NCBI GenBank assembly: GCA_965207885.1
Contig: OZ242311.1
Span: 3,040,001 to 3,104,000 of the forward strand
DNA from: Candidatus Latescibacterota bacterium
GTDB lineage: Bacteria > Latescibacterota > UBA2968
Direction: 5' to 3'
DNA length: 64,000 nucleotides
Numbering within the stretch: the stretch's first letter is position 1; each line of letters begins with the position of its first letter. Shown here one piece after another: positions 1-64,000 of this stretch. The notes under the pieces are model-generated. The model was not told where the DNA came from. It made no database searches and saw nothing but the letters and a program-made list of their open reading frames with translations. The position numbers were made by a program, and so were the translations under genes.

Positions 1-769
1 TGTACACGGTTTCCCCGTTTGCCGTCCCATTATCGGTCATAAAAATCAAAATGGTATTGTCGCGCAGTCCGGTTTTGAGGAGAAAGGCGTCGAGCTTGCC
101 CATATTTTCGTCGATATTGGCAATCATACCGTAAAAACTGGCGACATTATATGCGACCTGGTCGAGATAGGGTTGGCGGTATGCGTCGGGGACCCAAAGT
201 GGGGTATGGGGGGCGTTGGTGGCGATGTAAGCAAAAAACGGCATGTCATCCTGTTTCTCGATCCAGTCCATGGCTTCGTCAAACCACACATCTGTGCAAT
301 ACCCTTCAAAAGCCTCTATTGTTCCATTGTGCCGATAGTGGTCGTCGAAATAATCATTGCCGAAATAATCTGCAGCGGATGTAATGCCCCAGGCGGGATG
401 GTGAATCGTTTCATGAAAACCCCGGTCCTGTGGACGGTAGGGGTAATTGTCGCCGAGGTGCCATTTGCCAAAATGCCCCGTGCGGTAGCCATTCAGGCCG
501 AAAATATCCGCCATAGTCGGCACTTCGGGATTCATCAACGACCGCCCCATGCACACAAATGTGGCGCCATTGCGGAGCGCGTCCTGGCCTGTCAGCAGTT
601 CGCCGCGCGTTGGCGTACACATGGGCGCGACGTGGAAATCCGTGAACCGAATGCTCTCGTTGTGTAACGCGTCTAAATTAGGCGTTTTTATGATCGGATT
701 GCCGTGGCAAGAGAGATCGCCATATCCCTGATCATCGGTCAAAACAAAAATTACATTGGGTTTGTTCAT
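1..769 (-). CDS. Arylsulfatase (formylglycine-dependent sulfatase), 3' end runs off the window
   Basis: Not in the ORF track; manual minus-strand translation from ATG at 769 gives MNKPNVIFVLTDDQGYGDLSCHGNP...MCTPTRGELLTG...GKWHLG...FMTDNG. It has the CxPxR and GKWHLG sulfatase motifs and is open to position 1. Confidence 0.93.
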   Translation of the reverse strand, partial: MNKPNVIFVLTDDQGYGDLSCHGNPIIKTPNLDALHNESIRFTDFHVAPMCTPTRGELLTGQDALRNGATFVCMGRSLMNPEVPTMADIFGLNGYRTGHFGKWHLGDNYPYRPQDRGFHETIHHPAWGITSAADYFGNDYFDDHYRHNGTIEAFEGYCTDVWFDEAMDWIEKQDDMPFFAYIATNAPHTPLWVPDAYRQPYLDQVAYNVASFYGMIANIDENMGKLDAFLLKTGLRDNTILIFMTDNGTANGETVY

Positions 770-785
770 ATCTTCTCTGGAAAGA

Positions 786-1799
786 TCATTTGTCTTGAAA
801 AAACGCGCGGTGAATGGTGAAAGATTTGGCGACGAGATCTACCCGTCTCAAAATGGGGGCCTTTTTTTTGTTGGGCGAATAAAGCCCTATGTCGATAAAA
901 AATAGCCGGTTGAGATCGACATCGACAAAAGCATAGCTCTTAAAGGGGCCGCCTTTCCACTCGGCTTCATTTTCCCAAAGGCCCTGAAGTACTACGGCGA
1001 GTTTGCCCGCAAATTCGGTTTGTCTAACTGTGACTTCGCCCAGGACAATGCGATCGCCGCCAAACCACTGTCCCGTGATGTCATCCCGCTTTTGAATAAC
1101 CCAGTCTTCGGTGAGTTGATCGGGGTGTACATCGTCTTCCCAATAGACGGAAAGCCAGCGGTTGGGATTATCTCTGGCAAGCACGACAAAGTTGGGATAG
1201 GTTTCGAGGATACGATAGCCAAAGGGCACGCGTACATTCCAACCATAGGTCTCGGCGAGTTCCTGGGTGACATCTTTGCGTTCGCCAAAGCTGTAAACAT
1301 TTTCTCGCACACTGTGATCAACGGCATTTTCCAGAGTGCTATACAAACGATCGGATTCCATAAAGAGGTTTTCAACGGTAGTCTCTATATTTTTTCCCGA
1401 TACGATATAAAGGGTTTGATCTTTAGCCCACACATCTTTTTTCCAGGTTACACCTGCACGACCATCCAAAATGGCTTGTTGCACCTCGGGACTGAGTATT
1501 TCTTTGACGAATTGTGCGGTGGGATGGTTGGCATTGAGGGGCGCAATAACCATGAGGCTTTTTCGCTGTTCGTGTTTGTGTGCCTTGAGGAAATTGACAT
1601 CGCCCAATGCAATTTCATAAATGCGCTCGGCCTGAGGCGTATAGATAACGGTTTCAAAAATTTCGCGGAGGGGGTCTTCCAGCGTTTGCCAATCGGTAGA
1701 GTCGGCCAGTACGATGATTTTGCGAGCGGGACCGAGAGATTCGGGCAAGTGGTTGCCACATCCGACGCACAAGAGCAGGAAAAATAGAAGAAGGCGCAT
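786..1799 (-). CDS. DUF4837-like lipoprotein
   Basis: Likely start MRLLLFFLLLCVGCG (signal peptide with lipobox Cys). The DVWAKDQ and GLWE...GGPFKSY segments resemble FCB-group DUF4837 proteins. Confidence 0.7.
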   Translation of the reverse strand: MRLLLFFLLLCVGCGNHLPESLGPARKIIVLADSTDWQTLEDPLREIFETVIYTPQAERIYEIALGDVNFLKAHKHEQRKSLMVIAPLNANHPTAQFVKEILSPEVQQAILDGRAGVTWKKDVWAKDQTLYIVSGKNIETTVENLFMESDRLYSTLENAVDHSVRENVYSFGERKDVTQELAETYGWNVRVPFGYRILETYPNFVVLARDNPNRWLSVYWEDDVHPDQLTEDWVIQKRDDITGQWFGGDRIVLGEVTVRQTEFAGKLAVVLQGLWENEAEWKGGPFKSYAFVDVDLNRLFFIDIGLYSPNKKKAPILRRVDLVAKSFTIHRAFFQDK

Positions 1800-1876
1800 A
1801 AAGCGGTACCCAGTAGAAAGGGGAACGAGAAAAGATAAAGATAATAGGATTTGAAGACAGAAACAACGTTCAAATT

Positions 1877-2992
1877 TTACGAAATATAGTGCCGGGGAAG
1901 ACGCGCGCCGAGCAGGGAGACAACTTCGTGTGAGATATAATTTCCCCATTGGGCGAGGTCGTTCACGGTGATTTTGCGGTCGCCCTGTTGCCCGAGCAGT
2001 ACGATTTCCTCACCGACGGCAACAGGCGGTATATCTGTGACATCGATCATGATGACGTCCATGCAGATCGCGCCGACAACCGGGCAGGATTTACCGTTGA
2101 TGAGGACGTGGGATTTATTGGACATCTGACGGTTGTACCCATCGGCATATCCCAGGGGGGCGAGGGCGATGCGAGAGGGGCGCGTAAGTGTGTATGTGCC
2201 GCCGTAACTGAGGGTTTGGCCAGCAGAAAAGTTTCGCACTTGTGTGATCTGCGCTTTGATGGATAGCGCAGGAGAAAGCGAGAGTGGGCCTGCACCTTGC
2301 GTGGGGGGAATGCCATAGGTGAGCAATCCCACGCGCACGAGGTCAAAATGCGATTCGGGCATGTGAACGGTCATGACGCTGTTGGCGGCGTGACGCCAGG
2401 GAACGGAAATATCTGTGAGTTTAGACAGGCAGGCGGCAAATGTTTTGATCTGATGGCGCGCCTTGTCCATGTATTCTGCGCGTTCCCAGGCTACATGTGT
2501 TGCGATGCCTTCGAGGAATAAATGGGGATTCTGGTCGATTTTTTTGGCAAAGGCGAGCACCTCATCGGATAATAAACCAAGGCGGCCCATGCCGGTATCG
2601 ACTTTGAGATGTATGCGGGCGCGTGTATTGTGGCGTTTGGCTGCGGCTTCCAGCGGTGGTATCGCGTCGGGATGGCCGATGGTTTGAGACAGGTTGTGGA
2701 CAACGATGCTGTCGGCCTGTTCGGGCATGGTGGGTGCGAGTACGACCACTGGTGCTGTGATACCCGCGCTGCGAAGGGCAACGCCTTCTTGCAGCAGGGC
2801 AACGCCGAGTGCAGACGCGCCGCCTTTGATGGCTGCTCTGGAAGCGGGTATGAGGCCATGGCCGTAGGCATTGGCTTTGACAATGGCCATGACCTGCGTT
2901 GTTGGCGAGACGAACTGACGGACTGCGGAAATATTGTTCGCAATGGCTGATAGATTTACTTCGATCCAGGCGGGGCGGTCGGGTTGGGGCAT
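1877..2992 (-). CDS. alr: Alanine racemase
   Basis: AIVKANAYGHG PLP-lysine motif, HLKVDTGMGRLG, GYADGY, VGAICMD; 371 aa. Confidence 0.96.
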   Translation of the reverse strand: MPQPDRPAWIEVNLSAIANNISAVRQFVSPTTQVMAIVKANAYGHGLIPASRAAIKGGASALGVALLQEGVALRSAGITAPVVVLAPTMPEQADSIVVHNLSQTIGHPDAIPPLEAAAKRHNTRARIHLKVDTGMGRLGLLSDEVLAFAKKIDQNPHLFLEGIATHVAWERAEYMDKARHQIKTFAACLSKLTDISVPWRHAANSVMTVHMPESHFDLVRVGLLTYGIPPTQGAGPLSLSPALSIKAQITQVRNFSAGQTLSYGGTYTLTRPSRIALAPLGYADGYNRQMSNKSHVLINGKSCPVVGAICMDVIMIDVTDIPPVAVGEEIVLLGQQGDRKITVNDLAQWGNYISHEVVSLLGARLPRHYIS

Positions 2993-5900
2993 TTAGTAGA
3001 GTACCTCAAAGCGCGATCCCAGGTCGGGATATTTGGTGACTTCGATGCGCACGGGAAATGCCTGTTTGAGCGATTCGACGTGGGTAATAATCAATATTTT
3101 TTCAAAATCCCCGCTGATAGCCTGGATGGCTTCCACGAGGTGATCGAGTCCTTCGGCATCCTGAGTGCCAAAGCCCTCGTCGATAACCAGGGTCCTCAGG
3201 CGCGTGCCCGTGCGCCGAGATAGGAGTTTAGACAGGGCTATGCGAATAGAGAAGTCAATGCGAAAAGCTTCCCCGCCCGAATAGAGTTCGTAGCTGCGTT
3301 CGCCGAGTTCGTCGCTAATTTTAATGTCGAGGGTTTCGCGCGTTCCCCCGGTTTTGAGGTCGCGCAGAGATTCCAGGGCGATTTGGGTGCGGTTGTCCGT
3401 CAGGCGCGCGAGAATGCGATTGGCTTCTTCTTCGATTTCTGGAATGGCCTGTTCGATGATGAGTGCCTGAATGCCGTCTTTGCCAAATGCGGTGGTCAGT
3501 TCGCGGTAGATGCGGATGTCGCGTTCGCAGGATTTGATTTTCTCCTCGACGGCGTTTTGTTCTGCGCTGAGTGCATCGCAGTGTTCAATTTGGGATTGCA
3601 GGGCGGCATTCTGCTGGAGCAGGTTGTCGCGCTGGGCGCGCATCTGTGCAATAGTTTTTTCCAGAGTATTGGCTTCTTCAAGGGTTGATTCGGCGCTGTT
3701 GATGGCTGCGGTGATTTCCGTCAGGCGTTGTCGCGCTTGCCCGTCGCGCTCTGTGAGTTCTGTGAGGCGTTTTTTTGCGGTGTTAAATTGCGTTTGCGCA
3801 TTTTCAAGGTCGCGTTCGGCCACTTGAAGGCGTTCGTATTGCGTTGGCGCATCTTGCAGGGCGGCGAGTTGCTGAGAGATGCGCTGGTGGTGTTCGGCAT
3901 TGTAATCCAGAGTGCGGATGCGCTGGTGTACCTGTTCGCGTTCTGCTTGTTCATTGGGTGCGTATTTGGCCTCGTCCAGCCATTGTTGTGCGAGGTCGCG
4001 TTTTTCTCGAAATGCGGGCAATTCCGCGAGGACTTTTTCACGCTGTTCTGAGGCGAGTTGAAGTTGGGCATTTTGTGCCTCGACAGAGTCGAGTGCTTTG
4101 AGTTTTTCGCGCAGGGTGCGGTGTTCTGCCGGGTTATAGGTGAGGTTTTCAAGCGCACTGTGGGCCTGGGATAGCGCGCGCGCATCCGGGCTGTTCTGGG
4201 TTTGTTCACGCAATTGAGTTTCCAGGTCACTGATTTTAGCCGACAATGTTTCGCTGATTTGCACGGCCTTTTCGGCTTCTTTTAGTGCGGCTTCGGCTTC
4301 GGCGAGGTGTTGGGCGGTGTCTTCGCTCTGTGCGAGTTGGTTTTTAATTTTTTGATAGCGATGTCTGTGCTGTTCGCGTTCTGCTTCGGCTTTTTGAATA
4401 TCCGACTCCAATTGTGTGATCTGCGTCTGTTGTTCTCTCATCTGATTTGAGAGTTTTGTCGCTACTTCTTCGCGGTGGGCCTTGTCGAGTTCGCTGCCAC
4501 ATAAAGGACAGGAGGCATCCTGGACATTTTGCAAAATTTGCTGTTGTTGAGCAATGTCTTCGCGGGCTTGTCGCAGAGTGTTGAGGCGTTCGCTGTTATT
4601 TTCAATCTGAATTTTATAGGCACTACCTTTGTTGCGAATCTCATCGCGTTTGGCTTCGAGAGATTGAATTTCTTCGGCTTGTACGCGGAGGGATCGCCGC
4701 GTTTCTCGCCGCGTTTCAATGTCGGCCACCAGTACATCGGTTTGTTGTCTGTGATGTGTGTGGGTGCTGATCTCTATTTTTATATTTTCAATAGCACTGT
4801 CTATTTGTCGCTCGATGTCTCGAATATTGCGCTCAACGCGCTCCCGGTTTTCGCGTATCTCTTCCCATTCGCGATCCTGTTGTCTGGCTTTGTGCAATGC
4901 CTCGAGTTGTGTTTGAATGGTCTCGCGATCGGAGAGAAGTGCTTCTGTTTCTCGCAATGTGCGTTCTGCATCGCCAATGCGTATTTGCCATTCGCCGAGG
5001 CGGCGTTCCACTTCGTGACGCCGGTCGGCGATTTTTTGATCGAGTTCTCCTGCGCGTTTCTCAAGTGGTCTCAATGTGTGTAGTTTTGTTTGCAGGTCTG
5101 CGTCTTCTTTTTGAAGTGCCCGATATTTTTCGGCGGCATTTGTGATTTCGGCGCGTCTGTCGAGGATTTCGCGATAGGTTGCCACGTCTTGTTGCGCTTT
5201 TTCACACGCGGTTTGTTGTTCTTGCATGTCCGATTCAATGCGCGATATTTCTTTTTGAAGTGCCTCGCGCTCGGCTTCACGGCGTTCGCGTTGGGTGCGT
5301 ATTTTTCGCAGTTCTTCGCGGCGATTTTCCGCGCTTTCCAATTCGCTATTGCAGGCCTGGAGTTGTGCGTTGACGCCGTCGCGCTGTACTACAAATTCAT
5401 CGCGTTTTTCAATGGTCTGCACGATGTCATCTCTTTTTGCGCGAGCGGTTGCGAGTTCTATATCTCCCTCGTGTGCGCGTTCTCGCGCCAGGGAAGACAG
5501 GTCGTCGTAATGCGATAGGCCGAGAATATCTGAGAGAAGGGCTTTTCGCTGGCTCGCTTTGCAACGCGTAAATTCGTCTGCGCGCCCCTGAAGAAGAAAA
5601 GCCGAGTTAATAAAGGTCTCATAAGTCATTCGCAACAGGGTGTCAATACTGGCCTGTGTTTGGCGCACAGCACTTTCTTCCGAGAGGGTTTTGTATGCGT
5701 TCGTTTCCGGCGAGTAAATCTGAAATTCGAGGCGGGTGGTCGCGCTTTTGCCGGTTTTGCGAAAGCTGCGGCTGATGCGATAGCGATCATTTTCGAGGAA
5801 AAATTCAAAATCAACCCGCATTTCAGTGGCGCCAATTCGCAGCAGGCCGTCGTTGGGACGGCGTTCACTGCCAGATTTGCGGGCCTCTCCCCACAGTGCC

Positions 5901-6043
5901 CAGGTGATGGCATCGAGCAGAGCAGATTTGCCGTGCCCATTGCGACCGCTTATGCAGGCGACGTGAAAGCCCGAAAAATCGAGGGGGGGCACGTTTTCGC
6001 CGTAGCTGAGAAAGTTCTGCAGGGAAAGGCTTATGGGAATCAT
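2993..6043 (-). CDS. sbcC: SbcC/Rad50-family SMC-like ATPase
   Basis: Walker A GRNGHGKS, long coiled coil with CPLCG zinc hook, signature YSGGE, Walker B LVIDE; downstream of sbcD. Confidence 0.93.
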   Translation of the reverse strand: MIPISLSLQNFLSYGENVPPLDFSGFHVACISGRNGHGKSALLDAITWALWGEARKSGSERRPNDGLLRIGATEMRVDFEFFLENDRYRISRSFRKTGKSATTRLEFQIYSPETNAYKTLSEESAVRQTQASIDTLLRMTYETFINSAFLLQGRADEFTRCKASQRKALLSDILGLSHYDDLSSLARERAHEGDIELATARAKRDDIVQTIEKRDEFVVQRDGVNAQLQACNSELESAENRREELRKIRTQRERREAEREALQKEISRIESDMQEQQTACEKAQQDVATYREILDRRAEITNAAEKYRALQKEDADLQTKLHTLRPLEKRAGELDQKIADRRHEVERRLGEWQIRIGDAERTLRETEALLSDRETIQTQLEALHKARQQDREWEEIRENRERVERNIRDIERQIDSAIENIKIEISTHTHHRQQTDVLVADIETRRETRRSLRVQAEEIQSLEAKRDEIRNKGSAYKIQIENNSERLNTLRQAREDIAQQQQILQNVQDASCPLCGSELDKAHREEVATKLSNQMREQQTQITQLESDIQKAEAEREQHRHRYQKIKNQLAQSEDTAQHLAEAEAALKEAEKAVQISETLSAKISDLETQLREQTQNSPDARALSQAHSALENLTYNPAEHRTLREKLKALDSVEAQNAQLQLASEQREKVLAELPAFREKRDLAQQWLDEAKYAPNEQAEREQVHQRIRTLDYNAEHHQRISQQLAALQDAPTQYERLQVAERDLENAQTQFNTAKKRLTELTERDGQARQRLTEITAAINSAESTLEEANTLEKTIAQMRAQRDNLLQQNAALQSQIEHCDALSAEQNAVEEKIKSCERDIRIYRELTTAFGKDGIQALIIEQAIPEIEEEANRILARLTDNRTQIALESLRDLKTGGTRETLDIKISDELGERSYELYSGGEAFRIDFSIRIALSKLLSRRTGTRLRTLVIDEGFGTQDAEGLDHLVEAIQAISGDFEKILIITHVESLKQAFPVRIEVTKYPDLGSRFEVLY

Positions 6044-7281
6044 TCGCCACCTCTGAGTTCTGCTTCGAGTTGCGCGCCGTAATTCTGGAGGTCTTTTTCG
6101 ATGTCTTTGAGATCGGGGTGATTTTGCAAATATGCGTGGAGCGCGTCTTTTATGCCCATATCTTCTGAGATATTGGCTCTGCGTTGGTGTTTTTGTGCCC
6201 TGGGTTTGGGCGCAATGCTGGCGACCATGAACGCGTCTTTGAGCGCGTTTTTGATGGCTTTGAGGTCAACGGTATCTGTGCGGTCGCCGGGCAAATCGTA
6301 GATAACGCGCACAATGGCATCGGTCAGGGTGTGTTTGCCGATGGCTTCGAGTATGGCTGTCGTAGGGTCCTGGTCTGGGGCGATATCAACCGATACCGTG
6401 CAAAAGGGACGGGCTGGCGTACTTACAAATTTGTAAGATGTCGTCCTCTCAGTCTCCTGAGTCTCTATTGTGACCAGGACGACGCCTTTGGTTTCCCGTT
6501 CTTCGCCAAAATCAATGCGTTCAATGCTGCCGGAATATACGACAGGGGGCTGGGCATTGAGATTGAGATCCTGAAATTTGTGGATATGCCCCAGAGCGAC
6601 GTAGTCAAAGGCGGGGTTGGCAAGTGTGCTGGTGAGAAAAACGGGATCGCGCCCAATTATTGCGGTTTGTTCAGAGCCGGACAAGGTGGCGTCGGCAGCA
6701 GCGAGGTGGCCCACGAGCACGGCGGGGATATCGGGCTTGATCTGGGTGACCAGGTTTTCAATCAGGAGGGCACCCAGATCTTGAAGTTTTTCGACGACTT
6801 CTTCTTGCGACAGGTTGTGATAGGGCCCCTGGGTCAACAGGCGGCTGCGGTGTAGCCAGGGCAAGCAGGCAATTTGAATGGGTCCTGATTTTGTGTCAAT
6901 GTCGATGAGGCGGTCTTCAGAGGCAATGTGGACACCTCTGGTGCCCAGTGTGCCAAAGATATCAACAGATGAGGCTTTGCCATAAGATACGGGGCTGTCG
7001 TGATTGCCGGTGATCATGACGATGGGAATGTCGCGGGCACTGAGCATGTGAATGAGAGATGCAAATTCGCGCTGGTGGGTGGGCGTGGGGTCGCATGAGC
7101 GGTAGGCATCACCGGAAAAGATGACGAGATCGACATCTTCTTTTATAGCTTCTTCAAACGAGAATCGCAGACTTTTGATAAAGTCTTGCAAGCGCGTGTG
7201 AAGGCCAGTAGCCGAATCGAGGCGGCCGTAATTTTCAACGCCAACATGGGTGTCGGCAACGTGTAGAAATTTGATGGACAT
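6040..7281 (-). CDS. sbcD: SbcD/Mre11-family nuclease
   Basis: Metallophosphoesterase motifs ADTHVG, SGD, GNHD, ALGHIH; overlaps the sbcC start by 4 nt. Confidence 0.93.
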   Translation of the reverse strand: MSIKFLHVADTHVGVENYGRLDSATGLHTRLQDFIKSLRFSFEEAIKEDVDLVIFSGDAYRSCDPTPTHQREFASLIHMLSARDIPIVMITGNHDSPVSYGKASSVDIFGTLGTRGVHIASEDRLIDIDTKSGPIQIACLPWLHRSRLLTQGPYHNLSQEEVVEKLQDLGALLIENLVTQIKPDIPAVLVGHLAAADATLSGSEQTAIIGRDPVFLTSTLANPAFDYVALGHIHKFQDLNLNAQPPVVYSGSIERIDFGEERETKGVVLVTIETQETERTTSYKFVSTPARPFCTVSVDIAPDQDPTTAILEAIGKHTLTDAIVRVIYDLPGDRTDTVDLKAIKNALKDAFMVASIAPKPRAQKHQRRANISEDMGIKDALHAYLQNHPDLKDIEKDLQNYGAQLEAELRGGE

Positions 7282-7374
7282 AGCAAGAGAGGTCGTTATG
7301 GGGAGGGAGAGGATAGGGGAAATTTAAAGAAGAAATAAGAACGTGGAAAGAGCAAAGTTGCACACAGCACAGGT

Positions 7375-9192
7375 TTATGGGCTTACCTCTGGCGAGAGTT
7401 TTACTTTAATCTGCAGTTTTGTGACATCTGTGAAGTGGATCGCCAGTTTTCTGCGGCCCTTGTTATCGGCTTGTTTGGGATTGGGGGAGGTGGGCAAGGG
7501 GGTTGCGTTGAGGACTGTGAATATGGCGTCGGATGGCGATAAAATTTCCGCTTTGAGATGTTTGCCCCTGCGCGTTAGAAGGGCGGTTTGTCCGTCGAGT
7601 TTGACACTGGCTCTCGTGTGCATGAACCACCAGAGTTCAGATGGGGATTTGGCTTCAATGTCGTCGGTAATCACGACATGATTTTGGTCTATTATCTCAA
7701 AGGTGCGCTGCGCACGCGTTGCATCATCGGCATAAACATCGGTGAGGTCGAGGACAGCTGTCGCATGACTGGGATCAGCCTTGAAGGCGGTGATGGGACA
7801 TTCGGCTTTTGGGTTCTGATCTGGACCATTGCCAGGGTTGAAGACGAGGGTGTTGTGGCCTTCGGCGCGGATGCGGTAGAATTCCCACCGTTGGCGTTTG
7901 TTGCGATGTCTCTGATAGGTTTCGCGTTCCGTGCCCGAGTCGATAGCCCACCGCTCGCCGAGTGCTTCGAGGATGAATGTGCCCTGATCCAGGTGCCGGT
8001 GCATGCCCAGATTGTAATTGCCGCCTGCCTGAATGCCCAGCACGAGGGCGTGGGGGTCTGTCCAGGAAGAACGCAGGGTGGCGACATCGGCTTTGCGAAA
8101 GTGTTTGTCGAGGGGCAGGGTGCTGGGGTCAAAGTCTTTTGCGCTGTCGTCGAACCACAGCAAGTCGAGCACTGTGCCCCTGCCGTATTGCCTGAGCGTG
8201 TCGTAGCGAAACCAACTGTAGTGTTGTATGCCGTAGTGCGTGCCCATCCAGAAGTGCATGGGGGTACTCATGCGCCGCAACCCGCAATCGGCAAAGTCAA
8301 AACTGTAGCGATCTGCCCCCGAGATATAAATCTGATAATTCCCGCTCTCTTTGAAACCGGGTATAGCTGCGAGATCAAAATCGGTGCCGAGAGCACTGAA
8401 CAGGCTGGATAAGAAGAGCACGTTGTAACGCGCACCATAATCCCAATAGGTCACGCCTTCGATACCAGCGCCATCGGGGGCGTAAAAATTCATCGATAGG
8501 GGAATGCCTTTGATGCCCGCGTGGAGAATTTCACTGGCGAGTTCGGGTTCTTCATCGGCGATGGCGAGCGCGCCCATGCCAAGCCCGCCGTTGCAGACCT
8601 GGTTCCAGTTGTTGTGACTGCGCGCCCACCAGGCGTTTTCGCGATAGCCTTTTAAGCCGGGTTTGAGACCTTTTTCCACGATGGCACTGCGAAGGATGTG
8701 ACGCTGTTCTTCTGTCCAATGGTCGTATAACCAGTCGTATCCAACGGCAAAGGCATAGGTCATTTCTGCGGTGTCGAGAAAGTGATCGGGATTCCAGTCT
8801 TTGAATCGCGCCGCGGATTCGAGTTCTGCCCAGGCGCGTTCTAAATAGGGTTTTCCGCCTTCCATGAGATAGACAAAGGCGAGTTGACGCACGCGCTCTT
8901 TCACGCGACGGCTGGTGGAGAGCAGGCGTCTTCCATCCGGGATGCTGTATTCCGATGGTTTTTGCGTGAGTATTTTCTGAGTTTCTCGTTTGACCCGACG
9001 GTAGATTTTGGCGGCGATCGTATCACGAGCGATTTGCTCTTTGATGCGCGCGAGGGTGTTTGCATCCATCATCAGACGCGGGTGGCCGGGTTTCAGGGTC
9101 GTTAGAATCCGATCCTTATCCGGGGGAGTGAATGCTTCAGTATGTGTTTGGATACTCAGCATGAGGATGATTATTGTCGCGATTGATTTCAT
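7375..9192 (-). CDS. Secreted heparinase II/III-family polysaccharide lyase-like protein
   Basis: Signal peptide, HPRL near the N terminus, HFLDTAEM, NNWNQVCNGG, EGxxYWDYG, HxHLDQGTF, GHNTL. Confidence 0.82.
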   Translation of the reverse strand: MKSIATIIILMLSIQTHTEAFTPPDKDRILTTLKPGHPRLMMDANTLARIKEQIARDTIAAKIYRRVKRETQKILTQKPSEYSIPDGRRLLSTSRRVKERVRQLAFVYLMEGGKPYLERAWAELESAARFKDWNPDHFLDTAEMTYAFAVGYDWLYDHWTEEQRHILRSAIVEKGLKPGLKGYRENAWWARSHNNWNQVCNGGLGMGALAIADEEPELASEILHAGIKGIPLSMNFYAPDGAGIEGVTYWDYGARYNVLFLSSLFSALGTDFDLAAIPGFKESGNYQIYISGADRYSFDFADCGLRRMSTPMHFWMGTHYGIQHYSWFRYDTLRQYGRGTVLDLLWFDDSAKDFDPSTLPLDKHFRKADVATLRSSWTDPHALVLGIQAGGNYNLGMHRHLDQGTFILEALGERWAIDSGTERETYQRHRNKRQRWEFYRIRAEGHNTLVFNPGNGPDQNPKAECPITAFKADPSHATAVLDLTDVYADDATRAQRTFEIIDQNHVVITDDIEAKSPSELWWFMHTRASVKLDGQTALLTRRGKHLKAEILSPSDAIFTVLNATPLPTSPNPKQADNKGRRKLAIHFTDVTKLQIKVKLSPEVSP

Positions 9193-9209
9193 AATGTGTT
9201 TTTAACGAC

Positions 9210-9244
9210 AACGAGTTCGCTCAGCCTTACCGAGCGAACTCGTT
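9210..9244 (-). terminator. Hairpin downstream of the LRR gene
   Basis: AACGAGTTCGCTC / GAGCGAACTCGTT 13-bp inverted repeat; weak U tract. Confidence 0.5.
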
Positions 9245-9273
9245 TGGTTATGACCTGAGATTTTTACAGGTAT

Positions 9274-10029
9274 TTAGCTGTCGGTATTTACTTTAACGCC
9301 TTTTTTTGTCAAGGCGGGAACATGCGTCTTCATCGATGCCTCGTTCAGGGCGTTGCGCCTGATATTCAGTGTTGCCAGGTTGGCTAAGCCAGCGGCCGGC
9401 GCGAGGTCTGCGACTTTGTTGTTGTTGAGGCTCAGGGTTCTCAACTCAGCCATGCCCGATACTGCCGAAATATCCGCAACTTTGTTGCCAGTCAGGTTCA
9501 GGTTTCTCATTTTGGTCGCCCCAGCAAGTGCCGAAATATCTGAGACGTTGCGGTTCGCACTGAGATTCAGTGTTCTCAGGTTGGTTAATTTAGCAAGTGC
9601 TGAGACGTCAGACACATTATTGCGGGTAAGGTTCAGCGTTCTCAGTTTTTTCAAACCGGAAAGTGCTGAGAGGTCTGAGACGGCGTTGCTATTGACAACC
9701 TTTTTGTCCACGCGCGTAGCACCGAGGTTCAGTACTGTCAAATTTTTCGCGTGCTCGAGTCCGCTCAAATCGCTGATGTTTGCATTTTGCGCGACAAGGC
9801 GTCTCAATTTTGCCATGTCAGCCGTGGTGATCACCGCATCGCTCGCCATGTTCAGGGAATCCGCAATTACCGCACGCAGATTGGCGTCGGGGATCATGAC
9901 GGGTTTTGGCGCCATTTTTTTAGCGCTCTCGCTTTTTTGCTCGCTCTTCAGGTGATGGCCCGCGTCGCTCGCGCTATAGCTGCATGCAATGAGGAGTGCG
10001 AGGATCAGGGGGAGATGTCGATACTTCAT
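9274..10029 (-). CDS. Internalin-like leucine-rich-repeat lipoprotein
   Basis: Start MKYRHL after GGAGG; lipobox LIAC; cap IPDANLRAVI; about 22-aa repeats LxxLxxLNLxxNxVSDxSAL. Confidence 0.88.
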   Translation of the reverse strand: MKYRHLPLILALLIACSYSASDAGHHLKSEQKSESAKKMAPKPVMIPDANLRAVIADSLNMASDAVITTADMAKLRRLVAQNANISDLSGLEHAKNLTVLNLGATRVDKKVVNSNAVSDLSALSGLKKLRTLNLTRNNVSDVSALAKLTNLRTLNLSANRNVSDISALAGATKMRNLNLTGNKVADISAVSGMAELRTLSLNNNKVADLAPAAGLANLATLNIRRNALNEASMKTHVPALTKKGVKVNTDS

Positions 10030-10239
10030 GGTTTTTCCTCCGGATGGGGGTGAATGAGGCACGCAAGATGCCCGTACTGAATTGATGAAATACTGAGCAC
10101 ATGTAACGTAACAACTTACGAGAGATTTCCTCCTTTCTGTTGTAAGTGGATATTCCTGTGTGCTCTAATCAGAGGTTATGATAATATAAAAGTGGTTGAT
10201 TAGTCAATAAGAAATAAGGGGTAGGGGAAGAGGGAATGG

Positions 10240-11988
10240 CTAATGCTTGAGGTCGAGTTGCGCCGACCACGAGGAGGTGCGGTGGTGGCTGTAGCGCGTT
10301 GATAGGCGGAAATGCGCGGTTGCCCAGGTGAGGCGCAGGCCGCGATTTGTGCCGTCCCCCGAGAGGGTGAGCAGGCGTATGCCGCCCCAAACATCGGGCT
10401 CGATGTCGTAGATACGCGCGTTGTAGGATGAGATTTTGTGGTGGGTGGCCCATAGTGCGAGGGAAAAGCCCGTTGATTTGCCGAGTTGAAGACGAAGTCC
10501 AGTTGCGTTTCCCGATGTACCGGCATATGCGCGCTGTAGCCATGCGGTCAGGGCGTGGTTGGGGCGTTTGTAGGCGAGCGAAAGGCGAAGGCTTTGTCGG
10601 GGTACGCGATTTGTCGCGCTTCTGGCATCGGCGGTCAGGCGTGCAGAAAAACCTCTGCTGAATCGGTGGGTAAAATTGAGCCGCAGGCGAGCGCCTCGTT
10701 CTGGTAGTGCGCTTTTCTCTGGCCTGAGCTGCCCATGACGGTCGAGGGCGATATCGAGGCGTTGGCGTTTTGATATGCGCCAGGTCAAGCCGAAGAATGC
10801 GCCCCATTCGTTGTTGGGGGGAGAGCTATAGGCGGCATAAGGTGCGCCGTGCAAGCTGTGGAAATTGGCGCCATAGCGTCTGCCAATGAGATGGAGACGC
10901 AGGGTGGGTGTTCCAGCGACGAGGCCGGTTATGAAAGCTCTGGGGGCGATTTCGCCAAATAGAGCGATGCGGTCGGCGCGGTAGAGGGCATTGAGACTGA
11001 ATAACATGCCTGCCTGAGCTGTGCGCGGCACTGCGGATTCACCGGCTGTGTCAGACGCGACAGGTGAGAATGCCGTGTTGAGAATTGTCAATCCAATGTT
11101 TTTTTGCGAGGATCCAATGGCTATATTCGCGCCTGTGAGGCGTTCGCGGAGCGCGTTTTTGCGCGCTTGTGAGGTTTCGGTATGGTGAAGGCCGCTGGTG
11201 TAGATACGCGTATCAGATCCAAAGGTCGCATCCCATGTTATTTGGCCATACATCAGGCTCCAGTGCAGGTGGGTGTGTGAGCCGCTCAGGTAAATGCCGC
11301 GCGGGGCACCGTGTTCTATGCTGGTGCGGTTGCCTGATCGCGTGGCATTGCGGGCGCGTGCGTAGCTCAAGCCGGTCGCACTGCGTGTGCGGCGCGAAAA
11401 GAGCAATCCCTGTCCCCATTCTGGACGCACATCTCCTATGATGATGTTGACGCGAGAAAGGGGCAGGGCAATATAGCCAGTGACGTAATCGGTGATAACG
11501 GGTTCTTCCGGGTCGCGTTCTGTAAGAAAAAAGGCAGAGAGACGTGTGGGTGAAGCGATTTCGAGTCGTTGATAGAGACGCATGTCGCCAAAGCTATTGG
11601 CGCGTCTGGAAGGGCGCGAGACGCGGGATGTGTATTGTAAACGCCATGGGCGCGGAGGTGCGATGGACAGATAGGGCGCGATGAGGTCGATGCGTTCTGC
11701 CGATAAGCCCTGGACAGAGGCGAGTTCTTCGAGGGTGCGATAGGGGCGCCGGGCGATGATTCGCCGGGCGAGTTCTGGGGTGATACCGGGCAGAATGAGC
11801 AGGTCTTTCGCACTTGCGCGGTTGAGCTCGAGACGTATGCCTTCGAGGTCGCGCAACAAGTCGTTATAAGCTTCGGCTTCGCCTTCGGTGTAGATGGCGG
11901 ATGGTTGCGCGAATAGGAGCGCGGGAAGGCACAGAGTGAAAACAATGTGCCATGCGAGTGTGCGGATGTGAAAGATGTGTTCTGGCAT
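10240..11988 (-). CDS. Helix-hairpin-helix (ComEA-like) domain protein with probable C-terminal beta-barrel
   Basis: Signal peptide; LNRAS..DLLILPGITPELARRII..RPY..LEEL..VQGL HhH motif; GD...WGQGLL; alternating amphipathic strands up to the C terminus. Confidence 0.72.
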   Translation of the reverse strand: MPEHIFHIRTLAWHIVFTLCLPALLFAQPSAIYTEGEAEAYNDLLRDLEGIRLELNRASAKDLLILPGITPELARRIIARRPYRTLEELASVQGLSAERIDLIAPYLSIAPPRPWRLQYTSRVSRPSRRANSFGDMRLYQRLEIASPTRLSAFFLTERDPEEPVITDYVTGYIALPLSRVNIIIGDVRPEWGQGLLFSRRTRSATGLSYARARNATRSGNRTSIEHGAPRGIYLSGSHTHLHWSLMYGQITWDATFGSDTRIYTSGLHHTETSQARKNALRERLTGANIAIGSSQKNIGLTILNTAFSPVASDTAGESAVPRTAQAGMLFSLNALYRADRIALFGEIAPRAFITGLVAGTPTLRLHLIGRRYGANFHSLHGAPYAAYSSPPNNEWGAFFGLTWRISKRQRLDIALDRHGQLRPEKSALPERGARLRLNFTHRFSRGFSARLTADARSATNRVPRQSLRLSLAYKRPNHALTAWLQRAYAGTSGNATGLRLQLGKSTGFSLALWATHHKISSYNARIYDIEPDVWGGIRLLTLSGDGTNRGLRLTWATAHFRLSTRYSHHRTSSWSAQLDLKH

Positions 11989-12073
11989 TGGGCGCGTTTG
12001 CGATATAAAGGTCTTAATTTACAGTAAGTTGCTTTATTGTTGCAATAGACCTTATGCAAACGGTATGCCAATC

Positions 12074-13909
12074 TCACTTCTGATACGGTTCTATTCTGCC
12101 GTTGCGAATGGTGAGCATATACATCCAGGCATTTTCCCGATGGCCTTTGCCAAAGGATATTTGGCCGGTTGCACCGGGTATATCTGTGAGGGTTTCAAGG
12201 TGCTCTCGCAGGTGGTCTCGGGTGGTGCCGCCCGCGTTTATGCCGTGCAGGATGGATAGCATGGCATCGTATCCGAGGGCAGCAACGATATTCTGTTCTT
12301 TGCCAAAGCGCGAGCGGTAGGCGTTGACAAAATTTTGCACGGATTCAAGATGGCTCTGATCGTAATATTTTGCGACAAAAATAGCGCCATCGACGTAATT
12401 ACCGCCATCGCGAGCCACTTCATCGTGGTTCCAGCCATCACTACCGAGCACCTGGGAAGAAACGAGGGCGGAATGAAATTGGGGGGCGATGAGTAAGATG
12501 TCTTCAGCGCCACCCGCAATGAGGATGCCGTCCAGGGCTTCGACAACTTCGAGTTGCACAGTGTCGGGATCAACTACGACGGGTGGGGGAGGGGCAACGC
12601 GTATGTTCCCGAGGATTAATGAGTCAATTGCCGAAGCGAGGTCGTCGGGCGCTTGAAGTGCCAGTCCCGCGATGCGTATGCGTTCAAATTGGCGGCGATA
12701 ATCCGTAGTGCCGGGTTCGTACCATTCTTGAATGAGCACTTCGGCACCGAGGTCTTCGGCTCTGGTGGCAAATTCGCGGGCGATGCTCTGGCCATAATCA
12801 TCTCGAGATGCAAGTGAAGCCAGCGTTCGCAAACCCTGTTTATTCACGGCGTGTTCTGCAATGCGCCTGCCCTGTGCCCCTGGTGTTGCATTGACTTGAA
12901 AAACATAGGGACTGAGGGATGCAATGCCGTCGTCTGAGGCTGTTGGGGCCACCAGAGGCACTTTTTGGGCACTTAGCATAGTTGCAATAGGCGTGGTTAC
13001 CGCGCTTGTGAGTGCGCCGATGATGGCGAGTACATCGCGTTCTTCAACAAGGCGCTGTACCGCGCGTGCTGCGCGAATGGGGTCGCCTGCGGAGTCTTCA
13101 AATATCAGTTCGACCTGGTCGTGAGATGCGAGTGGATTGCGGTCTCTCGCAAGTGTGATGCCGTTGCGGAGGTCTTCGCCGCTTGGGGTGTCCAATGGGG
13201 CGATGACGCCGATTTTATAGCGCGCCTTTTGGGGTTCTGGTTCCGGGGTAGGTTGGGACGAAGATATGAGGATTTGTCGCGCGAGCACAGCGAATTGCCC
13301 ATTTGGATGGTGATCGAGAAAGAGAGTCAGGTATTTGTTGCCTTTTTCGAGGGCGTCGAGTTTGATGTGCCAGTGCGCTTTGCCAAAGGCAATGGCTTCG
13401 TCAATGATGGCGCGATTAAAATCTGTTTTCAAATTTTCGACCTCGCTATCAGGTAGTTTTTCGCTGCCCGATAGTTGGCTTAGGCGGTCGGCTGCACGCG
13501 CTTTGGTGCGTATGTCGGCGCGGCTGGTGAGTACGCGCGCATATTGTGTGACGGCGTTGTAAATCTGGTGTTGGTGAAAATAACAGTCGCCAATGATCAG
13601 GTCGGTTTCAGAGATGTATCGGCTGCGCGGGTAGTAATGTTGAAGCGCGATGGCTGCGGTCAGAGCCTGATCGTATGCTTTCAATTTGTAGTGCGATTTT
13701 GCCAGCATGAATCTCGCGGCAGAGGTGCGCTGATTGGGGGGGTGTTGTTCTATGAGTTCTATAAATCTATCCCGGGCGTCTGATAGATTATCTTGATTAT
13801 AATGGGCAAGTGCGCGTTGGAAGAGGGTTTCCGCTTTCTGGCTGTATATCTCACCCGATATATGGGTAGAGAAGAGAAGGAGAAACAGGAGTGTGGATAA
13901 TGTTTTCAT
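12074..13909 (-). CDS. TPR plus periplasmic binding protein (LpoA/branched-chain amino acid SBP-like)
   Basis: Signal peptide, N-terminal TPR-like helices, C-terminal type I PBP fold (KIGVIAPL, AIIGALTS, ALGYDA, GATGQISF). Confidence 0.78.
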   Translation of the reverse strand: MKTLSTLLFLLLFSTHISGEIYSQKAETLFQRALAHYNQDNLSDARDRFIELIEQHPPNQRTSAARFMLAKSHYKLKAYDQALTAAIALQHYYPRSRYISETDLIIGDCYFHQHQIYNAVTQYARVLTSRADIRTKARAADRLSQLSGSEKLPDSEVENLKTDFNRAIIDEAIAFGKAHWHIKLDALEKGNKYLTLFLDHHPNGQFAVLARQILISSSQPTPEPEPQKARYKIGVIAPLDTPSGEDLRNGITLARDRNPLASHDQVELIFEDSAGDPIRAARAVQRLVEERDVLAIIGALTSAVTTPIATMLSAQKVPLVAPTASDDGIASLSPYVFQVNATPGAQGRRIAEHAVNKQGLRTLASLASRDDYGQSIAREFATRAEDLGAEVLIQEWYEPGTTDYRRQFERIRIAGLALQAPDDLASAIDSLILGNIRVAPPPPVVVDPDTVQLEVVEALDGILIAGGAEDILLIAPQFHSALVSSQVLGSDGWNHDEVARDGGNYVDGAIFVAKYYDQSHLESVQNFVNAYRSRFGKEQNIVAALGYDAMLSILHGINAGGTTRDHLREHLETLTDIPGATGQISFGKGHRENAWMYMLTIRNGRIEPYQK

Positions 13910-14388
13910 TGAACAAAGTTGATAAAATCTTCTGGGTGCAGTTTTTGCAGTCTCTGCTGAAGGAGCTCAGGAGGGTGTTTTTGGGACAGTTCGGTACTTT
14001 TTTTTATTACTTTTTCGTCAATGTAGATTGGCGCGTCAAATTTGAGTGCCATCAAGATCGCATCGCTGGGGCGCGCGTCGAGTTCCAATGGCGTTACAGG
14101 GGAAGTGAGATGCAATTGCGCGCAATAGACGTGGTCTATAATGTCTGTGATGAGCGCGTGTTGAACGCTGGCTTGCAGGTTTTTAATAACTGTTTTGATT
14201 AAATCGTGTGCAAATGGACGCGGCGGTTTGAAATTTTCGCCTGCGATATGAAGGGCAAGCGAGAACATTTCACCCATTTGAATCCATATTGGCACGCGGT
14301 GGTCGCCATCTTTTTGTTTCAGCATAACAACCGGCTCTTCGAATTGGCGGTCGATAAATATGCCTTCGATTTGGGCTTCATAGACCAT
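13906..14388 (-). CDS. Bifunctional nuclease family protein (DUF151)
   Basis: VPIWI, PPRPFAHDL, LDARPSDAI motifs. Confidence 0.9.
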   Translation of the reverse strand: MVYEAQIEGIFIDRQFEEPVVMLKQKDGDHRVPIWIQMGEMFSLALHIAGENFKPPRPFAHDLIKTVIKNLQASVQHALITDIIDHVYCAQLHLTSPVTPLELDARPSDAILMALKFDAPIYIDEKVIKKSTELSQKHPPELLQQRLQKLHPEDFINFVQ

Positions 14389-14459
14389 GGACGCGACCTC
14401 TGTTCGTTTTTGAAAATATAAAAGAGGGCAGTGGAAGGGTCAAGGATCAGTTCTTAGAT

Positions 14460-15104
14460 TTATTCCAAAACGAGTGAGACGGCGAGCCAGCCGCCTACGG
14501 GAATGATGTTGGAGATGAGCCGGGGGTGATTGGCAACGCAGCGGTTGTAGTCCTGTATGCCGCGGCGACCATCGCCTTCGGGCAGTGCGCGGTGTGCATG
14601 TCCGTGTCCATTGGCATTGTCGGCGATTATGAGCCCGCCCGGTCGCGTATTTTCAAGGGCAAAGTCGAGATATTTGGGATAGCTTTCTTTGTCTGCGTCG
14701 ATGAAGATGAGGTCAAAAGGCCCATCTTGCACTGCATCTTGCATGAGTTTTGTCCCGTCGCCGAGGCGTACATCTGTTCGGTCGGATAGTCCGGCTTTTT
14801 CGTAGTTGCGCCGCGTGACATCGGCGTGTTTGGGTTCAATTTCAAGGGTGATGAATTGCCCGGCTTCGGGCAGTGCACGGGCGAGCCATATCCCCGAATA
14901 ACCTGCGAGCGCACCAAATTCGAGGATTTTTTTTGCGCCGATTGTCCTGGCGAGCAAATACAGGGTTTGCCCGGCTTCGGGGCTGACTGAGATTCGCGGA
15001 ATACCCTGTTCGGCAGCATCGGGCATGATGTTTTTGAGCAAGTCGTCTTCGCGGGCGAAGACTTCCCGTTTGTATGTGTCGAGATCGGGATAGGATTGTT
15101 GCAT
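14460..15104 (-). CDS. Class I SAM-dependent O-methyltransferase (CCoAOMT/COMT-like)
   Basis: ILEFGALAGYS, FDLIFIDADK, GGLIIADN. Confidence 0.9.
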   Translation of the reverse strand: MQQSYPDLDTYKREVFAREDDLLKNIMPDAAEQGIPRISVSPEAGQTLYLLARTIGAKKILEFGALAGYSGIWLARALPEAGQFITLEIEPKHADVTRRNYEKAGLSDRTDVRLGDGTKLMQDAVQDGPFDLIFIDADKESYPKYLDFALENTRPGGLIIADNANGHGHAHRALPEGDGRRGIQDYNRCVANHPRLISNIIPVGGWLAVSLVLE

Positions 15105-15129
15105 TGAGTTATCCTTTCATTGCACGCTT

Positions 15130-16173
15130 TTAGAATGTGATTCTTCTTCCTTCTTTTGCCGATTGATATGCGCCGAGGATCATTTCAACGGAGACGCGCC
15201 CCTCTTCGGGGGAGACGCGTTCATTGCTCAGGCCGCGAATATAGTTGATAAATGGACGGGGTATGGCGGCGATGCGCTCGCCCTGCCCTTTGGGTATGTC
15301 CATTTTGAACTCGGTCCAGTGATCGTCACCGCGGCGGATGTATTTGAGTGGGACGGCGTCTTCTGATCGCGGCGCAGAGGTGGAGGGCGCGTCGCCGTAG
15401 TCCTGGATGATGGTTCCTTCGTCGCCGTAGATTTCAGTGGTGTTGACGCCTGCGGCAGTGGTGGAGCCGTTGAATAATATGCCCATCATGCCGGTTTCAA
15501 AACGGAAGATGGAGACGCCGTTATCGTCAGGTGCAGCATCTGTCACGATGTTGTCGATTTCGGCCATTACTGAGACGGGGCGACCAAAAATCCAGTAGAA
15601 CCAGTCGGCGGCATGGGGGGCGTCGTCGAAGTACATTCCAATATTGGCAATGGGGTCGAGGTGCCATCTGGAGGCGCCAGTGACAAAGTGGGGATTGAGC
15701 AGTACGGGGATACAATGTCTTCGGCGCACGACCGCAATATTACCAACTATGCCCTTGTCAACGAGTTCCTTAATTTTGCGGTTGACGGGGTCCTGCCGCA
15801 TCTGAAAGGCCATGCTGAATTTGACGCCCGATTTATTTACGGCTTCGATGATGCGGTCGCAATCTTCAAGGGTGGTAGCCATGGGTTTTTGGAGCAGGAT
15901 ATTTTTGCCCGCCTGAGAGGCCACTATTGCGTATTCTGCGTGGCGGTTGGTCTCTATGCCGATCATGACGGTGTCGATATTTGGGTCGCTGAGTACGGCG
16001 TCTGCGGATGTGCGAAATTCCATGCCGAATTTTTCAGCGTTTTCGCGTCCGCGATCTTTGTTGTCGTCCCATGTGGCGATGAGTTCGACATCGTCAAAAT
16101 GCTGCATTTGACCACAATATGTGTTGATGTGTCCGTGTGCGTGGCTGAGTACGCCAATTCTGACTTTATCCAT
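15130..16173 (-). CDS. Gfo/Idh/MocA oxidoreductase
   Basis: GKNILLQKPMA (EKP-like) motif; typical length and C-terminal pattern. Confidence 0.85.
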   Translation of the reverse strand: MDKVRIGVLSHAHGHINTYCGQMQHFDDVELIATWDDNKDRGRENAEKFGMEFRTSADAVLSDPNIDTVMIGIETNRHAEYAIVASQAGKNILLQKPMATTLEDCDRIIEAVNKSGVKFSMAFQMRQDPVNRKIKELVDKGIVGNIAVVRRRHCIPVLLNPHFVTGASRWHLDPIANIGMYFDDAPHAADWFYWIFGRPVSVMAEIDNIVTDAAPDDNGVSIFRFETGMMGILFNGSTTAAGVNTTEIYGDEGTIIQDYGDAPSTSAPRSEDAVPLKYIRRGDDHWTEFKMDIPKGQGERIAAIPRPFINYIRGLSNERVSPEEGRVSVEMILGAYQSAKEGRRITF

Positions 16174-16233
16174 AGAGTAGGACCTTTGGTGTAGTATTGA
16201 GAATCTACAATAGCAGTTGGGGGGGTGGGCGGG

Positions 16234-16257
16234 GTTCGTCTATTCGTCTATTCGTCA
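16234..16257 (-). repeat. 8-bp tandem repeat (CGAATAGA) about 2.5 copies, starting at a stop codon
   Basis: Minus strand reads TGA CGAATAGA CGAATAGA CGAA. Confidence 0.65.
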
Positions 16258-17247
16258 TTTTACGTAAACTACGGTTTCGGTGTCGAGCGACTCAATGGCT
16301 GCGGCAATGACTTTTTGCGCGGCGAGTCCTTCTTCGCCCGAGCCGTCGATGTCTTCGGGTGCAACTCCTTCGCTGACCTGGCGGAGAAATGTGCCGATGC
16401 GGTCGCGGAAGGTGTCAATAAAATCTCCAAATCCCCCAAAGGCAGGGTCTGTGTACACGGTTTTTTCGAGGTTGCCCGCCGGGTAGAGGGTGAGTTCGTG
16501 CCACATGTCATCGAGGACGAAACGGCCGCCCGTGCCGGCGACTTCGCAGCGTTCCATGGGGTGTCCGCGCGCGATGTCGTAACTGCCCGTGAGTGAGCCG
16601 ACCACGCCATTTTTAAAACGCATGTTGAACTGTGCGGTGGACCATATTTGGCGCCCGGGTGCTTTGGTGGCGAAACAGTGAACCGCTTCTATATCGCCGC
16701 AGAAATAGCGCATGACGTCAATGGTGTGTGGGTGAAGTGCTTTGAGGTGATAATACGGCGAGCTTTCCGCCGGGTTCATGATCCACATCGCCATATTGAT
16801 AAAGAGCAGATGGCCCAGGCGCCCTTCATTGACCCATTTTTTTGCAAGGCGAGCCGCAGGGGTAAAGCGGTGGTTGAGGTCAATGCCGTAGCAGATGCCC
16901 ATTTCTCTGGCTTTGGCGACCATTTCTTCGCCGTGGGAAATATTATTTGAGATGGGTTTTTCGCCCAGGACGTGACAGCCAGCTTCGATGGCTTGTATGG
17001 TGGGCGCGTAGTGATCACTGCTGTATTCATAGCCACCTGTGGCTACGCTTACCACATCGGGTTTGAGTTCTTCAAGCATTTTTGGAACGTTGTAAAAAGC
17101 GGTGACGCCCAGGCGTTGTGCGGCCGCGTTGGCGCGGGTTTCGTCAATGTCGCATACGCCCACGAGATCGGATAGTGGATTTTCTATATAAATATCAGCG
17201 TGCCGGTTGCCAATTGGCCCCAGCCCGATGACGCATACACGTAGCAT
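16255..17247 (-). CDS. Gfo/Idh/MocA oxidoreductase
   Basis: Start MLRVCVIGLGPIG (Rossmann GxGxxG) after GGAG; HVLGEKPI; LNHRF. Confidence 0.88.
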   Translation of the reverse strand: MLRVCVIGLGPIGNRHADIYIENPLSDLVGVCDIDETRANAAAQRLGVTAFYNVPKMLEELKPDVVSVATGGYEYSSDHYAPTIQAIEAGCHVLGEKPISNNISHGEEMVAKAREMGICYGIDLNHRFTPAARLAKKWVNEGRLGHLLFINMAMWIMNPAESSPYYHLKALHPHTIDVMRYFCGDIEAVHCFATKAPGRQIWSTAQFNMRFKNGVVGSLTGSYDIARGHPMERCEVAGTGGRFVLDDMWHELTLYPAGNLEKTVYTDPAFGGFGDFIDTFRDRIGTFLRQVSEGVAPEDIDGSGEEGLAAQKVIAAAIESLDTETVVYVK

Positions 17248-17412
17248 AATGGTACTCCATATTTGGGATTGGTGCTCAATCGTCCAGTTTGGCAAGACGG
17301 GAGAGGATTATCTTTTTATTTAAGCATAAATTATTTTTCGTCAAGATGTTTGCGAGGCGGGGTACAACTTTGGCAGAAGCGCAATTTTTGGATTGCAATA
17401 AGGTATTTTTCC

Positions 17413-17441
17413 TTGCCAAGTGTGTTTGAATCCGCTAAATT
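17413..17441 (+). promoter_or_regulatory. Sigma70-type promoter for the region-4 HTH gene
   Basis: TTGCCA-17 nt-TAAATT. Confidence 0.45.
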
Positions 17442-17494
17442 ACGACGTCCTGTTTTTCGAAATTTGACGGAGTTGATCATTTCTACAAAATGCT

Positions 17495-17875
17495 ATGAAG
17501 CGCGAAAGAATACATTATAACACGGTGCGCGAGATTTGTTTTTCGCCAGAAGATATCGCTCGCCTTTCCGATAATTTACAGGAAAACGGCGCGCCATGTC
17601 ATATTCGCCATTTAGTGCCCGGCGAGGCAGATCCCGTGCGTTTGGCTCAGGTCAAAGACGTCATCGAGACGGTGTTGGTGGGGCGCAAGTACGAGGTTTT
17701 GTTGCTGCGCTCACAGGGCAAGACGTTTACAGAAATCGCGCTGCTTTTAGAGATCTCAAAAAGTGCGGTGCAAAGTCACTACCGTATCGCTATAAAACGG
17801 GTGCAACGCGCTCTGGGTATAGTGCCCGGGCAAAAGGTCAAGCCTCCATCACCATCGACGTATTCCATGGTCTAA
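17495..17875 (+). CDS. Sigma-70 region 4 / LuxR-like HTH protein
   Basis: YEVLLLRSQGKTFTEIALLLEISKSAVQSHYRIAIKRV matches the region 4.2 pattern; no region 2 is evident. Confidence 0.72.
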   Translation: MKRERIHYNTVREICFSPEDIARLSDNLQENGAPCHIRHLVPGEADPVRLAQVKDVIETVLVGRKYEVLLLRSQGKTFTEIALLLEISKSAVQSHYRIAIKRVQRALGIVPGQKVKPPSPSTYSMV

Positions 17876-18051
17876 CTTTCCTCTCTCTGTTTTGTCAATC
17901 AGGTTCCGCTTTGTGCGCGACCTGTTTTTTTTTGCTCCAAGCCTCCAGTTCCTCGCCTTTTTCTTGTCTTTGTCCCATTCATGTGTATCTTTTACCGTTA
18001 TCACAATAGTTGTGAATCGCGTTTTAATCTTACTTTTCAAAGGAGTTTCCC

Positions 18052-18429
18052 ATGGCTGTATTTCTTCATACGCGCGTTCGCGTGAGCGATTTGGATAGGT
18101 CGATCCAGTATTATTGCGATCATTTTGGTTTTGTGCTGAAGAGTCGTTCGGAAAAGTCGCCAGCGGGCAATCAGATCTGCCATCTGGAATTGCCGGGCAA
18201 CGAGCATACGCTGGAATTGACGTATTCCGATGATTACGAGTTGAATGTGCCCGAAGATCTGATGCACTTCGCGATTGGCGTGCCCGATTTGATTGCCTTT
18301 TGCGATGAGTTAGAGAAAAAGGGAATCGAGATTTGGCCCGGCGATTGGCGAGAGACATTTCCCACAGGACGCAAAATGGCGTTTGTCGATGATCCGGATG
18401 GGTATGAAATTGAGTTGTTGGAAAGATAA
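18052..18429 (+). CDS. VOC/glyoxalase I (lactoylglutathione lyase) family protein
   Basis: FLHTRVRVSDL, LELTY, HFAIGV, FVDDPDGYEIEL; RBS AAGGAG. Confidence 0.88.
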   Translation: MAVFLHTRVRVSDLDRSIQYYCDHFGFVLKSRSEKSPAGNQICHLELPGNEHTLELTYSDDYELNVPEDLMHFAIGVPDLIAFCDELEKKGIEIWPGDWRETFPTGRKMAFVDDPDGYEIELLER

Positions 18430-18435
18430 AAATTA

Positions 18436-18467
18436 AGGGATCGCCTGACTGAAATAAGGCGGTCCCT
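18436..18467. terminator. Intrinsic terminator between the convergent VOC and higA genes
   Basis: AGGGATCGCCT / AGGCGGTCCCT stem. Confidence 0.6.
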
Positions 18468-18539
18468 CAAGTTATTTTATTGGTAATTGCCGGGTTTTAT
18501 TTTTGAAGGGGATACAGGATGCGGTGGGATAAATGTCAG

Positions 18540-18839
18540 TCAGTCGGATGGTGTAGTGATTACAACGCGCTCAACCTGAATTTCATCGGCCTTCTGCATG
18601 GCCTGTGCCAGGTCGTAGGCCGCCTGCATTCGGTACCATGTGATCGCGCCTCCGCCGAAGGCTTTGTCCAGGCGAATCGCCATCTCAGGCGAGATGCCTG
18701 CCCGGCCGTCCACGATATCCGATAGTTCCTTGTGGTCAACGCCGAGTTTTTGCGCGGCTACAGTCACACTCAGCCCAAGTGGCTCCAGACAATCGTAACG
18801 TACTGACAGCCCCGGATGGGGTGGATTCTTCATCGGCAT
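18540..18839 (-). CDS. higA: HigA-family addiction-module antitoxin (XRE HTH)
   Basis: [10 protein letters not shown]...[12 protein letters not shown]...[15 protein letters not shown]...[13 protein letters not shown] is a classic HigA/VapI pattern. Confidence 0.92.
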
Positions 18840-18847
18840 TTTTTTCC

Positions 18848-18871
18848 TTAGTGACGGAAACTGAGGATCAT
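18848..18871 (-). pseudogene. higB: 7-codon remnant of the higB toxin (MILSFRH*)
   Basis: ATG ATC CTC AGT TTC CGT CAC TAA sits directly before the higA RBS and matches the MIxSFRH N terminus of HigB toxins. Confidence 0.7.
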
Positions 18872-18925
18872 AAACCAAATATAACCTATCTTCTTCCAGA
18901 ATCAAAATATCATAAAAAACTGTAT

Positions 18926-20422
18926 ATGGACCGCAATCAAATCAAAAACATAAAGCAATCTGCGAATGAGTTCTTCCAGGCTGCACAGAAATATGTTCAA
19001 GATCAAGAAGGGGCATTAATAAGAATCTTAATAATGACGACCAAAGGTCCACCTTTGGACATGGACAGCAATGTTCAAGAAAAACAAGAGAAGCTCGTCA
19101 AGCAATGCATTGATTCATTAGGGGTTGAACTCGGTAGTGATGAGGAGATAGAGGAACTTATTTGGGATCATTTTTGGCGAAGCTTCTCGGATACGAGAAC
19201 TGAAATCACTGAGCAATTGTTAGGGGCTGAACTTGGTAGTGATGAGGAAAGAGAGAAACTTTGGGATCATTTTGAGCGAAGTTTCTTAGATACGAACAGA
19301 ATCTTGAATATATCTGAGATCACTGAGCGATTTTTAGACGATATTTCGCGGTATGAACAGCGCAGCTATGGATATCTCGCTCCAAATTTTGTAATTGAAT
19401 TCAGTGATCAGGCACAGAAAATTGTTATTGGTCCTGTAGAGGCAGTTCAAACTGAGTATTTTTTAGAAAATCAAATAAAAATCCCTAAAAATACAACAAT
19501 ATGGAGAGGGAAAATCGTTATACCTATGCTTTCAGAAATTCGAGTTGGGTCGAAATACAATTGGTCGATTTCAAATGGCAATATTATTATCGAGTTTCCT
19601 CAAGCCTGCTGGTATATTCCGATGGGATCTATTAAAGCAGCACGGCGAAATACAGAGGAAAAAGCTATCTGGTTGATCAACATTGCAATAAGTCTTCTAC
19701 GACTCTGCTATCCAACTCAGGAACACGAAAAATATCCCGAGATTGGTGACATTGAAGAAATGCCTCTTATCGAGCCGAAAAAATTTTGGTTTGACGATAG
19801 AACAGAAGAGAAAGGGATTGTGCTCGACAGAATTGACGGAGAAGATGAACTAACTAACCGAGCATCAGGGGGAGTAAGTTTCCCTCTCAGTTCGTCAATT
19901 CGTAGAATACCTTGTACATATCTTGTCGATAATACGGTCGTGGCACTAACCGAAGAGCAGAAATTTAAGGACCGGGCACATGTGATTTTTAATCCTGCTA
20001 AGAAAAGCTTGGCAGAGCGTTTCGGTCAGGGACTTGGCTGGCTTACCCGTGGACGCCAGACGGCAGATCGTGCAGAGCGATTCCTTTTCTTTTTTACAGC
20101 AATTGAAGCCTTGTTGTCCAGCGATGATAAGAGTGCACCGGTTGTTCAAACAATATCTCGCCATGCGGCAACGATTCTCCACACCGACTCGCTGGAACGT
20201 GCGGATTTTGCGCGTCAATTTCGCTCACTTTATGAAGTTCGTTCGGCACTGGTGCATGCAGGAAAACGCGACGTTTCGCAGAAGCAAACTATGGAAGCGC
20301 AAAGGATAGCAGAAGAACTCTACAAAACCGTGATGGAAAATTATCCATTGGATAGTAAGTTTAATAAATTTCAAGAATCTCTTTCAAAAGCCAGCTACGG
20401 GTCGCCGTGGCCTTTCAAATAG
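18926..20422 (+). CDS. Standalone Apea-like HEPN domain protein
   Basis: AT-rich ORF, probable start MDRNQIK. The C terminus has [12 protein letters not shown] followed by [12 protein letters not shown] (Rx4H HEPN motif). Confidence 0.75.
19118..19333 (+). repeat. Intragenic tandem duplication of about 102 nt in the HEPN gene
   Basis: [32 protein letters not shown] versus [31 protein letters not shown]; copies start at 19118 and 19220. Confidence 0.9.
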
Positions 20423-20460
20423 GAAATCCTTGGATAGATTAGTTAATCAGGGAGAGTGGT

Positions 20461-20730
20461 ATGGTAACGGTTACTTTTGAACTACCAGAAGATGTGCTTT
20501 CTTCGGTGCGTAAAGACCCCGATCACTTCGCCCGGGAATTGCGTCTGGCTGCCGCTGTGAAATGGTACGAGATGGGAGAGGTTTCTCAAAGCCGGGCGGC
20601 TGAGATTGCTGGACTATCCCGCAGTGAGTTCATAGAGGCACTGGGTCGGTTTGAGGTTTCAGTATTCCAATACAGTGTGGACGAAATTGCGGAGGAACAG
20701 ATCAAATTAGAAGACGGGAGTTTGTCATGA
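20461..20730 (+). CDS. UPF0175 family protein (putative antitoxin)
   Basis: ELRLAAAVKWYEMGEVSQSRAAEIAGLSRSEF pattern. Confidence 0.85.
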   Translation: MVTVTFELPEDVLSSVRKDPDHFARELRLAAAVKWYEMGEVSQSRAAEIAGLSRSEFIEALGRFEVSVFQYSVDEIAEEQIKLEDGSLS

Positions 20731-20948
20731 CCAGACAGTTGACAGCAATTATAGAACGCGAAGGTGATGGCTACGTCGCCCTCTGTCCTGAGTTAGATAT
20801 CGCGAGTCAGGGAACAACTGTGGCTGAATCTCGGGAAAATTTGAAAGAGGCATTGGAATTGTTTTTTGAGACGGCTTCAGACACCGAAATTCAGCAACGG
20901 TTGCACGAGGAAGTGTATGTGACCCAGGTGGAGGTCGCTGTTGCCTAA
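20727..20948 (+). CDS. hicB: HicB-family antitoxin (short form)
   Basis: IIEREGDGYVALCPELDIASQG.T..E...NLKEALELFFE. Confidence 0.9.
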   Translation: MTRQLTAIIEREGDGYVALCPELDIASQGTTVAESRENLKEALELFFETASDTEIQQRLHEEVYVTQVEVAVA

Positions 20949-21159
20949 ACTCCGGGTGTTATCGGGTCGGGAAGTCTGCGGAATACTTGCGAATCACGGA
21001 TTTACCGAGGTCCGGCACAGGGGCAGCCATGTAATTATGCAAAAGGTCGAGCCCAGTAGCACCATTACTGTGCCGGTTCCTGACCATCGGGAACTACGGG
21101 TAGGAACGCTGATGTCAATCATCAGGCAGTCGGGTTTATCCAGGGTGCTGTTTGAGTAA
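20941..21159 (+). CDS. hicA: HicA-family mRNA interferase toxin
   Basis: GF..VR.RGSH, VPVPDH.EL..GTL.SI.RQSG; catalytic GSH intact. Confidence 0.9.
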   Translation: MPKLRVLSGREVCGILANHGFTEVRHRGSHVIMQKVEPSSTITVPVPDHRELRVGTLMSIIRQSGLSRVLFE

Positions 21160-21183
21160 ATTAAATTGCAAGAGGAATAAGCC

Positions 21184-21411
21184 GTGCAGCATCGTCATTT
21201 AAACCATCAAAATTTTACACTCGCCGCTATAGACGATGTGATTCGTCGCGGTCGCTGGGATGATTGGGCTGAGTTACGCCGTGCGGCTCTTGAAGACCGC
21301 GCTTTGCTCGATAAAATTGAGCACGTTTGCGCCCATTGCGTTGCTGACCCATATGCTCAGCGTCATCATTTTTGGATGAACTATGTCAAAAAACACCGCG
21401 ATACTTCCTGA
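21184..21411 (+). CDS. Small helical protein, putative antitoxin of the downstream nucleotidyltransferase
   Basis: AIDDVIRRG.WDDW..LR pattern; overlaps the next ORF; RBS GAGG. Confidence 0.6.
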   Translation: MQHRHLNHQNFTLAAIDDVIRRGRWDDWAELRRAALEDRALLDKIEHVCAHCVADPYAQRHHFWMNYVKKHRDTS

Positions 21412-21883
21412 GTGGGATTGCGCACTCGGCAGCCTTGATGGAATTGAGACAGGCGTGCGTCAACTGATCCGCGATGAGCCTTTGGAAACGACGACACTCC
21501 AGCATCAGGGCGCGATGTTAACCATTCCGATCCGAGCGGAAATACTCCGCATCAAAGGCGTGCTGATTCTCAAACGCAACGCGACACGCGACTATATCGA
21601 TTTTGCCGCACTCGCACACGAGATGGGCGATCAGGCCATAGCAGAGGCCCTGCGACCTTTCGATAGATTGTACCGCCAGGACAACGGGGAGTCCGCATTG
21701 CAACAATTACAGGTGCAACTCTCAAATCCCTTGCCCTACGACTTAGAGGACACAAAACTTTCGGAATATAAAGACCTCGACGCACAGTGGCACGATTGGA
21801 ACTCGGTGATAGCGGTTTGCACTCATGTCGCGGTTGTTGTTTTTGATCACATCTGTGAACAGAATGACTCGGTCCAGGACTGA
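21383..21883 (+). pseudogene. AbiEii/MenT-like nucleotidyltransferase toxin with an apparent in-frame internal deletion
   Basis: C-terminal half is recognisable (LGSLDGIETGVRQL, EILRIK..LILKRNATRDYIDF). The N-terminal GGxA...RxSxDxD catalytic motif is absent; PEWD runs almost directly into LGSLDG. Confidence 0.6.
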
Positions 21884-22338
21884 TGTTACCCAATTTAACT
21901 GTGCGCCCAGCGCAAATTTCTGATAGAAATGTACTTAATGAATTAGTGAAAAATATTGGGCCACAATGTGTTATGGCGTTATCAGGTGGCGGTGCTTCCA
22001 TAGATGCGGAGCAGACGCTTGTGGCTGTGCAGAGCGATTGTGTGATTGGATTTGTGGCATGGTATCAAGATGAAATGCAGGCTGTGATTGCGGGGCTTGG
22101 GGTGCGTGACACGCATCGGCGCTTTGGTGTGGCTACGCAGTTGGTCAATGCGCTGACAGAGCATTTGCGGGAGGAAGGGGTGCGGTTGTTAGAGGCGGTT
22201 GTGCCGCGCGATAGGACAGGCGCAATCGCCGTTTTTGAATCGGTGGGGTTCAGGCAACTGGGGCGCAGTGCTGCGGACTGCGTTACATTTGAGTATCGCT
22301 TGTGGGGACGCAGAAATCGGGCAGACGGATTTGCGTAG
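21883..22338 (+). CDS. GNAT family N-acetyltransferase
   Basis: LGV..THRRFGVATQLV acetyl-CoA motif A; AIAVFESVGF. Confidence 0.82.
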   Translation: MLPNLTVRPAQISDRNVLNELVKNIGPQCVMALSGGGASIDAEQTLVAVQSDCVIGFVAWYQDEMQAVIAGLGVRDTHRRFGVATQLVNALTEHLREEGVRLLEAVVPRDRTGAIAVFESVGFRQLGRSAADCVTFEYRLWGRRNRADGFA

Positions 22339-22448
22339 TCTGTTGTAAGTCATAACAGGAGGTGAGAGATGCGCGGTTGCAGGTTGCATCTTTTGTCTCC
22401 TGTTATTAGTTTGGTAGCTGATATTGGTATAGATAAAAAAGGTGGATT

Positions 22449-24404
22449 ATGGCCGAAGTACAAGCCTCAAATACAACAGATGCGGCAACGCGCGAGGGCA
22501 TCACGCTCCGGGCTGTTCTTTTTGGGTTGGTGGTGGTGCTGTGGATTGCGTTTTGGAATACGCATGCCGAGTATATCGCCCACACATCGCGTATGAATAT
22601 CAGCCATTTCCCAATGGTATTGTTGTGTACATACATACTGGTGGTGTTGCTGAATCAGTTGGTGCGCTGGATAAAGCCCCGATATGCGCTGTGTCAAACT
22701 GAGTTGCTGGTGGTACTGGCGATGGGGCTTTTGGGCGCAGCCATTCCCGCTTATGGTCTGACGAGTTTTTTCCTGGGCATGATTTCTGTACCGCATTATC
22801 TGGCGACGCCCGAAAATCAATGGTCGGAATTTGTCCATCCGCATTTGCCCGATTGGCTGGTGCCGAGCAACGAAGGCTATGCCATGCAATGGCTTTACGA
22901 GGGCCTGCCTGCGGGGCAGTCTATTCCCTGGGATGTGTGGATTGTGTCGCTGTTCTGGTGGTTGAGCGTTGTTGCGGCCATTGTTCTGGCGTCTATCGCG
23001 CTTTCGAGTATGTTGAGAAAACAGTGGTCGGAGCACGAGCGCGTGGCCTATCCCGTGCTCGGTCCGCCGGTAGAACTGGCGTCGGCGGCTGACGCGCCAA
23101 AGCGGGAAGGTATTTTGTACAATCGGTTGTTCTGGATCGGATGCGGCCTGATTTTTTTTGTGAAGGCGTGGAATATTATGTCGTATTTCAACCCCGGTAT
23201 TCCCATTATCTGGTTGGGACAGCAGTGGTTTTATTTTGCCCGATTTTATCCCCCGCAGCATACGGGGGTGAATTTTTTTACGATTGGCTTTGCGTATTTT
23301 GCCAATGTGGATGTGTTGTTTTCCATTCTGGTATTTCACGTTCTGTATCTCAATGAGATTGCTTTTTTTCGCAGGATTGGATTCACATTGTCGGCCAAAA
23401 CAGGTCCCGGCGATGCAGTGGCGGGTCTGCAAAGCGCTGGCGCATTTATCGCTCTGGTATTCTGGACATTTTGGACGGCGCGGTTGCATTTGAAGGATGT
23501 GTTTCGCAAGGCTTTGCCGGGCGATGATACCGTGGATGATTCGAATGAGTTGATGTCGCATCGCATGGCGGTTATTTCGCTTGTTATCAGCGTGTTGTTC
23601 ATGTTGTTGTGGTTGCACACGATGGGGTTGGAATGGAAGTTTGCGTGTCTGTTAACCCTGGGTTTGTTCATCGCTTATGTTGGGCTTGCTCGCATTATTG
23701 CCGAGACTGGCGTGGTGTATATGAGCATGCCGATCAACGAGGCTGGGTTCACAGATTTGTTTTTTCATCCGGCAGATTATTCGGCTGGATCGCGAACGTC
23801 GATCACATTGTTTTCTTCCCTGCGTTGCCAGAGCAAAGCGATGTTTATGGTGCCTCTGGTTCACATTGCAAAGTTGGGCGAGTTGATCCAGCAGCAAAAG
23901 GGGCGTTTGTTGATGGTCGTGCTTGTGACGCTTATCGTCGGGATTGGTTGGACGGTGATTCTGACAATTTTTTTGAGTTATACATACGGCGCATATAATT
24001 TTAATGATCTTCCATTTACGCGCTATCCGCCGCGCGTGTACGACGCTCTGGTCAAAGCGTTAAAAGAAGTACCCGAGTACAAACCCGAACGCTATTTGTT
24101 TTTAGGGGCTGGGATGCTCATTTTTAGTGCTATGAGTTTTTTGCGGTATCGCTTTACATGGTGGCCTCTGCATCCTATGGGGATGATTGTGCCAGTGGGG
24201 CACGCGATGCATTCGACGATGTCCATTTTGATTGCATGGAGTGCCAAAGCGATTATTCTTCGCATTGGCGGGGCTTCGCTTTATCGGCGTAGCAGGCCCT
24301 TTTTTGTCGGGATGCTGGTGGGCTATGGACTTGCCGTGTTCACGTCCTATGTGGTGGATCAAATCTGGTTTCCCGGGCGAGGGCATCACATGCATTCGTG
24401 GTAG
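22449..24404 (+). CDS. DUF6785/DUF6784-type polytopic membrane protein (putative transporter)
   Basis: 651 aa with many TM helices; LRKQWSEHERVAYP, RIIAETG, WWPLHP.G, RPFFVG motifs. Confidence 0.75.
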   Translation: MAEVQASNTTDAATREGITLRAVLFGLVVVLWIAFWNTHAEYIAHTSRMNISHFPMVLLCTYILVVLLNQLVRWIKPRYALCQTELLVVLAMGLLGAAIPAYGLTSFFLGMISVPHYLATPENQWSEFVHPHLPDWLVPSNEGYAMQWLYEGLPAGQSIPWDVWIVSLFWWLSVVAAIVLASIALSSMLRKQWSEHERVAYPVLGPPVELASAADAPKREGILYNRLFWIGCGLIFFVKAWNIMSYFNPGIPIIWLGQQWFYFARFYPPQHTGVNFFTIGFAYFANVDVLFSILVFHVLYLNEIAFFRRIGFTLSAKTGPGDAVAGLQSAGAFIALVFWTFWTARLHLKDVFRKALPGDDTVDDSNELMSHRMAVISLVISVLFMLLWLHTMGLEWKFACLLTLGLFIAYVGLARIIAETGVVYMSMPINEAGFTDLFFHPADYSAGSRTSITLFSSLRCQSKAMFMVPLVHIAKLGELIQQQKGRLLMVVLVTLIVGIGWTVILTIFLSYTYGAYNFNDLPFTRYPPRVYDALVKALKEVPEYKPERYLFLGAGMLIFSAMSFLRYRFTWWPLHPMGMIVPVGHAMHSTMSILIAWSAKAIILRIGGASLYRRSRPFFVGMLVGYGLAVFTSYVVDQIWFPGRGHHMHSW

Positions 24405-24409
24405 GGGAT

Positions 24410-25852
24410 ATGAGTAATCAGTCTTTGGCAACACGAGCGGTGCGCGGGGCGTTCTGGACAGGCGGCGGGTTGGGCGTGCATCTCATCGTGACACTGATTT
24501 TTTTTCGGATTCTAAATCTGGAAGATATGGGATATTTCATCTGGGCACAGCGCGTTCTGGTTTTGTTTCAGATGGTGGGTTTAGTGGGGCTAAATGACGC
24601 ACTGATAAAATATCAAGATGTCTCGCGGATCCATTTTTCCTCTGCTTTTTGGGCCTGTCTTTTTGTGGGGGTTGCGCTTTTTGTCGGGTTTATAGCGAGT
24701 GAGTGGCTTCTCATTATCTGGTGGGGGAGAACGCCGAATATCGCGGCGTTTTTTGATATTGCAAAACCCATGGCTTTGATTATTCCGCTTGCATCTGTTT
24801 CGGGCATTGTGAAAGCAATTCTGGCTCGGGATTTGCGCTTTCAATCCATAGCCATAAGTGAAATGGTCGCCGCGCTGATTGCCGCAATTGTCGGCATTGG
24901 TCTTCTCATTGGTGGTTGGGGTATAAAAAGTGCGGTTTGGAATGCAATAACGAGGGAGATTGCATTGTTGGGCGGTTTGTGGATTGCCGCTGCCTGGATG
25001 CCGTCGCTGTCGTTTAGCTGGGCAAAGCTGAAGGCACTTTTGCCTTTTGGCTTCAATGTTTCTGGCGCGAATCTGCTCAACAATATCAATAATAATCTGG
25101 ACAAGGTCTATTTTGTTCCCGTTTTGCTGGGGCCTGTTGCTGCGGGTCTGTACGCTTTTGCATATCAATACACAATGGTTCCGTTAAATCGGGCCAGTGT
25201 TGTGCTGACGCGGGTGATTTTTCCGGCTTTTTCCGTGGTGCAGCGCAATAATCAAACCTTGCGACGGGGATATACGCGCACGATTACTGCGATTGCCCTT
25301 TTGTCCTGGCCCGCGCTAATAGGTGGTTTTATTTATGGACGGGAAATTTTGTTGCTCGTAAAAGGCGAGGAGATGTTGCCTGCTCTTAATCCACTCAGGC
25401 TGTTGATTTTAGCGGGTATGCTCAAAGCTGTGGGGACGGTTGTGGGATCGGTTTTTCTCGCCAAGGGAAAGGCAAACTGGTCGTTTCGATGGACGCTTGT
25501 AAATCTGATTGTTTTTGTGCCCGCACTCTATTGGGGCGTGCGCTATGGTATTGGTGGGATCGCCGCCGTGCTTTCAGCGGCTGCCGTGTTGTTTCTCGTG
25601 GTTACGCAAATACTGGTCAACCGGTTGATTGATTTGCGAATGGCTGATTATTTCAAGTCATTTGTCGGGCCATTTTTGACGACGCTATGGGTCGCGGTTG
25701 CACTAGTCGCGGTTCGATCATTGGCCGATCTGGAGCCTGTTGAAGCTCTGTTGTTGGGCGCAGTGATCGGGACCATTGCTTATGCTTTTGCTGTTCGTTT
25801 GTTCGCCTGGGCATTTGTGATGCGGTTCTGGCGTGATTTCAGGGGGCAATAG
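24410..25852 (+). CDS. Wzx/MOP-family polysaccharide flippase
   Basis: Hydrophobic, about 480 aa; L.RDLRF, LLG..AAGLY..AY, VIFPAFS.VQ (WzxC-like). Confidence 0.85.
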   Translation: MSNQSLATRAVRGAFWTGGGLGVHLIVTLIFFRILNLEDMGYFIWAQRVLVLFQMVGLVGLNDALIKYQDVSRIHFSSAFWACLFVGVALFVGFIASEWLLIIWWGRTPNIAAFFDIAKPMALIIPLASVSGIVKAILARDLRFQSIAISEMVAALIAAIVGIGLLIGGWGIKSAVWNAITREIALLGGLWIAAAWMPSLSFSWAKLKALLPFGFNVSGANLLNNINNNLDKVYFVPVLLGPVAAGLYAFAYQYTMVPLNRASVVLTRVIFPAFSVVQRNNQTLRRGYTRTITAIALLSWPALIGGFIYGREILLLVKGEEMLPALNPLRLLILAGMLKAVGTVVGSVFLAKGKANWSFRWTLVNLIVFVPALYWGVRYGIGGIAAVLSAAAVLFLVVTQILVNRLIDLRMADYFKSFVGPFLTTLWVAVALVAVRSLADLEPVEALLLGAVIGTIAYAFAVRLFAWAFVMRFWRDFRGQ

Positions 25853-25924
25853 ATTGTGATTGTGTTGTCCGCCTGTTCAGGGCATAATGCAAGTGTCTGG
25901 GGAGAAAACTAAAGGAGGCGCGTT

Positions 25925-27007
25925 TTGAAAACCTACCGCGTGGGTATTATTGGATTGGGGCGAATGGGCAGCACGATTGACGATGAAGGGCATGCTGTCA
26001 AACCGTATTCTGTTGCGGCCTGTTGTGGGGTGATAGATCAACTCGAACTCGTCGCCGGATCTGATTTGCAGGCAGATAAGCGGGCGGATTTTGCCGAGCG
26101 ATGGGGTGTGAAGGCTGTTTACGAAGATTATATGGAGATGGTGGCACAAGAGTCGCTCGATCTGGTGGCGGTGTGTACAACGGCTTCGGGTTTGTTTAAG
26201 CCCGCCAATAAAGCACCCGACGCGAATTTCAGAGGCGATTCGCATGCGGATTTAACCGTGAGCCTTGCCAATGCTGGGGTGCCGATGTTGTATGTGGAGA
26301 AGGCGATGGCGAGTTCGGTGGCGCGGGCAGATGAGATTTTAGATGCGGTGGTAGCAAATGGCACTGTGTTCAATACGGGTGTTTTGAGGCGATTTAACGT
26401 GAGTTATCACGCCGTGCGCCGCGCAATTGCCGAGGGTGAGATTGGCGAACCCAGAGCGGCTATTCACTACGCGGCCTCATCTTTGATGCACGGGCATATC
26501 CACTCTATAGATACGCTCTCTTTTTTGTTGGGCGATCCGAAAATCGAAGCGGTGCGCGGTGAATTGTTGCCACGAGATTTTGCGATTGAGAACAATCACA
26601 TTGCTTTTGATCCGAGCGCGACTTTTCAATTGCGATTTGAAAATGGCATAGAAGCCTGGTCGGTCCCCGCTGGTGGGTGGGAGTTTGAGGTGATGGGGAC
26701 TAAGGGGTGCATCCGGTCGATTAACAATGGGGATGGTATAAAGCTCAGAAAAGCCGGTAGTCTGGTGGGCAAACGCCAGGGATGGGATGATGCAGAGGTC
26801 GCGCCTGTTGCGCCAAAAAGCCATGTGGTGTCGTGTCTGGAGGATTTGATAGACGCCTATGAGCAAGGACGTCCAACGCTGGGGCATGTGGAGGTTGCCC
26901 ATCACGTAACTGAGGCATGTATTGCTGTAGCGGAAAGTCACCGTCGGGGGAGTGCGTGGGTAAATCTACCGTTGGGAGACAGAGATTTGTACATTTTTCA
27001 CGTTTAG
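25925..27007 (+). CDS. Gfo/Idh/MocA oxidoreductase
   Basis: TTG start after AAAGGAGG; VGIIGLGRMG; YVEKAMA. Confidence 0.85.
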   Translation: MKTYRVGIIGLGRMGSTIDDEGHAVKPYSVAACCGVIDQLELVAGSDLQADKRADFAERWGVKAVYEDYMEMVAQESLDLVAVCTTASGLFKPANKAPDANFRGDSHADLTVSLANAGVPMLYVEKAMASSVARADEILDAVVANGTVFNTGVLRRFNVSYHAVRRAIAEGEIGEPRAAIHYAASSLMHGHIHSIDTLSFLLGDPKIEAVRGELLPRDFAIENNHIAFDPSATFQLRFENGIEAWSVPAGGWEFEVMGTKGCIRSINNGDGIKLRKAGSLVGKRQGWDDAEVAPVAPKSHVVSCLEDLIDAYEQGRPTLGHVEVAHHVTEACIAVAESHRRGSAWVNLPLGDRDLYIFHV

Positions 27008-27027
27008 GTCTTCATTGGGGGCAGACC

Positions 27028-28104
27028 ATGAAAACATATCGCGCAGCACTGATTGGGTGCAGTCGGATGGGTGCATTTATTGACAACGAAGTGGATCACA
27101 CGCGGGCGTATTCCCATGCGGCGGGATACGAGGCATGTGATCGAACAGATCTGGTCGCGTGTTCGGATCTGCGCGAGGATGTGATGGCGCAGGCGGGTGA
27201 GCGATATGGGGTTCCAAAATCGCGACAGTACACGGATTATCGGGAACTTATCAATACGGAAGAGCCAGATATTGTGAGCGTGGCGACGCAGCCAGAGCAG
27301 CGCGCAGAAATTGTGGTATATGCCGCCGAGCACGGGGCAAAGGCGATCTATGCGGAAAAAGCGATGGCGGCTTCTATGGCAGATGCCGATGCGATGGTCG
27401 ATGCGTGTGAGCGCAATGGGGTGTTTTTCAATTTGGGCACCAATCGGCGGTGGGATAGAGGGTATGACAGTATGAAAGAGGTGATTGACAGCGGGCGCAT
27501 TGGGCAGTTGCGGTCGCTGATCATTCACCAGACGAGTTCTCTTTTCAATGGTGCGAGTCACAGTTTTGATCTGTTGATGCGCCTCAATAGCGACCATCCC
27601 GCGTTATGGGTGCAGGGACATCTACAGCAGGGTGCAGACGAGATTGAGGGAAATATTTTGAAGGCAGATCCCGCGGGGCACGGGATTATCCAGTTTGAAA
27701 ATGGAGTGACGGCGTATGCGCTCAATTCTGGACGTGGTCTGGAGGTTGAAGCTGTGGGCGATGCGGGGGTTGTGACGAGTTTGCAAAATGGCGCAGGGTG
27801 GCAGGTGCGCGAGGTGGTTGGGCACGATCACAGGGGACGGAATGTGCTGGGATTTGGGGATTTTCCAGAGGTGGAGCCGACGAGTTCAACCGTACATTTG
27901 ATTGAAGATCTGGCACATGCGCTGGATACAGGTGAACCGACGCGGTGCGGTGTGCGGTTGGCACACGCCAATCAAGAATTGATTTTTGCTTTTGTCGAAT
28001 CGCACCAGCGAGGGGGCGAACGGGTGCATCTGCCGTTGAAAGATTGTCCCTATCGCATGGATCGCGGTTTTGCACCCAGGCAGCCAAAGTTTGGACGTGA
28101 ATGA
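27028..28104 (+). CDS. Gfo/Idh/MocA oxidoreductase
   Basis: MKTYRAALIGCSRMG; YAEKAMA; paralogue of the upstream gene. Confidence 0.85.
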   Translation: MKTYRAALIGCSRMGAFIDNEVDHTRAYSHAAGYEACDRTDLVACSDLREDVMAQAGERYGVPKSRQYTDYRELINTEEPDIVSVATQPEQRAEIVVYAAEHGAKAIYAEKAMAASMADADAMVDACERNGVFFNLGTNRRWDRGYDSMKEVIDSGRIGQLRSLIIHQTSSLFNGASHSFDLLMRLNSDHPALWVQGHLQQGADEIEGNILKADPAGHGIIQFENGVTAYALNSGRGLEVEAVGDAGVVTSLQNGAGWQVREVVGHDHRGRNVLGFGDFPEVEPTSSTVHLIEDLAHALDTGEPTRCGVRLAHANQELIFAFVESHQRGGERVHLPLKDCPYRMDRGFAPRQPKFGRE

Positions 28105-28115
28105 AGGAGGTTATT

Positions 28116-29132
28116 GTGGAATATCGCGAGTTTGGACAGACGGGTTTGAAGGTTTCGGCAATCGGTTTTGGATGCTGGGAATTGGGCGGGGGATATGGGT
28201 CTATTGATGACGCTGAGGTCGTCGCTGCGGTCAACCGCGCAGTTGATCTGGGGATCAATTGTTTTGATACGGCGCAGGGATATGGCAAGGGCGCGTCTGA
28301 ACGGTTGCTTGCGCGCGCGCTGGGCCCCAGGCGCAAAGATGTGATTCTGGTTACAAAGTTCGGCATTGGATACGAGCATGGCAGAGATAGCAGCAAGGAG
28401 ATGGTCCACCGGGCGATTGAGCAGAGTTTAGAGATGCTGAATACGGATTATGTCGATGTGTATCTCGTGCATTGGCCCGACCGCGATACGCCTTTTGAAG
28501 AGACCATGGGCGCGTTAGAGGAAATCGTCCAGGCAGGGAAGACGCGGTTTGTGGGGCTGTCGAATTTTACGCCGCCGGAAATCGCGCGGTGTATGGATGC
28601 TCGCCGTGTGGAGGTGTTGCAATACGGGTGTAATTTGTTTGATCGCCGCCATGTCAAGTGGACGTTTCCCTATGCCGAAGCAAATAATGTGGGGGTGATG
28701 ACGTACGGTTCTCTGGCTTATGGTCTGCTTGCTGGCGCGTTTACAGAAGACACGGTTTTTGAGGACAATGATTGGCGCAGAAGAGGCGGTAGCAATACGA
28801 CTTTGCGCCTGTTTGAGCCGGGTATTTTCCAGCGCAATGTCCGGGCGGTGAATGAGTTGAAAGAGATCGCCGCGGGGTTGGGCAAAAATCTGCCGCACAT
28901 GGCGCTGAATTGGGTGTTGTCTCATCAGGCTGTGAGCACGGCACTGGTGGGTGCGCGAAGGCCGGAAGAGGTGAAAGACAATATGGGCGCTCTGGGGTGG
29001 ACATTGGATGAGGATACAAAGCGGGCAATTGATCGGGTTTTTGCCAAGTACGAGATCGATACGGCGCCCAATAAGTGGGGTGAAATTGATTCTAAGTGGA
29101 TGGATATTGATCCGGCAGAATGGACAGAATGA
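28116..29132 (+). CDS. Aldo/keto reductase
   Basis: GTG start after AAGGAGG (alternative ATG at 28101); IGFGCW, FDTAQGYG, TKFG, YLVHWP, GLSNF. Confidence 0.92.
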   Translation: MEYREFGQTGLKVSAIGFGCWELGGGYGSIDDAEVVAAVNRAVDLGINCFDTAQGYGKGASERLLARALGPRRKDVILVTKFGIGYEHGRDSSKEMVHRAIEQSLEMLNTDYVDVYLVHWPDRDTPFEETMGALEEIVQAGKTRFVGLSNFTPPEIARCMDARRVEVLQYGCNLFDRRHVKWTFPYAEANNVGVMTYGSLAYGLLAGAFTEDTVFEDNDWRRRGGSNTTLRLFEPGIFQRNVRAVNELKEIAAGLGKNLPHMALNWVLSHQAVSTALVGARRPEEVKDNMGALGWTLDEDTKRAIDRVFAKYEIDTAPNKWGEIDSKWMDIDPAEWTE

Positions 29133-29139
29133 GGGGGAT

Positions 29140-30087
29140 ATGATGGATAGCGTGCGCGTTGGCGTGATTGGATGTGGTGGCAGGGGCAGGGGACATATTC
29201 GAACTTTGGATGGTTTTGAAGATGTGCATCTCGCAGCGGTTTGCGATCCGGTTGTGGATATCCGCGAGTCCGTGTGTGAAGATTACGGGATTGAAGGGCA
29301 ATACGGCGATGTTTCCGCGTTGCTTGAAGGCGAAGCTCTGGATGCGGTTTTTGTCGCGCCGCCTGCCCACTTAAATGCCACGCTTGCACTGCCGTGTCTG
29401 GAGGCTGGCGTCAATACCTTTTTGGAGAAACCACCCGGTTTGAGCCTGAAAGAAACCGAAGCGTTAAAAGCTGCATCGGACGAAACGGGCGCGAAAGCCA
29501 TGGTGGGGTGGAATCGTCGTTTTCATCCGATTATTGTCGAGGCGCGAGATCTGGTGCTGGATCGCGGTCCTGTGACGCAATTGGTGGGGGAGTTCCACAA
29601 GAGTATCACAGAGCTGGGAAATTCGGGCAAATTTGCCGAGGTGCTGATGGATTGTATGCTTTTTGAGACGCCGATTCACGCGATTGATACGATCCGCTTT
29701 TTGGCAGATGCCGATGTTTCTGAGGTCCACAGTGTGGTGCAGCGGTCCATGTCCGGTTATCGGGATGTACACGCGGCGCTCGTCGCCTTTGAAAATGGCG
29801 TTGTCGCGCAGCTTATTCACAATTATACGACCAATGCCAGGCTGGAGCGTTATGAGATTCACGGACACGAGATTTCGGCTTATATGGAGGGCGTGTCGCG
29901 CGGAGAGGTCTTTTGCGATGGCGAGAAAAGAGAGTTGAGCGGGGATGGATCGGGAACAGATGAACAGAACCGATTTTTTATCGATTGTGTGAAAGAAGAC
30001 CGCCCGGTCGCGCTTCCCGCGGCAAATTTGGATGAGGCGATTAAGACGATGGAATTGGCCGAGGCGATTATGGCCGGGACGCGATAG
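29140..30087 (+). CDS. Gfo/Idh/MocA oxidoreductase
   Basis: VGVIGCGGRG, FLEKPP, VGWNRRF. Confidence 0.88.
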   Translation: MMDSVRVGVIGCGGRGRGHIRTLDGFEDVHLAAVCDPVVDIRESVCEDYGIEGQYGDVSALLEGEALDAVFVAPPAHLNATLALPCLEAGVNTFLEKPPGLSLKETEALKAASDETGAKAMVGWNRRFHPIIVEARDLVLDRGPVTQLVGEFHKSITELGNSGKFAEVLMDCMLFETPIHAIDTIRFLADADVSEVHSVVQRSMSGYRDVHAALVAFENGVVAQLIHNYTTNARLERYEIHGHEISAYMEGVSRGEVFCDGEKRELSGDGSGTDEQNRFFIDCVKEDRPVALPAANLDEAIKTMELAEAIMAGTR

Positions 30088-30089
30088 GG

Positions 30090-30115
30090 CGAATCAACGA
30101 ATCAACGAATCGACG
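30090..30115 (+). repeat. 8-bp tandem repeat (CGAATCAA) about 3 copies after a stop codon
   Basis: CGAATCAA CGAATCAA CGAATCGA CG. Confidence 0.65.
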
Positions 30116-30160
30116 GAGAGGTATATAGCTGGTTCAGGCCACTTTGTCTATTTCTTTCTA

Positions 30161-30189
30161 TTGACAATATTTTCTGAATCCCATACTTT
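30161..30189 (+). promoter_or_regulatory. Sigma70 promoter of tRNA-Pro
   Basis: TTGACA-17 nt-TACTTT, ending 13 nt before the tRNA. Confidence 0.75.
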
Positions 30190-30202
30190 TAGATATTAGA
30201 AA

Positions 30203-30279
30203 CGAGGTGTGGCTCAGTCCGGTAGAGCACCTGCTTTGGGAGCAGGGGGCCGGGGGTTCAAATCCCTCCACCTCGACCA
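30203..30279 (+). tRNA. tRNA-Pro(TGG)
   Basis: Acceptor CGAGGTG/CACCTCG, D arm GCTC...GAGC, anticodon arm CCTGC-TTTGGGA-GCAGG, T loop TTCAAAT, encoded CCA; 77 nt. Confidence 0.97.
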
Positions 30280-30285
30280 ATAAAA

Positions 30286-30320
30286 ACAAGGGGTTGTGAG
30301 TTTTATTCGCAACCCCTTGT
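30286..30320. terminator. Terminator between tRNA-Pro and the convergent purL
   Basis: ACAAGGGGTTGTGA / TCGCAACCCCTTGT stem. Confidence 0.7.
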
Positions 30321-30388
30321 CGTTTTAGGGAGTAAAGGAAAAAGCACCTGTGTAAAAATCGCACAAGCACTTTCTTTTGGCTTCTGTC

Positions 30389-33300
30389 TTACGTTTTACC
30401 CTCGCACCACTCGCGGGCATTTTGGAATATTTGAAGCCACGGAGAGGCTTGAAGATCGCGTTTCCAGTTCGCTGGCATATAGCCCCATTGCCACTTGAGA
30501 AAGGTGCGTTCAGGGTGGGGCATCATGGCGAGGTGGCGACCATCGAGGGAGCAAAGACCGGCAATACCGTGTGGCGAACCATTTGGGTTAAAGGGATAGG
30601 CTTCGGTCGCGGTATTGTTGTCATCGACATAGCGCACGGGGGAGAGGTTTCCGTCTATGACGCGGTCGAGTACGTCTGCGCGGGGAAAAAATGCGCGGCC
30701 TTCGCCGTGCGCGACCCACACGCCGAGGGATGCACCGGCCATGTTTTTAAACATAATCGCTGGACTGTCCTGAATTTGCACAGTGGAAAAACGGGATTCA
30801 AAACGCGCGGATTCGTTGCGAATAAACCGGGGTTGTTCTGTATTGGCAAGGCCGGGGAATGGAACCCAGCCGAGAAGGGCCATGAGTTGACAGCCATTGC
30901 ATACGCCGAGGCTGAAGGTATCCGGGCGGTTGTAGAAGTCATCGAACTGGGCACGTAGGCCGTCGTTGAAGCGAATCACGCCAGCCCAGCCTTTGGCAGA
31001 GTCGAGCACATCGGCATAGCTGAATCCGCCGACAAATACCACCCCTCGGAATTGCTCGCCGAGTGCGATAGTGCCAGATAAGAGATCGCTGGTGGTTATA
31101 TCCCAGGGTTCAAAGCCCGCTGCGGAAAATGCAGAGGTCATTTCGCGATCTCCATTGCTGCCCTCTTCGCGTACGATGGCGACTGCGGGTTTGCTACTGG
31201 CATTGAGAATGGCGGGTGGCGTGGGCATTGGCGCGAAGGGTATGGTAAATTTGGGACCTGTACGTGCGTGCAGAGAAGTCTCTTCTTGTGCGACGCAGGA
31301 TAGATTGGTTTGCTGGCGTTCGAGCCGGAAACTCGTGGCTTCCCACAGGTCGCGCAATTCGGGCATGGGAATTTTGAGAACGCGCTGATTATTGACTGAA
31401 ATTTGGATATCGGGACTGGAGGTTACTTTTCCAATGGTTTGGATGGGTACTTTTTCAAAGATTTCTCGCACGATCATCAGATTTTTGGGATGGACTTCAA
31501 AGACGAGGCCGAGTTCTTCGGAAAAGAGCGAGGAAATCGCATTGGCGCGGGTTTGAAGATCGATCTGAATGCCACAGTTGCCGGCAAAAGCCATTTCCAA
31601 AAGCGCGGTGATGAGACCGCCATCGCTGCGGTCGTGTCCCGAGGCAATGTAATTTTTTGCAATGCAGGATTGGAGTGCGCCAATTGCGCGTTTGAGCAGA
31701 GCGGGATCATCGACATCTGGTGACTCGTTGCCGAGTTGCTCGTACACATGGGCGAGAGAAGACCCGCCGAGGCGATGTTTGTCTGCGCCGAGATCGACGT
31801 AAAGTATGATGCCCTCATCGGGATGTTTTAAGTCGGGCGTGACGGTCTGCGTAATGTCGGGACTGGTGACATAGCCCGATATGACGAGTGTGCCGGGTGT
31901 TTTGACAGTTTCTTCGCCATCCTCTCCCGGTGCGATCGCAGCCATTGAGAGGCTGTCTTTGCCGCCATCTATAGCAATGCCCAATTCGAGCAGAATATCC
32001 GTAAGGGCGCGAGCCGCATCGTAAAGTGCTGCGCCTTCTCCGGGCAATTTGGCCGCCCACATCCAGTTGCCAGAACACTTGATGTCTTCGATGGCACTCA
32101 GCCGCGCCCAGGCGATATTGGTGAGCATTTCGCCCACGCACAGGCGTCCCATCGCCGCAGGATCAATGAGACCTTTGATGGGTTGTTCGCCAATGGCGGT
32201 GGCGGCGCCAGTTGTGCCAAAATGACTTTGTGCAATGACAGCGACGTCTGCTGCGGTTAGCTGGAGGGGCCCCACGCATTGCTGTTGCGCAACAAGCCCG
32301 GTTACACAGCGGTCAACTTTGTTGGTGAGAAATCGTTTGGAACCTACGGAGACGAGGCGAAGCACGCGGTCGAGTGCTTTTTCAACGGTCAGATTTTCGG
32401 GCAGGGTGAGCGGTTTAGTTCGGATGGGAAAGCGGTCGAGTTTGAAGGGCTTTTGCGGCATATCGCCAAGGACTTTTTCCAGGTCGAGGTCAACGGGCGT
32501 GGTGTTGTCTTTGCTGTCGAAGACTACCACCCTCCCATCGCCGGTTACTTCGCCGACAAAAGCGTAAATGACCTTTTCGCGTTTGCAGAGGGCGTCGAAG
32601 AGATGGGCGTGTTCGGGACGGATGAGCAGGGCATTGTTTTCCTGATATTCGGCACCCCAGATCTCGAGTACAGATAGTGTTTCATCTCCAACAGGCACGG
32701 CGCGAATATCGATGCGGGCACCCGCAGGCTCAACGATTTCTTTGAGTACATTGCAGTTGCCACCTGCGCCCTGGTCGTGGATGCTGACAATGGGGTTTTG
32801 ATCGCCGAGTTCGACACAGGCGCGGATCACGCGATTGAGTTTTTGTTCCATTTCTGCGTCGCCGCGTTGCACGGCATTGAAATCGAGTTCGGCTTCGTTT
32901 TCGCCCTGCACCATGCTCGAGGCGGCACCGCCTCCCATGCCAATGCGATAGGCCGGCCCACCGATTTTGGTGACAAGCATTTGGGGTTCAGGCTTTTCTT
33001 TATTTGTATGGCGTGCGTCCATCTGACCGATTCCGCCGCTGAACATAATGGGTTTGATCCATTCTCTGCGTTCACCATTGGGCAGGCGCATACCATAGGA
33101 TCGCGTGTACCCCTGTATAAGAGGTTCGCCGAATTTGTTGCCGTAATCCGAGGCCCCATTACTGGCTTCAATTGCGATTTGCAAGGGGGTGGCGAGGTTA
33201 TCGGGATATTGAAATTTGGGATTTTCCCAGGGTAGATCGTATCCGGGAATATACAAATTGCCCACGCAATACGCCGCTGTACCCGCTATCACGAGCGCGC

Positions 33301-34288
33301 CGCGGCCCGTGGCCTGCACATCTCGGATGCGTCCGCCGGTACCTGTTTCTGCACCGGGAAAAGGGGCAACACCCGATGGAAAGTTGTGTGTTTCCGCGGT
33401 GAAGATGATGTCACAGGTGCGGTCTGAAAATGCAAATGGAGAGGGACTACCGATAGTGGTAGGCACAATAGTGCGTATCGGATACCCTCGGATGGCGCTG
33501 GAATTGTCTTTGAAGGCGATGGTGCTGTTGTTGGGGTTGGCTTTGAGTGTCGATTGGATCATGGCGATGAGGTGATCGGGCATCTCTTCGCCGTCGATGA
33601 TAAGACGACCTTTAAAAAACCAGTGCCTGCAATGTTCGCTGTTGGATTGGGCAATGTCAAAGCATTCGACATTGGTGGGGTTACGGCCGATCTGGTCGAG
33701 AAATAAATCAGTGTAATAATTGAGGTCCCATTCATCGAATGCCAGGCCCATGGTGCGATTGATTTTTTCGAGGGTGCGGCGGCCTTCTTCTATGAGGGGA
33801 ATCTCGGATACGGGTTCTGGTTTTGCGTCAGAGTCAAAGGAGGTGAGGGGGTGGGGATACAGGCATTCGGTCATGCGGTCGTGAACGAGAGACAAAAAGA
33901 TATTTTGCTGATCCAGGCTCAAGGCTGGCTCAATGAGGTAACGCCGCGACCGTTCGATGCGAGAAATTTGCGTGAGACCGCAGGCGTGGCATATTGCCGT
34001 GGCATTTGTGGACCAGGCCGTAGAAAAATTCATGCGTGGCCCCACTTCGATGATCGTGCCAGGTCCCGTAAGAAAGGATTGCTCTGCGAATTGATCTGCT
34101 TCAAAGGTTTCAGATAGCAGATAGATGAGCCGGTTTTGCTGGTCGGCAGAAAGCGGACTGTCCGCTTGTACGTTAAAACAGTATTCAGTTTCGATATTTT
34201 GAATGTGTGCAGAGACGTGTTGCTGTGACAATTGGAGCAGGGTGTGTTGCTGCGGGGGGGATGTGCGAAAGAAATGCTTCAGGCTCAT
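30389..34288 (-). CDS. purL: Phosphoribosylformylglycinamidine synthase, large single-chain type
   Basis: 1299 aa; NSEHCRH, ETHNFPS..PFPGAETGTGGRIRD, HDQGAGG; glutaminase GGFSYAD, GVCNGCQ, MPHPER. Confidence 0.97.
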   Translation of the reverse strand: MSLKHFFRTSPPQQHTLLQLSQQHVSAHIQNIETEYCFNVQADSPLSADQQNRLIYLLSETFEADQFAEQSFLTGPGTIIEVGPRMNFSTAWSTNATAICHACGLTQISRIERSRRYLIEPALSLDQQNIFLSLVHDRMTECLYPHPLTSFDSDAKPEPVSEIPLIEEGRRTLEKINRTMGLAFDEWDLNYYTDLFLDQIGRNPTNVECFDIAQSNSEHCRHWFFKGRLIIDGEEMPDHLIAMIQSTLKANPNNSTIAFKDNSSAIRGYPIRTIVPTTIGSPSPFAFSDRTCDIIFTAETHNFPSGVAPFPGAETGTGGRIRDVQATGRGALVIAGTAAYCVGNLYIPGYDLPWENPKFQYPDNLATPLQIAIEASNGASDYGNKFGEPLIQGYTRSYGMRLPNGERREWIKPIMFSGGIGQMDARHTNKEKPEPQMLVTKIGGPAYRIGMGGGAASSMVQGENEAELDFNAVQRGDAEMEQKLNRVIRACVELGDQNPIVSIHDQGAGGNCNVLKEIVEPAGARIDIRAVPVGDETLSVLEIWGAEYQENNALLIRPEHAHLFDALCKREKVIYAFVGEVTGDGRVVVFDSKDNTTPVDLDLEKVLGDMPQKPFKLDRFPIRTKPLTLPENLTVEKALDRVLRLVSVGSKRFLTNKVDRCVTGLVAQQQCVGPLQLTAADVAVIAQSHFGTTGAATAIGEQPIKGLIDPAAMGRLCVGEMLTNIAWARLSAIEDIKCSGNWMWAAKLPGEGAALYDAARALTDILLELGIAIDGGKDSLSMAAIAPGEDGEETVKTPGTLVISGYVTSPDITQTVTPDLKHPDEGIILYVDLGADKHRLGGSSLAHVYEQLGNESPDVDDPALLKRAIGALQSCIAKNYIASGHDRSDGGLITALLEMAFAGNCGIQIDLQTRANAISSLFSEELGLVFEVHPKNLMIVREIFEKVPIQTIGKVTSSPDIQISVNNQRVLKIPMPELRDLWEATSFRLERQQTNLSCVAQEETSLHARTGPKFTIPFAPMPTPPAILNASSKPAVAIVREEGSNGDREMTSAFSAAGFEPWDITTSDLLSGTIALGEQFRGVVFVGGFSYADVLDSAKGWAGVIRFNDGLRAQFDDFYNRPDTFSLGVCNGCQLMALLGWVPFPGLANTEQPRFIRNESARFESRFSTVQIQDSPAIMFKNMAGASLGVWVAHGEGRAFFPRADVLDRVIDGNLSPVRYVDDNNTATEAYPFNPNGSPHGIAGLCSLDGRHLAMMPHPERTFLKWQWGYMPANWKRDLQASPWLQIFQNAREWCEGKT

Positions 34289-34295
34289 GGAGTCC

Positions 34296-34850
34296 TCAGT
34301 AAATAAAATTGTTGTCCGCCTCTTTGAGTGGGGGGAGGCTTTGATCGCGCCTGGAAAGAATTGGATTTTTTATGGGCCAGGAAATATCTAAGTCGGGATC
34401 ATCCCAAGAAATACCGCGATAGGTCTCTGGCGCGTAAATATCTGTACATTTATATGTGAAGTCCGCCACCTCGCTGAGAACGCAAAATCCGTGTGCAAAG
34501 CCGGGGGGGATATAAAGGAGTTCGGATCGCGCTTCGGAAAGATGAATGCCGATCGACTGGCCATAAGTGGGGGATCCCCGACGAATATCGACGGCAACAT
34601 CGTATATTTCGCCTTTGAACACCTGGATGAGTTTGCCCTGTGCGCGGGGGGCTTTTTGGTAGTGCAATCCGCGCAGCACGCCGCGGGTAGAGCGAGAGTG
34701 GTTATCCTGAGCGAAAGTTTCTAAGATGCCATTAGCCGCGAAATCGTCTCGTTTGTACGTTTCAACAAAAAAACCGCGATCATCGGAAAATCGTTTTGCG
34801 CGAACGAGGATGACGTCGGGGATGTCGAGGTGCTCAAATTCAAAGGGCAT
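34296..34850 (-). CDS. rfbC: dTDP-4-dehydrorhamnose 3,5-epimerase
   Basis: Start MPFEF; DDRGFF, QDNHSRS..GVLRGLHYQ, PPGFAHGF, YKCT. Confidence 0.95.
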   Translation of the reverse strand: MPFEFEHLDIPDVILVRAKRFSDDRGFFVETYKRDDFAANGILETFAQDNHSRSTRGVLRGLHYQKAPRAQGKLIQVFKGEIYDVAVDIRRGSPTYGQSIGIHLSEARSELLYIPPGFAHGFCVLSEVADFTYKCTDIYAPETYRGISWDDPDLDISWPIKNPILSRRDQSLPPLKEADNNFIY

Positions 34851-34965
34851 GATGAAGTGTGAAGGATGAAGTGTGCAACGGTGGTACAACTGGTCGCAGT
34901 ATAGGCCAGTTCACGATAGACAGACGGAGCTTATCTCCACCAGTCTCCAGCCCAGCCCCTCGTCT

Positions 34966-36324
34966 TTACAAGATATCATCCACAAGCTGCGGGGCAAGCC
35001 CTATATAGGATTGAGGCGTTAGATTTTTCAGATTTTTGAGGTCTGCTTGTGGAAGGTCGAGAGTATTGAGAAAGTTGTCGAGATCGTCCTTTGTAATCTC
35101 TGTGCCCCGGGTGAGGTCTTTCATAAGCTCATAGGCGTTTTCATATCCGGCTTTTCGCATGACAGTTTGCACGGCTTCGCCGAGGATTTCCCAGGCGTTT
35201 TCGAGATCGCTGGCAATGGCCTGTTTGTCGATGGCGACCTTGCCCAGACCATTCAGGATGGATTTCAGGGCGAGACACGCATGACCGATGGCCGGGCCAA
35301 TATTGCGACTGGCTGAGGAATCGGACAGGTCGCGCTGAAGGCGCGAGACGGGTAATTTGGTCGATAGATGTTCGAGCAGGGCCGTGCTGATGCCCAGATT
35401 GGCTTCGGCATTTTCAAAGTCGATGGGATTGACTTTGTGGGGCATGGTCGAGGATCCGACTTCTGATGCGACTGTTTTCTGGCGGAAATAGGATAGGGAT
35501 ATATAGGTCCACATGTCGCGGGCAAAGTCGAGTGCGATAGTGTTGAATCGGATGATCAGGTGAAAGACTTCGGCCATATAATCGTGCGATTCAATCTGAG
35601 TGGTGAGGGGATTGAATGTGAGACCGAGACGCTGGACGAAATCGCGGGCGAGGTCGTGCCAGCACACTTCGGGATAAGCCGCGACATGCGCGTTGTAATT
35701 GCCGGTGGCGCCATTGAATTTGCCGAGGTATTCGAGCTGTGTGGCCTGTTTGATTTGCCGCTGCCAGCGATAGGCAAATACGGCGAGTTCTTTGCCCATT
35801 GTGGTCGGGGTGGCGGGTTGACCGTGTGTGCGCGCGAGTATAGGAAGGTTTTTAGTGTCTTGTGCGAGTTGTGAAGTAATATTTGTAACTTCTTGTGCCA
35901 GTGGAAGAAAGACGTCTTTGATAGCGGTTTTGATCATGAGCGCGTGGGCGAGATTGCTGATGTCTTCAGAGGTGCAGCAAAAATGCACGGCTTCACATAC
36001 GTCGGCGAGCGATGTTTCTTCAAGGCGTTCTCTGACATAGTATTCGACAGATTTAACATCGTGATTGGTGACCCTTTCAATTGCAACAACGCGCTGGGCC
36101 TGCTGTTCATCGAAAGTGTCTATCCATGACTTCAATATCTGGTGTTCAGCATCGGTGAATGTGCGGACGTGTGTGAGTGCGGGATGCTCTGATTGGAAGC
36201 GCAACCATTCGATTTCGATCTGTACGCGGTAGGCTATTAGCGCAAAATGCGAGAGACAGGGAACGAGGTCTGTCAAGCGGCTCGTGTAGCGATTGTCGAG
36301 GGGAGAGAGTGCGGTGAGAGTCAT
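34966..36324 (-). CDS. purB: Adenylosuccinate lyase (E. coli type)
   Basis: Start MTLTALSPLD.RY; TNHDVK, ARTHGQPA, SSTMPHKVNPIDFEN. Confidence 0.96.
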   Translation of the reverse strand: MTLTALSPLDNRYTSRLTDLVPCLSHFALIAYRVQIEIEWLRFQSEHPALTHVRTFTDAEHQILKSWIDTFDEQQAQRVVAIERVTNHDVKSVEYYVRERLEETSLADVCEAVHFCCTSEDISNLAHALMIKTAIKDVFLPLAQEVTNITSQLAQDTKNLPILARTHGQPATPTTMGKELAVFAYRWQRQIKQATQLEYLGKFNGATGNYNAHVAAYPEVCWHDLARDFVQRLGLTFNPLTTQIESHDYMAEVFHLIIRFNTIALDFARDMWTYISLSYFRQKTVASEVGSSTMPHKVNPIDFENAEANLGISTALLEHLSTKLPVSRLQRDLSDSSASRNIGPAIGHACLALKSILNGLGKVAIDKQAIASDLENAWEILGEAVQTVMRKAGYENAYELMKDLTRGTEITKDDLDNFLNTLDLPQADLKNLKNLTPQSYIGLAPQLVDDIL

Positions 36325-36334
36325 GGGAATTCCT

Positions 36335-36529
36335 TTACTGATCTTCCGGGTCGCCGTATTCGAAGGGATCGTCATCATCGGGAAATTCAAAAACATATCC
36401 GCACGGGCATATCGGATGATCGGACTCGCGCGGTGTATTGCATTCGGGACAGCGTTCAACGGGTTTGTAGAGGTATTTCGCCAATATGACAATGATGAGG
36501 ACGGTGGCAAAAATGATGGAGTAGAACAT
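36335..36529 (-). CDS. Small membrane-anchored zinc-ribbon protein
   Basis: N-terminal TM helix, CPEC...CPCG, acidic tail; fills the gap upstream of purB. Confidence 0.65.
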   Translation of the reverse strand: MFYSIIFATVLIIVILAKYLYKPVERCPECNTPRESDHPICPCGYVFEFPDDDDPFEYGDPEDQ

Positions 36530-36530
36530 T

Positions 36531-36567
36531 GAAAAAAAATAACAGGCGGGAAGAATACCCGCCTGTT
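36531..36567 (-). terminator. Intrinsic terminator
   Basis: AACAGGCGGG / CCCGCCTGTT stem followed by a T run on the minus strand. Confidence 0.7.
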
Positions 36568-36578
36568 TGATTGTGTGT

Positions 36579-36755
36579 TCAGGTTGTGCCCATATCGCCT
36601 TCGCTCGTAACGGCTTTGACTGGTTTTTGTCGCGCGTTGGTGATGAGTTGGTCTATGCGTTCCTGAAGGGTTTTAATATCTTGTTCGAAATCGTCGAGTT
36701 CTTTGACGAGGTCATCGAAATCGAGCCTGATTGCGTTCGCCTTCCTCAAACCCAT
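36579..36755 (-). CDS. Small coiled-coil hypothetical protein (58 aa)
   Basis: MGLRKANAIRLDFDDLVKELDDFEQDIKTLQERIDQL; RBS AAAGGA; followed by a terminator. Confidence 0.6.
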   Translation of the reverse strand: MGLRKANAIRLDFDDLVKELDDFEQDIKTLQERIDQLITNARQKPVKAVTSEGDMGTT

Positions 36756-36847
36756 TAGATTTCCTTTCTGATACGGGATGGCATCAGGGAGAGGGGGAGG
36801 GGAGTCTGGGAAAGGGAATAGGAATATAGGACAAGCCGGGGCTGTCG

Positions 36848-37762
36848 TCAAGGGGGATTCGCCGACAGCGCGTCGATTTGATCTCTGGTGGGAATCGAAG
36901 GTTGAGCACCGGCTTTGCCAACGGTTAGAGCGCCTGCGGCGCACGCAAAGCGAATGGCGGTTTCGAGGGATTGGTTTTCGCTTAAAGCGCAGGATAGCGC
37001 GCCATTGAAGGCATCGCCGGCACCAGTGGTATCTATTGGTGTAGCTTTAAAAGCCGGTATGTGTAAAGTTTGATCTGGTGTCGCGAAAAACGCGCCCTGT
37101 GCTCCCAGGGTGATGATGGCGTTTTGAGCGCCTTTTTGGAGGAGTTTGTCGGCTGCCTTTGCGATATTTTGGGGGCTATTGGGAGAGATGCCTGTGAGGT
37201 ATTCGGTCTCGGTTTGATTGGGCGTAATGAGAAAAAGGTGAGGCCAGATTTCTTCTGGCAAGTCTGCCGCTGGCGCTGGATTGAGTACGACGCGGGTCTT
37301 GTTTTTTGTCGATAAAGATGCGGCATGGACGACGGTTTCAATCGGGATTTCGAGTTGAAGCAAGCATATTTCTGCGTCTTCATAGACCTGATCCTGGATT
37401 TGATCGGGTGACAGAGCTGCATTCGCGCCTGAAGCGACCACAATGCTATTTTCACCACGATCATCCACGAGGATAAATGCAACACCTGACGGTAAATGGG
37501 GATCAGATACAACCCATCGTGTGTCGATCCCTTCGCGTTGAAAGGCCGATAGAGCTTGCGCGCCAAAATCGTCACAGCCCATGCGCGCTATAAATGTGAC
37601 CTGTGCCCCTGCGCGGGCTGCGGCAACGGCCTGGTTGGCGCCTTTACCACCCGCAGCAGTAAAAAACGCGCCGCCGAGCACTGTTTCACCTGGCGATGGC
37701 AATTTATCGGCGCGAATAACCAGATCGGTATTGGAACTCCCGATGACGATGACGCGGGACAT
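36848..37762 (-). CDS. rbsK: Ribokinase
   Basis: GSSNTDL, GGKGANQA, GENSI, NPAPA, DTTGAGDAF. Confidence 0.95.
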   Translation of the reverse strand: MSRVIVIGSSNTDLVIRADKLPSPGETVLGGAFFTAAGGKGANQAVAAARAGAQVTFIARMGCDDFGAQALSAFQREGIDTRWVVSDPHLPSGVAFILVDDRGENSIVVASGANAALSPDQIQDQVYEDAEICLLQLEIPIETVVHAASLSTKNKTRVVLNPAPAADLPEEIWPHLFLITPNQTETEYLTGISPNSPQNIAKAADKLLQKGAQNAIITLGAQGAFFATPDQTLHIPAFKATPIDTTGAGDAFNGALSCALSENQSLETAIRFACAAGALTVGKAGAQPSIPTRDQIDALSANPP

Positions 37763-38040
37763 GGAGGACCTCTCAGGTTTTTGTTTACGTACTTAAATAT
37801 TCATGCGATAATCTCTTGTGCAAGTCAAGAGGTCATGATTCCCAAGCTGGTATTCTTGACTTGACAGGTGGGTTTGCTTATTTTCTGAAAGTCTTATACT
37901 TTTTGGGAGTTTGAAATCAAGCGCGGAAAAAACGCGCCCTTTTTTGTTTTACAACTGGGGAACATTACAGAATCTGCATCGTTTATCAGACAGGACGACA
38001 TGTTACATAGTTCTTTTAAGATCATGCAGATTGGCGGATC

Positions 38041-38796
38041 ATGAAACGATTTTTACATATTTGTTGTGCGTGTCTGATCGCGTTGAGTGTGGGGTGTGCA
38101 CAAAAAAAATACAAGCGCTTGAGTCCAGAGGTTTATTACAAAGACGCGCAAGATGCACTGAAAAACAAGAAGTGCTACGACGCTGAGTTATTGTTTAGAA
38201 ATATGCTATCGGATTTTCCCGGATCTCATTTGTCAGATGAGGCGCAATTTGGGTTGGGCAAAGCTTTTCAGTGTCAAAAAGATTATGTGACGTCTATTTT
38301 TGAATACGAACGCCTGCTCAACGAATATCCCGTGAGTCCTTATGCCGCCGAAGCCCGGTTCCAGATTGGCGAGTGTTATTATCAGGATGCGCGCGATATT
38401 CACCACGATCAGGATGAAACGCACAAGGCAATTCGAGAATTTGCGCGGTTTATCGAAGACTATCCACAAAGCGATCTCGTCTCTCAGGCAGAGAATAGAA
38501 TTAACGCGTTGCGCAATCAACTGGCCCGTAAGGAAGTCATGATTGCATACGATTATATCCTGTGGAAATATTATTCCTCGGCCAAAGTCTATGCTGAAGG
38601 CGTGTTGAAGGAATATCCCGACACAGAGTCTGCTTTGGATGCGCGTTTTATCATTGCACAGGTCAATTTTAAGACTGGGGCACTCGACGAGGCACTCAAC
38701 GAGCTTACATTGTTGATAGGGCGGGATTTGCCCGAGAAGTTGAAGGAAAAAGTCATTGAAGAGATGGAAAAAGTAAAAAAAGCGCAGTCTAACTGA
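38041..38796 (+). CDS. bamD: Outer membrane protein assembly lipoprotein BamD
   Basis: Lipobox SVGC; TPRs; DQDET..AI..F..FI..YP.S; LARKE..IA..Y. Confidence 0.88.
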   Translation: MKRFLHICCACLIALSVGCAQKKYKRLSPEVYYKDAQDALKNKKCYDAELLFRNMLSDFPGSHLSDEAQFGLGKAFQCQKDYVTSIFEYERLLNEYPVSPYAAEARFQIGECYYQDARDIHHDQDETHKAIREFARFIEDYPQSDLVSQAENRINALRNQLARKEVMIAYDYILWKYYSSAKVYAEGVLKEYPDTESALDARFIIAQVNFKTGALDEALNELTLLIGRDLPEKLKEKVIEEMEKVKKAQSN

Positions 38797-38807
38797 AAAA
38801 CCTTAGG

Positions 38808-39395
38808 ATGACAAAGCGTGTTGGCATTTTCGGAGGGACATTTGATCCCATTCACATTGGGCATTTAATTATCGGGCAGGAAATTATGCTCCAATGCGCG
38901 CTCGATCGGGTTGTGTTTATGCCGTCGGGCGATCCACCGCTCAAATACACTATGACTTCGGCTGAAGATCGCGCGATGATGGTCAGCCTGGCCGTGCGCG
39001 ATTATCCGGGATTTGTACTGAGTCGGTTCGAGTTGTCGCGCTCAGGGAAATCCTATACGATTGATACCTTGCGTTATTTGCGCAGAAATATGGACGAAGA
39101 CACAGAGATATTCTTGATTATTGGTGCCGATAATGCCGTTGAAATGGGCGACTGGTTTGACCCCGAAGGCGTGTTGGATATGGCTCATGTACTCGTGGCT
39201 GAACGCCCGGGTTTTGAGCGAGAGCACGTTGATCCCGCTTTCAAATCCAGGATGCAGTTTGTTGAAACACCCCAGCTGGATATTTCGTCAACGGCGATTA
39301 GAGAACGCGTACGCACCGGAAGACCGATTTCTTTTTATGTTCCTGATGCTGTTGCAGATTATATTAGAACCCACGGGTTATATCTTCAGGAGTAG
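38808..39395 (+). CDS. nadD: Nicotinate-nucleotide adenylyltransferase
   Basis: GGTFDPIHIGH, SYTIDT, IIGAD, ISSTAIR. Confidence 0.95.
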   Translation: MTKRVGIFGGTFDPIHIGHLIIGQEIMLQCALDRVVFMPSGDPPLKYTMTSAEDRAMMVSLAVRDYPGFVLSRFELSRSGKSYTIDTLRYLRRNMDEDTEIFLIIGADNAVEMGDWFDPEGVLDMAHVLVAERPGFEREHVDPAFKSRMQFVETPQLDISSTAIRERVRTGRPISFYVPDAVADYIRTHGLYLQE

Positions 39396-39405
39396 AGGGT
39401 TTGTT

Positions 39406-39657
39406 ATGAGCAACGAAAAACAAGAAGCCGAATGTCCCAGACTTGGGGGAATGCCCGAAGCTAGGATTCAGCGTTATTTCTGTGTGGATGATGACAAGTG
39501 TCACGCGCTGGCACTCGTATCAGAAGATGCCAAAATCCTATCAAAAGAAGCCAAAGAAATTGTTGTAAGAGGTGAGGTCGTCAAAGGGTGGATCGTGGAA
39601 TTGGAGGTGCCCGCTACAGATGGCGTGGTTCGCATGGACCTTGTGGCAAAGCCGTGA
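39406..39657 (+). CDS. Hypothetical protein (83 aa)
   Basis: ATG after GAGGG, between nadD and zapA; no recognised motif. Confidence 0.6.
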   Translation: MSNEKQEAECPRLGGMPEARIQRYFCVDDDKCHALALVSEDAKILSKEAKEIVVRGEVVKGWIVELEVPATDGVVRMDLVAKP

Positions 39658-39724
39658 TTATAGTCGGGTAGGGAGTTGGGGGCTGATTGCTGGACGCACG
39701 GCATAACTTTAGTAAAGCTATATT

Positions 39725-40021
39725 ATGTCCCATTCTGATGATTTACATAAGACCAAGGTGACGATCTTTGGATCTGAATATGTACTCAGCAGTGAGGAGT
39801 CGGAGGAATATACCTCTAAAATTTCAAATTTTGTCGATCAAAAAATGAACCTGATTGCCGCCGTCGAAAATACAGGTGATACCGCTCGGATTGCACTGAT
39901 GGCGGCATTTGATATTGCCAATCAAATTGTGCGTCATCGCACTCGGCGTCGAGAAGACCGCATTCGCATAGATGAAGCTCTCAGGCGTTTGGAGCAGCAT
40001 ATAGATAGCGCAAAGAAGTGA
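39725..40021 (+). CDS. zapA: Cell division protein ZapA
   Basis: KVTIFGSEY.L, VDQKM..I, RIALMAAFDIA, coiled-coil tail. Confidence 0.85.
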   Translation: MSHSDDLHKTKVTIFGSEYVLSSEESEEYTSKISNFVDQKMNLIAAVENTGDTARIALMAAFDIANQIVRHRTRRREDRIRIDEALRRLEQHIDSAKK

Positions 40022-40040
40022 GAGGGACCCCTCTCGTATC

Positions 40041-40733
40041 TCACCTCGTAAACCAATACTTAAAAATTGTAAATAAAATTTTCCACCCCGCCTTGAGGGT
40101 GCCTTTTAGAGTGCCAGTAATTTTGGAAATGCCGATGCGTTTTCTATAACTTACTGGCATTTCTTGTATTTTTAACGCCTGTTTTGCTGCTTTGACCTGC
40201 ATCTCTACTGTCCATCCAAAAGTTTTATCCCGCATATTTAAGTCTCTGAGTGCCCGATAGCGAATCGCCCGAAATGGTCCCAGGTCTGTATAGGATACAC
40301 CAAAGAGGATTTTGATGAGGCTGGTGGCCAAACGGTTGCCAAAACGCGCCTGAATCATCAGCGCACCGGGTTCACTATTGCCTAAAACGCGTGAGCCAAT
40401 CACGAGATCAGCACGGTTTTCCAGGATAGGCGCAATCAGGTCTGGCATTTCGTTGGGATGATCGCTGTAGTCGCCATCGAGAAAGACGACGATGTCCGGA
40501 TTATTGGTTGCTGCTATGCCAGCGAGGCAGGCAGAACCGTATCCACGGCGATTTTCTCGAACAATGCGTGCGCCCATTGCTGCGGCTAATTTTGCAGTTT
40601 GGTCGGTTGACCCATTATCGACGACGATGATTTCGGTGGGTAAATGACTGGGAATATCGCCAATTACTTTTTCTATAGCATCTTGCTCGTTAAAAACCGG
40701 AATAATAACTGAGATGCGTGGGGGGGCGGGCAT
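40041..40733 (-). CDS. Glycosyltransferase family 2 (DPM synthase-like)
   Basis: VIIPVFNE, VVDNGSTD, FLDGDYSD, TDLGPFRAI. Confidence 0.92.
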   Translation of the reverse strand: MPAPPRISVIIPVFNEQDAIEKVIGDIPSHLPTEIIVVDNGSTDQTAKLAAAMGARIVRENRRGYGSACLAGIAATNNPDIVVFLDGDYSDHPNEMPDLIAPILENRADLVIGSRVLGNSEPGALMIQARFGNRLATSLIKILFGVSYTDLGPFRAIRYRALRDLNMRDKTFGWTVEMQVKAAKQALKIQEMPVSYRKRIGISKITGTLKGTLKAGWKILFTIFKYWFTR

Positions 40734-40995
40734 AGGCTATGTTCTCTTCAAAAGTGATTTATCCATTCACGTCTTTATGAAAGGGATAACTACCCATGTT
40801 GGCTGGAGAATATTTTTTCGTATTTTGACAGCATCCAAGATAAAGAGATATTCTGAACTTGTCAGATATTAATATCTCGGGAAGTCGGCTTTTCCCTTGA
40901 CCTTATTTTGGCTTTATCGTAATTTTTGAAAATTCATAGATACTTATAAGTTATTGGAATATTGCATTGTCTGGCAATCAATTACTGGAATTGAA

Positions 40996-42420
40996 ATGGA
41001 TGTTATAAGAGGAGCACAGGTCGAGGGACGGCGCAGTGTTGAACGCGTTGATACCGGTTTGCAAATCCGTTTGGTACATCCCGATGGGATTGGAGAAGCA
41101 ATTGGGTTGCAGCGCGGCGATGTCGTAGAAACGATCAATGGACATCCCGTGCGCGATCCCATTGATTACCGTTTTCACATGGGTGAAGAAGATGTATCGG
41201 CCTTAGTGCGTCGAGGTGAGGATAGATTTTTATTTGAAATTGAAAAAGATATTGAAGACGATTTGGGTGTGGATTTTGAAGATATGCCCATTCTCAAATG
41301 TGATAACAAGTGTGTTTTTTGCTTTTTGCATCAGATGCCCAAAGGTCTGCGTAAGACCCTGTATTACCAGGATGACGACTATCGATTGTCTTTTCTGCAC
41401 GGGGCTTATGTCACGCTGACAAACCTGTCTGAAGATGAATTTCAGCGCATTATTGACCAGAAATTGAGTCCAATGTACATCTCGGTCCACGCCACGGATC
41501 CCAAATTGCGAGCGGAATTGCTCGGTCGCAGGCGGGCAACACCTGTTTTGGATCGGATTGATATCTTAGCCAAGCATGGGATTCAGATGCACGCGCAAGT
41601 GGTCTTATGCCCGGGTATCAACGATGGTCGGGCACTTAAACAGACGGTTTTTGATCTTGCTGCACGTCATCCGCGCGTTGAATCCCTGGGCGTTGTACCC
41701 CTGGGCTTGACAAAATTTCGCAAAAATCTTCCCAGCTTGAACCGCGTGACGCAAGCCGATGCAGCCACGGCAATTCGCCAGGTAACAGCGTGGCAGGGTA
41801 TGCTAAAAAAACGCCTGGGTACGCGCTTTGTGTATTTGGGCGATGAAATGTATTTGCTGACGGATCAATCTGTGCCTCCGCAATCTGAATACGATGGGTT
41901 TCCACTCGTCGAAAATGGAATTGGCATGGTTCGCCGCTTTGTCGATGGATTTGAAAATCGGATTGAGGATCTCGAAAATTTAGCGTTGCCGCGGCAGCGT
42001 TTTGTACTCGTAACGGGTATGTTGGGTACGCATTTTTTGGATGCAATAGTCAAACGTTTGAACCAAATTTCCTGGATTAATGCCCGCGTTGTACCTGTGG
42101 TCAATCGCTTTCTTGGCGAAGGTATAACGGTTTCTGGATTGCTGTCGGGCAACGATATTGGTCGCGCACTCATAGATGCTCGTATCAGAAGCGATGAGAC
42201 CGTTCTTTTACCTCCCAACTGCTTGAATCATAATGGTCTATTTTTAGATGATCTTTTGCTTGACGACCTGGAGCAACAGGTGGGCTGTCGGATCATTGTG
42301 GGTACTTACGACCTGGTGGAGACCATTCAAAATGCCGTTGACGATGTGTCGGCTTCTGTAGGTGCTGGCAGTGAAATTGTGTCGCATCCGTATATTTCCT
42401 CACATCAGATGGAGAATTAG
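40996..42420 (+). CDS. PDZ plus DUF512 radical-SAM-like protein (TIGR03279 type)
   Basis: N-terminal PDZ-like segment, CDNKCVFC, DDDYRLSFL.G.YVTLTN, ENGIGM; this family commonly precedes der. Confidence 0.88.
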   Translation: MDVIRGAQVEGRRSVERVDTGLQIRLVHPDGIGEAIGLQRGDVVETINGHPVRDPIDYRFHMGEEDVSALVRRGEDRFLFEIEKDIEDDLGVDFEDMPILKCDNKCVFCFLHQMPKGLRKTLYYQDDDYRLSFLHGAYVTLTNLSEDEFQRIIDQKLSPMYISVHATDPKLRAELLGRRRATPVLDRIDILAKHGIQMHAQVVLCPGINDGRALKQTVFDLAARHPRVESLGVVPLGLTKFRKNLPSLNRVTQADAATAIRQVTAWQGMLKKRLGTRFVYLGDEMYLLTDQSVPPQSEYDGFPLVENGIGMVRRFVDGFENRIEDLENLALPRQRFVLVTGMLGTHFLDAIVKRLNQISWINARVVPVVNRFLGEGITVSGLLSGNDIGRALIDARIRSDETVLLPPNCLNHNGLFLDDLLLDDLEQQVGCRIIVGTYDLVETIQNAVDDVSASVGAGSEIVSHPYISSHQMEN

Positions 42421-42423
42421 GCA

Positions 42424-43728
42424 ATGGGCGTCGTGGCGATTGTGGGGCGGCCAAATGTCGGTAAGTCAACGCTCTTTAACCGGCTGATTGGCGAGCGCAA
42501 AGCTGTAGTGGATGACTTTCCCGGTGTCACGCGCGATCGCAACTATGCACAGTGTACCTGGAATGGCAGAACCTTCACGCTGGTCGATACGGGTGGCTAT
42601 GTGCCCAATTCTGACGAAATAATCGCCGGTCTGGTTTCTCGACAGGTCGAGCTTGCTTTGGGGGAAGCGGACCTGTTGCTCTTTGTGGTTGATGCACAGA
42701 CTGGACCTACAGATTACGACGCAATTATGGCGCGCAAGATCCGCGATTCGGGTGCATCCTATCGGCTGATTGTCAACAAAGTCGATAGAGATGAGAACGA
42801 GGCCGATGGCACGGCCTTTTACGGTCTCGCACTTGGCGATCCACTATGCGTTTCTGCTATCAATGGTCGGCAATCGGGCGACTTGCTGGATGAAATCCTT
42901 ACAGGTCTTCCAGAAGAAGATGGCGGTTCAGAAGATGAATTGCCCCCTCGAATTGCGGTATTGGGCCGCCCGAATATGGGCAAATCTACCTTTGTGAACC
43001 GCCTGCTGGGACGGGAACGGGTGGTGGTAAGCGAGATTCCAGGTACGACGCGCGACGCGATTGATCTCTCGATGGAGCGCAATGGACAGCCATTTATACT
43101 GGTTGACACGGCAGGTTTGAGACGGCGGACGCGCATTAAAGAGCAAGTCGATTTTTACAGTTCGCTGCGTACCGTGGAAAGCCTTGAGCGATGCGATGTG
43201 GCGATTGTGCTGGTCGATGCTGTAGAAGGGTGTACAGTACAGGATGTCAAAATCTCAGAACGCGCTGTCGAACTGGGCAAAGGGCTGATCGTGGGCATCA
43301 ACAAATGGGACCTGATTGAAAAAGACGGCCATACAGCCGACAAAATAGCCCAGCAAATCCGCTCGCGCTTTGTACATCTCGAAAACTATCCCATTGTTTT
43401 TTTATCGGCACTTACGGGGCAACGCGCGTGGCGCATTATTGATCTGGCTCTGGATGTAGCACTAAAACGTCGCCTTCGCATTCCAACGGGTGAATTGAAC
43501 GACTTTTTGACGCATCTCAATGCAACAACGGCTCCGCCAACAAAAAATGGACGGGTCTTTCGCATGTCTTTCTGTGTTATGCCGCGCAGTGCACCGCCAA
43601 CCATTCTCTTTTTTACCAGGCGGCCCAAGGATGTTCCCACGCACTATCGTCGGTTTTTAGAGCGCAGGCTCAGGCAGGCGTTTGATTTTTACGGCACCCC
43701 CATCCGCATCTTATTTAAAAAGAAGTGA
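42424..43728 (+). CDS. der: Ribosome biogenesis GTPase Der
   Basis: Two G domains (GRPNVGKS, GRPNMGKS), DTGG/DTAG, NKVD/NKWD, KH-like tail. Confidence 0.97.
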   Translation: MGVVAIVGRPNVGKSTLFNRLIGERKAVVDDFPGVTRDRNYAQCTWNGRTFTLVDTGGYVPNSDEIIAGLVSRQVELALGEADLLLFVVDAQTGPTDYDAIMARKIRDSGASYRLIVNKVDRDENEADGTAFYGLALGDPLCVSAINGRQSGDLLDEILTGLPEEDGGSEDELPPRIAVLGRPNMGKSTFVNRLLGRERVVVSEIPGTTRDAIDLSMERNGQPFILVDTAGLRRRTRIKEQVDFYSSLRTVESLERCDVAIVLVDAVEGCTVQDVKISERAVELGKGLIVGINKWDLIEKDGHTADKIAQQIRSRFVHLENYPIVFLSALTGQRAWRIIDLALDVALKRRLRIPTGELNDFLTHLNATTAPPTKNGRVFRMSFCVMPRSAPPTILFFTRRPKDVPTHYRRFLERRLRQAFDFYGTPIRILFKKK

Positions 43729-43733
43729 TATCT

Positions 43734-44111
43734 ATGCGTCCAGGTGGCATAAAAAAGCTCTATTATTCGATCCGCGAGGTATCGGAACTCACCGGCATAG
43801 AATCCCATGTTCTAAGATTTTGGGAGAAAGAATTTTCTCAACTAAATCCCAGACGTGGCCGATCGGGCAATCGCGCGTACACAGAGCGAAATATCAAGGT
43901 CATTTTGGCAATTAAGGACTTGCTCTACGCCCAGAAATACACGATTCAAGGGGCGGTTGAAAGGCTGAAGATAGACCGCAGTTTATGGGAAAATCAGAGT
44001 ATTGAAGACGCGACGTCTAATGTTGAAAATCCACTGGTTGAATTACGGCGCATGTTGTTCGAACTCAAGCAACTTATAGAGGGGGGAGAGGCATCGGATG
44101 CCGGGAAATAA
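43734..44111 (+). CDS. MerR-family HTH protein, ZapT-like
   Basis: KLYYSIREVSELTG...HVLRFWEKEF..L.P....GNR.Y...LLY..KYTIQGA plus a short C-terminal coiled coil. Confidence 0.85.
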   Translation: MRPGGIKKLYYSIREVSELTGIESHVLRFWEKEFSQLNPRRGRSGNRAYTERNIKVILAIKDLLYAQKYTIQGAVERLKIDRSLWENQSIEDATSNVENPLVELRRMLFELKQLIEGGEASDAGK

Positions 44112-44157
44112 AACTTGCGTTATGCTATATAGTTTCTTATATTTAAGTTCTGATTAT

Positions 44158-44182
44158 AGAGTGGGCTTCTGCCCACTCTTTT
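44158..44182 (+). promoter_or_regulatory. rimP leader hairpin
   Basis: AGAGTGGGC-TTCT-GCCCACTCT-TTT, the conserved terminator-like hairpin found upstream of rimP-nusA-infB operons. Confidence 0.8.
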
Positions 44183-44295
44183 GGGTATATGGGGTATAGT
44201 TAGAACTATCAGCCCGATTAAGGCAACAGCTGCACGTGCAGCATATCTAGCGATACTCCACAACGCGCGGTAAAGTGGCAGTTTTGAGTTATTCA

Positions 44296-44736
44296 ATGCT
44301 TATCGAAGACACCCTGGCCCATCTGATTCTTCCGTTCCTCAATCGTCGGGATGTCGAGTTGGTTGAGTTGGCTGTCTCTGGCGATCATAGACGAAAAATC
44401 GTACGCATCTTCGTCGATCGTCCCGATGGGATTACAGTTGGGGAATGTGCTGCACTCAGTCGGGATATTGCAGATATATTGGATACGCGAGATCCGATTG
44501 ATGGCACATACCTGCTCGAAGTTTCATCTCCGGGCTTGACGCGCCCCTTAAAGACGGACCGCGATTTTGAACGGGTGGTTGGCAGAGCGCTGCGGCTTGT
44601 TGTAGATGGCCTCGGTGTTTCGGTAGGAACGCTCTTGCAGGTCAAAGCCGATCACCTCGATGTCGAGTTACAGGGCAAACGAACCACTATTGAACGCGCA
44701 AAAATTCAGAAAGCCACTGTGCATTTTGAGTTGTAA
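44296..44736 (+). CDS. rimP: Ribosome maturation factor RimP
   Basis: RIFVD...GIT..EC..LSR, Y.LEVSSPGL.RPL. Confidence 0.93.
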   Translation: MLIEDTLAHLILPFLNRRDVELVELAVSGDHRRKIVRIFVDRPDGITVGECAALSRDIADILDTRDPIDGTYLLEVSSPGLTRPLKTDRDFERVVGRALRLVVDGLGVSVGTLLQVKADHLDVELQGKRTTIERAKIQKATVHFEL

Positions 44737-44757
44737 TTGGTCGAGGAGGAGCCTCAC

Positions 44758-46098
44758 TTGAATTACGAAGTTCTCGAAGCGTTAAGGCAAATTGCCCAGG
44801 AAAAAAATGTCAACCGCGATCTGGTTATCGAAACCCTTGAAATGGGGCTAATCTCTGCGGCAAAAAAGCGGTTTGGAACCGGGGATAATGTCGAAGTCAA
44901 CTTCGATAACAGCTCTGGAGAGATTATCGTTGAGGCGGTCAAAGAAATCGTCGCCGATGATTCGGTCGAAGATCCGGGAATCCAAATTGGCGTGACACAA
45001 GCGCGCAAAGCAGACACCGATGCAAAGGTCGGTGGGGAATTGAGACTTCGCCTCAACTTTGCCGATTTTGGGCGCAATGCGATTCAAACGACAAGGCAGG
45101 TACTCGTCCAGAGAGTCAGGGAAGCCGAGCGCGAGAAAATCTACGAAGATTATCAGGGGCGTATTGGAGAAATTATTTCGGGAACCGTGCAGCAAATTAG
45201 TCGGGGGGATATTCTCGTCAACCTGGGGAGAACAGAAGCTGTTATTCCGCTTAAAGAGCAAATCAGAAAAGAACGCTATCGGCAGGGAGATCCCATTCGC
45301 GCCTACTTGCACGATGTTTTGCGTACAGCCAAAGGCCCCCAGGTGGTATTGAGCCGTACACATCCCGCATTTCTCGAAAAGCTCTTCCAGCTTGAGGTCC
45401 CCGAAATTTATGAAGGTGTTATTGAAATAAAAGCCGTTTCTCGCGAACCGGGTGTGCGGGCCAAAATAGCTGTTTACTCCAATGATGCGCGTATTGATCC
45501 CGTGGGGGCTTGCGTGGGTATGAAAGGCTCGCGCGTACAGGCTGTGGTGCGTGAATTGAGCAGCGAACGCATAGATATTGTGCCATGGAGTGACGATGAA
45601 GCGATCTTTTTGTCGCGTGCTTTGAACCCTGCCACAGTTCGCCGCGTGGTGATTGACCGGCGAGAAAAACGCATGTCGGCTATAGTCGATGATGATCAAC
45701 TTTCTCTGGCTATTGGTAAAGAGGGTCAGAATGCGCGTTTGGCATCGCAGTTGACTGGCTGGCACGTCGATATTATGACTGAAACCCGTTATGACGAAAT
45801 ACAAGCTGAACGCCTGGCTACAACAGTGCCATTGGCCGAAGTAGCCGGCACTGGTCAAGTGACGCGAGACCGCCTTGAGGCCTCGGGTATCATGTCTGCC
45901 AATGACCTCGTCCGTGTATCCTTAAATACGTTGCTCAATGTGCCTGGTATCGGCGAAACGACGGCTGAAAAATTGCGAGAGACCGCACAGGAAATTGTCA
46001 ATGCAAAAGTATCTGCTTACCGCGAAGAAAAAGCGCTTTTACAAGCAGAGGCAGAGGAAGCAAAATCCACTGAAAATACATCTAAAAATGACGAATGA
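44758..46098 (+). CDS. nusA: Transcription termination factor NusA
   Basis: TTG start after GAGGAGG; FGRNA.Q, S1 and KH domains, GACVGMKGSR, AIGKEGQNARLA. Confidence 0.96.
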   Translation: MNYEVLEALRQIAQEKNVNRDLVIETLEMGLISAAKKRFGTGDNVEVNFDNSSGEIIVEAVKEIVADDSVEDPGIQIGVTQARKADTDAKVGGELRLRLNFADFGRNAIQTTRQVLVQRVREAEREKIYEDYQGRIGEIISGTVQQISRGDILVNLGRTEAVIPLKEQIRKERYRQGDPIRAYLHDVLRTAKGPQVVLSRTHPAFLEKLFQLEVPEIYEGVIEIKAVSREPGVRAKIAVYSNDARIDPVGACVGMKGSRVQAVVRELSSERIDIVPWSDDEAIFLSRALNPATVRRVVIDRREKRMSAIVDDDQLSLAIGKEGQNARLASQLTGWHVDIMTETRYDEIQAERLATTVPLAEVAGTGQVTRDRLEASGIMSANDLVRVSLNTLLNVPGIGETTAEKLRETAQEIVNAKVSAYREEKALLQAEAEEAKSTENTSKNDE

Positions 46099-46114
46099 TT
46101 CGGAGGTGAGCCTA

Positions 46115-48547
46115 TTGACAAAGAGAAATGTCAAAACACCAGAAAAGAAAAAACGAGTTTACGAGATTGCGCGCGAGTTCAATTTGTCGAGCGTTGCCAT
46201 GGTTGAGCAGATTAGAAGCCTTGGTTTTGAAGTCAAAAATCACATGGCGATCTGTACGACTGAAATGGTCGAGGCGGTACAAAAGAAGTTTGATTCAGAA
46301 CGCCAGGCGACGCGACGAAAACTCAGACGCAAAGACGATGAAAAAAAGGAACGCGAGATTCGCGAGCAAAAACCTCGCGTGAGCCGGTTCCGTTCGGTTC
46401 AGTCGGATAAAAAAACCGAGACCGGTAGCGAAAGCAGGCAGCGTCCTCGTCGCAGAAGACGCCGAACTGATTATCCGACTGTTATCGTAGAAGATGTCAG
46501 TCAGACGCCAGTGCAACAGGAACCCAAAACAAAAGCGCCAAAAACCAAAGAAGAAAAACCTGTAGTAAAAGAAGAGACCAAGCCCAAAGCAAAACCTGTA
46601 CAGGAAAAAAGAAGTCGCACGCGACCTCCTCGAAAACGCCGTCGCAGACGCAAACGTCCTGTCGTTGATGAGCGTGAAGTATCAGAAAATGTGCGTCGAA
46701 CACTGGCGCAAATGTCGAGTGGTGCGGCACCGTCACGGGTGCGCCGTCGCCGTCGTCAGGATAGTGAAAAGCCTGAAGACGAGACGACAGACGGGCAAGT
46801 TCTCAAAGTCAATGAGTTTACAACCATTGGCGAACTCGCTTCTCAGATGGATGTGCGTCCCACAGAAGTCATCACACAATGTCTCAAATTGGGCATGGTG
46901 GTGACCATCAACCAGCGCCTTGATATGGATACCATCACGCTTGTTGCCGATGAATTTGGTTTCGGCGTTGAAGAACTCGAAGAATACGGCGAAGAGGTAT
47001 TGGCAGTAGAGGTAGAAGTGCCTGGAGATAGTCAAAAACCAAGGCCTCCGGTGGTTACAATTATGGGGCATGTAGATCACGGGAAAACATCTCTTTTGGA
47101 TTATATCCGAGAGACCAATGTGATGGAAGGTGAAGCTGGCGGCATTACGCAGCATATTGGTGCGTATCACGTTGAACTCGGTGATGGTCGTGAAATCTGT
47201 TTTCTCGATACGCCTGGGCACGAAGCTTTTACGGCAATGCGTGCCAGAGGTGCCAGCGTAACCGATGTCGTCGTTCTGGTCGTAGCGGCAGATGATAGTG
47301 TGATGCCACAAACAGTAGAAGCCATTGATCATGCCAAAGCGGCCAACGTGCCCCTCGTCGTGGCAATTAACAAAATCGACTTGCCAACTTCCGATCCCGA
47401 CAAAATCAAACGGGAGTTGACCGAGCACAATGTCATCGTAGAGGATTATGGCGGCAGCGTTCAAGTTTGCGAAATTTCCGCCAAAACTGGACAAAATATC
47501 GATGCTTTGCTCGAGTTACTGGCTCTTGAAACAGAAATGCTCGAACTTGTTGCCCATCCCGATAAGCGCGCCAAAGGCACTATCGTAGAATCAAAACTCG
47601 ACCGAGGACGAGGAAATGTGGCAACAGTGCTCGTGCAAGAAGGCAGGCTACAAGTCGGTGATCCGTTTATTACAGGCATGTTTAGTGGGCGCGTCCGCGC
47701 AATGCTCGATGAGCGTGGTATATCCGTGACAACAGCAGGACCTTCTCGTCCGGTTCAGGTTCTCGGTCTGGCTGGGTTGCCCCAGGCAGGGGATACTTTT
47801 CACGTGGTTGAAAATGAGCGCGAAGCCCGCGATATCAGCCAGAAACGGCAGCAACTCAGGCGCGAACAAGAATTTCATCGGGTACGTCGGGTATCGTTGT
47901 CCGACATTCACAACCAGATTGAGACGGGCAATATAGAGGAGTTGCGTCTGATTATTAAAGGCGATGTCGATGGGTCTGTCGAGGCCTTGCAAGACGCACT
48001 ATTGCAAATTGAACACGAAGAAGTACATTTATCGGTGATTCACCGCGCTGTAGGTGCTATCTCCGAATCTGACATTTTGCTCGCATCAGCCTCTGATGCC
48101 ATTATCATCGGTTTTAATGTGCGTCCCGATGCAAATGCAAGAGAGGTTGCGGCACAAGAACGCGTTGATATTCGTTTGTATCGCGTAATTTACGAAGTCG
48201 TCGAAGACATTCGCGCTGCCCTTTCTGGGTTGTTGGCACCCAAAATTGAAGAAAATGTACAGGGCGAAGCGCAGGTCCGCGAGCTTTTCCAGGTGGCAAG
48301 TGTTGGCACAATTGCCGGATGTCTTGTTTCTCAAGGACTCATCCACCGCACGACCAATGCGCGCGTTTTGCGCGATGGCGTTATTGTTTACGAAGGTCGT
48401 ATTGGGTCTTTGCGGCGTTTTAAGGATGATGTTCGCGAAGTGCAAAACGGTTTTGAATGCGGCATTGGTATCGAAAATTTTAACGATGTCAAAGTCGGCG
48501 ATGTTATTGAAACTTACGAACTCGTTGAAACTACCCGCTCGATCTAA
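46115..48547 (+). CDS. infB: Translation initiation factor IF-2
   Basis: Probable TTG start after GGAGGTG; [28 protein letters not shown]. Confidence 0.97.
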
Positions 48548-48828
48548 TGACCATTGGTTTTTGTCATCTCGATCTGTATTTGCCCGAATGCGCCTCGCTG
48601 AAACAGAAACGCAGCGTGCTCAAGAGCATCACGACGCGCACGCGCAACAAATTCAATGTATCTGTTTCTGAACTGGGCGATAATGACCGCTGGCAAAGAG
48701 CACAATTAGGTGTTGCAACAGTTGCCAACGACTCGCGGTATGCCAATCAGATATTGTCAAAGGTAGTCAATTTCATCGAGCGAGAAGATCGCCTTATTGT
48801 GGTAGATTATTCGTTGGAGTTGCTCTGA
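48547..48828 (+). CDS. DUF503 (YlxP) protein
   Basis: SLKQKRSVLKS...RNKFNVSVSE; canonical position between infB and rbfA. Confidence 0.92.
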   Translation: MTIGFCHLDLYLPECASLKQKRSVLKSITTRTRNKFNVSVSELGDNDRWQRAQLGVATVANDSRYANQILSKVVNFIEREDRLIVVDYSLELL

Positions 48829-48829
48829 T

Positions 48830-49171
48830 ATGCCATCTTATCGGCCGGAAAGTGTGGGAAAAGCCATTCAGGTTGCCCTGAGTGAAATTTTGCACACGGA
48901 AACCCGTGACCCCGGTCTGTCCGAAGTCACGATTACGGCTGTCACGATGTCTCGTGACCTGCGCACAGCCAGGGTTTACATCAGTGTGATGAGTGGCTCC
49001 GTAGCGCAAACAGAGGCGCTCGAGCGCCTGATGGGAGCAATATCTTTCTTGCGCCGTGCGCTCGCTCAGCGCGTTCAATTGCGACACGTGCCTGAGTTGG
49101 TTTTCGCCTGGGATGATTCCATCACACAGGGAGCGATTATTGAGCAATTGCTCAATAATCTCAACACATAG
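48830..49171 (+). CDS. rbfA: Ribosome-binding factor A
   Basis: DP.L..VTIT.V..S.DL..ARVY, LR.VPEL.F..D. Confidence 0.94.
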   Translation: MPSYRPESVGKAIQVALSEILHTETRDPGLSEVTITAVTMSRDLRTARVYISVMSGSVAQTEALERLMGAISFLRRALAQRVQLRHVPELVFAWDDSITQGAIIEQLLNNLNT

Positions 49172-50047
49172 GTGGTGCCCATAAACGGCTTTCTTTCCAT
49201 AGACAAACCCGCTGGCTGGACTTCTCAAGATGTTGTCAGTTGGGTGCGTAAGCACTTTGGGATCAAAAAAGTAGGGCACACAGGTACTCTTGATCCCATG
49301 GCAACGGGCGTTTTGCCACTTTGTCTGGGAGCCTATACGCGCCTGAGTTCCTATATTACGGGCGGCAATAAACAATATCGCGCGGTTGCACGGTTGGGAA
49401 TGACGACCGATTCTCTCGATGCCGATGGTGTGGTTACCAGTAGATCGGGGGATATTCCTGCCGATTATGCACAAGTCGAGGCCGCTGTTGCCGAATTCAG
49501 GGGGGCGATTGCACAGGTTCCGCCTATGTATTCGGCTATCCGAATAGGGGGGCGCAGGCTTTATGACCTCGCCCGAAGAGGGGTTGAGGTTGAACGCCCT
49601 GCGCGTAATGTGTGCGTACATAAGCTCGATATTGTGGTTTATGCACCACCGCTTTTGCACCTGAATATACATTGTTCTAAAGGTACTTATATTCGGTCGC
49701 TTGCAGACGACATTGGCAAACGGCTTGGATGTGGTGCTCATCTATCAACGCTTCGCAGAACCGCGGTGGGGAGTGTTGAATTGGGACAATGTGTTGCGGT
49801 TTATGAACTCGAGCGTGCAGAAAGTATTTCTGAAGTGCTGCTCAATCCCCACGCTGTTTTATCCGATCTGTCATCGGTTTGTCTGACAGAGGCGCAGCAG
49901 GGGCGTTTTTCAAATGGCAATCCCGTGACCGATATTTTATCAGATGTCCAGGATATTGTTACAGTGCAAAATTCCCGGGGGATTTTGCTCGGTCTCGGAC
50001 ATATCGTCGAGGGCGTCTTGAAGCCTATTCGCGTGATCCAGAATTGA
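49172..50047 (+). CDS. truB: tRNA pseudouridine(55) synthase
   Basis: DKPAGWTS, GHTGTLDPMATG, QVPPMYSA, CSKGTYIRSL. Confidence 0.96.
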   Translation: MVPINGFLSIDKPAGWTSQDVVSWVRKHFGIKKVGHTGTLDPMATGVLPLCLGAYTRLSSYITGGNKQYRAVARLGMTTDSLDADGVVTSRSGDIPADYAQVEAAVAEFRGAIAQVPPMYSAIRIGGRRLYDLARRGVEVERPARNVCVHKLDIVVYAPPLLHLNIHCSKGTYIRSLADDIGKRLGCGAHLSTLRRTAVGSVELGQCVAVYELERAESISEVLLNPHAVLSDLSSVCLTEAQQGRFSNGNPVTDILSDVQDIVTVQNSRGILLGLGHIVEGVLKPIRVIQN

Positions 50048-51000
50048 TGATGCGCACCATAACGCTTGAAGAACCGGTTGCGCTTGCTCACCCGGTGGTC
50101 ACTATTGGAACATTTGACGGCATTCACATCGGACATGTTTCTGTCATTGAAGCTATGACAGATATGGCACGGGCGTGTAGAGGTACATCTGTCGTTGTTA
50201 CTTTTGATCCACATCCCCGCCAGTTTATCGACGGTGCCGATGCTCCCGGGGTGTTGACTTCGCTCGAGGAGAAACAGCATTGTCTCGCCTCTTTAGGGGT
50301 GGATATTCTGGCTGTTGTTGGATTTGATGACGCACTCCGGCAGTTGTCTCCCGAGGTATTTGTCAAATGCTTTCTGGTTGATAAACTCAGCGCCAGATCT
50401 GTGATTGTAGGTTATGACCACGGTTTTGGAAGGGGGCGCCAGGGCGGGTTTGAGACGATGAAAAGTTTGGGAAAACAGTTTGGTTTCTCTGTTTTTTCTC
50501 CGCCTGCTGTGTGCATCGCCGAAAAACCTGTGAGCAGTACCCGCATTCGCAATGCACTCCTGAAAGGAGACATGGATGCGGTTGTTCAGCTTATGGGACA
50601 CCCTTACCCCTTGTGGGGGCGTGTGGTAGAGGGAGAAAAGCGGGGTAGATCACTTGGTTTTCCCACTGCCAATCTCCTGTTTGAAACGCCGGGAAAACTC
50701 TTGCCGTCGCCGGGGGTTTATGCTGGTGTTGCCAGACTGGAACAGCCCTACATCGCCGTTGTCAATTACGGCAAACGCCCTACATTTGGGGGGGATTCAG
50801 CGCGTTGTGAAGTACATTTGCTCAATTTTTCACAAAATCTCTATGGAAAAATTTTACCCGTTGAGATTTTGTATCGCATTCGCGGAGAGCGTGAATTTGG
50901 TAGCAAAGAAGCTCTAATTGAGCAGATCCAAGTAGATATACAGACCGCGGAAGATATGCTTTCGCGGCATCATACCGATGGAGGTAAATTTTGGCGTTAA
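50047..51000 (+). CDS. ribF: Bifunctional riboflavin kinase/FAD synthetase
   Basis: [33 protein letters not shown]. Confidence 0.95.
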
Positions 51001-51260
51001 CAAAAGAAAAGAAGGCTGAGTTGATCGCACAATACGGGCGCAAAGAAGGCGATACCGGATCGCCACAAGTCCAGATTGCGCAACTTACAGAGCGCATTGT
51101 ACAACTCATCGAACACTTTCAGACCCACAAGAAAGATCATCACTCGCGTCGGGGACTGCTCAAACTGGTTGGGCGTCGTCGCCGTCTGTTGCGGTATTTG
51201 CGGCGCGAAGACTTAGAAGGTTATCGTAGCTTGATTGCGGCACTGGATATTCGCGGTTGA
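50991..51260 (+). CDS. rpsO: 30S ribosomal protein S15
   Basis: [25 protein letters not shown]. Confidence 0.97.
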
Positions 51261-51353
51261 GTTTTTTCTGTATTCCAGCAGTTGGTTGTATCTCTGGCCT
51301 TTTTGTCAGAGCGCTGGAATAGATGTATTTTTAAGGTAAATAGAGGAGATAGA

Positions 51354-53471
51354 ATGATAGCAAAAGTAGAGCTTGAATATGCTGGTCGTCCGCTGACCAT
51401 TGAAACGGGTCGGGTGGCCAAACAGTCACATGGGGCGGTGTGGATGCAGTACGGAGAAACCATTGTGTTGGTAGCTGCCGTTTCCGATAACAAACCTTCG
51501 GATTTTGATTTTTTTCCGCTTCAAGTCGATTATCGCGAAAAAATGTATGCTGGAGGGCGCATTCCCGGCAACTTTTTTAAGCGAGAAGGCGCACCTTCAA
51601 CAACGGAAAAATTGCATGCGCGTTTAATCGATCATCAAATCAGACCCCTATTCCCGGGGGCTTATGATTTTGAAACTCAGGTTTATGTCACTGTATTGTC
51701 TTTTGATGGTGAAAATGATCCTGCAGTGCTCTCAATGACAGGTGCTTCGGCTGCACTATGCATTTCTGATATTCCGTTTGACGGCCCCATTGGCGCTGTG
51801 TGCGTTGGACGAGTCGATGGAGAATTTGTGGTCAACCCCACACTTTCCCAACTCGAAGAAAGCGATGTCCACCTGATGGTATCGGGCAATCGCGAGTCCA
51901 TTATTTCAGTTGAAGGCGATTTTCACGAAGTAGCTGACGGTGATGTCGTAGAAGCACTGCGCGTCGCCCATCAAGGCATTGTACAACTGATTGAATTACA
52001 GGATGATCTGATTTCCCGTGTCGGGAAAGCCAAGCGGTCTTACGACGAGCCCGAAGAAAACGAGGCTCTTGTCACTGCTGTTGCCGAACGCGCTTCAGAG
52101 CAGATTCACGCAGCCAATCGCATGCCGGACAAGGGGGCGCGTGCAGAGACATTGTCCGCAATCCGCGCCGAGGTGCGAGAAGCACTTGCAGAAGACTTTG
52201 AAGATAGTGAAATTGGCGGTGAAATCGATCGGTTGATCAAAAAGGATATGCGCGCGATGATCCTTGCGGAAAATCAGCGCATTGATGGGCGCGATCTCAA
52301 CCAGGTTCGGCCCATTGACATTGATCTAAGTGTATTGCCTCGCGCACACGGGTCCGGTATTTTTACGCGCGGGCAGACGCAGGCTTTGTGCATTGCGACA
52401 CTTGGGAGCAAGATGGACACCCGAATGGTAGATGATCTCGAAGGCAAATCGTTCAAGAGCTTTATGCTCGATTACAACTTCCCCAACTACAGTGTTGGCG
52501 AAACGGGGCGGATCGCAGCGCCTGGCCGTCGTGAAATCGGTCACGGTGTATTGGCTGAAAAGGCACTTGAGCCTGTTGTGCCCAGTGAAGACCATTTCCC
52601 ATATACAATCCGGCTGGTTTCTGAGATTTTAGAATCCAACAGTTCATCTTCAATGGCCACGGTGTGTGGGGGTTCTCTCGCTTTGATGGATGCAGGCGTA
52701 CCCATTAAAAGCCATGTTGCAGGGGCTGGTGTAGGGCTGGTCATGGAAGGGGATCAGTGGGCGGTTCTCACAGATATTTTAGGCGAAGAAGATCATTTGG
52801 GCGATATGGACCTCAAAATAGCGGGAACGCGATCGGGTCTGACGGCGATTCAGATGGATATCAAGATCGGTGGGATAAGTTTTGAAATCCTCAATACGGC
52901 ATTTGCTCGTGCCCGAGACGCATTAAACCACATTCTCGGTCTTATGGAAGAAGCTATTTCCGCGCCGAGAACGAGCTTGTCGGAATACGCTCCGCGCATT
53001 TTGTCCATCCGGATTGATCCAGCAAAAATCGGTGCGGTTATTGGCCCGGGTGGGAAGACCATTCGCAGCATTGAAGAGACAGGCGCAACGGTTTCAGTCG
53101 AGGATGATGGGCTGGTTACTGTCACTTCTTTAGACGCGCAAGCCGGTGAAACCGCAATGGGCATGGTTGAAGCTCTCGTCGAAGAGCCAGAGGTTGGGCG
53201 AATCTATGATGGTACAGTACGCCGCATCACGGACTTTGGCGCATTTGTCGAAATATTGCCCGGCAAGGATGGGCTTTGCCATATTTCCGAGCTTGAACAT
53301 CACCGGGTGCGCAAGGTAAACGACGTACTCAGTGAAGGCGAAAAAGTTCAGGTCAAAGTGATCGCTATCGACGATCAGGGCAAAATTCGACTGAGCCGCA
53401 AAGTACTTATCGACAAACCCAATGGTGATTCAAATCAGCAGGGCAGGCAGCGCGCGCCCCGAAGATCGTGA
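51354..53471 (+). CDS. pnp: Polyribonucleotide nucleotidyltransferase
   Basis: DFFPL.VDYRE, FTRGQTQ, RREIGHG, DHLGDMD, KH and S1 domains. Confidence 0.97.
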
Positions 53472-53497
53472 GATTTGCATACACGCGGAAAAAACAC

Positions 53498-53546
53498 AAG
53501 GCGATCGGTGGGCAAGCAGTGATACCCGGTCGTCTTTCGTTTTTTT
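53498..53546 (+). terminator. Probable terminator after pnp
   Basis: AAGGCGATCGG / CCGGTCGTCTT stem followed by a T run. Confidence 0.55.
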
Positions 53547-53564
53547 ACTCTCAGGGAACAATAT

Positions 53565-54860
53565 ATGCCAGATATCATCAGGATAAACGACGTAAGTGCA
53601 TGGGAAGATAAAGAAGTTGTGATCGCGGGATGGCTGTACAACAAACGGTCAAGTGGAAAATTGCACTTTCTTCAGATCAGAGATGGCGCTGGTACGATTC
53701 AGTGCGTGGTGTTTCAGGGCGATGTATCGCCAGACGTTTTTGAAAAGGCATCAGACCTGGGGCAAGAGTCGGCCCTTCGCGTGACGGGGGTGGTTCGGGC
53801 CGATGCGCGTTCGCCCATTGGCTTTGAAATTGGCGTCAGCGATATCGAAATTGTGCATCGCGCAGAGGATTATCCGATTACGCCCAAAGAACACGGCACG
53901 GCATTTCTGATGGATCATCGCCATTTGTGGCTGCGCTCATCGCGTCAACATGCCATTTTAAGCGTGCGTGCTGAAATTGTCAAAGCCTGTCGCGATTATT
54001 ACGACAATAATGGCTTCACACTTGTTGACGCGCCTATTTTTACACCGTCGTCCTGCGAAGGTACCAGCACGCTTTTTGAAACCGATTATTTCGATGAGAA
54101 AGCATATCTGACACAGAGTGGTCAGCTATATATGGAAGCTGCAGCTATGGCGTTTGGAAAGGTGTACTGTTTTGGACCGACCTTTCGAGCTGAGAAATCC
54201 AAGACGCGGCGTCATTTGACCGAATTCTGGATGGTCGAGCCAGAGGTGGCCTATATGGACCTATCGGGTAATATGGATCTGGCGGAAGACTTTATTTGTT
54301 GTGTTGTTCAGCGCGTGGTAGAAACCTGTCGGTCTGAACTTGTGACTTTGCAACGCGATCTTGCGCCCCTACAGCGGGTGAAAAAACCATTTCCCAGGAT
54401 ATCTTATTCGGATGCACATGAGTTGCTAAAAGATGCGGGTCGCAATCACACCTGGGGGGAGGATTTTGGTGCTGAGGATGAAACCGTGTTGGCCAATGCA
54501 CACGATCGCCCCGTGATTGTGCATCGATATCCGGCAGCTTGCAAAGCTTTTTATATGAAGGGGGATCCGAAAGATTCCCAACTGGCATTGTGTATGGATG
54601 TGTTGGCTCCCGAAGGATATGGAGAAATCGTCGGTGGGGGGCAGCGCGAGGACGATCTGGAGGTCTTGCGGCGGAAGCTCGCCGAACACGGTCTTGACGA
54701 GGCGCCGTTCCAGTGGTACCTGGACCTCAGGCACTATGGATCGGTGCCACATTCCGGTTTTGGATTGGGTATTGAGCGTACAGTCGCGTGGATATGCGGA
54801 TTATCCCATGTCCGCGAGACGATTCCATTTCCTCGGCTTTTGCAAAGATTATATCCTTAG
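53565..54860 (+). CDS. asnS: Asparagine--tRNA ligase
   Basis: OB-fold start, [40 protein letters not shown]. Confidence 0.95.
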
Positions 54861-54873
54861 GAGTTGTATTTCA

Positions 54874-57312
54874 ATGGCTTACGAGTTTGCTGAAATTGAA
54901 AAAAAATGGCGTCAACGCTGGGAAGATACTGGTCTGTACCGCAGTGAAATCGATTCCTGCCGCCCCAAGCACTATGCTTTGACCATGTTGCCTTATACTT
55001 CGGGCGACCTCCACATTGGTCACTGGTATGCGATTGCTCCCTCTGATGTTCGGGCGCGATATATGCGAATGAAGGGACACAATGTACTGTTTCCCATTGG
55101 TTTTGATGCTTTTGGATTGCCCGCTGAAAACGCCGCAATCCAACGGGGTATTCACCCGGCCAAATGGACTCTGGACAATGTGGAACGCATGCGCGAACAA
55201 CTGAAAACAATGGGTGCGATGTTTGACTGGACGCGCGAAGCGATCACCTGTTTGCCCGAATATTACAGATGGACGCAGTGGTTATTCCTCAAATTTTACG
55301 CCAATGGTCTGGCTTATCGAGAGAAAGCCCCCGTTGATTGGTGCCCACAGTGCAATACGACCCTGGCTCGAGAGCAAGTTTGGGGGGAGGATCGGCACTG
55401 CGAACGGTGTGACACACCCGTAATTAAAAAGGACCTGGACCAATGGCTATTTCGGATTACCCGATATGCTGAGGAGTTACTCGATTTTTCAGAAATTGTA
55501 TGGCCTGACCGCGTGCAGACCATGCAGGAGAATTGGATTGGAAGGAGTGAGGGCGTTGAATTTGAAATGCGCGTCAAAAATTCAGAGTCATCGTTTCGCG
55601 CGTTCACAACGCGCCCAGATACCATTTTTGGCATGTCTTTTGCGGTTTTAGCCCCCGAACATCCACTGGTCGATGAGATAACCGCACCCGAGCAACGGGA
55701 AGTTGTTAAAGCATATTGTACAAAAGCCAGCCGTCAGTCGGAGATCGAGCGTCTTTCTGCGGATAAAGAACAGGATGGGGTTTTCACTGGTGCTTATGCA
55801 ATTAATCCCATGAACAATGCCGATGTACCCATTTACATCGCCGACTATGTGTTGCTCCAATATGGTACAGGAGCCATTATGGCTGTGCCCGCACACGATG
55901 AACGCGATTTCGATTTTGCCAAAAAGTATGGGTTGTCCATTCCCGTTGTGATTGCCCCGGATGATTGGGACGGTGGAGCACTCACCGAGCCATATACCGA
56001 TGCGGGACGTATGGTAAATTCGGGACAATTCGATGGTTTGTCCTCGCAAGATGGAAAAGATGCCGTGGCCGATGACCTCGAATCCCGAGGCATTGGCGAG
56101 CAAAAAGTCAATTATCGCCTTCACGATTGGCTGATTTCTCGTCAGCGTTATTGGGGGTGTCCGATACCGATTATTTACTGTGATACATGTGGCATTATTC
56201 CCGTGCCAGAACATGATTTACCTGTAATGCTACCCGATGATGCAGAATTTCTGCCCACGGGTGAATCTCCTCTAAAATATCACGAAGGTTTTCTACACAC
56301 GACCTGTCCAAAATGTGGTGCTTCAGCGCAGCGCGAGACGGATACTATGGACACGTTTATGTGTTCTTCGTGGTATCAATATCGATATTTAAGCCCACAT
56401 TATGATGCGGGGCCTTTTGAACCTCATGAAGGTGAATACTGGTTGCCTGTTGATCAATATACAGGGGGTATAGAACACGCGACCATGCATCTGCTCTACA
56501 CGCGTTTTTTCACCAAAGCCATGCGCGATATGGACCTCGTCAGTGATGATGAACCGATGACGCGCTTGTTTAATCAGGGCATTATTCTGGGTGAAGATCG
56601 AGAAAGAATGAGCAAGTCGAGGGGTAATGTTGTCAATCCCGATGATTTGATTGTGCAGTATGGAACAGATTGCATTCGGGCTTATGTGATGTTTCTGGGG
56701 CGGTGGGAACAGGGAGGTCCCTGGAATTCATCGAGCCTGGAAGGCATTCCGAGATTCTTAAACCGGGTGTGGCGTCTCGTTGTTGAAAATGGCACTCCGG
56801 CAAAGGGCGACCCCACGCAAGAATCCCAGGATAATTTGCGGCGTTTAACACATCAGACCATCCGCAAGGTGTCTGAAGATTTTGAAACCTTTGGGTTTAA
56901 TACAGCACTTGCTGCGCTCATGACGTTTAGCAATGGTTTGTCGGCGGCTCAAAATACGCCTGTTGTGCATACGGAAGCGTGGAAAGAAGCCATTGAAACG
57001 CTTGTCTTGATCCTGGCGCCTATAACGCCGCATCTCTCCGAAGAGCTTTGGTCGCACATTGGGGGAGAGTACAGCGTTCATCAACAGAATTGGCCCGAAT
57101 GGGACGAAAATCTCGCTCGACCAGCAACGATTGAGATGCCGGTTCAGGTCAATGGCAAAGTCCGTGCGCGCATGGAAGTTGAGGTTGATGCAGGGCCGGA
57201 AGAGATTGAAAGTATAGCTCTGGAACAGCCGAATGTACAAGTGCATGTCCAGGATCAAACGCCCAAAAAGATAATCGTCATTCCCAATCGGCTGGTCAAT
57301 ATTGTGGTGTAA
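54874..57312 (+). CDS. leuS: Leucine--tRNA ligase
   Basis: PYTSGDLHIGH, FTTRPDT, DWLISRQRYWG, RMSKS, VQVNGKVR. Confidence 0.97.
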   Translation: MAYEFAEIEKKWRQRWEDTGLYRSEIDSCRPKHYALTMLPYTSGDLHIGHWYAIAPSDVRARYMRMKGHNVLFPIGFDAFGLPAENAAIQRGIHPAKWTLDNVERMREQLKTMGAMFDWTREAITCLPEYYRWTQWLFLKFYANGLAYREKAPVDWCPQCNTTLAREQVWGEDRHCERCDTPVIKKDLDQWLFRITRYAEELLDFSEIVWPDRVQTMQENWIGRSEGVEFEMRVKNSESSFRAFTTRPDTIFGMSFAVLAPEHPLVDEITAPEQREVVKAYCTKASRQSEIERLSADKEQDGVFTGAYAINPMNNADVPIYIADYVLLQYGTGAIMAVPAHDERDFDFAKKYGLSIPVVIAPDDWDGGALTEPYTDAGRMVNSGQFDGLSSQDGKDAVADDLESRGIGEQKVNYRLHDWLISRQRYWGCPIPIIYCDTCGIIPVPEHDLPVMLPDDAEFLPTGESPLKYHEGFLHTTCPKCGASAQRETDTMDTFMCSSWYQYRYLSPHYDAGPFEPHEGEYWLPVDQYTGGIEHATMHLLYTRFFTKAMRDMDLVSDDEPMTRLFNQGIILGEDRERMSKSRGNVVNPDDLIVQYGTDCIRAYVMFLGRWEQGGPWNSSSLEGIPRFLNRVWRLVVENGTPAKGDPTQESQDNLRRLTHQTIRKVSEDFETFGFNTALAALMTFSNGLSAAQNTPVVHTEAWKEAIETLVLILAPITPHLSEELWSHIGGEYSVHQQNWPEWDENLARPATIEMPVQVNGKVRARMEVEVDAGPEEIESIALEQPNVQVHVQDQTPKKIIVIPNRLVNIVV

Positions 57313-57335
57313 CTGACGTTACATAACGAATGTGC

Positions 57336-57370
57336 AAAAAAGAGACAGGTTTTCACCTGTCTCTTTTTTT
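57336..57370. terminator. Bidirectional intrinsic terminator between leuS and gcvT
   Basis: AAAAAAGAGACAGGT-TTTC-ACCTGTCTCTTTTTT. Confidence 0.88.
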
Positions 57371-57390
57371 ATCTATTATTTTATAGATAG

Positions 57391-58482
57391 TTATCGCTTG
57401 AAAAATGGTCGGGGAACAATCCGCGCTTTGAGGGTGTGGTTTCGGATTGCAATGGCGAGTTCTGTTCCAATTTCTGAATGGTTGGGCGGGACATAACCCA
57501 TTGCGATATTTTTTTTCAGATAAGGCGCGGCTGTACCACTGGTGACTTTGCCAATTGCATTTCCCGAATGATCCAGGATTTCGTAACCGTGGCGGGGGAT
57601 GCCGCGGTCGATCATTTCAAGCATGACAAGTGTTTTTGTGAGGCCATCAGCGCGCTGTTGCTCAAGGGCGTCAGAACCAGAGAATCCGCCCGCCTGTGAG
57701 ACGAACCGATCCAGCCCGGCTTCTAATGGTGTTGTTGCTTCGTCGAGTTCCTGTCCGTAGAGGGGGAGAGAGGCTTCGACGCGGAGTGTATCCCGCGCGC
57801 CCAATCCTGCAGGTGATACATCGGGTGATGCGATGAGGGCATTCCAGATTGCCGCTGCATCTTCTGTTCGCGTAAATATCTCAAAACCATTCATTCCTTC
57901 GCCAGTATATCCCGTGCGGGCAATGTGAACGGGTATTCCCACAAGTTCTACTTTGCGAATGCGAAAAAAACCGATTTCAGAGAGGTTCCGATTTGCGATA
58001 GGGGAGAGTACAGCCTCCGCTTTTGGTCCTTGAAGCGCGAGAAGGGCAAATTTTTCACTGCGATTGGCTACTTGAACATTATCAAAGGATTTTGCGACTG
58101 CCTGGACATGTTTCCAGTCTTTATCGATATTTGCGGCATTTACGACGATCAGATATGTCGTTTTGCCGAGGCGGTAAACGATAATGTCGTCAATTGCGCC
58201 GCCATTTTTGTTGAGAAATAGAGAATACTGTCCGCGCCCAATGCCGATGCGGTCTATGTCATTGGCAGTTAGAAATTGGACCAGTTTTTTGGCTCCTTTA
58301 CCTTTAAATTCAAATTCTCCCATGTGCGAGACATCAAAAAGTCCGGCTTTTGATCGCACCGCTTGATGTTCCGCGACGATCCCCTCGTATTGTACCGGCA
58401 TTTCCCATCCGCCAAATGGAACCATTCGGGCGTTAATTTTGTGATGTATTTCGTTTAGTGGGGTTTTTTTAAAGTTTTCCAA
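57391..58482 (-). CDS. gcvT: Glycine cleavage system aminomethyltransferase T
   Basis: F.GWEMPVQY, GLFDVSHMGE, RTGYTGE, GLGARDTLR.EA. Confidence 0.96.
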   Translation of the reverse strand: MENFKKTPLNEIHHKINARMVPFGGWEMPVQYEGIVAEHQAVRSKAGLFDVSHMGEFEFKGKGAKKLVQFLTANDIDRIGIGRGQYSLFLNKNGGAIDDIIVYRLGKTTYLIVVNAANIDKDWKHVQAVAKSFDNVQVANRSEKFALLALQGPKAEAVLSPIANRNLSEIGFFRIRKVELVGIPVHIARTGYTGEGMNGFEIFTRTEDAAAIWNALIASPDVSPAGLGARDTLRVEASLPLYGQELDEATTPLEAGLDRFVSQAGGFSGSDALEQQRADGLTKTLVMLEMIDRGIPRHGYEILDHSGNAIGKVTSGTAAPYLKKNIAMGYVPPNHSEIGTELAIAIRNHTLKARIVPRPFFKR

Positions 58483-58742
58483 CTATTTTCTCCTCTTTTT
58501 GTTTTAAATTTCAGTTTTCTCTCTCCCGGTCCTTTCAGGTCCTTGTTTTTTAAATTTGTTCCACTCCTGTTTTTATCGTCAGTTTTGATCCTATTTTTTC
58601 GTTTTTCCCCGTGTTTTTTGAAATATCCAGTTTTTTTTAGTTTCAGAACATTTATTTTTTAAAAATCCGTGTTAAAATGCGTCTTTCTTAAAAAAATAAC
58701 AAAAATTCGCTATTTGTGCGCTATTTTTCGTTATTTCACCCC

Positions 58743-58840
58743 TTGACAATATGGAAAAATAATACTAATTTAATGGAAAATTATTGTAAATAAATTGGAA
58801 TTTAAAAAGGGAGGAAAGAGATGGAAAATTATGGAATTAC
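58743..58840 (+). promoter_or_regulatory. Sigma70 promoter with WTGGAA direct repeats
   Basis: TTGACA-17-TAATTT. Repeats ATGGAAAAAT (58751), ATGGAAAATT (58773) and TTGGAATTTA (58795) are 22 bp apart, with ATGGAAAATT (58821) and ATGGAATTAC (58831) over the start codon. Confidence 0.6.
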
Positions 58841-59423
58841 TGAGGCTGCAAAAATTCTTAAAGTTACTGATAAAACAATAAGAAATTACATAAATAGAGG
58901 TTTTTTAAAGCCCGAAAAATGGAATGGAACCTGGCGTATATCCAGAGGTGAAATTGAGGAATTATTTAAGAAAAAATTTGGAAAAAAAATGATAGAAAAC
59001 CAGATTAACTTGAGCCATAATCTGGATCAAATTCTCGTCGAAAAATCCGAATTTGAAGCTCAACAACAGCAATTGGGAAAATTGGCAGCGATCGAAACAG
59101 TTGAAAGGGAACTGAGAGCGGAAATTCGCAATATAAATGAACGCAATGCACAATTAGAGGCTTCATCAGCCTCTGGATGGACGGAAGCACGGGCGTTGAA
59201 AGAAGAACTGGAAAAAACACGAGAAGAGCTGAATATGGCGGAAGAAAGGGGAAAAAAAGCAGAACAAGACGCAAATTGGCTGCGCAGACAACAAAAAGAA
59301 GTGGAAATAACCGCTCAGAAAAGCGCTGAAACGATTCAAAAACTCCGCGAAGAGAATCAACGGCTGTCAGATCTGTTATATCAACGGGCTCTTGGACTTG
59401 GGCGCGCGGATGTGAGAGATTAG
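58821..59423 (+). CDS. N-terminal HTH (excisionase/MerR-like) plus long coiled-coil protein
   Basis: YGITEAAKILKVTDKTIRNYINRG.L.......WRI wHTH; about 120 aa of heptad-rich E/K/Q/R coiled coil; strong RBS GGGAGG. Confidence 0.82.
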   Translation: MENYGITEAAKILKVTDKTIRNYINRGFLKPEKWNGTWRISRGEIEELFKKKFGKKMIENQINLSHNLDQILVEKSEFEAQQQQLGKLAAIETVERELRAEIRNINERNAQLEASSASGWTEARALKEELEKTREELNMAEERGKKAEQDANWLRRQQKEVEITAQKSAETIQKLREENQRLSDLLYQRALGLGRADVRD

Positions 59424-59520
59424 CACCACAAACACCAGTAAAATGAAATAATAGGTATTACATCAAGCCTTGATATAAGGATGGGTATTATACAGCAGTT
59501 TTAGGCTGATTTTGGTAGTA

Positions 59521-59548
59521 AGTTTACATAATGTATCTTATGCCGTAA
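59521..59548 (-). other. dif site (XerC/XerD recombination site)
   Basis: Minus strand TTACGGCATAA-GATACA-TTATGTAAACT has the 11-6-11 layout. The right arm equals the B. subtilis dif arm TTATGTAAACT and the left arm ends GCATAA as in E. coli dif. It is intergenic and lies at the apparent skew switch. Confidence 0.82.
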
Positions 59549-59633
59549 TTTTTACTGTGATTTTCTATCGCGTCATAACATCCGTAAATCAGGCCGTTGG
59601 GTCTATTTGGGAACCTCATGGTTTTTTCCTTAA

Positions 59634-59680
59634 AAACAAAATCCCTGAGAAGCGTTTTTCTGCTCCCCAGGGATTTGTTT
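59634..59680 (-). terminator. Terminator of the TPR gene
   Basis: AAACAAAATCCCTG / CAGGGATTTGTTT inverted repeat. Confidence 0.6.
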
Positions 59681-59716
59681 GAAAAAATAGTATTGTGCCA
59701 AATTCAAAGATTTGCG

Positions 59717-60379
59717 CTAATCTATCTCAATACCCATCATGTTCAATTGCCCGCGTGCAAATCTCGTGACAGACGACTCATTGTATTCTTTGACGATCTT
59801 TTGATACGCCTCACTCGCTTGCTGGGGCATTTTGCCGAGTTCGTAACATCTGCCGGCTTCCTTCAGGGCTATCGGTGCAAAAGGCGATCCGGGTTGCGCT
59901 TCGGCAAAAGCTGTGAACTGTTGACCTGCTTCGGCGAATTCTCCTTCGCTTTCAAGACAGGACGCCAAACCCGACCAGGCACCATACCCCAATGGTCCAT
60001 CTACTGGGTATTCATCCAGATATTGCTGAAAATATGTGCGGGCCTCTGGAATGCGACCTTCTTCATAATGCAAATTGGCCAGAGCCATCAGTGCTTCGCC
60101 CGCTTCGGCTTCGCCTGCGTAGGTTTCCATTACTTCTTGAGATGAGGCAATCGCATCTTCTACGCGCCCTTCATAAAGTGCGATATAAACGTCTCCGAGA
60201 GCTATGCGAGCCGCGTCTGCGCGTTGTGTTTGTCCGCGATAAAAAAACAGGACAATCAACGCGGCGACAATGGCAATGCCAAATCCCGTGAGGATTCTGA
60301 TATAATTTGCTTCAATCTGGCCCCAGACCCTGAGAAACCAGACCAGTATGTCTTCTTGTTGCGGCTGTGGTTGCTGCAT
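59717..60379 (-). CDS. Membrane-anchored tetratricopeptide repeat protein (YfgM-like)
   Basis: Single N-terminal TM helix followed by TPR-like helices (ALMALANLHYEEG, ALKEAGRCYE). Confidence 0.8.
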   Translation of the reverse strand: MQQPQPQQEDILVWFLRVWGQIEANYIRILTGFGIAIVAALIVLFFYRGQTQRADAARIALGDVYIALYEGRVEDAIASSQEVMETYAGEAEAGEALMALANLHYEEGRIPEARTYFQQYLDEYPVDGPLGYGAWSGLASCLESEGEFAEAGQQFTAFAEAQPGSPFAPIALKEAGRCYELGKMPQQASEAYQKIVKEYNESSVTRFARGQLNMMGIEID

Positions 60380-60468
60380 AGAGGTTCTCCTCCCCTACCC
60401 TGTTATGAGATATTAAAGTGATAAGGTGAACAAGGTATATAAATCGCGCAATTTGGGCAAGAGAAAGA

Positions 60469-60497
60469 AAAAAACCGTTCTATAAGAGCGGTTTTTT
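60469..60497 (-). terminator. Terminator after the ABC permease gene
   Basis: AAAAAACCGTTCT / AGAGCGGTTTTTT. Confidence 0.7.
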
Positions 60498-60504
60498 GGA
60501 GTAA

Positions 60505-61239
60505 TCACAGTAGTTTTTCGCGCTCTATCATTCGTCTCAGAGCCAGAAAAATAAACAATATGCCCAGAATCGCAATGCCCGCACGGTTTAAGACCACGCG
60601 ATTTATCCACAGGCTGGTATCTAAATCTGAAGGCGGATCAAATGGCTTGAGAAAAAGGTAATACGATGTCTCTTCAAATATCTCCGTAGAAAGCAAAATC
60701 GCAATCAAAAGTCCCACGGCGAGCATGCCAGCCGCATTGCCACTGCGGAACAAAACAGAAAACAAAAATGTGGCTCCCACCATAAAGAAGGCGGGGATAC
60801 ATGCATTCAATCCGCCTAGAAGGTAGGGGAATTCCGCAAAAAAATAGTAGGAAATCGTGCTCATTGCCATCAGCGTGATAAATAGTGCAGCACTGATCGA
60901 CACAATTCTCACGGCCCACGTCGCGTAGTGGCTGACCGCCGTGCTGAAAAGAATTTCAAGCGTATCATTATCCCGCTCCCCCGACACCAGATCCATCGTC
61001 AGGTAAATCGCAAGCACCGTGCCCGGTACTTCAACCAATACATGGAGGGCTTGTTCGACTGAAAGCCCTTCACCCGGACGCCAGATTGCAATCGCGTACA
61101 AAATTGCGTAATACGCGACAATCCCGCCAAACATAAAAATCATTTTGCGGTGAAACACGATTCTCATGCTCAGGCTGTGCAATTTGCCTACGAAAAAGAG
61201 CAACTCACGCCATGTTAGACTGTTTGTATTCATCGCCAT
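60505..61239 (-). CDS. ABC-2-type transporter permease
   Basis: About six TM helices; ERDNDTLEILFST (ABC-2 E...TLE.L motif); overlaps the end of the RND-ABC gene; start approximate. Confidence 0.75.
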   Translation of the reverse strand: MAMNTNSLTWRELLFFVGKLHSLSMRIVFHRKMIFMFGGIVAYYAILYAIAIWRPGEGLSVEQALHVLVEVPGTVLAIYLTMDLVSGERDNDTLEILFSTAVSHYATWAVRIVSISAALFITLMAMSTISYYFFAEFPYLLGGLNACIPAFFMVGATFLFSVLFRSGNAAGMLAVGLLIAILLSTEIFEETSYYLFLKPFDPPSDLDTSLWINRVVLNRAGIAILGILFIFLALRRMIEREKLL

Positions 61240-64000
61240 GTCGCAAAAGATAAAGGTACGCATCTTCGAGGGTGGGCGCAACAGCACGCGCTTCTGGGAT
61301 GGGATCAGTAGCGAGGAATCGCACCCGAATCCCGTCGGGCACGCGCACATGTGTAATCATATCCAGGTCGCGTTCCAGCGCTTCAAAACGCGGATCTGGC
61401 AGCAGAGCCTCCCACACCTTATCGCGCGCCAAATCGCGCATCTCAATCGGGGTTCCCGTATAAAGCAACTTGCCGTGATTCAGCACGGCCAATCGGTTGC
61501 AACTACCCGAAATATCTTCGACAATATGCGTAGAAAAAATAATGATTTTTTCCTGGCTAAATCGCGCCAGCAGATTTCTGAACCGGATACGCTCGAGTGG
61601 GTCCAATCCCGCTGTCGGCTCATCCACCACAATAATCTGCGGCAAGTGCAACAGGGTTTGTGCAATGCCCACGCGCTGTTTCATACCGCCGGAGAACGAC
61701 CCAATCAGATCGTCTCGCCTATCCCACAGATTGACCTGCTCCAGACATTCCTGAACGCGCTTGCGTCGTGCTACCCCATCCTTAAATCCCTCTAAAAGCG
61801 CGCGATACTCCAGATAATTATACGCAGACATGTGCAGGTACAGGCCAAAGTGCTGCGGCAAATATCCAATGACCCCCTGCATATTCCGATGTGTAAGTGG
61901 TATTTTACCATTTGCGAGTACCGACCCGTAATTTGACGACAAAACCCGACACACAATCCGCATCAGCGTGGTCTTGCCCGCGCCATTGGGCCCCAAAAGC
62001 CCAAACATCCCGCGCGGAATATCGAGACTCACACCGCCGAGAGCCTGGAATTGCGGGCGCGGAACACCAATCAGGGGTATGGCTGCAGCGCCGCGGTACA
62101 CGATGCCCTTAACAGGACCTAATTTGCCCGGTATATGCTCGGGATCAACGCGACCATTTGCTACGCGATTTGCCAAAAATCCGATGATGCGATAGAGCAA
62201 GTAGATTGCAGAAGTGGCGATGGTCAAAGATATAAGTTCCAAACGCCAATGGATAAAGGCGATAAAGACCAGCGGCAAAATCAATCGGACGATTTGTGAT
62301 ATCCATCTGTTCTCAATCTGAAAATCGCGCAAAGCCGCCGCGCATAGCACGAGGTGATGTATGAGGCCCCATATAGCAAGCCCCGCCAAAAATATCCAGG
62401 CTCCCTGTTCAAAATAGGTTTCCAAGTAAATCAAAAGTGCCAGAAGTGGTAACTTCCACCACAAACTGTCCCTGATCGCCTTTTTATCTACCAATACCTG
62501 CCCGCGCTCTAAAAGGCGCTGATGACGCCGCTTAAAGCGATCCCATTCATGCTTAAATCGCCCCGGCGCACCGTAAATTTTTGTCAGATTGCGAATTTCG
62601 AGATGCTCAATATTGCCGATCTCAGCAAGAGAAGCCATACGCGCGCGATAAATGCGTTGCACTATCCAGATCACACCCATACACAACATCCACGCTGGCA
62701 ATGCCAAAAGATAGGTCCAGAACAAACTCTGGTAATAATCGTCAACCCAATACGTCAATCCCGCGGCTGCTGTTGTTCCCAATACGATCCCGAACCAGCC
62801 AATATCCGTAAGCCAGGCTTTGGTCTGGTCAATTCCCATGTACACCACGGGAATAAATACGAGGGTGGAAACTGTTGAAACCGCCAGCCCTCCGATTACC
62901 ACAATCGCAAAGGGTGGCCAAATTTCGTAATCGCCGCCAAATATGAGTGCCAGAGGCAACATGCCCAAAATGGTGGTTGCCGAAGTCATTAATACAGGAC
63001 GCACGCGCGACCGGCTCGCCGTGAGCACCGCGCGTTCTCGCCTGAACCCACGGCGGCGAAGGGTTTCAATCGCATCAATCAGCACGATCCCATTGTTGAC
63101 GGCAATACCGCTCAAAACAATAAGCCCCAACAGTGCCATTGGCGCTTCTTGTGAGGTCAATCCCGTCCCCGATAAGATCAGTGCCCAGCACGATCCAATA
63201 ATTGCTGCGGGCAACGTGCACAAAATAATCACAGGCGCAGAAAGCGATTCAAACAAAGAGGCCAAAATCATAAAAATCAATAGAGCGGCAATGCCCATCA
63301 TCCAGTAATAAATTGTCTCTTCCTCTGCCTCAATCATTTCGATACTATACCCTTCGGGCAGCACCATTTCAGAGACCACAGCTTGCACATAAGCGCGGGA
63401 GGCTTCCAGCAGAGGTTGAGACTGCAAAATTTCTTCGGCAAAGCGGTACGAGACAATCACGCGCCGCGATTGATCGGTGCGCAAAATCATGCTCCTGCCC
63501 TGATCCCGGCGCACATGCGAAACTTCTACAAGGGGGATATAAGTCCCCCCCGTACCCAGAATCGGCGTCTGTCTCAATCCCGCAATACCCTCCCCCTCTT
63601 CTTCCGGGTCTTCGACATTGCGAACATCAATCGGGATTTCAGTGCCTTCGGGTGTGAGAAATGAAATATTGGATCGCGCACCGCGCGGATTGGCGTCGGA
63701 TACGGCATTGAGCACCTGGCGCACCTGCAATCGCCGATCAAACATTATTTCTTCATCGGGCAAAACATGCACTTCAGATGCGCCGCGTTCTGCATCGGCT
63801 CTTACGCTATTCGGATCGATTTCCTCCAATTCTTCGAGGCGATAGACCAGATCGTCGGCAAGCATTTGAAGCACCGTAAAATCATAGCCGCGAATGACAG
63901 CCATTTCCGAAGGCGCGCCACCTTCCAGATTGAATCCGCCCGAGGCCTGACGGGTGCCCCGAATACCGCCTCCCCCGCCTCCCCCTCGGCCCCCACCACC
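61205..64000 (-). CDS. RND efflux permease (AcrB-type C-terminal half) fused to an ABC ATPase; 5' end lies beyond the window
   Basis: The frame is open from 64000 (GGGGRGGG...SEM). RND motifs ASLFES, GIAVNNGIVLID, RVRPVLMTS.TTILGMLPLA and IGGLAVST..TL.FIPVVY are followed by ABC motifs GPNGAGKT, FSGGMKQR, IIVVDEPTAGLDP, FSTH and PTLEDAYL. Confidence 0.9.
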   Translation of the reverse strand, partial: GGGGRGGGGGGGIRGTRQASGGFNLEGGAPSEMAVIRGYDFTVLQMLADDLVYRLEELEEIDPNSVRADAERGASEVHVLPDEEIMFDRRLQVRQVLNAVSDANPRGARSNISFLTPEGTEIPIDVRNVEDPEEEGEGIAGLRQTPILGTGGTYIPLVEVSHVRRDQGRSMILRTDQSRRVIVSYRFAEEILQSQPLLEASRAYVQAVVSEMVLPEGYSIEMIEAEEETIYYWMMGIAALLIFMILASLFESLSAPVIILCTLPAAIIGSCWALILSGTGLTSQEAPMALLGLIVLSGIAVNNGIVLIDAIETLRRRGFRRERAVLTASRSRVRPVLMTSATTILGMLPLALIFGGDYEIWPPFAIVVIGGLAVSTVSTLVFIPVVYMGIDQTKAWLTDIGWFGIVLGTTAAAGLTYWVDDYYQSLFWTYLLALPAWMLCMGVIWIVQRIYRARMASLAEIGNIEHLEIRNLTKIYGAPGRFKHEWDRFKRRHQRLLERGQVLVDKKAIRDSLWWKLPLLALLIYLETYFEQGAWIFLAGLAIWGLIHHLVLCAAALRDFQIENRWISQIVRLILPLVFIAFIHWRLELISLTIATSAIYLLYRIIGFLANRVANGRVDPEHIPGKLGPVKGIVYRGAAAIPLIGVPRPQFQALGGVSLDIPRGMFGLLGPNGAGKTTLMRIVCRVLSSNYGSVLANGKIPLTHRNMQGVIGYLPQHFGLYLHMSAYNYLEYRALLEGFKDGVARRKRVQECLEQVNLWDRRDDLIGSFSGGMKQRVGIAQTLLHLPQIIVVDEPTAGLDPLERIRFRNLLARFSQEKIIIFSTHIVEDISGSCNRLAVLNHGKLLYTGTPIEMRDLARDKVWEALLPDPRFEALERDLDMITHVRVPDGIRVRFLATDPIPEARAVAPTLEDAYLYLLRHGDEYKQSNMA

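Follow-up and report, generated by a model that had tools for sequence, protein, structure and literature searches.

Results

The fused gene and its surroundings

The window, a 64,000-nt stretch of a Candidatus Latescibacterota bacterium genome (GCA_965207885.1, contig OZ242311.1, positions 3,040,001-3,104,000), carries on its minus strand an RND-ABC fusion gene followed by a permease gene. The in-window part of the fused frame (61205-64000, 931 codons) runs without a stop up to the window edge, and its stop codon lies at 61205-61207 (-). The whole open reading frame comprises 1575 codons and overruns the window end; it occupies positions 3205-7932 of locus L001, equivalent to window positions 61205-65932, with the first 644 codons lying beyond the window end. 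In the encoded protein, a full AcrB-type RND permease is followed by two additional TM helices and by an ABC ATPase split by a four-TM insertion. The features, listed from the upstream side, are as follows.

62828..64000, minus strand: RND (AcrB-type) permease, in-window part, residues ~645-1035 (second periplasmic loop and TM7-12; from ACR_tran and hydropathy)
62603..62827, minus strand: two extra TM helices, TM13-14, residues ~1036-1110 (hydropathy and AF2)
62570..62602, minus strand: displaced first beta-strand of the ABC ATPase, residues 1111-1121, LEIRNLTKIYG (conservation and AF2)
62066..62569, minus strand: insertion inside the ATPase fold, ~168 residues (~1122-1289), an amphipathic helix and TM15-18 (AF2 and hydropathy)
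61208..62065, minus strand: ABC ATPase core and C-terminal regulatory-type domain, residues ~1290-1575 (ABC_tran, motifs and fold)
60505..61239 (longest ORF to 61350), minus strand: small six-helix permease, 244 aa from ATG 61239 (AF2 and Foldseek)
59717..60379, minus strand: TPR_21 / YbgF-like TPR protein, 220 aa (Pfam)
59639..59676, minus strand: terminator-like hairpin, a 15-bp stem then a T-run, after the TPR gene (one site found against 2.4 expected in shuffles; position alone speaks for it)

The RND part

The whole 1575-aa protein matched the Pfam family ACR_tran (PF00873) with E 1.6e-178 and 596 bits (cut-off 28), in two stretches that together span profile positions 4-1020; the in-window part alone matched with E 4e-59. 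Two long polar loops lie between hydrophobic segments at residues 1-37, 329-544 and 872-1035, the layout of a 12-TM RND permease with two periplasmic loops. The closest solved structure was MdtB (9lyq_B, E 2.9e-72), with an alignment spanning TM1-6 and TM7-12. Neither the fused protein (483 bits) nor the partner RND encoded in the same operon (622 bits) reached the 1250-bit cut-off of the NCBIfam model RND_permease_2 (NF033617), and by their scores both are divergent members with respect to this model.

Proton-relay positions were located using the AcrB numbering (D407/D408 in TM4, K940 in TM10 and R971/T978 in TM11). Conservation was counted over 111 aligned full-length sequences, namely the window's own and 110 homologues. 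The canonical relay stands in part: the first Asp (D400), Arg (R976) and Thr (T983) are retained in 111/111, 110/111 and 111/111 sequences, respectively, while D408 and K940 are both replaced by Asn (N401 and N946, each 111/111). The TM4 Asp is invariant (111/111 and 40/40). The same D-N/N-N pattern was found in seven stand-alone RND paralogues of the same genome, so the change is a subfamily trait rather than a sign of decay, and the loss of D408 and K940 is uninformative on a switch to ATP. Because its relay residues match those of the stand-alone paralogues, the fused RND has, by analogy, probably retained proton coupling.

The linker, the insertion and the ATPase

ABC_tran (PF00005) was matched at residues 1300-1441 of the whole protein (Pfam; E 2.9e-25, 89.9 bits against a cut-off of 25). 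The Walker A Lys, Q-loop Gln, SGG signature, Walker B Asp-Glu and H-loop His are each present in 111/111 sequences, and on this motif evidence the fused ABC ATPase is catalytically intact. The claim of the first-pass annotation that one frame joins AcrB-type segments to a complete ABC ATPase is therefore confirmed by a 1575-aa ORF with both families and all motifs.

The region between the RND and the ATPase core was modelled with AF2 (model residue n corresponds to full-length residue n+1015). TM13-14 appear as helices at model residues 2-52 and 55-87; they follow RND TM12 and return the chain to the cytoplasm. The displaced strand lies at model residues 95-105 and is strongly conserved (K1118 in 111, L1116 in 110 and Y1120 in 109 of the 111 sequences). 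The helices of the insertion follow at model residues 110-127, 135-156, 162-186, 194-216 and 219-243. W1040, invariant in A1, is joined by E1129, W1130, R1135 and W1159 as the invariant residues of the linker.

By VIA-align, the fused ATPase fold matched solved NBDs with Z 24-27, and the closest were TM_1403 (4yer) and NosF (7o0y). Model residues 92-95 land on residue 1-2 of the solved NBDs, as with 4yer_B (Z 26.8, 261 aligned residues, model 92..551 against chain 1..305), and the insertion stretch aligned to no solved NBD. The contiguous NBD fold is accordingly interrupted between beta1 (1111-1121) and beta2 (about 1295) by ~168 residues with four TM helices; in 25/25 stand-alone relatives, beta1 is contiguous with the next strand. 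When the 260-aa linker was searched with phmmer against 1.84 billion representatives, only 48 matches were obtained at E<=1e-3, essentially all of them fused proteins or fragments. The fused ATPase and the operon's free ATPase share 45% identity (E 8e-81), and the best NCBIfam ATPase models were GldA and DrrA.

The small downstream permease

The longest frame of the next ORF (60505-61350, 281 aa) overlaps the fused gene by 146 nt. Since homologues are about 233-252 aa long, the start is likely ATG 61239 or 61233, which would reduce the overlap to about 29-35 nt. The AF2 model of the protein (pLDDT 87.8, pTM 0.85) has six long helices. Nearly all top Foldseek rows for this model were type-V membrane domains, including those of PmtCD, NosY, ABCG25, ABCA1, CcmB and ABCG2/5/8, with TM-scores of 0.5-0.64 and a best E-value of only 5e-3. 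Sequence profiles gave less: Pfam ABC2_membrane_2 was matched with E 2e-3 and 17.7 bits, under its gathering cut-off of 27.2; only 5/42 family members matched ABC2_membrane models at E<=0.01; and an NCBIfam search returned no match. The large permease described below has a membrane domain to which the small one is only marginally similar (hhalign probability 2.9%, E 0.015). An ABC-2/type-V exporter fold is thus predicted for the small permease from a sub-threshold Pfam match and weak Foldseek E-values. An overlapping ABC-2-type permease gene had been claimed at this position; the overlap and the type-V-like modelled fold stand, while the sequence score falls short of the family cut-off. The gene lies directly downstream of the fusion in 44/45 loci, and the 45th locus ends 215 nt past the fused gene.

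The operon

The gene order ATPase-M1perm-OEP-MFP-RND-FUSION-ABC2small was found in 36/47 loci. Ten of the remaining loci are cut by locus or contig ends, and one from the window's own phylum (L008) lacks only the OEP gene. A second RND gene (RND1) lies directly upstream of the fusion in 47/47 loci, and farther upstream come the genes for the free, paralogous ATPase and for a large ABC-2-like permease. The MFP, RND1, fusion and small-permease genes overlap successively by 4, 4 and about 30 nt. The large permease, which weakly matches GldF and ABC2_membrane_2, has ~900 periplasmic residues comprising a Peptidase_M1-like stretch and Golvesin_C (E 1e-17). The M1 zinc motif is absent in 40/40 large-permease homologues, which suggests a binding rather than a catalytic role for the M1-like domain.

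Among the upstream genes that the first-pass annotation had named for inspection, the MFP and second RND genes are present. A TolC-type gene is present in the operon of other phyla; no TolC gene was found in the operon of the window's lineage, and its outer-membrane partner would be encoded by one of seven OEP genes elsewhere in the window's genome. Genes flanking the operon are not conserved and gave no substrate clue.

The TPR gene lies 126 nt downstream on the same strand (Pfam TPR_16 E 5.8e-17, TPR_21 E 1.5e-7). It also occurs in L008, was unmatched in the other 13 loci examined, and may be the unit's final gene, though in the window's lineage only.

Spread and origin of the fusion

More than 100 fused homologues were found, in Latescibacterota, Bacteroidota, Gemmatimonadota, Calditrichota, KSB1, Acidobacteriota and Krumholzibacteria. 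Both PF00873 and PF00005 were present on 120/120 of the database matches listed, 110 of which are 1480-1700 aa long. The frame is uninterrupted from 1 to 1575 in 29/31 related genomes, and the fusion occurs in 65/121 sampled genomes of the window's phylum and in 47 loci from named genomes of other phyla. Cultured carriers include Draconibacterium mangrovi, Marivirga tractuosa, Marivirga sericea, Prolixibacter bellariivorans, Maribellus maritimus, Parabacteroides massiliensis and Bacteroides sp. 224. At least seven phyla retain the fusion, at 35-60% identity. Hardly any convincing natural split form turned up (11 short matches, mostly fragments), and broken copies are sporadic (G115, P0129 and P0132). 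In G115, a single strain, the gene is split in the linker into ORFs of 1129 and 423 aa that overlap by 23 nt; G083 and G118, of the same genus, retain a single frame.

In the phylogenetic tree, the fused RND domains (40/40) form one clade and the partner RNDs (40/40) another, each with support 1.0, and the fused NBDs (25/25) likewise fall in one clade. Because the fused RND domains form a single clade, the fusion arose once; on these sequence comparisons the fused gene is genuine, ancient and of single origin. The fusion is thus neither unique to this assembly nor regularly split in its homologues, as the 120/120 listed matches and the 29/31 relatives demonstrate.

Independent sponge-metagenome contigs also cross the junctions: X6 (27.8 kb) spans 60403-63970 and X9 (6.3 kb) spans 61602-64000, neither with an indel inside the genes. 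Metatranscriptome contigs were found for the linker, for the NBD and for the junction between the fused stop and the small-permease start, a weak hint of expression of the locus.

No characterisation of an RND-ABC fusion, of which the first-pass annotation knew no characterised example, was found in the literature searched, which included part of PMC8277102; names in databases are automatic only. The fusion has apparently never been studied.

Discussion

Comparison with known systems

The operon resembles that of the E. coli MdtABC-TolC system in that two different RND genes stand in tandem behind an MFP gene, and MdtB is the best solved match of the fused RND. The Mdt pump has the stoichiometry B2C. 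The best NCBIfam models include those for MdtC and MdtB, yet the scores lie far under the equivalog cut-offs (322 vs 1774 and 277 vs 1584 bits). Unlike the fused protein, Mdt subunits have neither an ATPase nor extra TM helices, and the relay is D-D/K-N in MdtB but D-N/N-N in the fused RND.

The ATPase fold, nearest to TM_1403 and NosF, places that part of the protein with ABC-2/type-V exporters of the NosFY(D), PmtCD, DrrAB-, NodIJ- and GldAF-type, and the membrane domains of PmtCD and NosY are nearest to the modelled small permease. Those exporters have a separate ATPase and permease, whereas the fused ATPase sits behind an RND with four TM helices between its first two strands. GldA or DrrA itself was rejected as the identity of the ATPase, as all scores are under the equivalog cut-offs; for GldA these were 168 and 177 against 402.6 bits, and GldF reached 21 against 288.5 bits (NCBIfam).

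MacAB-TolC offers a parallel: there too, an ABC ATPase is encoded along with an MFP and a TolC-type channel, with ATP available to an envelope-spanning system. MacB, however, is a type-VII permease (FtsX fold, four TM helices and a periplasmic domain) fused to its own ATPase, and MacAB has no RND; no FtsX or MacB_PCD family was found by Pfam in any operon protein. The E. coli systems YbhGFSR and YhiI-RbbA-YhhJ combine ABC-2 permeases, ATPases and a periplasmic adaptor in one operon, without an RND. RbbA is an ATPase fused to an ABC-2 permease; it is among the NCBIfam matches of both operon ATPases (E 1.6e-36 and 9.3e-40), but its fusion partner differs. Single-component inner-membrane transporters cooperate with AcrAB-TolC in two-step efflux as separate, unlinked partners. 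The logic proposed below is the same, but the two transporters are here one polypeptide encoded in a dedicated operon.

A proposed tethered two-stage exporter

The fused protein is best read as a subunit of a composite envelope-spanning exporter in which an ABC-2 module is tethered to an MdtBC-like RND/MFP/TolC module with two RNDs and hands substrate to it (probability roughly 0.55). The fused protein would be co-transcribed and translationally coupled with the MFP, the second RND, the small permease, the free ATPase and the large permease. The ATP-driven ABC-2 module would take substrate out of the cytoplasm or the inner leaflet and across to the periplasmic side, where the proton-driven RND/MFP/TolC module would capture it and expel it across the outer membrane. 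The covalent tether would hold the RND module beside the ABC module, fixing the proximity and stoichiometry of the two engines. A hybrid exporter with an RND scaffold coupled to an ATP-driven exporter had been suggested in the first-pass annotation; the conserved fusion and operon support it, and from them we infer that the parts work as one machine. Substrate hand-off, ATPase-permease pairing and oligomeric state are likewise features that we infer. RND pumps are trimeric and ABC transporters dimeric, and this mismatch of 3-fold and 2-fold symmetry counts against the tethered exporter.

Alternative explanations

The ABC part could instead act as a mechanotransducer, as in FtsEX, LolCDE and MacB, with ATP moving the M1-like/Golvesin_C domain, nothing crossing the inner membrane through the ABC part, and RND/MFP/TolC performing the expulsion. 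The domain would then extract a substrate of the periplasm or outer leaflet, present it or process it, and this substrate may be peptide-like or glycan-bearing. The ~900 periplasmic residues of the large permease, the missing zinc motif with the binding role it suggests, and the MFP and TolC genes of the operon would all suit such a mechanism. It nevertheless appears unlikely, given that the permeases have a predicted ABC-2/type-V rather than FtsX/MacB type-VII fold, that no FtsX or MacB_PCD match was obtained, and that type-V exporters normally translocate their substrates.

Still less probable is an RND whose trimer cycle is gated or driven by the ATPase through the six extra TM helices, with the small permease as a membrane stator only. 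The covalent link, the invariant linker residues and the missing AcrB-type D408 and K940 are consistent with this, as is the TM insertion, which in the model would set the ATPase tightly at the membrane beside RND TM12. However, stand-alone paralogues without an ATPase share the D-N/N-N relay, which is therefore no mark of lost proton coupling; an ABC-2-fold permease gene follows the fusion, as expected of an ordinary ABC exporter; and the operon encodes a second ATPase-plus-permease pair.

A chance stop loss might also have joined an independent RND pump and an ABC-2 exporter in a fusion that persists neutrally without functional coupling, since fusions of operon neighbours are common and the G115 strain carries a split gene. 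We regard this as very unlikely: the fusion arose once, long ago, and is retained in at least seven phyla, splits are nearly absent, two other genomes of the genus of G115 keep one frame, and the linker, with its six TM helices, its conserved residues and a beta-strand swapped into the ATPase fold, is no simple read-through. Finally, a frameshift or chimeric join faking the fusion was rejected, because although the genome is a single long contig from a metagenome-type organism and long-read assemblies can have indels, the same 1550-1620 aa frame recurs in hundreds of independent assemblies from different phyla, 29/31 relatives retain it and contigs from other studies span the junctions without indels.

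Implications

RND pumps are proton-driven and ABC exporters ATP-driven, and textbooks treat them as separate superfamilies; to our knowledge, tripartite pumps have been described as using one energy source or the other. The covalent RND-ABC chimera, maintained with a fixed operon of seven genes in the FCB group and in phyla near it, suggests that there is a third design: obligatory channelling in two stages from cytoplasm to exterior, as in the tethered exporter, or else true dual energisation. The latter is a speculative reading that we consider improbable, in which ATP and the proton gradient would act on one trans-envelope machine, an RND heterotrimer would set the NBD number, and ATPase closure would be coupled to the RND cycle through the extra TM helices and the strand-swapped insertion. 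Within it, the NBDs might pair as a homodimer of two fused subunits or as one fused subunit with the free paralogous ATPase. If true, dual energisation would make the protein the first naturally occurring chimera between primary and secondary active transporters and the first ABC ATPase with TM helices inside its catalytic fold; we know of no description of membrane helices between the first two ATPase strands.

The presence of the operon in cultured Bacteroidota that are not pathogens (among them Marivirga tractuosa and Prolixibacter bellariivorans) makes these proposals testable by genetics, biochemistry and cryo-EM. The organism of the window appears to live in sponges, and the system may be important to it amid the metabolites of host and microbes.

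Extent and anatomy of the fused gene

The part of the fused gene that lies in the window is a 931-codon, 5'-open frame at 61205–64000 on the minus strand, encoding the C-terminal third of ACR_tran (profile 668–1020, E 4e-59) and, after it, ABC_tran (E 1.4e-25). The window corresponds to G000:C1:3040001–3104000 of a single-contig genome of 6.23 Mb, from which 18 kb around the window end was taken as locus L001 (window coordinate = L001 coordinate + 58000). The whole gene comprises 1575 codons (L001 3205–7932), only the last 59% of which are inside the window, and its product gives a complete ACR_tran match (E 1.6e-178) with ABC_tran over residues 1300–1441. The claim of the first-pass annotation that one frame joins an RND permease to an ABC ATPase is thus borne out by both the ORF and the Pfam assignments, on the minus strand. 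The encoded protein is arranged as follows.

Segments of the fused protein
Residues 1–1035: normal 12-TM RND permease; closest solved structure MdtB (9lyq_B, E 2.9e-72)
Residues ~1040–1094: two extra hydrophobic helices
Residues 1111–1121: short cytoplasmic segment with LEIRNLTKIYG, the conserved first beta-strand of ABC ATPases
Residues ~1125–1254: amphipathic helix and four TM helices
From residue ~1290: remainder of the ATPase, with Walker A at 1314–1322

An AlphaFold2 model of the last 560 residues, made from 46 aligned family members (mean pLDDT 79.6, pTM 0.60), shows the same order of elements as was read from the sequence: helices, strand, TM insertion and ATPase. VIA-align superposed 210–260 residues of the model on solved ATPase domains (NBDs; 4yer_B: Z 26.8, rmsd 3.4, 261 aligned), with model residues 92–95 matching residue 1–2 of these domains and model residue ~550 matching their C-termini. 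By this placement, the displaced strand occupies its normal place in the ATPase fold and ~170 residues constitute an insertion. The first two strands are contiguous in stand-alone ATPases at 40–48% identity (n = 25; ORFs of 269–415 aa), and a TM insertion inside the ATPase fold is unusual. The helix counts are even (2 + 4), which fits a cytoplasmic ATPase. In Foldseek the C-terminal model also aligned at length with ABCA4 and ABCA7, at an rmsd of about 20 Å; these alignments were distrusted.

Gly/Arg-rich low-complexity runs were observed at residues ~640–662 of the fused protein (window ~63950–64000 and beyond) and in the large permease encoded upstream (L001 12077–15586); they include GRGGGGGGRGGGGGGG, GGRGGPGG repeats and a GRG-rich C-terminus. 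Both are presumably periplasmic parts. The family consensus is also Gly-rich at the position of the run in the window.

Distribution and integrity of the fusion

The fused RND–ABC gene is real. A database search with residues 1035–1575 returned 4798 matches at E ≤ 1e-3, and the best 120 of these all carry both PF00873 (ACR_tran) and PF00005 (ABC_tran), 110 of them with lengths of 1480–1700 aa; the architecture is therefore not unique to this assembly. The homologues bear automatic names only ("efflux RND transporter permease subunit", "ATP-binding cassette domain-containing protein" and, from JGI, "AcrB/ABC-type multidrug transport system ATPase subunit"). Counting the window's own, 31 related genomes were compared; 29 have one frame over residues 1–1575 or 2–1567, and the two genomes without the gene belong to one genus. 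An even sample of the phylum contained the fused gene in 65 of 121 genomes (34 of the 52 of high quality). A cross-phylum scan using one genome per species detected it in Candidatus Latescibacterota at 93% identity, evidently the window's lineage, in many Bacteroidota, and in Calditrichaceae, Gemmatimonadaceae and Krumholzibacteria. Cultured carriers among the Bacteroidota include Draconibacterium mangrovi, Marivirga tractuosa, Marivirga sericea, Prolixibacter bellariivorans, Maribellus maritimus, Parabacteroides massiliensis and Bacteroides sp. 224.

Support across the junction came from independent sponge-metagenome contigs spanning the region without indels in genes (X6, 60403–63970; X9, 61602–64000). 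Sponge metatranscriptome contigs reach the linker (the ~260 aa joining RND TM12 to the ATPase), the ATPase and the border between the fused gene and the small permease; with contigs X15 and X16, parts of the stretch are without RNA-contig cover. These contigs give a weak hint of expression of the fused gene, because DNA can contaminate metatranscriptome libraries.

Searches for split forms yielded few candidates. The 260-aa linker matched 11 shorter proteins, six of which retain an ACR_tran tail on short contigs and are thus fragments. P0129 (439 aa) starts mid-linker, P0169 starts inside RND TM11–12, P0151 has a junk N-terminus, and the sequence of P0132 looks out-of-frame after residue 1180. 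An exhaustive phmmer search with the linker against 1.84 billion representatives gave 48 matches at E ≤ 1e-3; full-length matches carry the linker at about 1020–1295, and most short ones are fragments. By its sequence, P0164 (526 aa, without ACR_tran) is the sole candidate for a possible stand-alone form. Atlas clusters named "ABC transporter ATP-binding protein", 551 and 480 aa in length, may be fragments or stand-alone forms. In one genome, G115, the gene is present as two ORFs of 1129 and 423 aa with a 23-nt overlap (L088, G115:C46:104300–109600); the break falls within the linker just after the displaced strand, nearly at the point where P0129 starts, and two further members of its genus have one unbroken frame. 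A single TAA was also noted inside the match in two of the 29 one-frame relatives (G005 and G002). The G115 split and these TAAs may each represent a frameshift, a pseudogene or a sequencing error. Together, the split-form searches and the G115 comparison indicate that fusion is the rule and that breaks are sporadic.

Operon organization

The genes upstream of the fusion, all on the same strand, are listed below in order.

Genes upstream of the fused gene
Free ABC ATPase: 321-aa ORF
Large permease: 1169 aa; ABC-2-like membrane domain, weak Peptidase_M1 stretch and Golvesin_C
RND-type periplasmic adaptor (MFP): TIGR01730, E 6e-56
RND1, the partner RND permease: 1021 aa; last gene before the fusion

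Gene overlaps are 4 nt between MFP and RND1, 4 nt between RND1 and the fusion, and about 30 nt between the fusion and the small permease. Sequence identity between the free and fused ATPases is 45%, C-terminal domain included. The order ATPase, large permease, TolC-type outer-membrane factor (OEP), MFP, RND1, fusion, small permease was found in 36 of the 47 loci where the fused gene is full length; a further 10 end at a locus or contig edge and otherwise keep the same order, and the remaining one (L008, from the window's phylum) is without the OEP gene only. The window's genome likewise has no OEP gene in the operon and has seven elsewhere. Of the partners looked for upstream, the MFP and a second RND are thus present here, and the TolC-type factor occurs in the operons of other loci. 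The RND–ABC combination is apparently obligatory.

The HExxH and GxMEN motifs are missing from the M1-like domain of the window's large permease and of 40/40 homologues, and the domain is therefore no peptidase. A sequence search of the large permease against solved structures found no relative. Flanking genes gave no substrate clues, as genes outside the operon vary between loci; those next to it in the window have housekeeping roles (PNPase, two tRNA synthetases and GcvT). A TPR_21/YbgF-like protein is encoded 3' of the small permease, followed by a terminator-like hairpin (span 59639–60379). The TPR gene was matched in the same-phylum L008 only, went unmatched in the 13 further loci covered, and may be a lineage-specific operon addition. 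In two Bacteroidota loci (L018 608–1644 and L019 389–1446), a 118-aa GntR-type regulator of YtrA-like size and an unannotated 225–232-aa ORF directly precede the free ATPase; the GntR-type protein may regulate the operon in those two species.

The small permease

The downstream ORF (60505–61350, 281 codons) overlaps the fused gene. Homologues lie directly downstream in 44 of 45 loci, the remaining locus stopping 215 nt past the fused gene; taking the longest ORF, they measure 233–308 aa, with about 238 aa being typical. These lengths and this placement argue for a start at the ATG at 61239 or 61233, which leaves an overlap of about 30 nt. Assignment as "ABC-2" by sequence fell below threshold. 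The AF2 model (pLDDT 87.8, pTM 0.85) has six long helices, and its Foldseek matches are nearly all membrane domains of type-V exporters (PmtCD, NosY, ABCG25, ABCA1, CcmB, ABCG2/5/8), with TM-scores of 0.5–0.64 and weak E-values (best 5e-3). Of the overlapping ABC-2 permease gene proposed in the first-pass annotation, the overlap therefore stands and the ABC-2 identity is probable. By hhalign, the small-permease family aligned weakly with the large permease's membrane portion (probability 2.9%). When the C-terminal 541 aa of the fused protein were modelled in complex with the 244-aa small permease, the scores were 0.43, 0.44 and 0.41, and one unrelated control gave 0.28; these values favour neither binding nor its absence.

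Evolutionary origin

A FastTree tree of 987 columns combined 40 fused RND domains with the 40 RNDs that partner them and with 14 paralogues from the window's genome. Fused domains form one clade and partner RNDs another (support 1.0 each), and the two are not sisters to the exclusion of nine other paralogues. Fused ATPases also form one clade in the NBD tree (25/25); with the rooting used, the free ATPases did not group as a clade, and the tree does not place them relative to the fused NBD. The single clades indicate that the fusion arose once and was then inherited together with its partner genes.

Conserved residues and proposed mechanism

In an alignment of 111 full-length fused sequences (the window's own and 110 others), Walker A GPNGAGK, the Q-loop Q, SGG, the Walker B D-E and the H-loop H are each present in 111/111, which indicates that the ATPase is selected as an enzyme. 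By sequence, a complete RND permease is covalently tethered to a membrane-embedded ABC ATPase with intact catalytic motifs. The fixed operon around it supplies an MFP, TolC, another RND, another ATPase and two ABC-2-like permeases. Most economically, the system would be read as an exporter with two tethered stages. Its ABC-2 module would bring the substrate to the periplasmic face, and the RND/MFP/TolC duct would then expel it. Such ducts in known pumps take substrates from the periplasm or the outer leaflet. The RND is presumably trimeric and the ABC part dimeric: two fused subunits per RND trimer would form an NBD homodimer, and a single one might partner the free paralogous ATPase.

One rival is an ATP-gated RND. 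Aligned with MdtB, the fused RND has D-N in TM4 (D-D in MdtB) and N-N in TM10 (K-N in MdtB), and retains the TM11 Arg and Thr. Across the family, D400, N401 and N946 are found in 111/111, R976 in 110/111 and T983 in 111/111, positions that we take to be equivalent to AcrB D407, D408, K940, R971 and T978. The proton relay, singled out for inspection in the first-pass annotation, shows no sign of lost coupling, because the same D-N/N-N pattern occurs in stand-alone RND paralogues (7 of 14 in the window's genome), as it does in many partner RNDs. The altered relay was accordingly dropped as evidence for an ATP-driven RND. A second rival is a mechanotransducing ABC module that works the big periplasmic domain. 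The third is a neutral fusion.

Among characterized systems, MdtABC-TolC is closest to the tethered exporter in its MFP-RND-RND layout and is the best structural match, the type-V ABC-2 exporters NosFY and PmtCD are closest in ATPase and permease folds, and MacAB-TolC is closest as an ATP-driven tripartite efflux system, although its permease fold differs. None of these unites RND and ABC in one chain, and the fused protein is a combination of known parts not described in the literature covered. The statement in the first-pass annotation that no characterized example is known agrees with the literature searched, where the fusion is unmentioned, as it is in the portions covered of a 2021 Chemical Reviews survey (PMC8277102); subscription-only papers, TCDB and supplements were outside the scope, and a brief mention is possible.

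Additional observations

Outside the window, an RND paralogue with an unusually long ORF of 1358 aa (~300 extra residues; G000:C1:1437208–1441284, plus strand) lies directly upstream of an OEP gene (1441557–1442801). Within the window, GC content dips sharply to 0.36 at 58000–59500, compared with about 0.50 around it. The dip contains a 200-aa ORF (58821–59423, plus strand), flanked by GcvT and the TPR gene. Its product starts with a DNA-binding head of HTH_17/MerR type and continues as a long coiled-coil-like tail rich in Glu and Lys; the ORF may be a small foreign insert. At 53565–57312, the longest ORF of leucyl-tRNA synthetase (54598–57312) overlaps the preceding class-II tRNA synthetase by about 260 nt. 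Its Pfam match starts only at residue 104, and the true start is probably further downstream.
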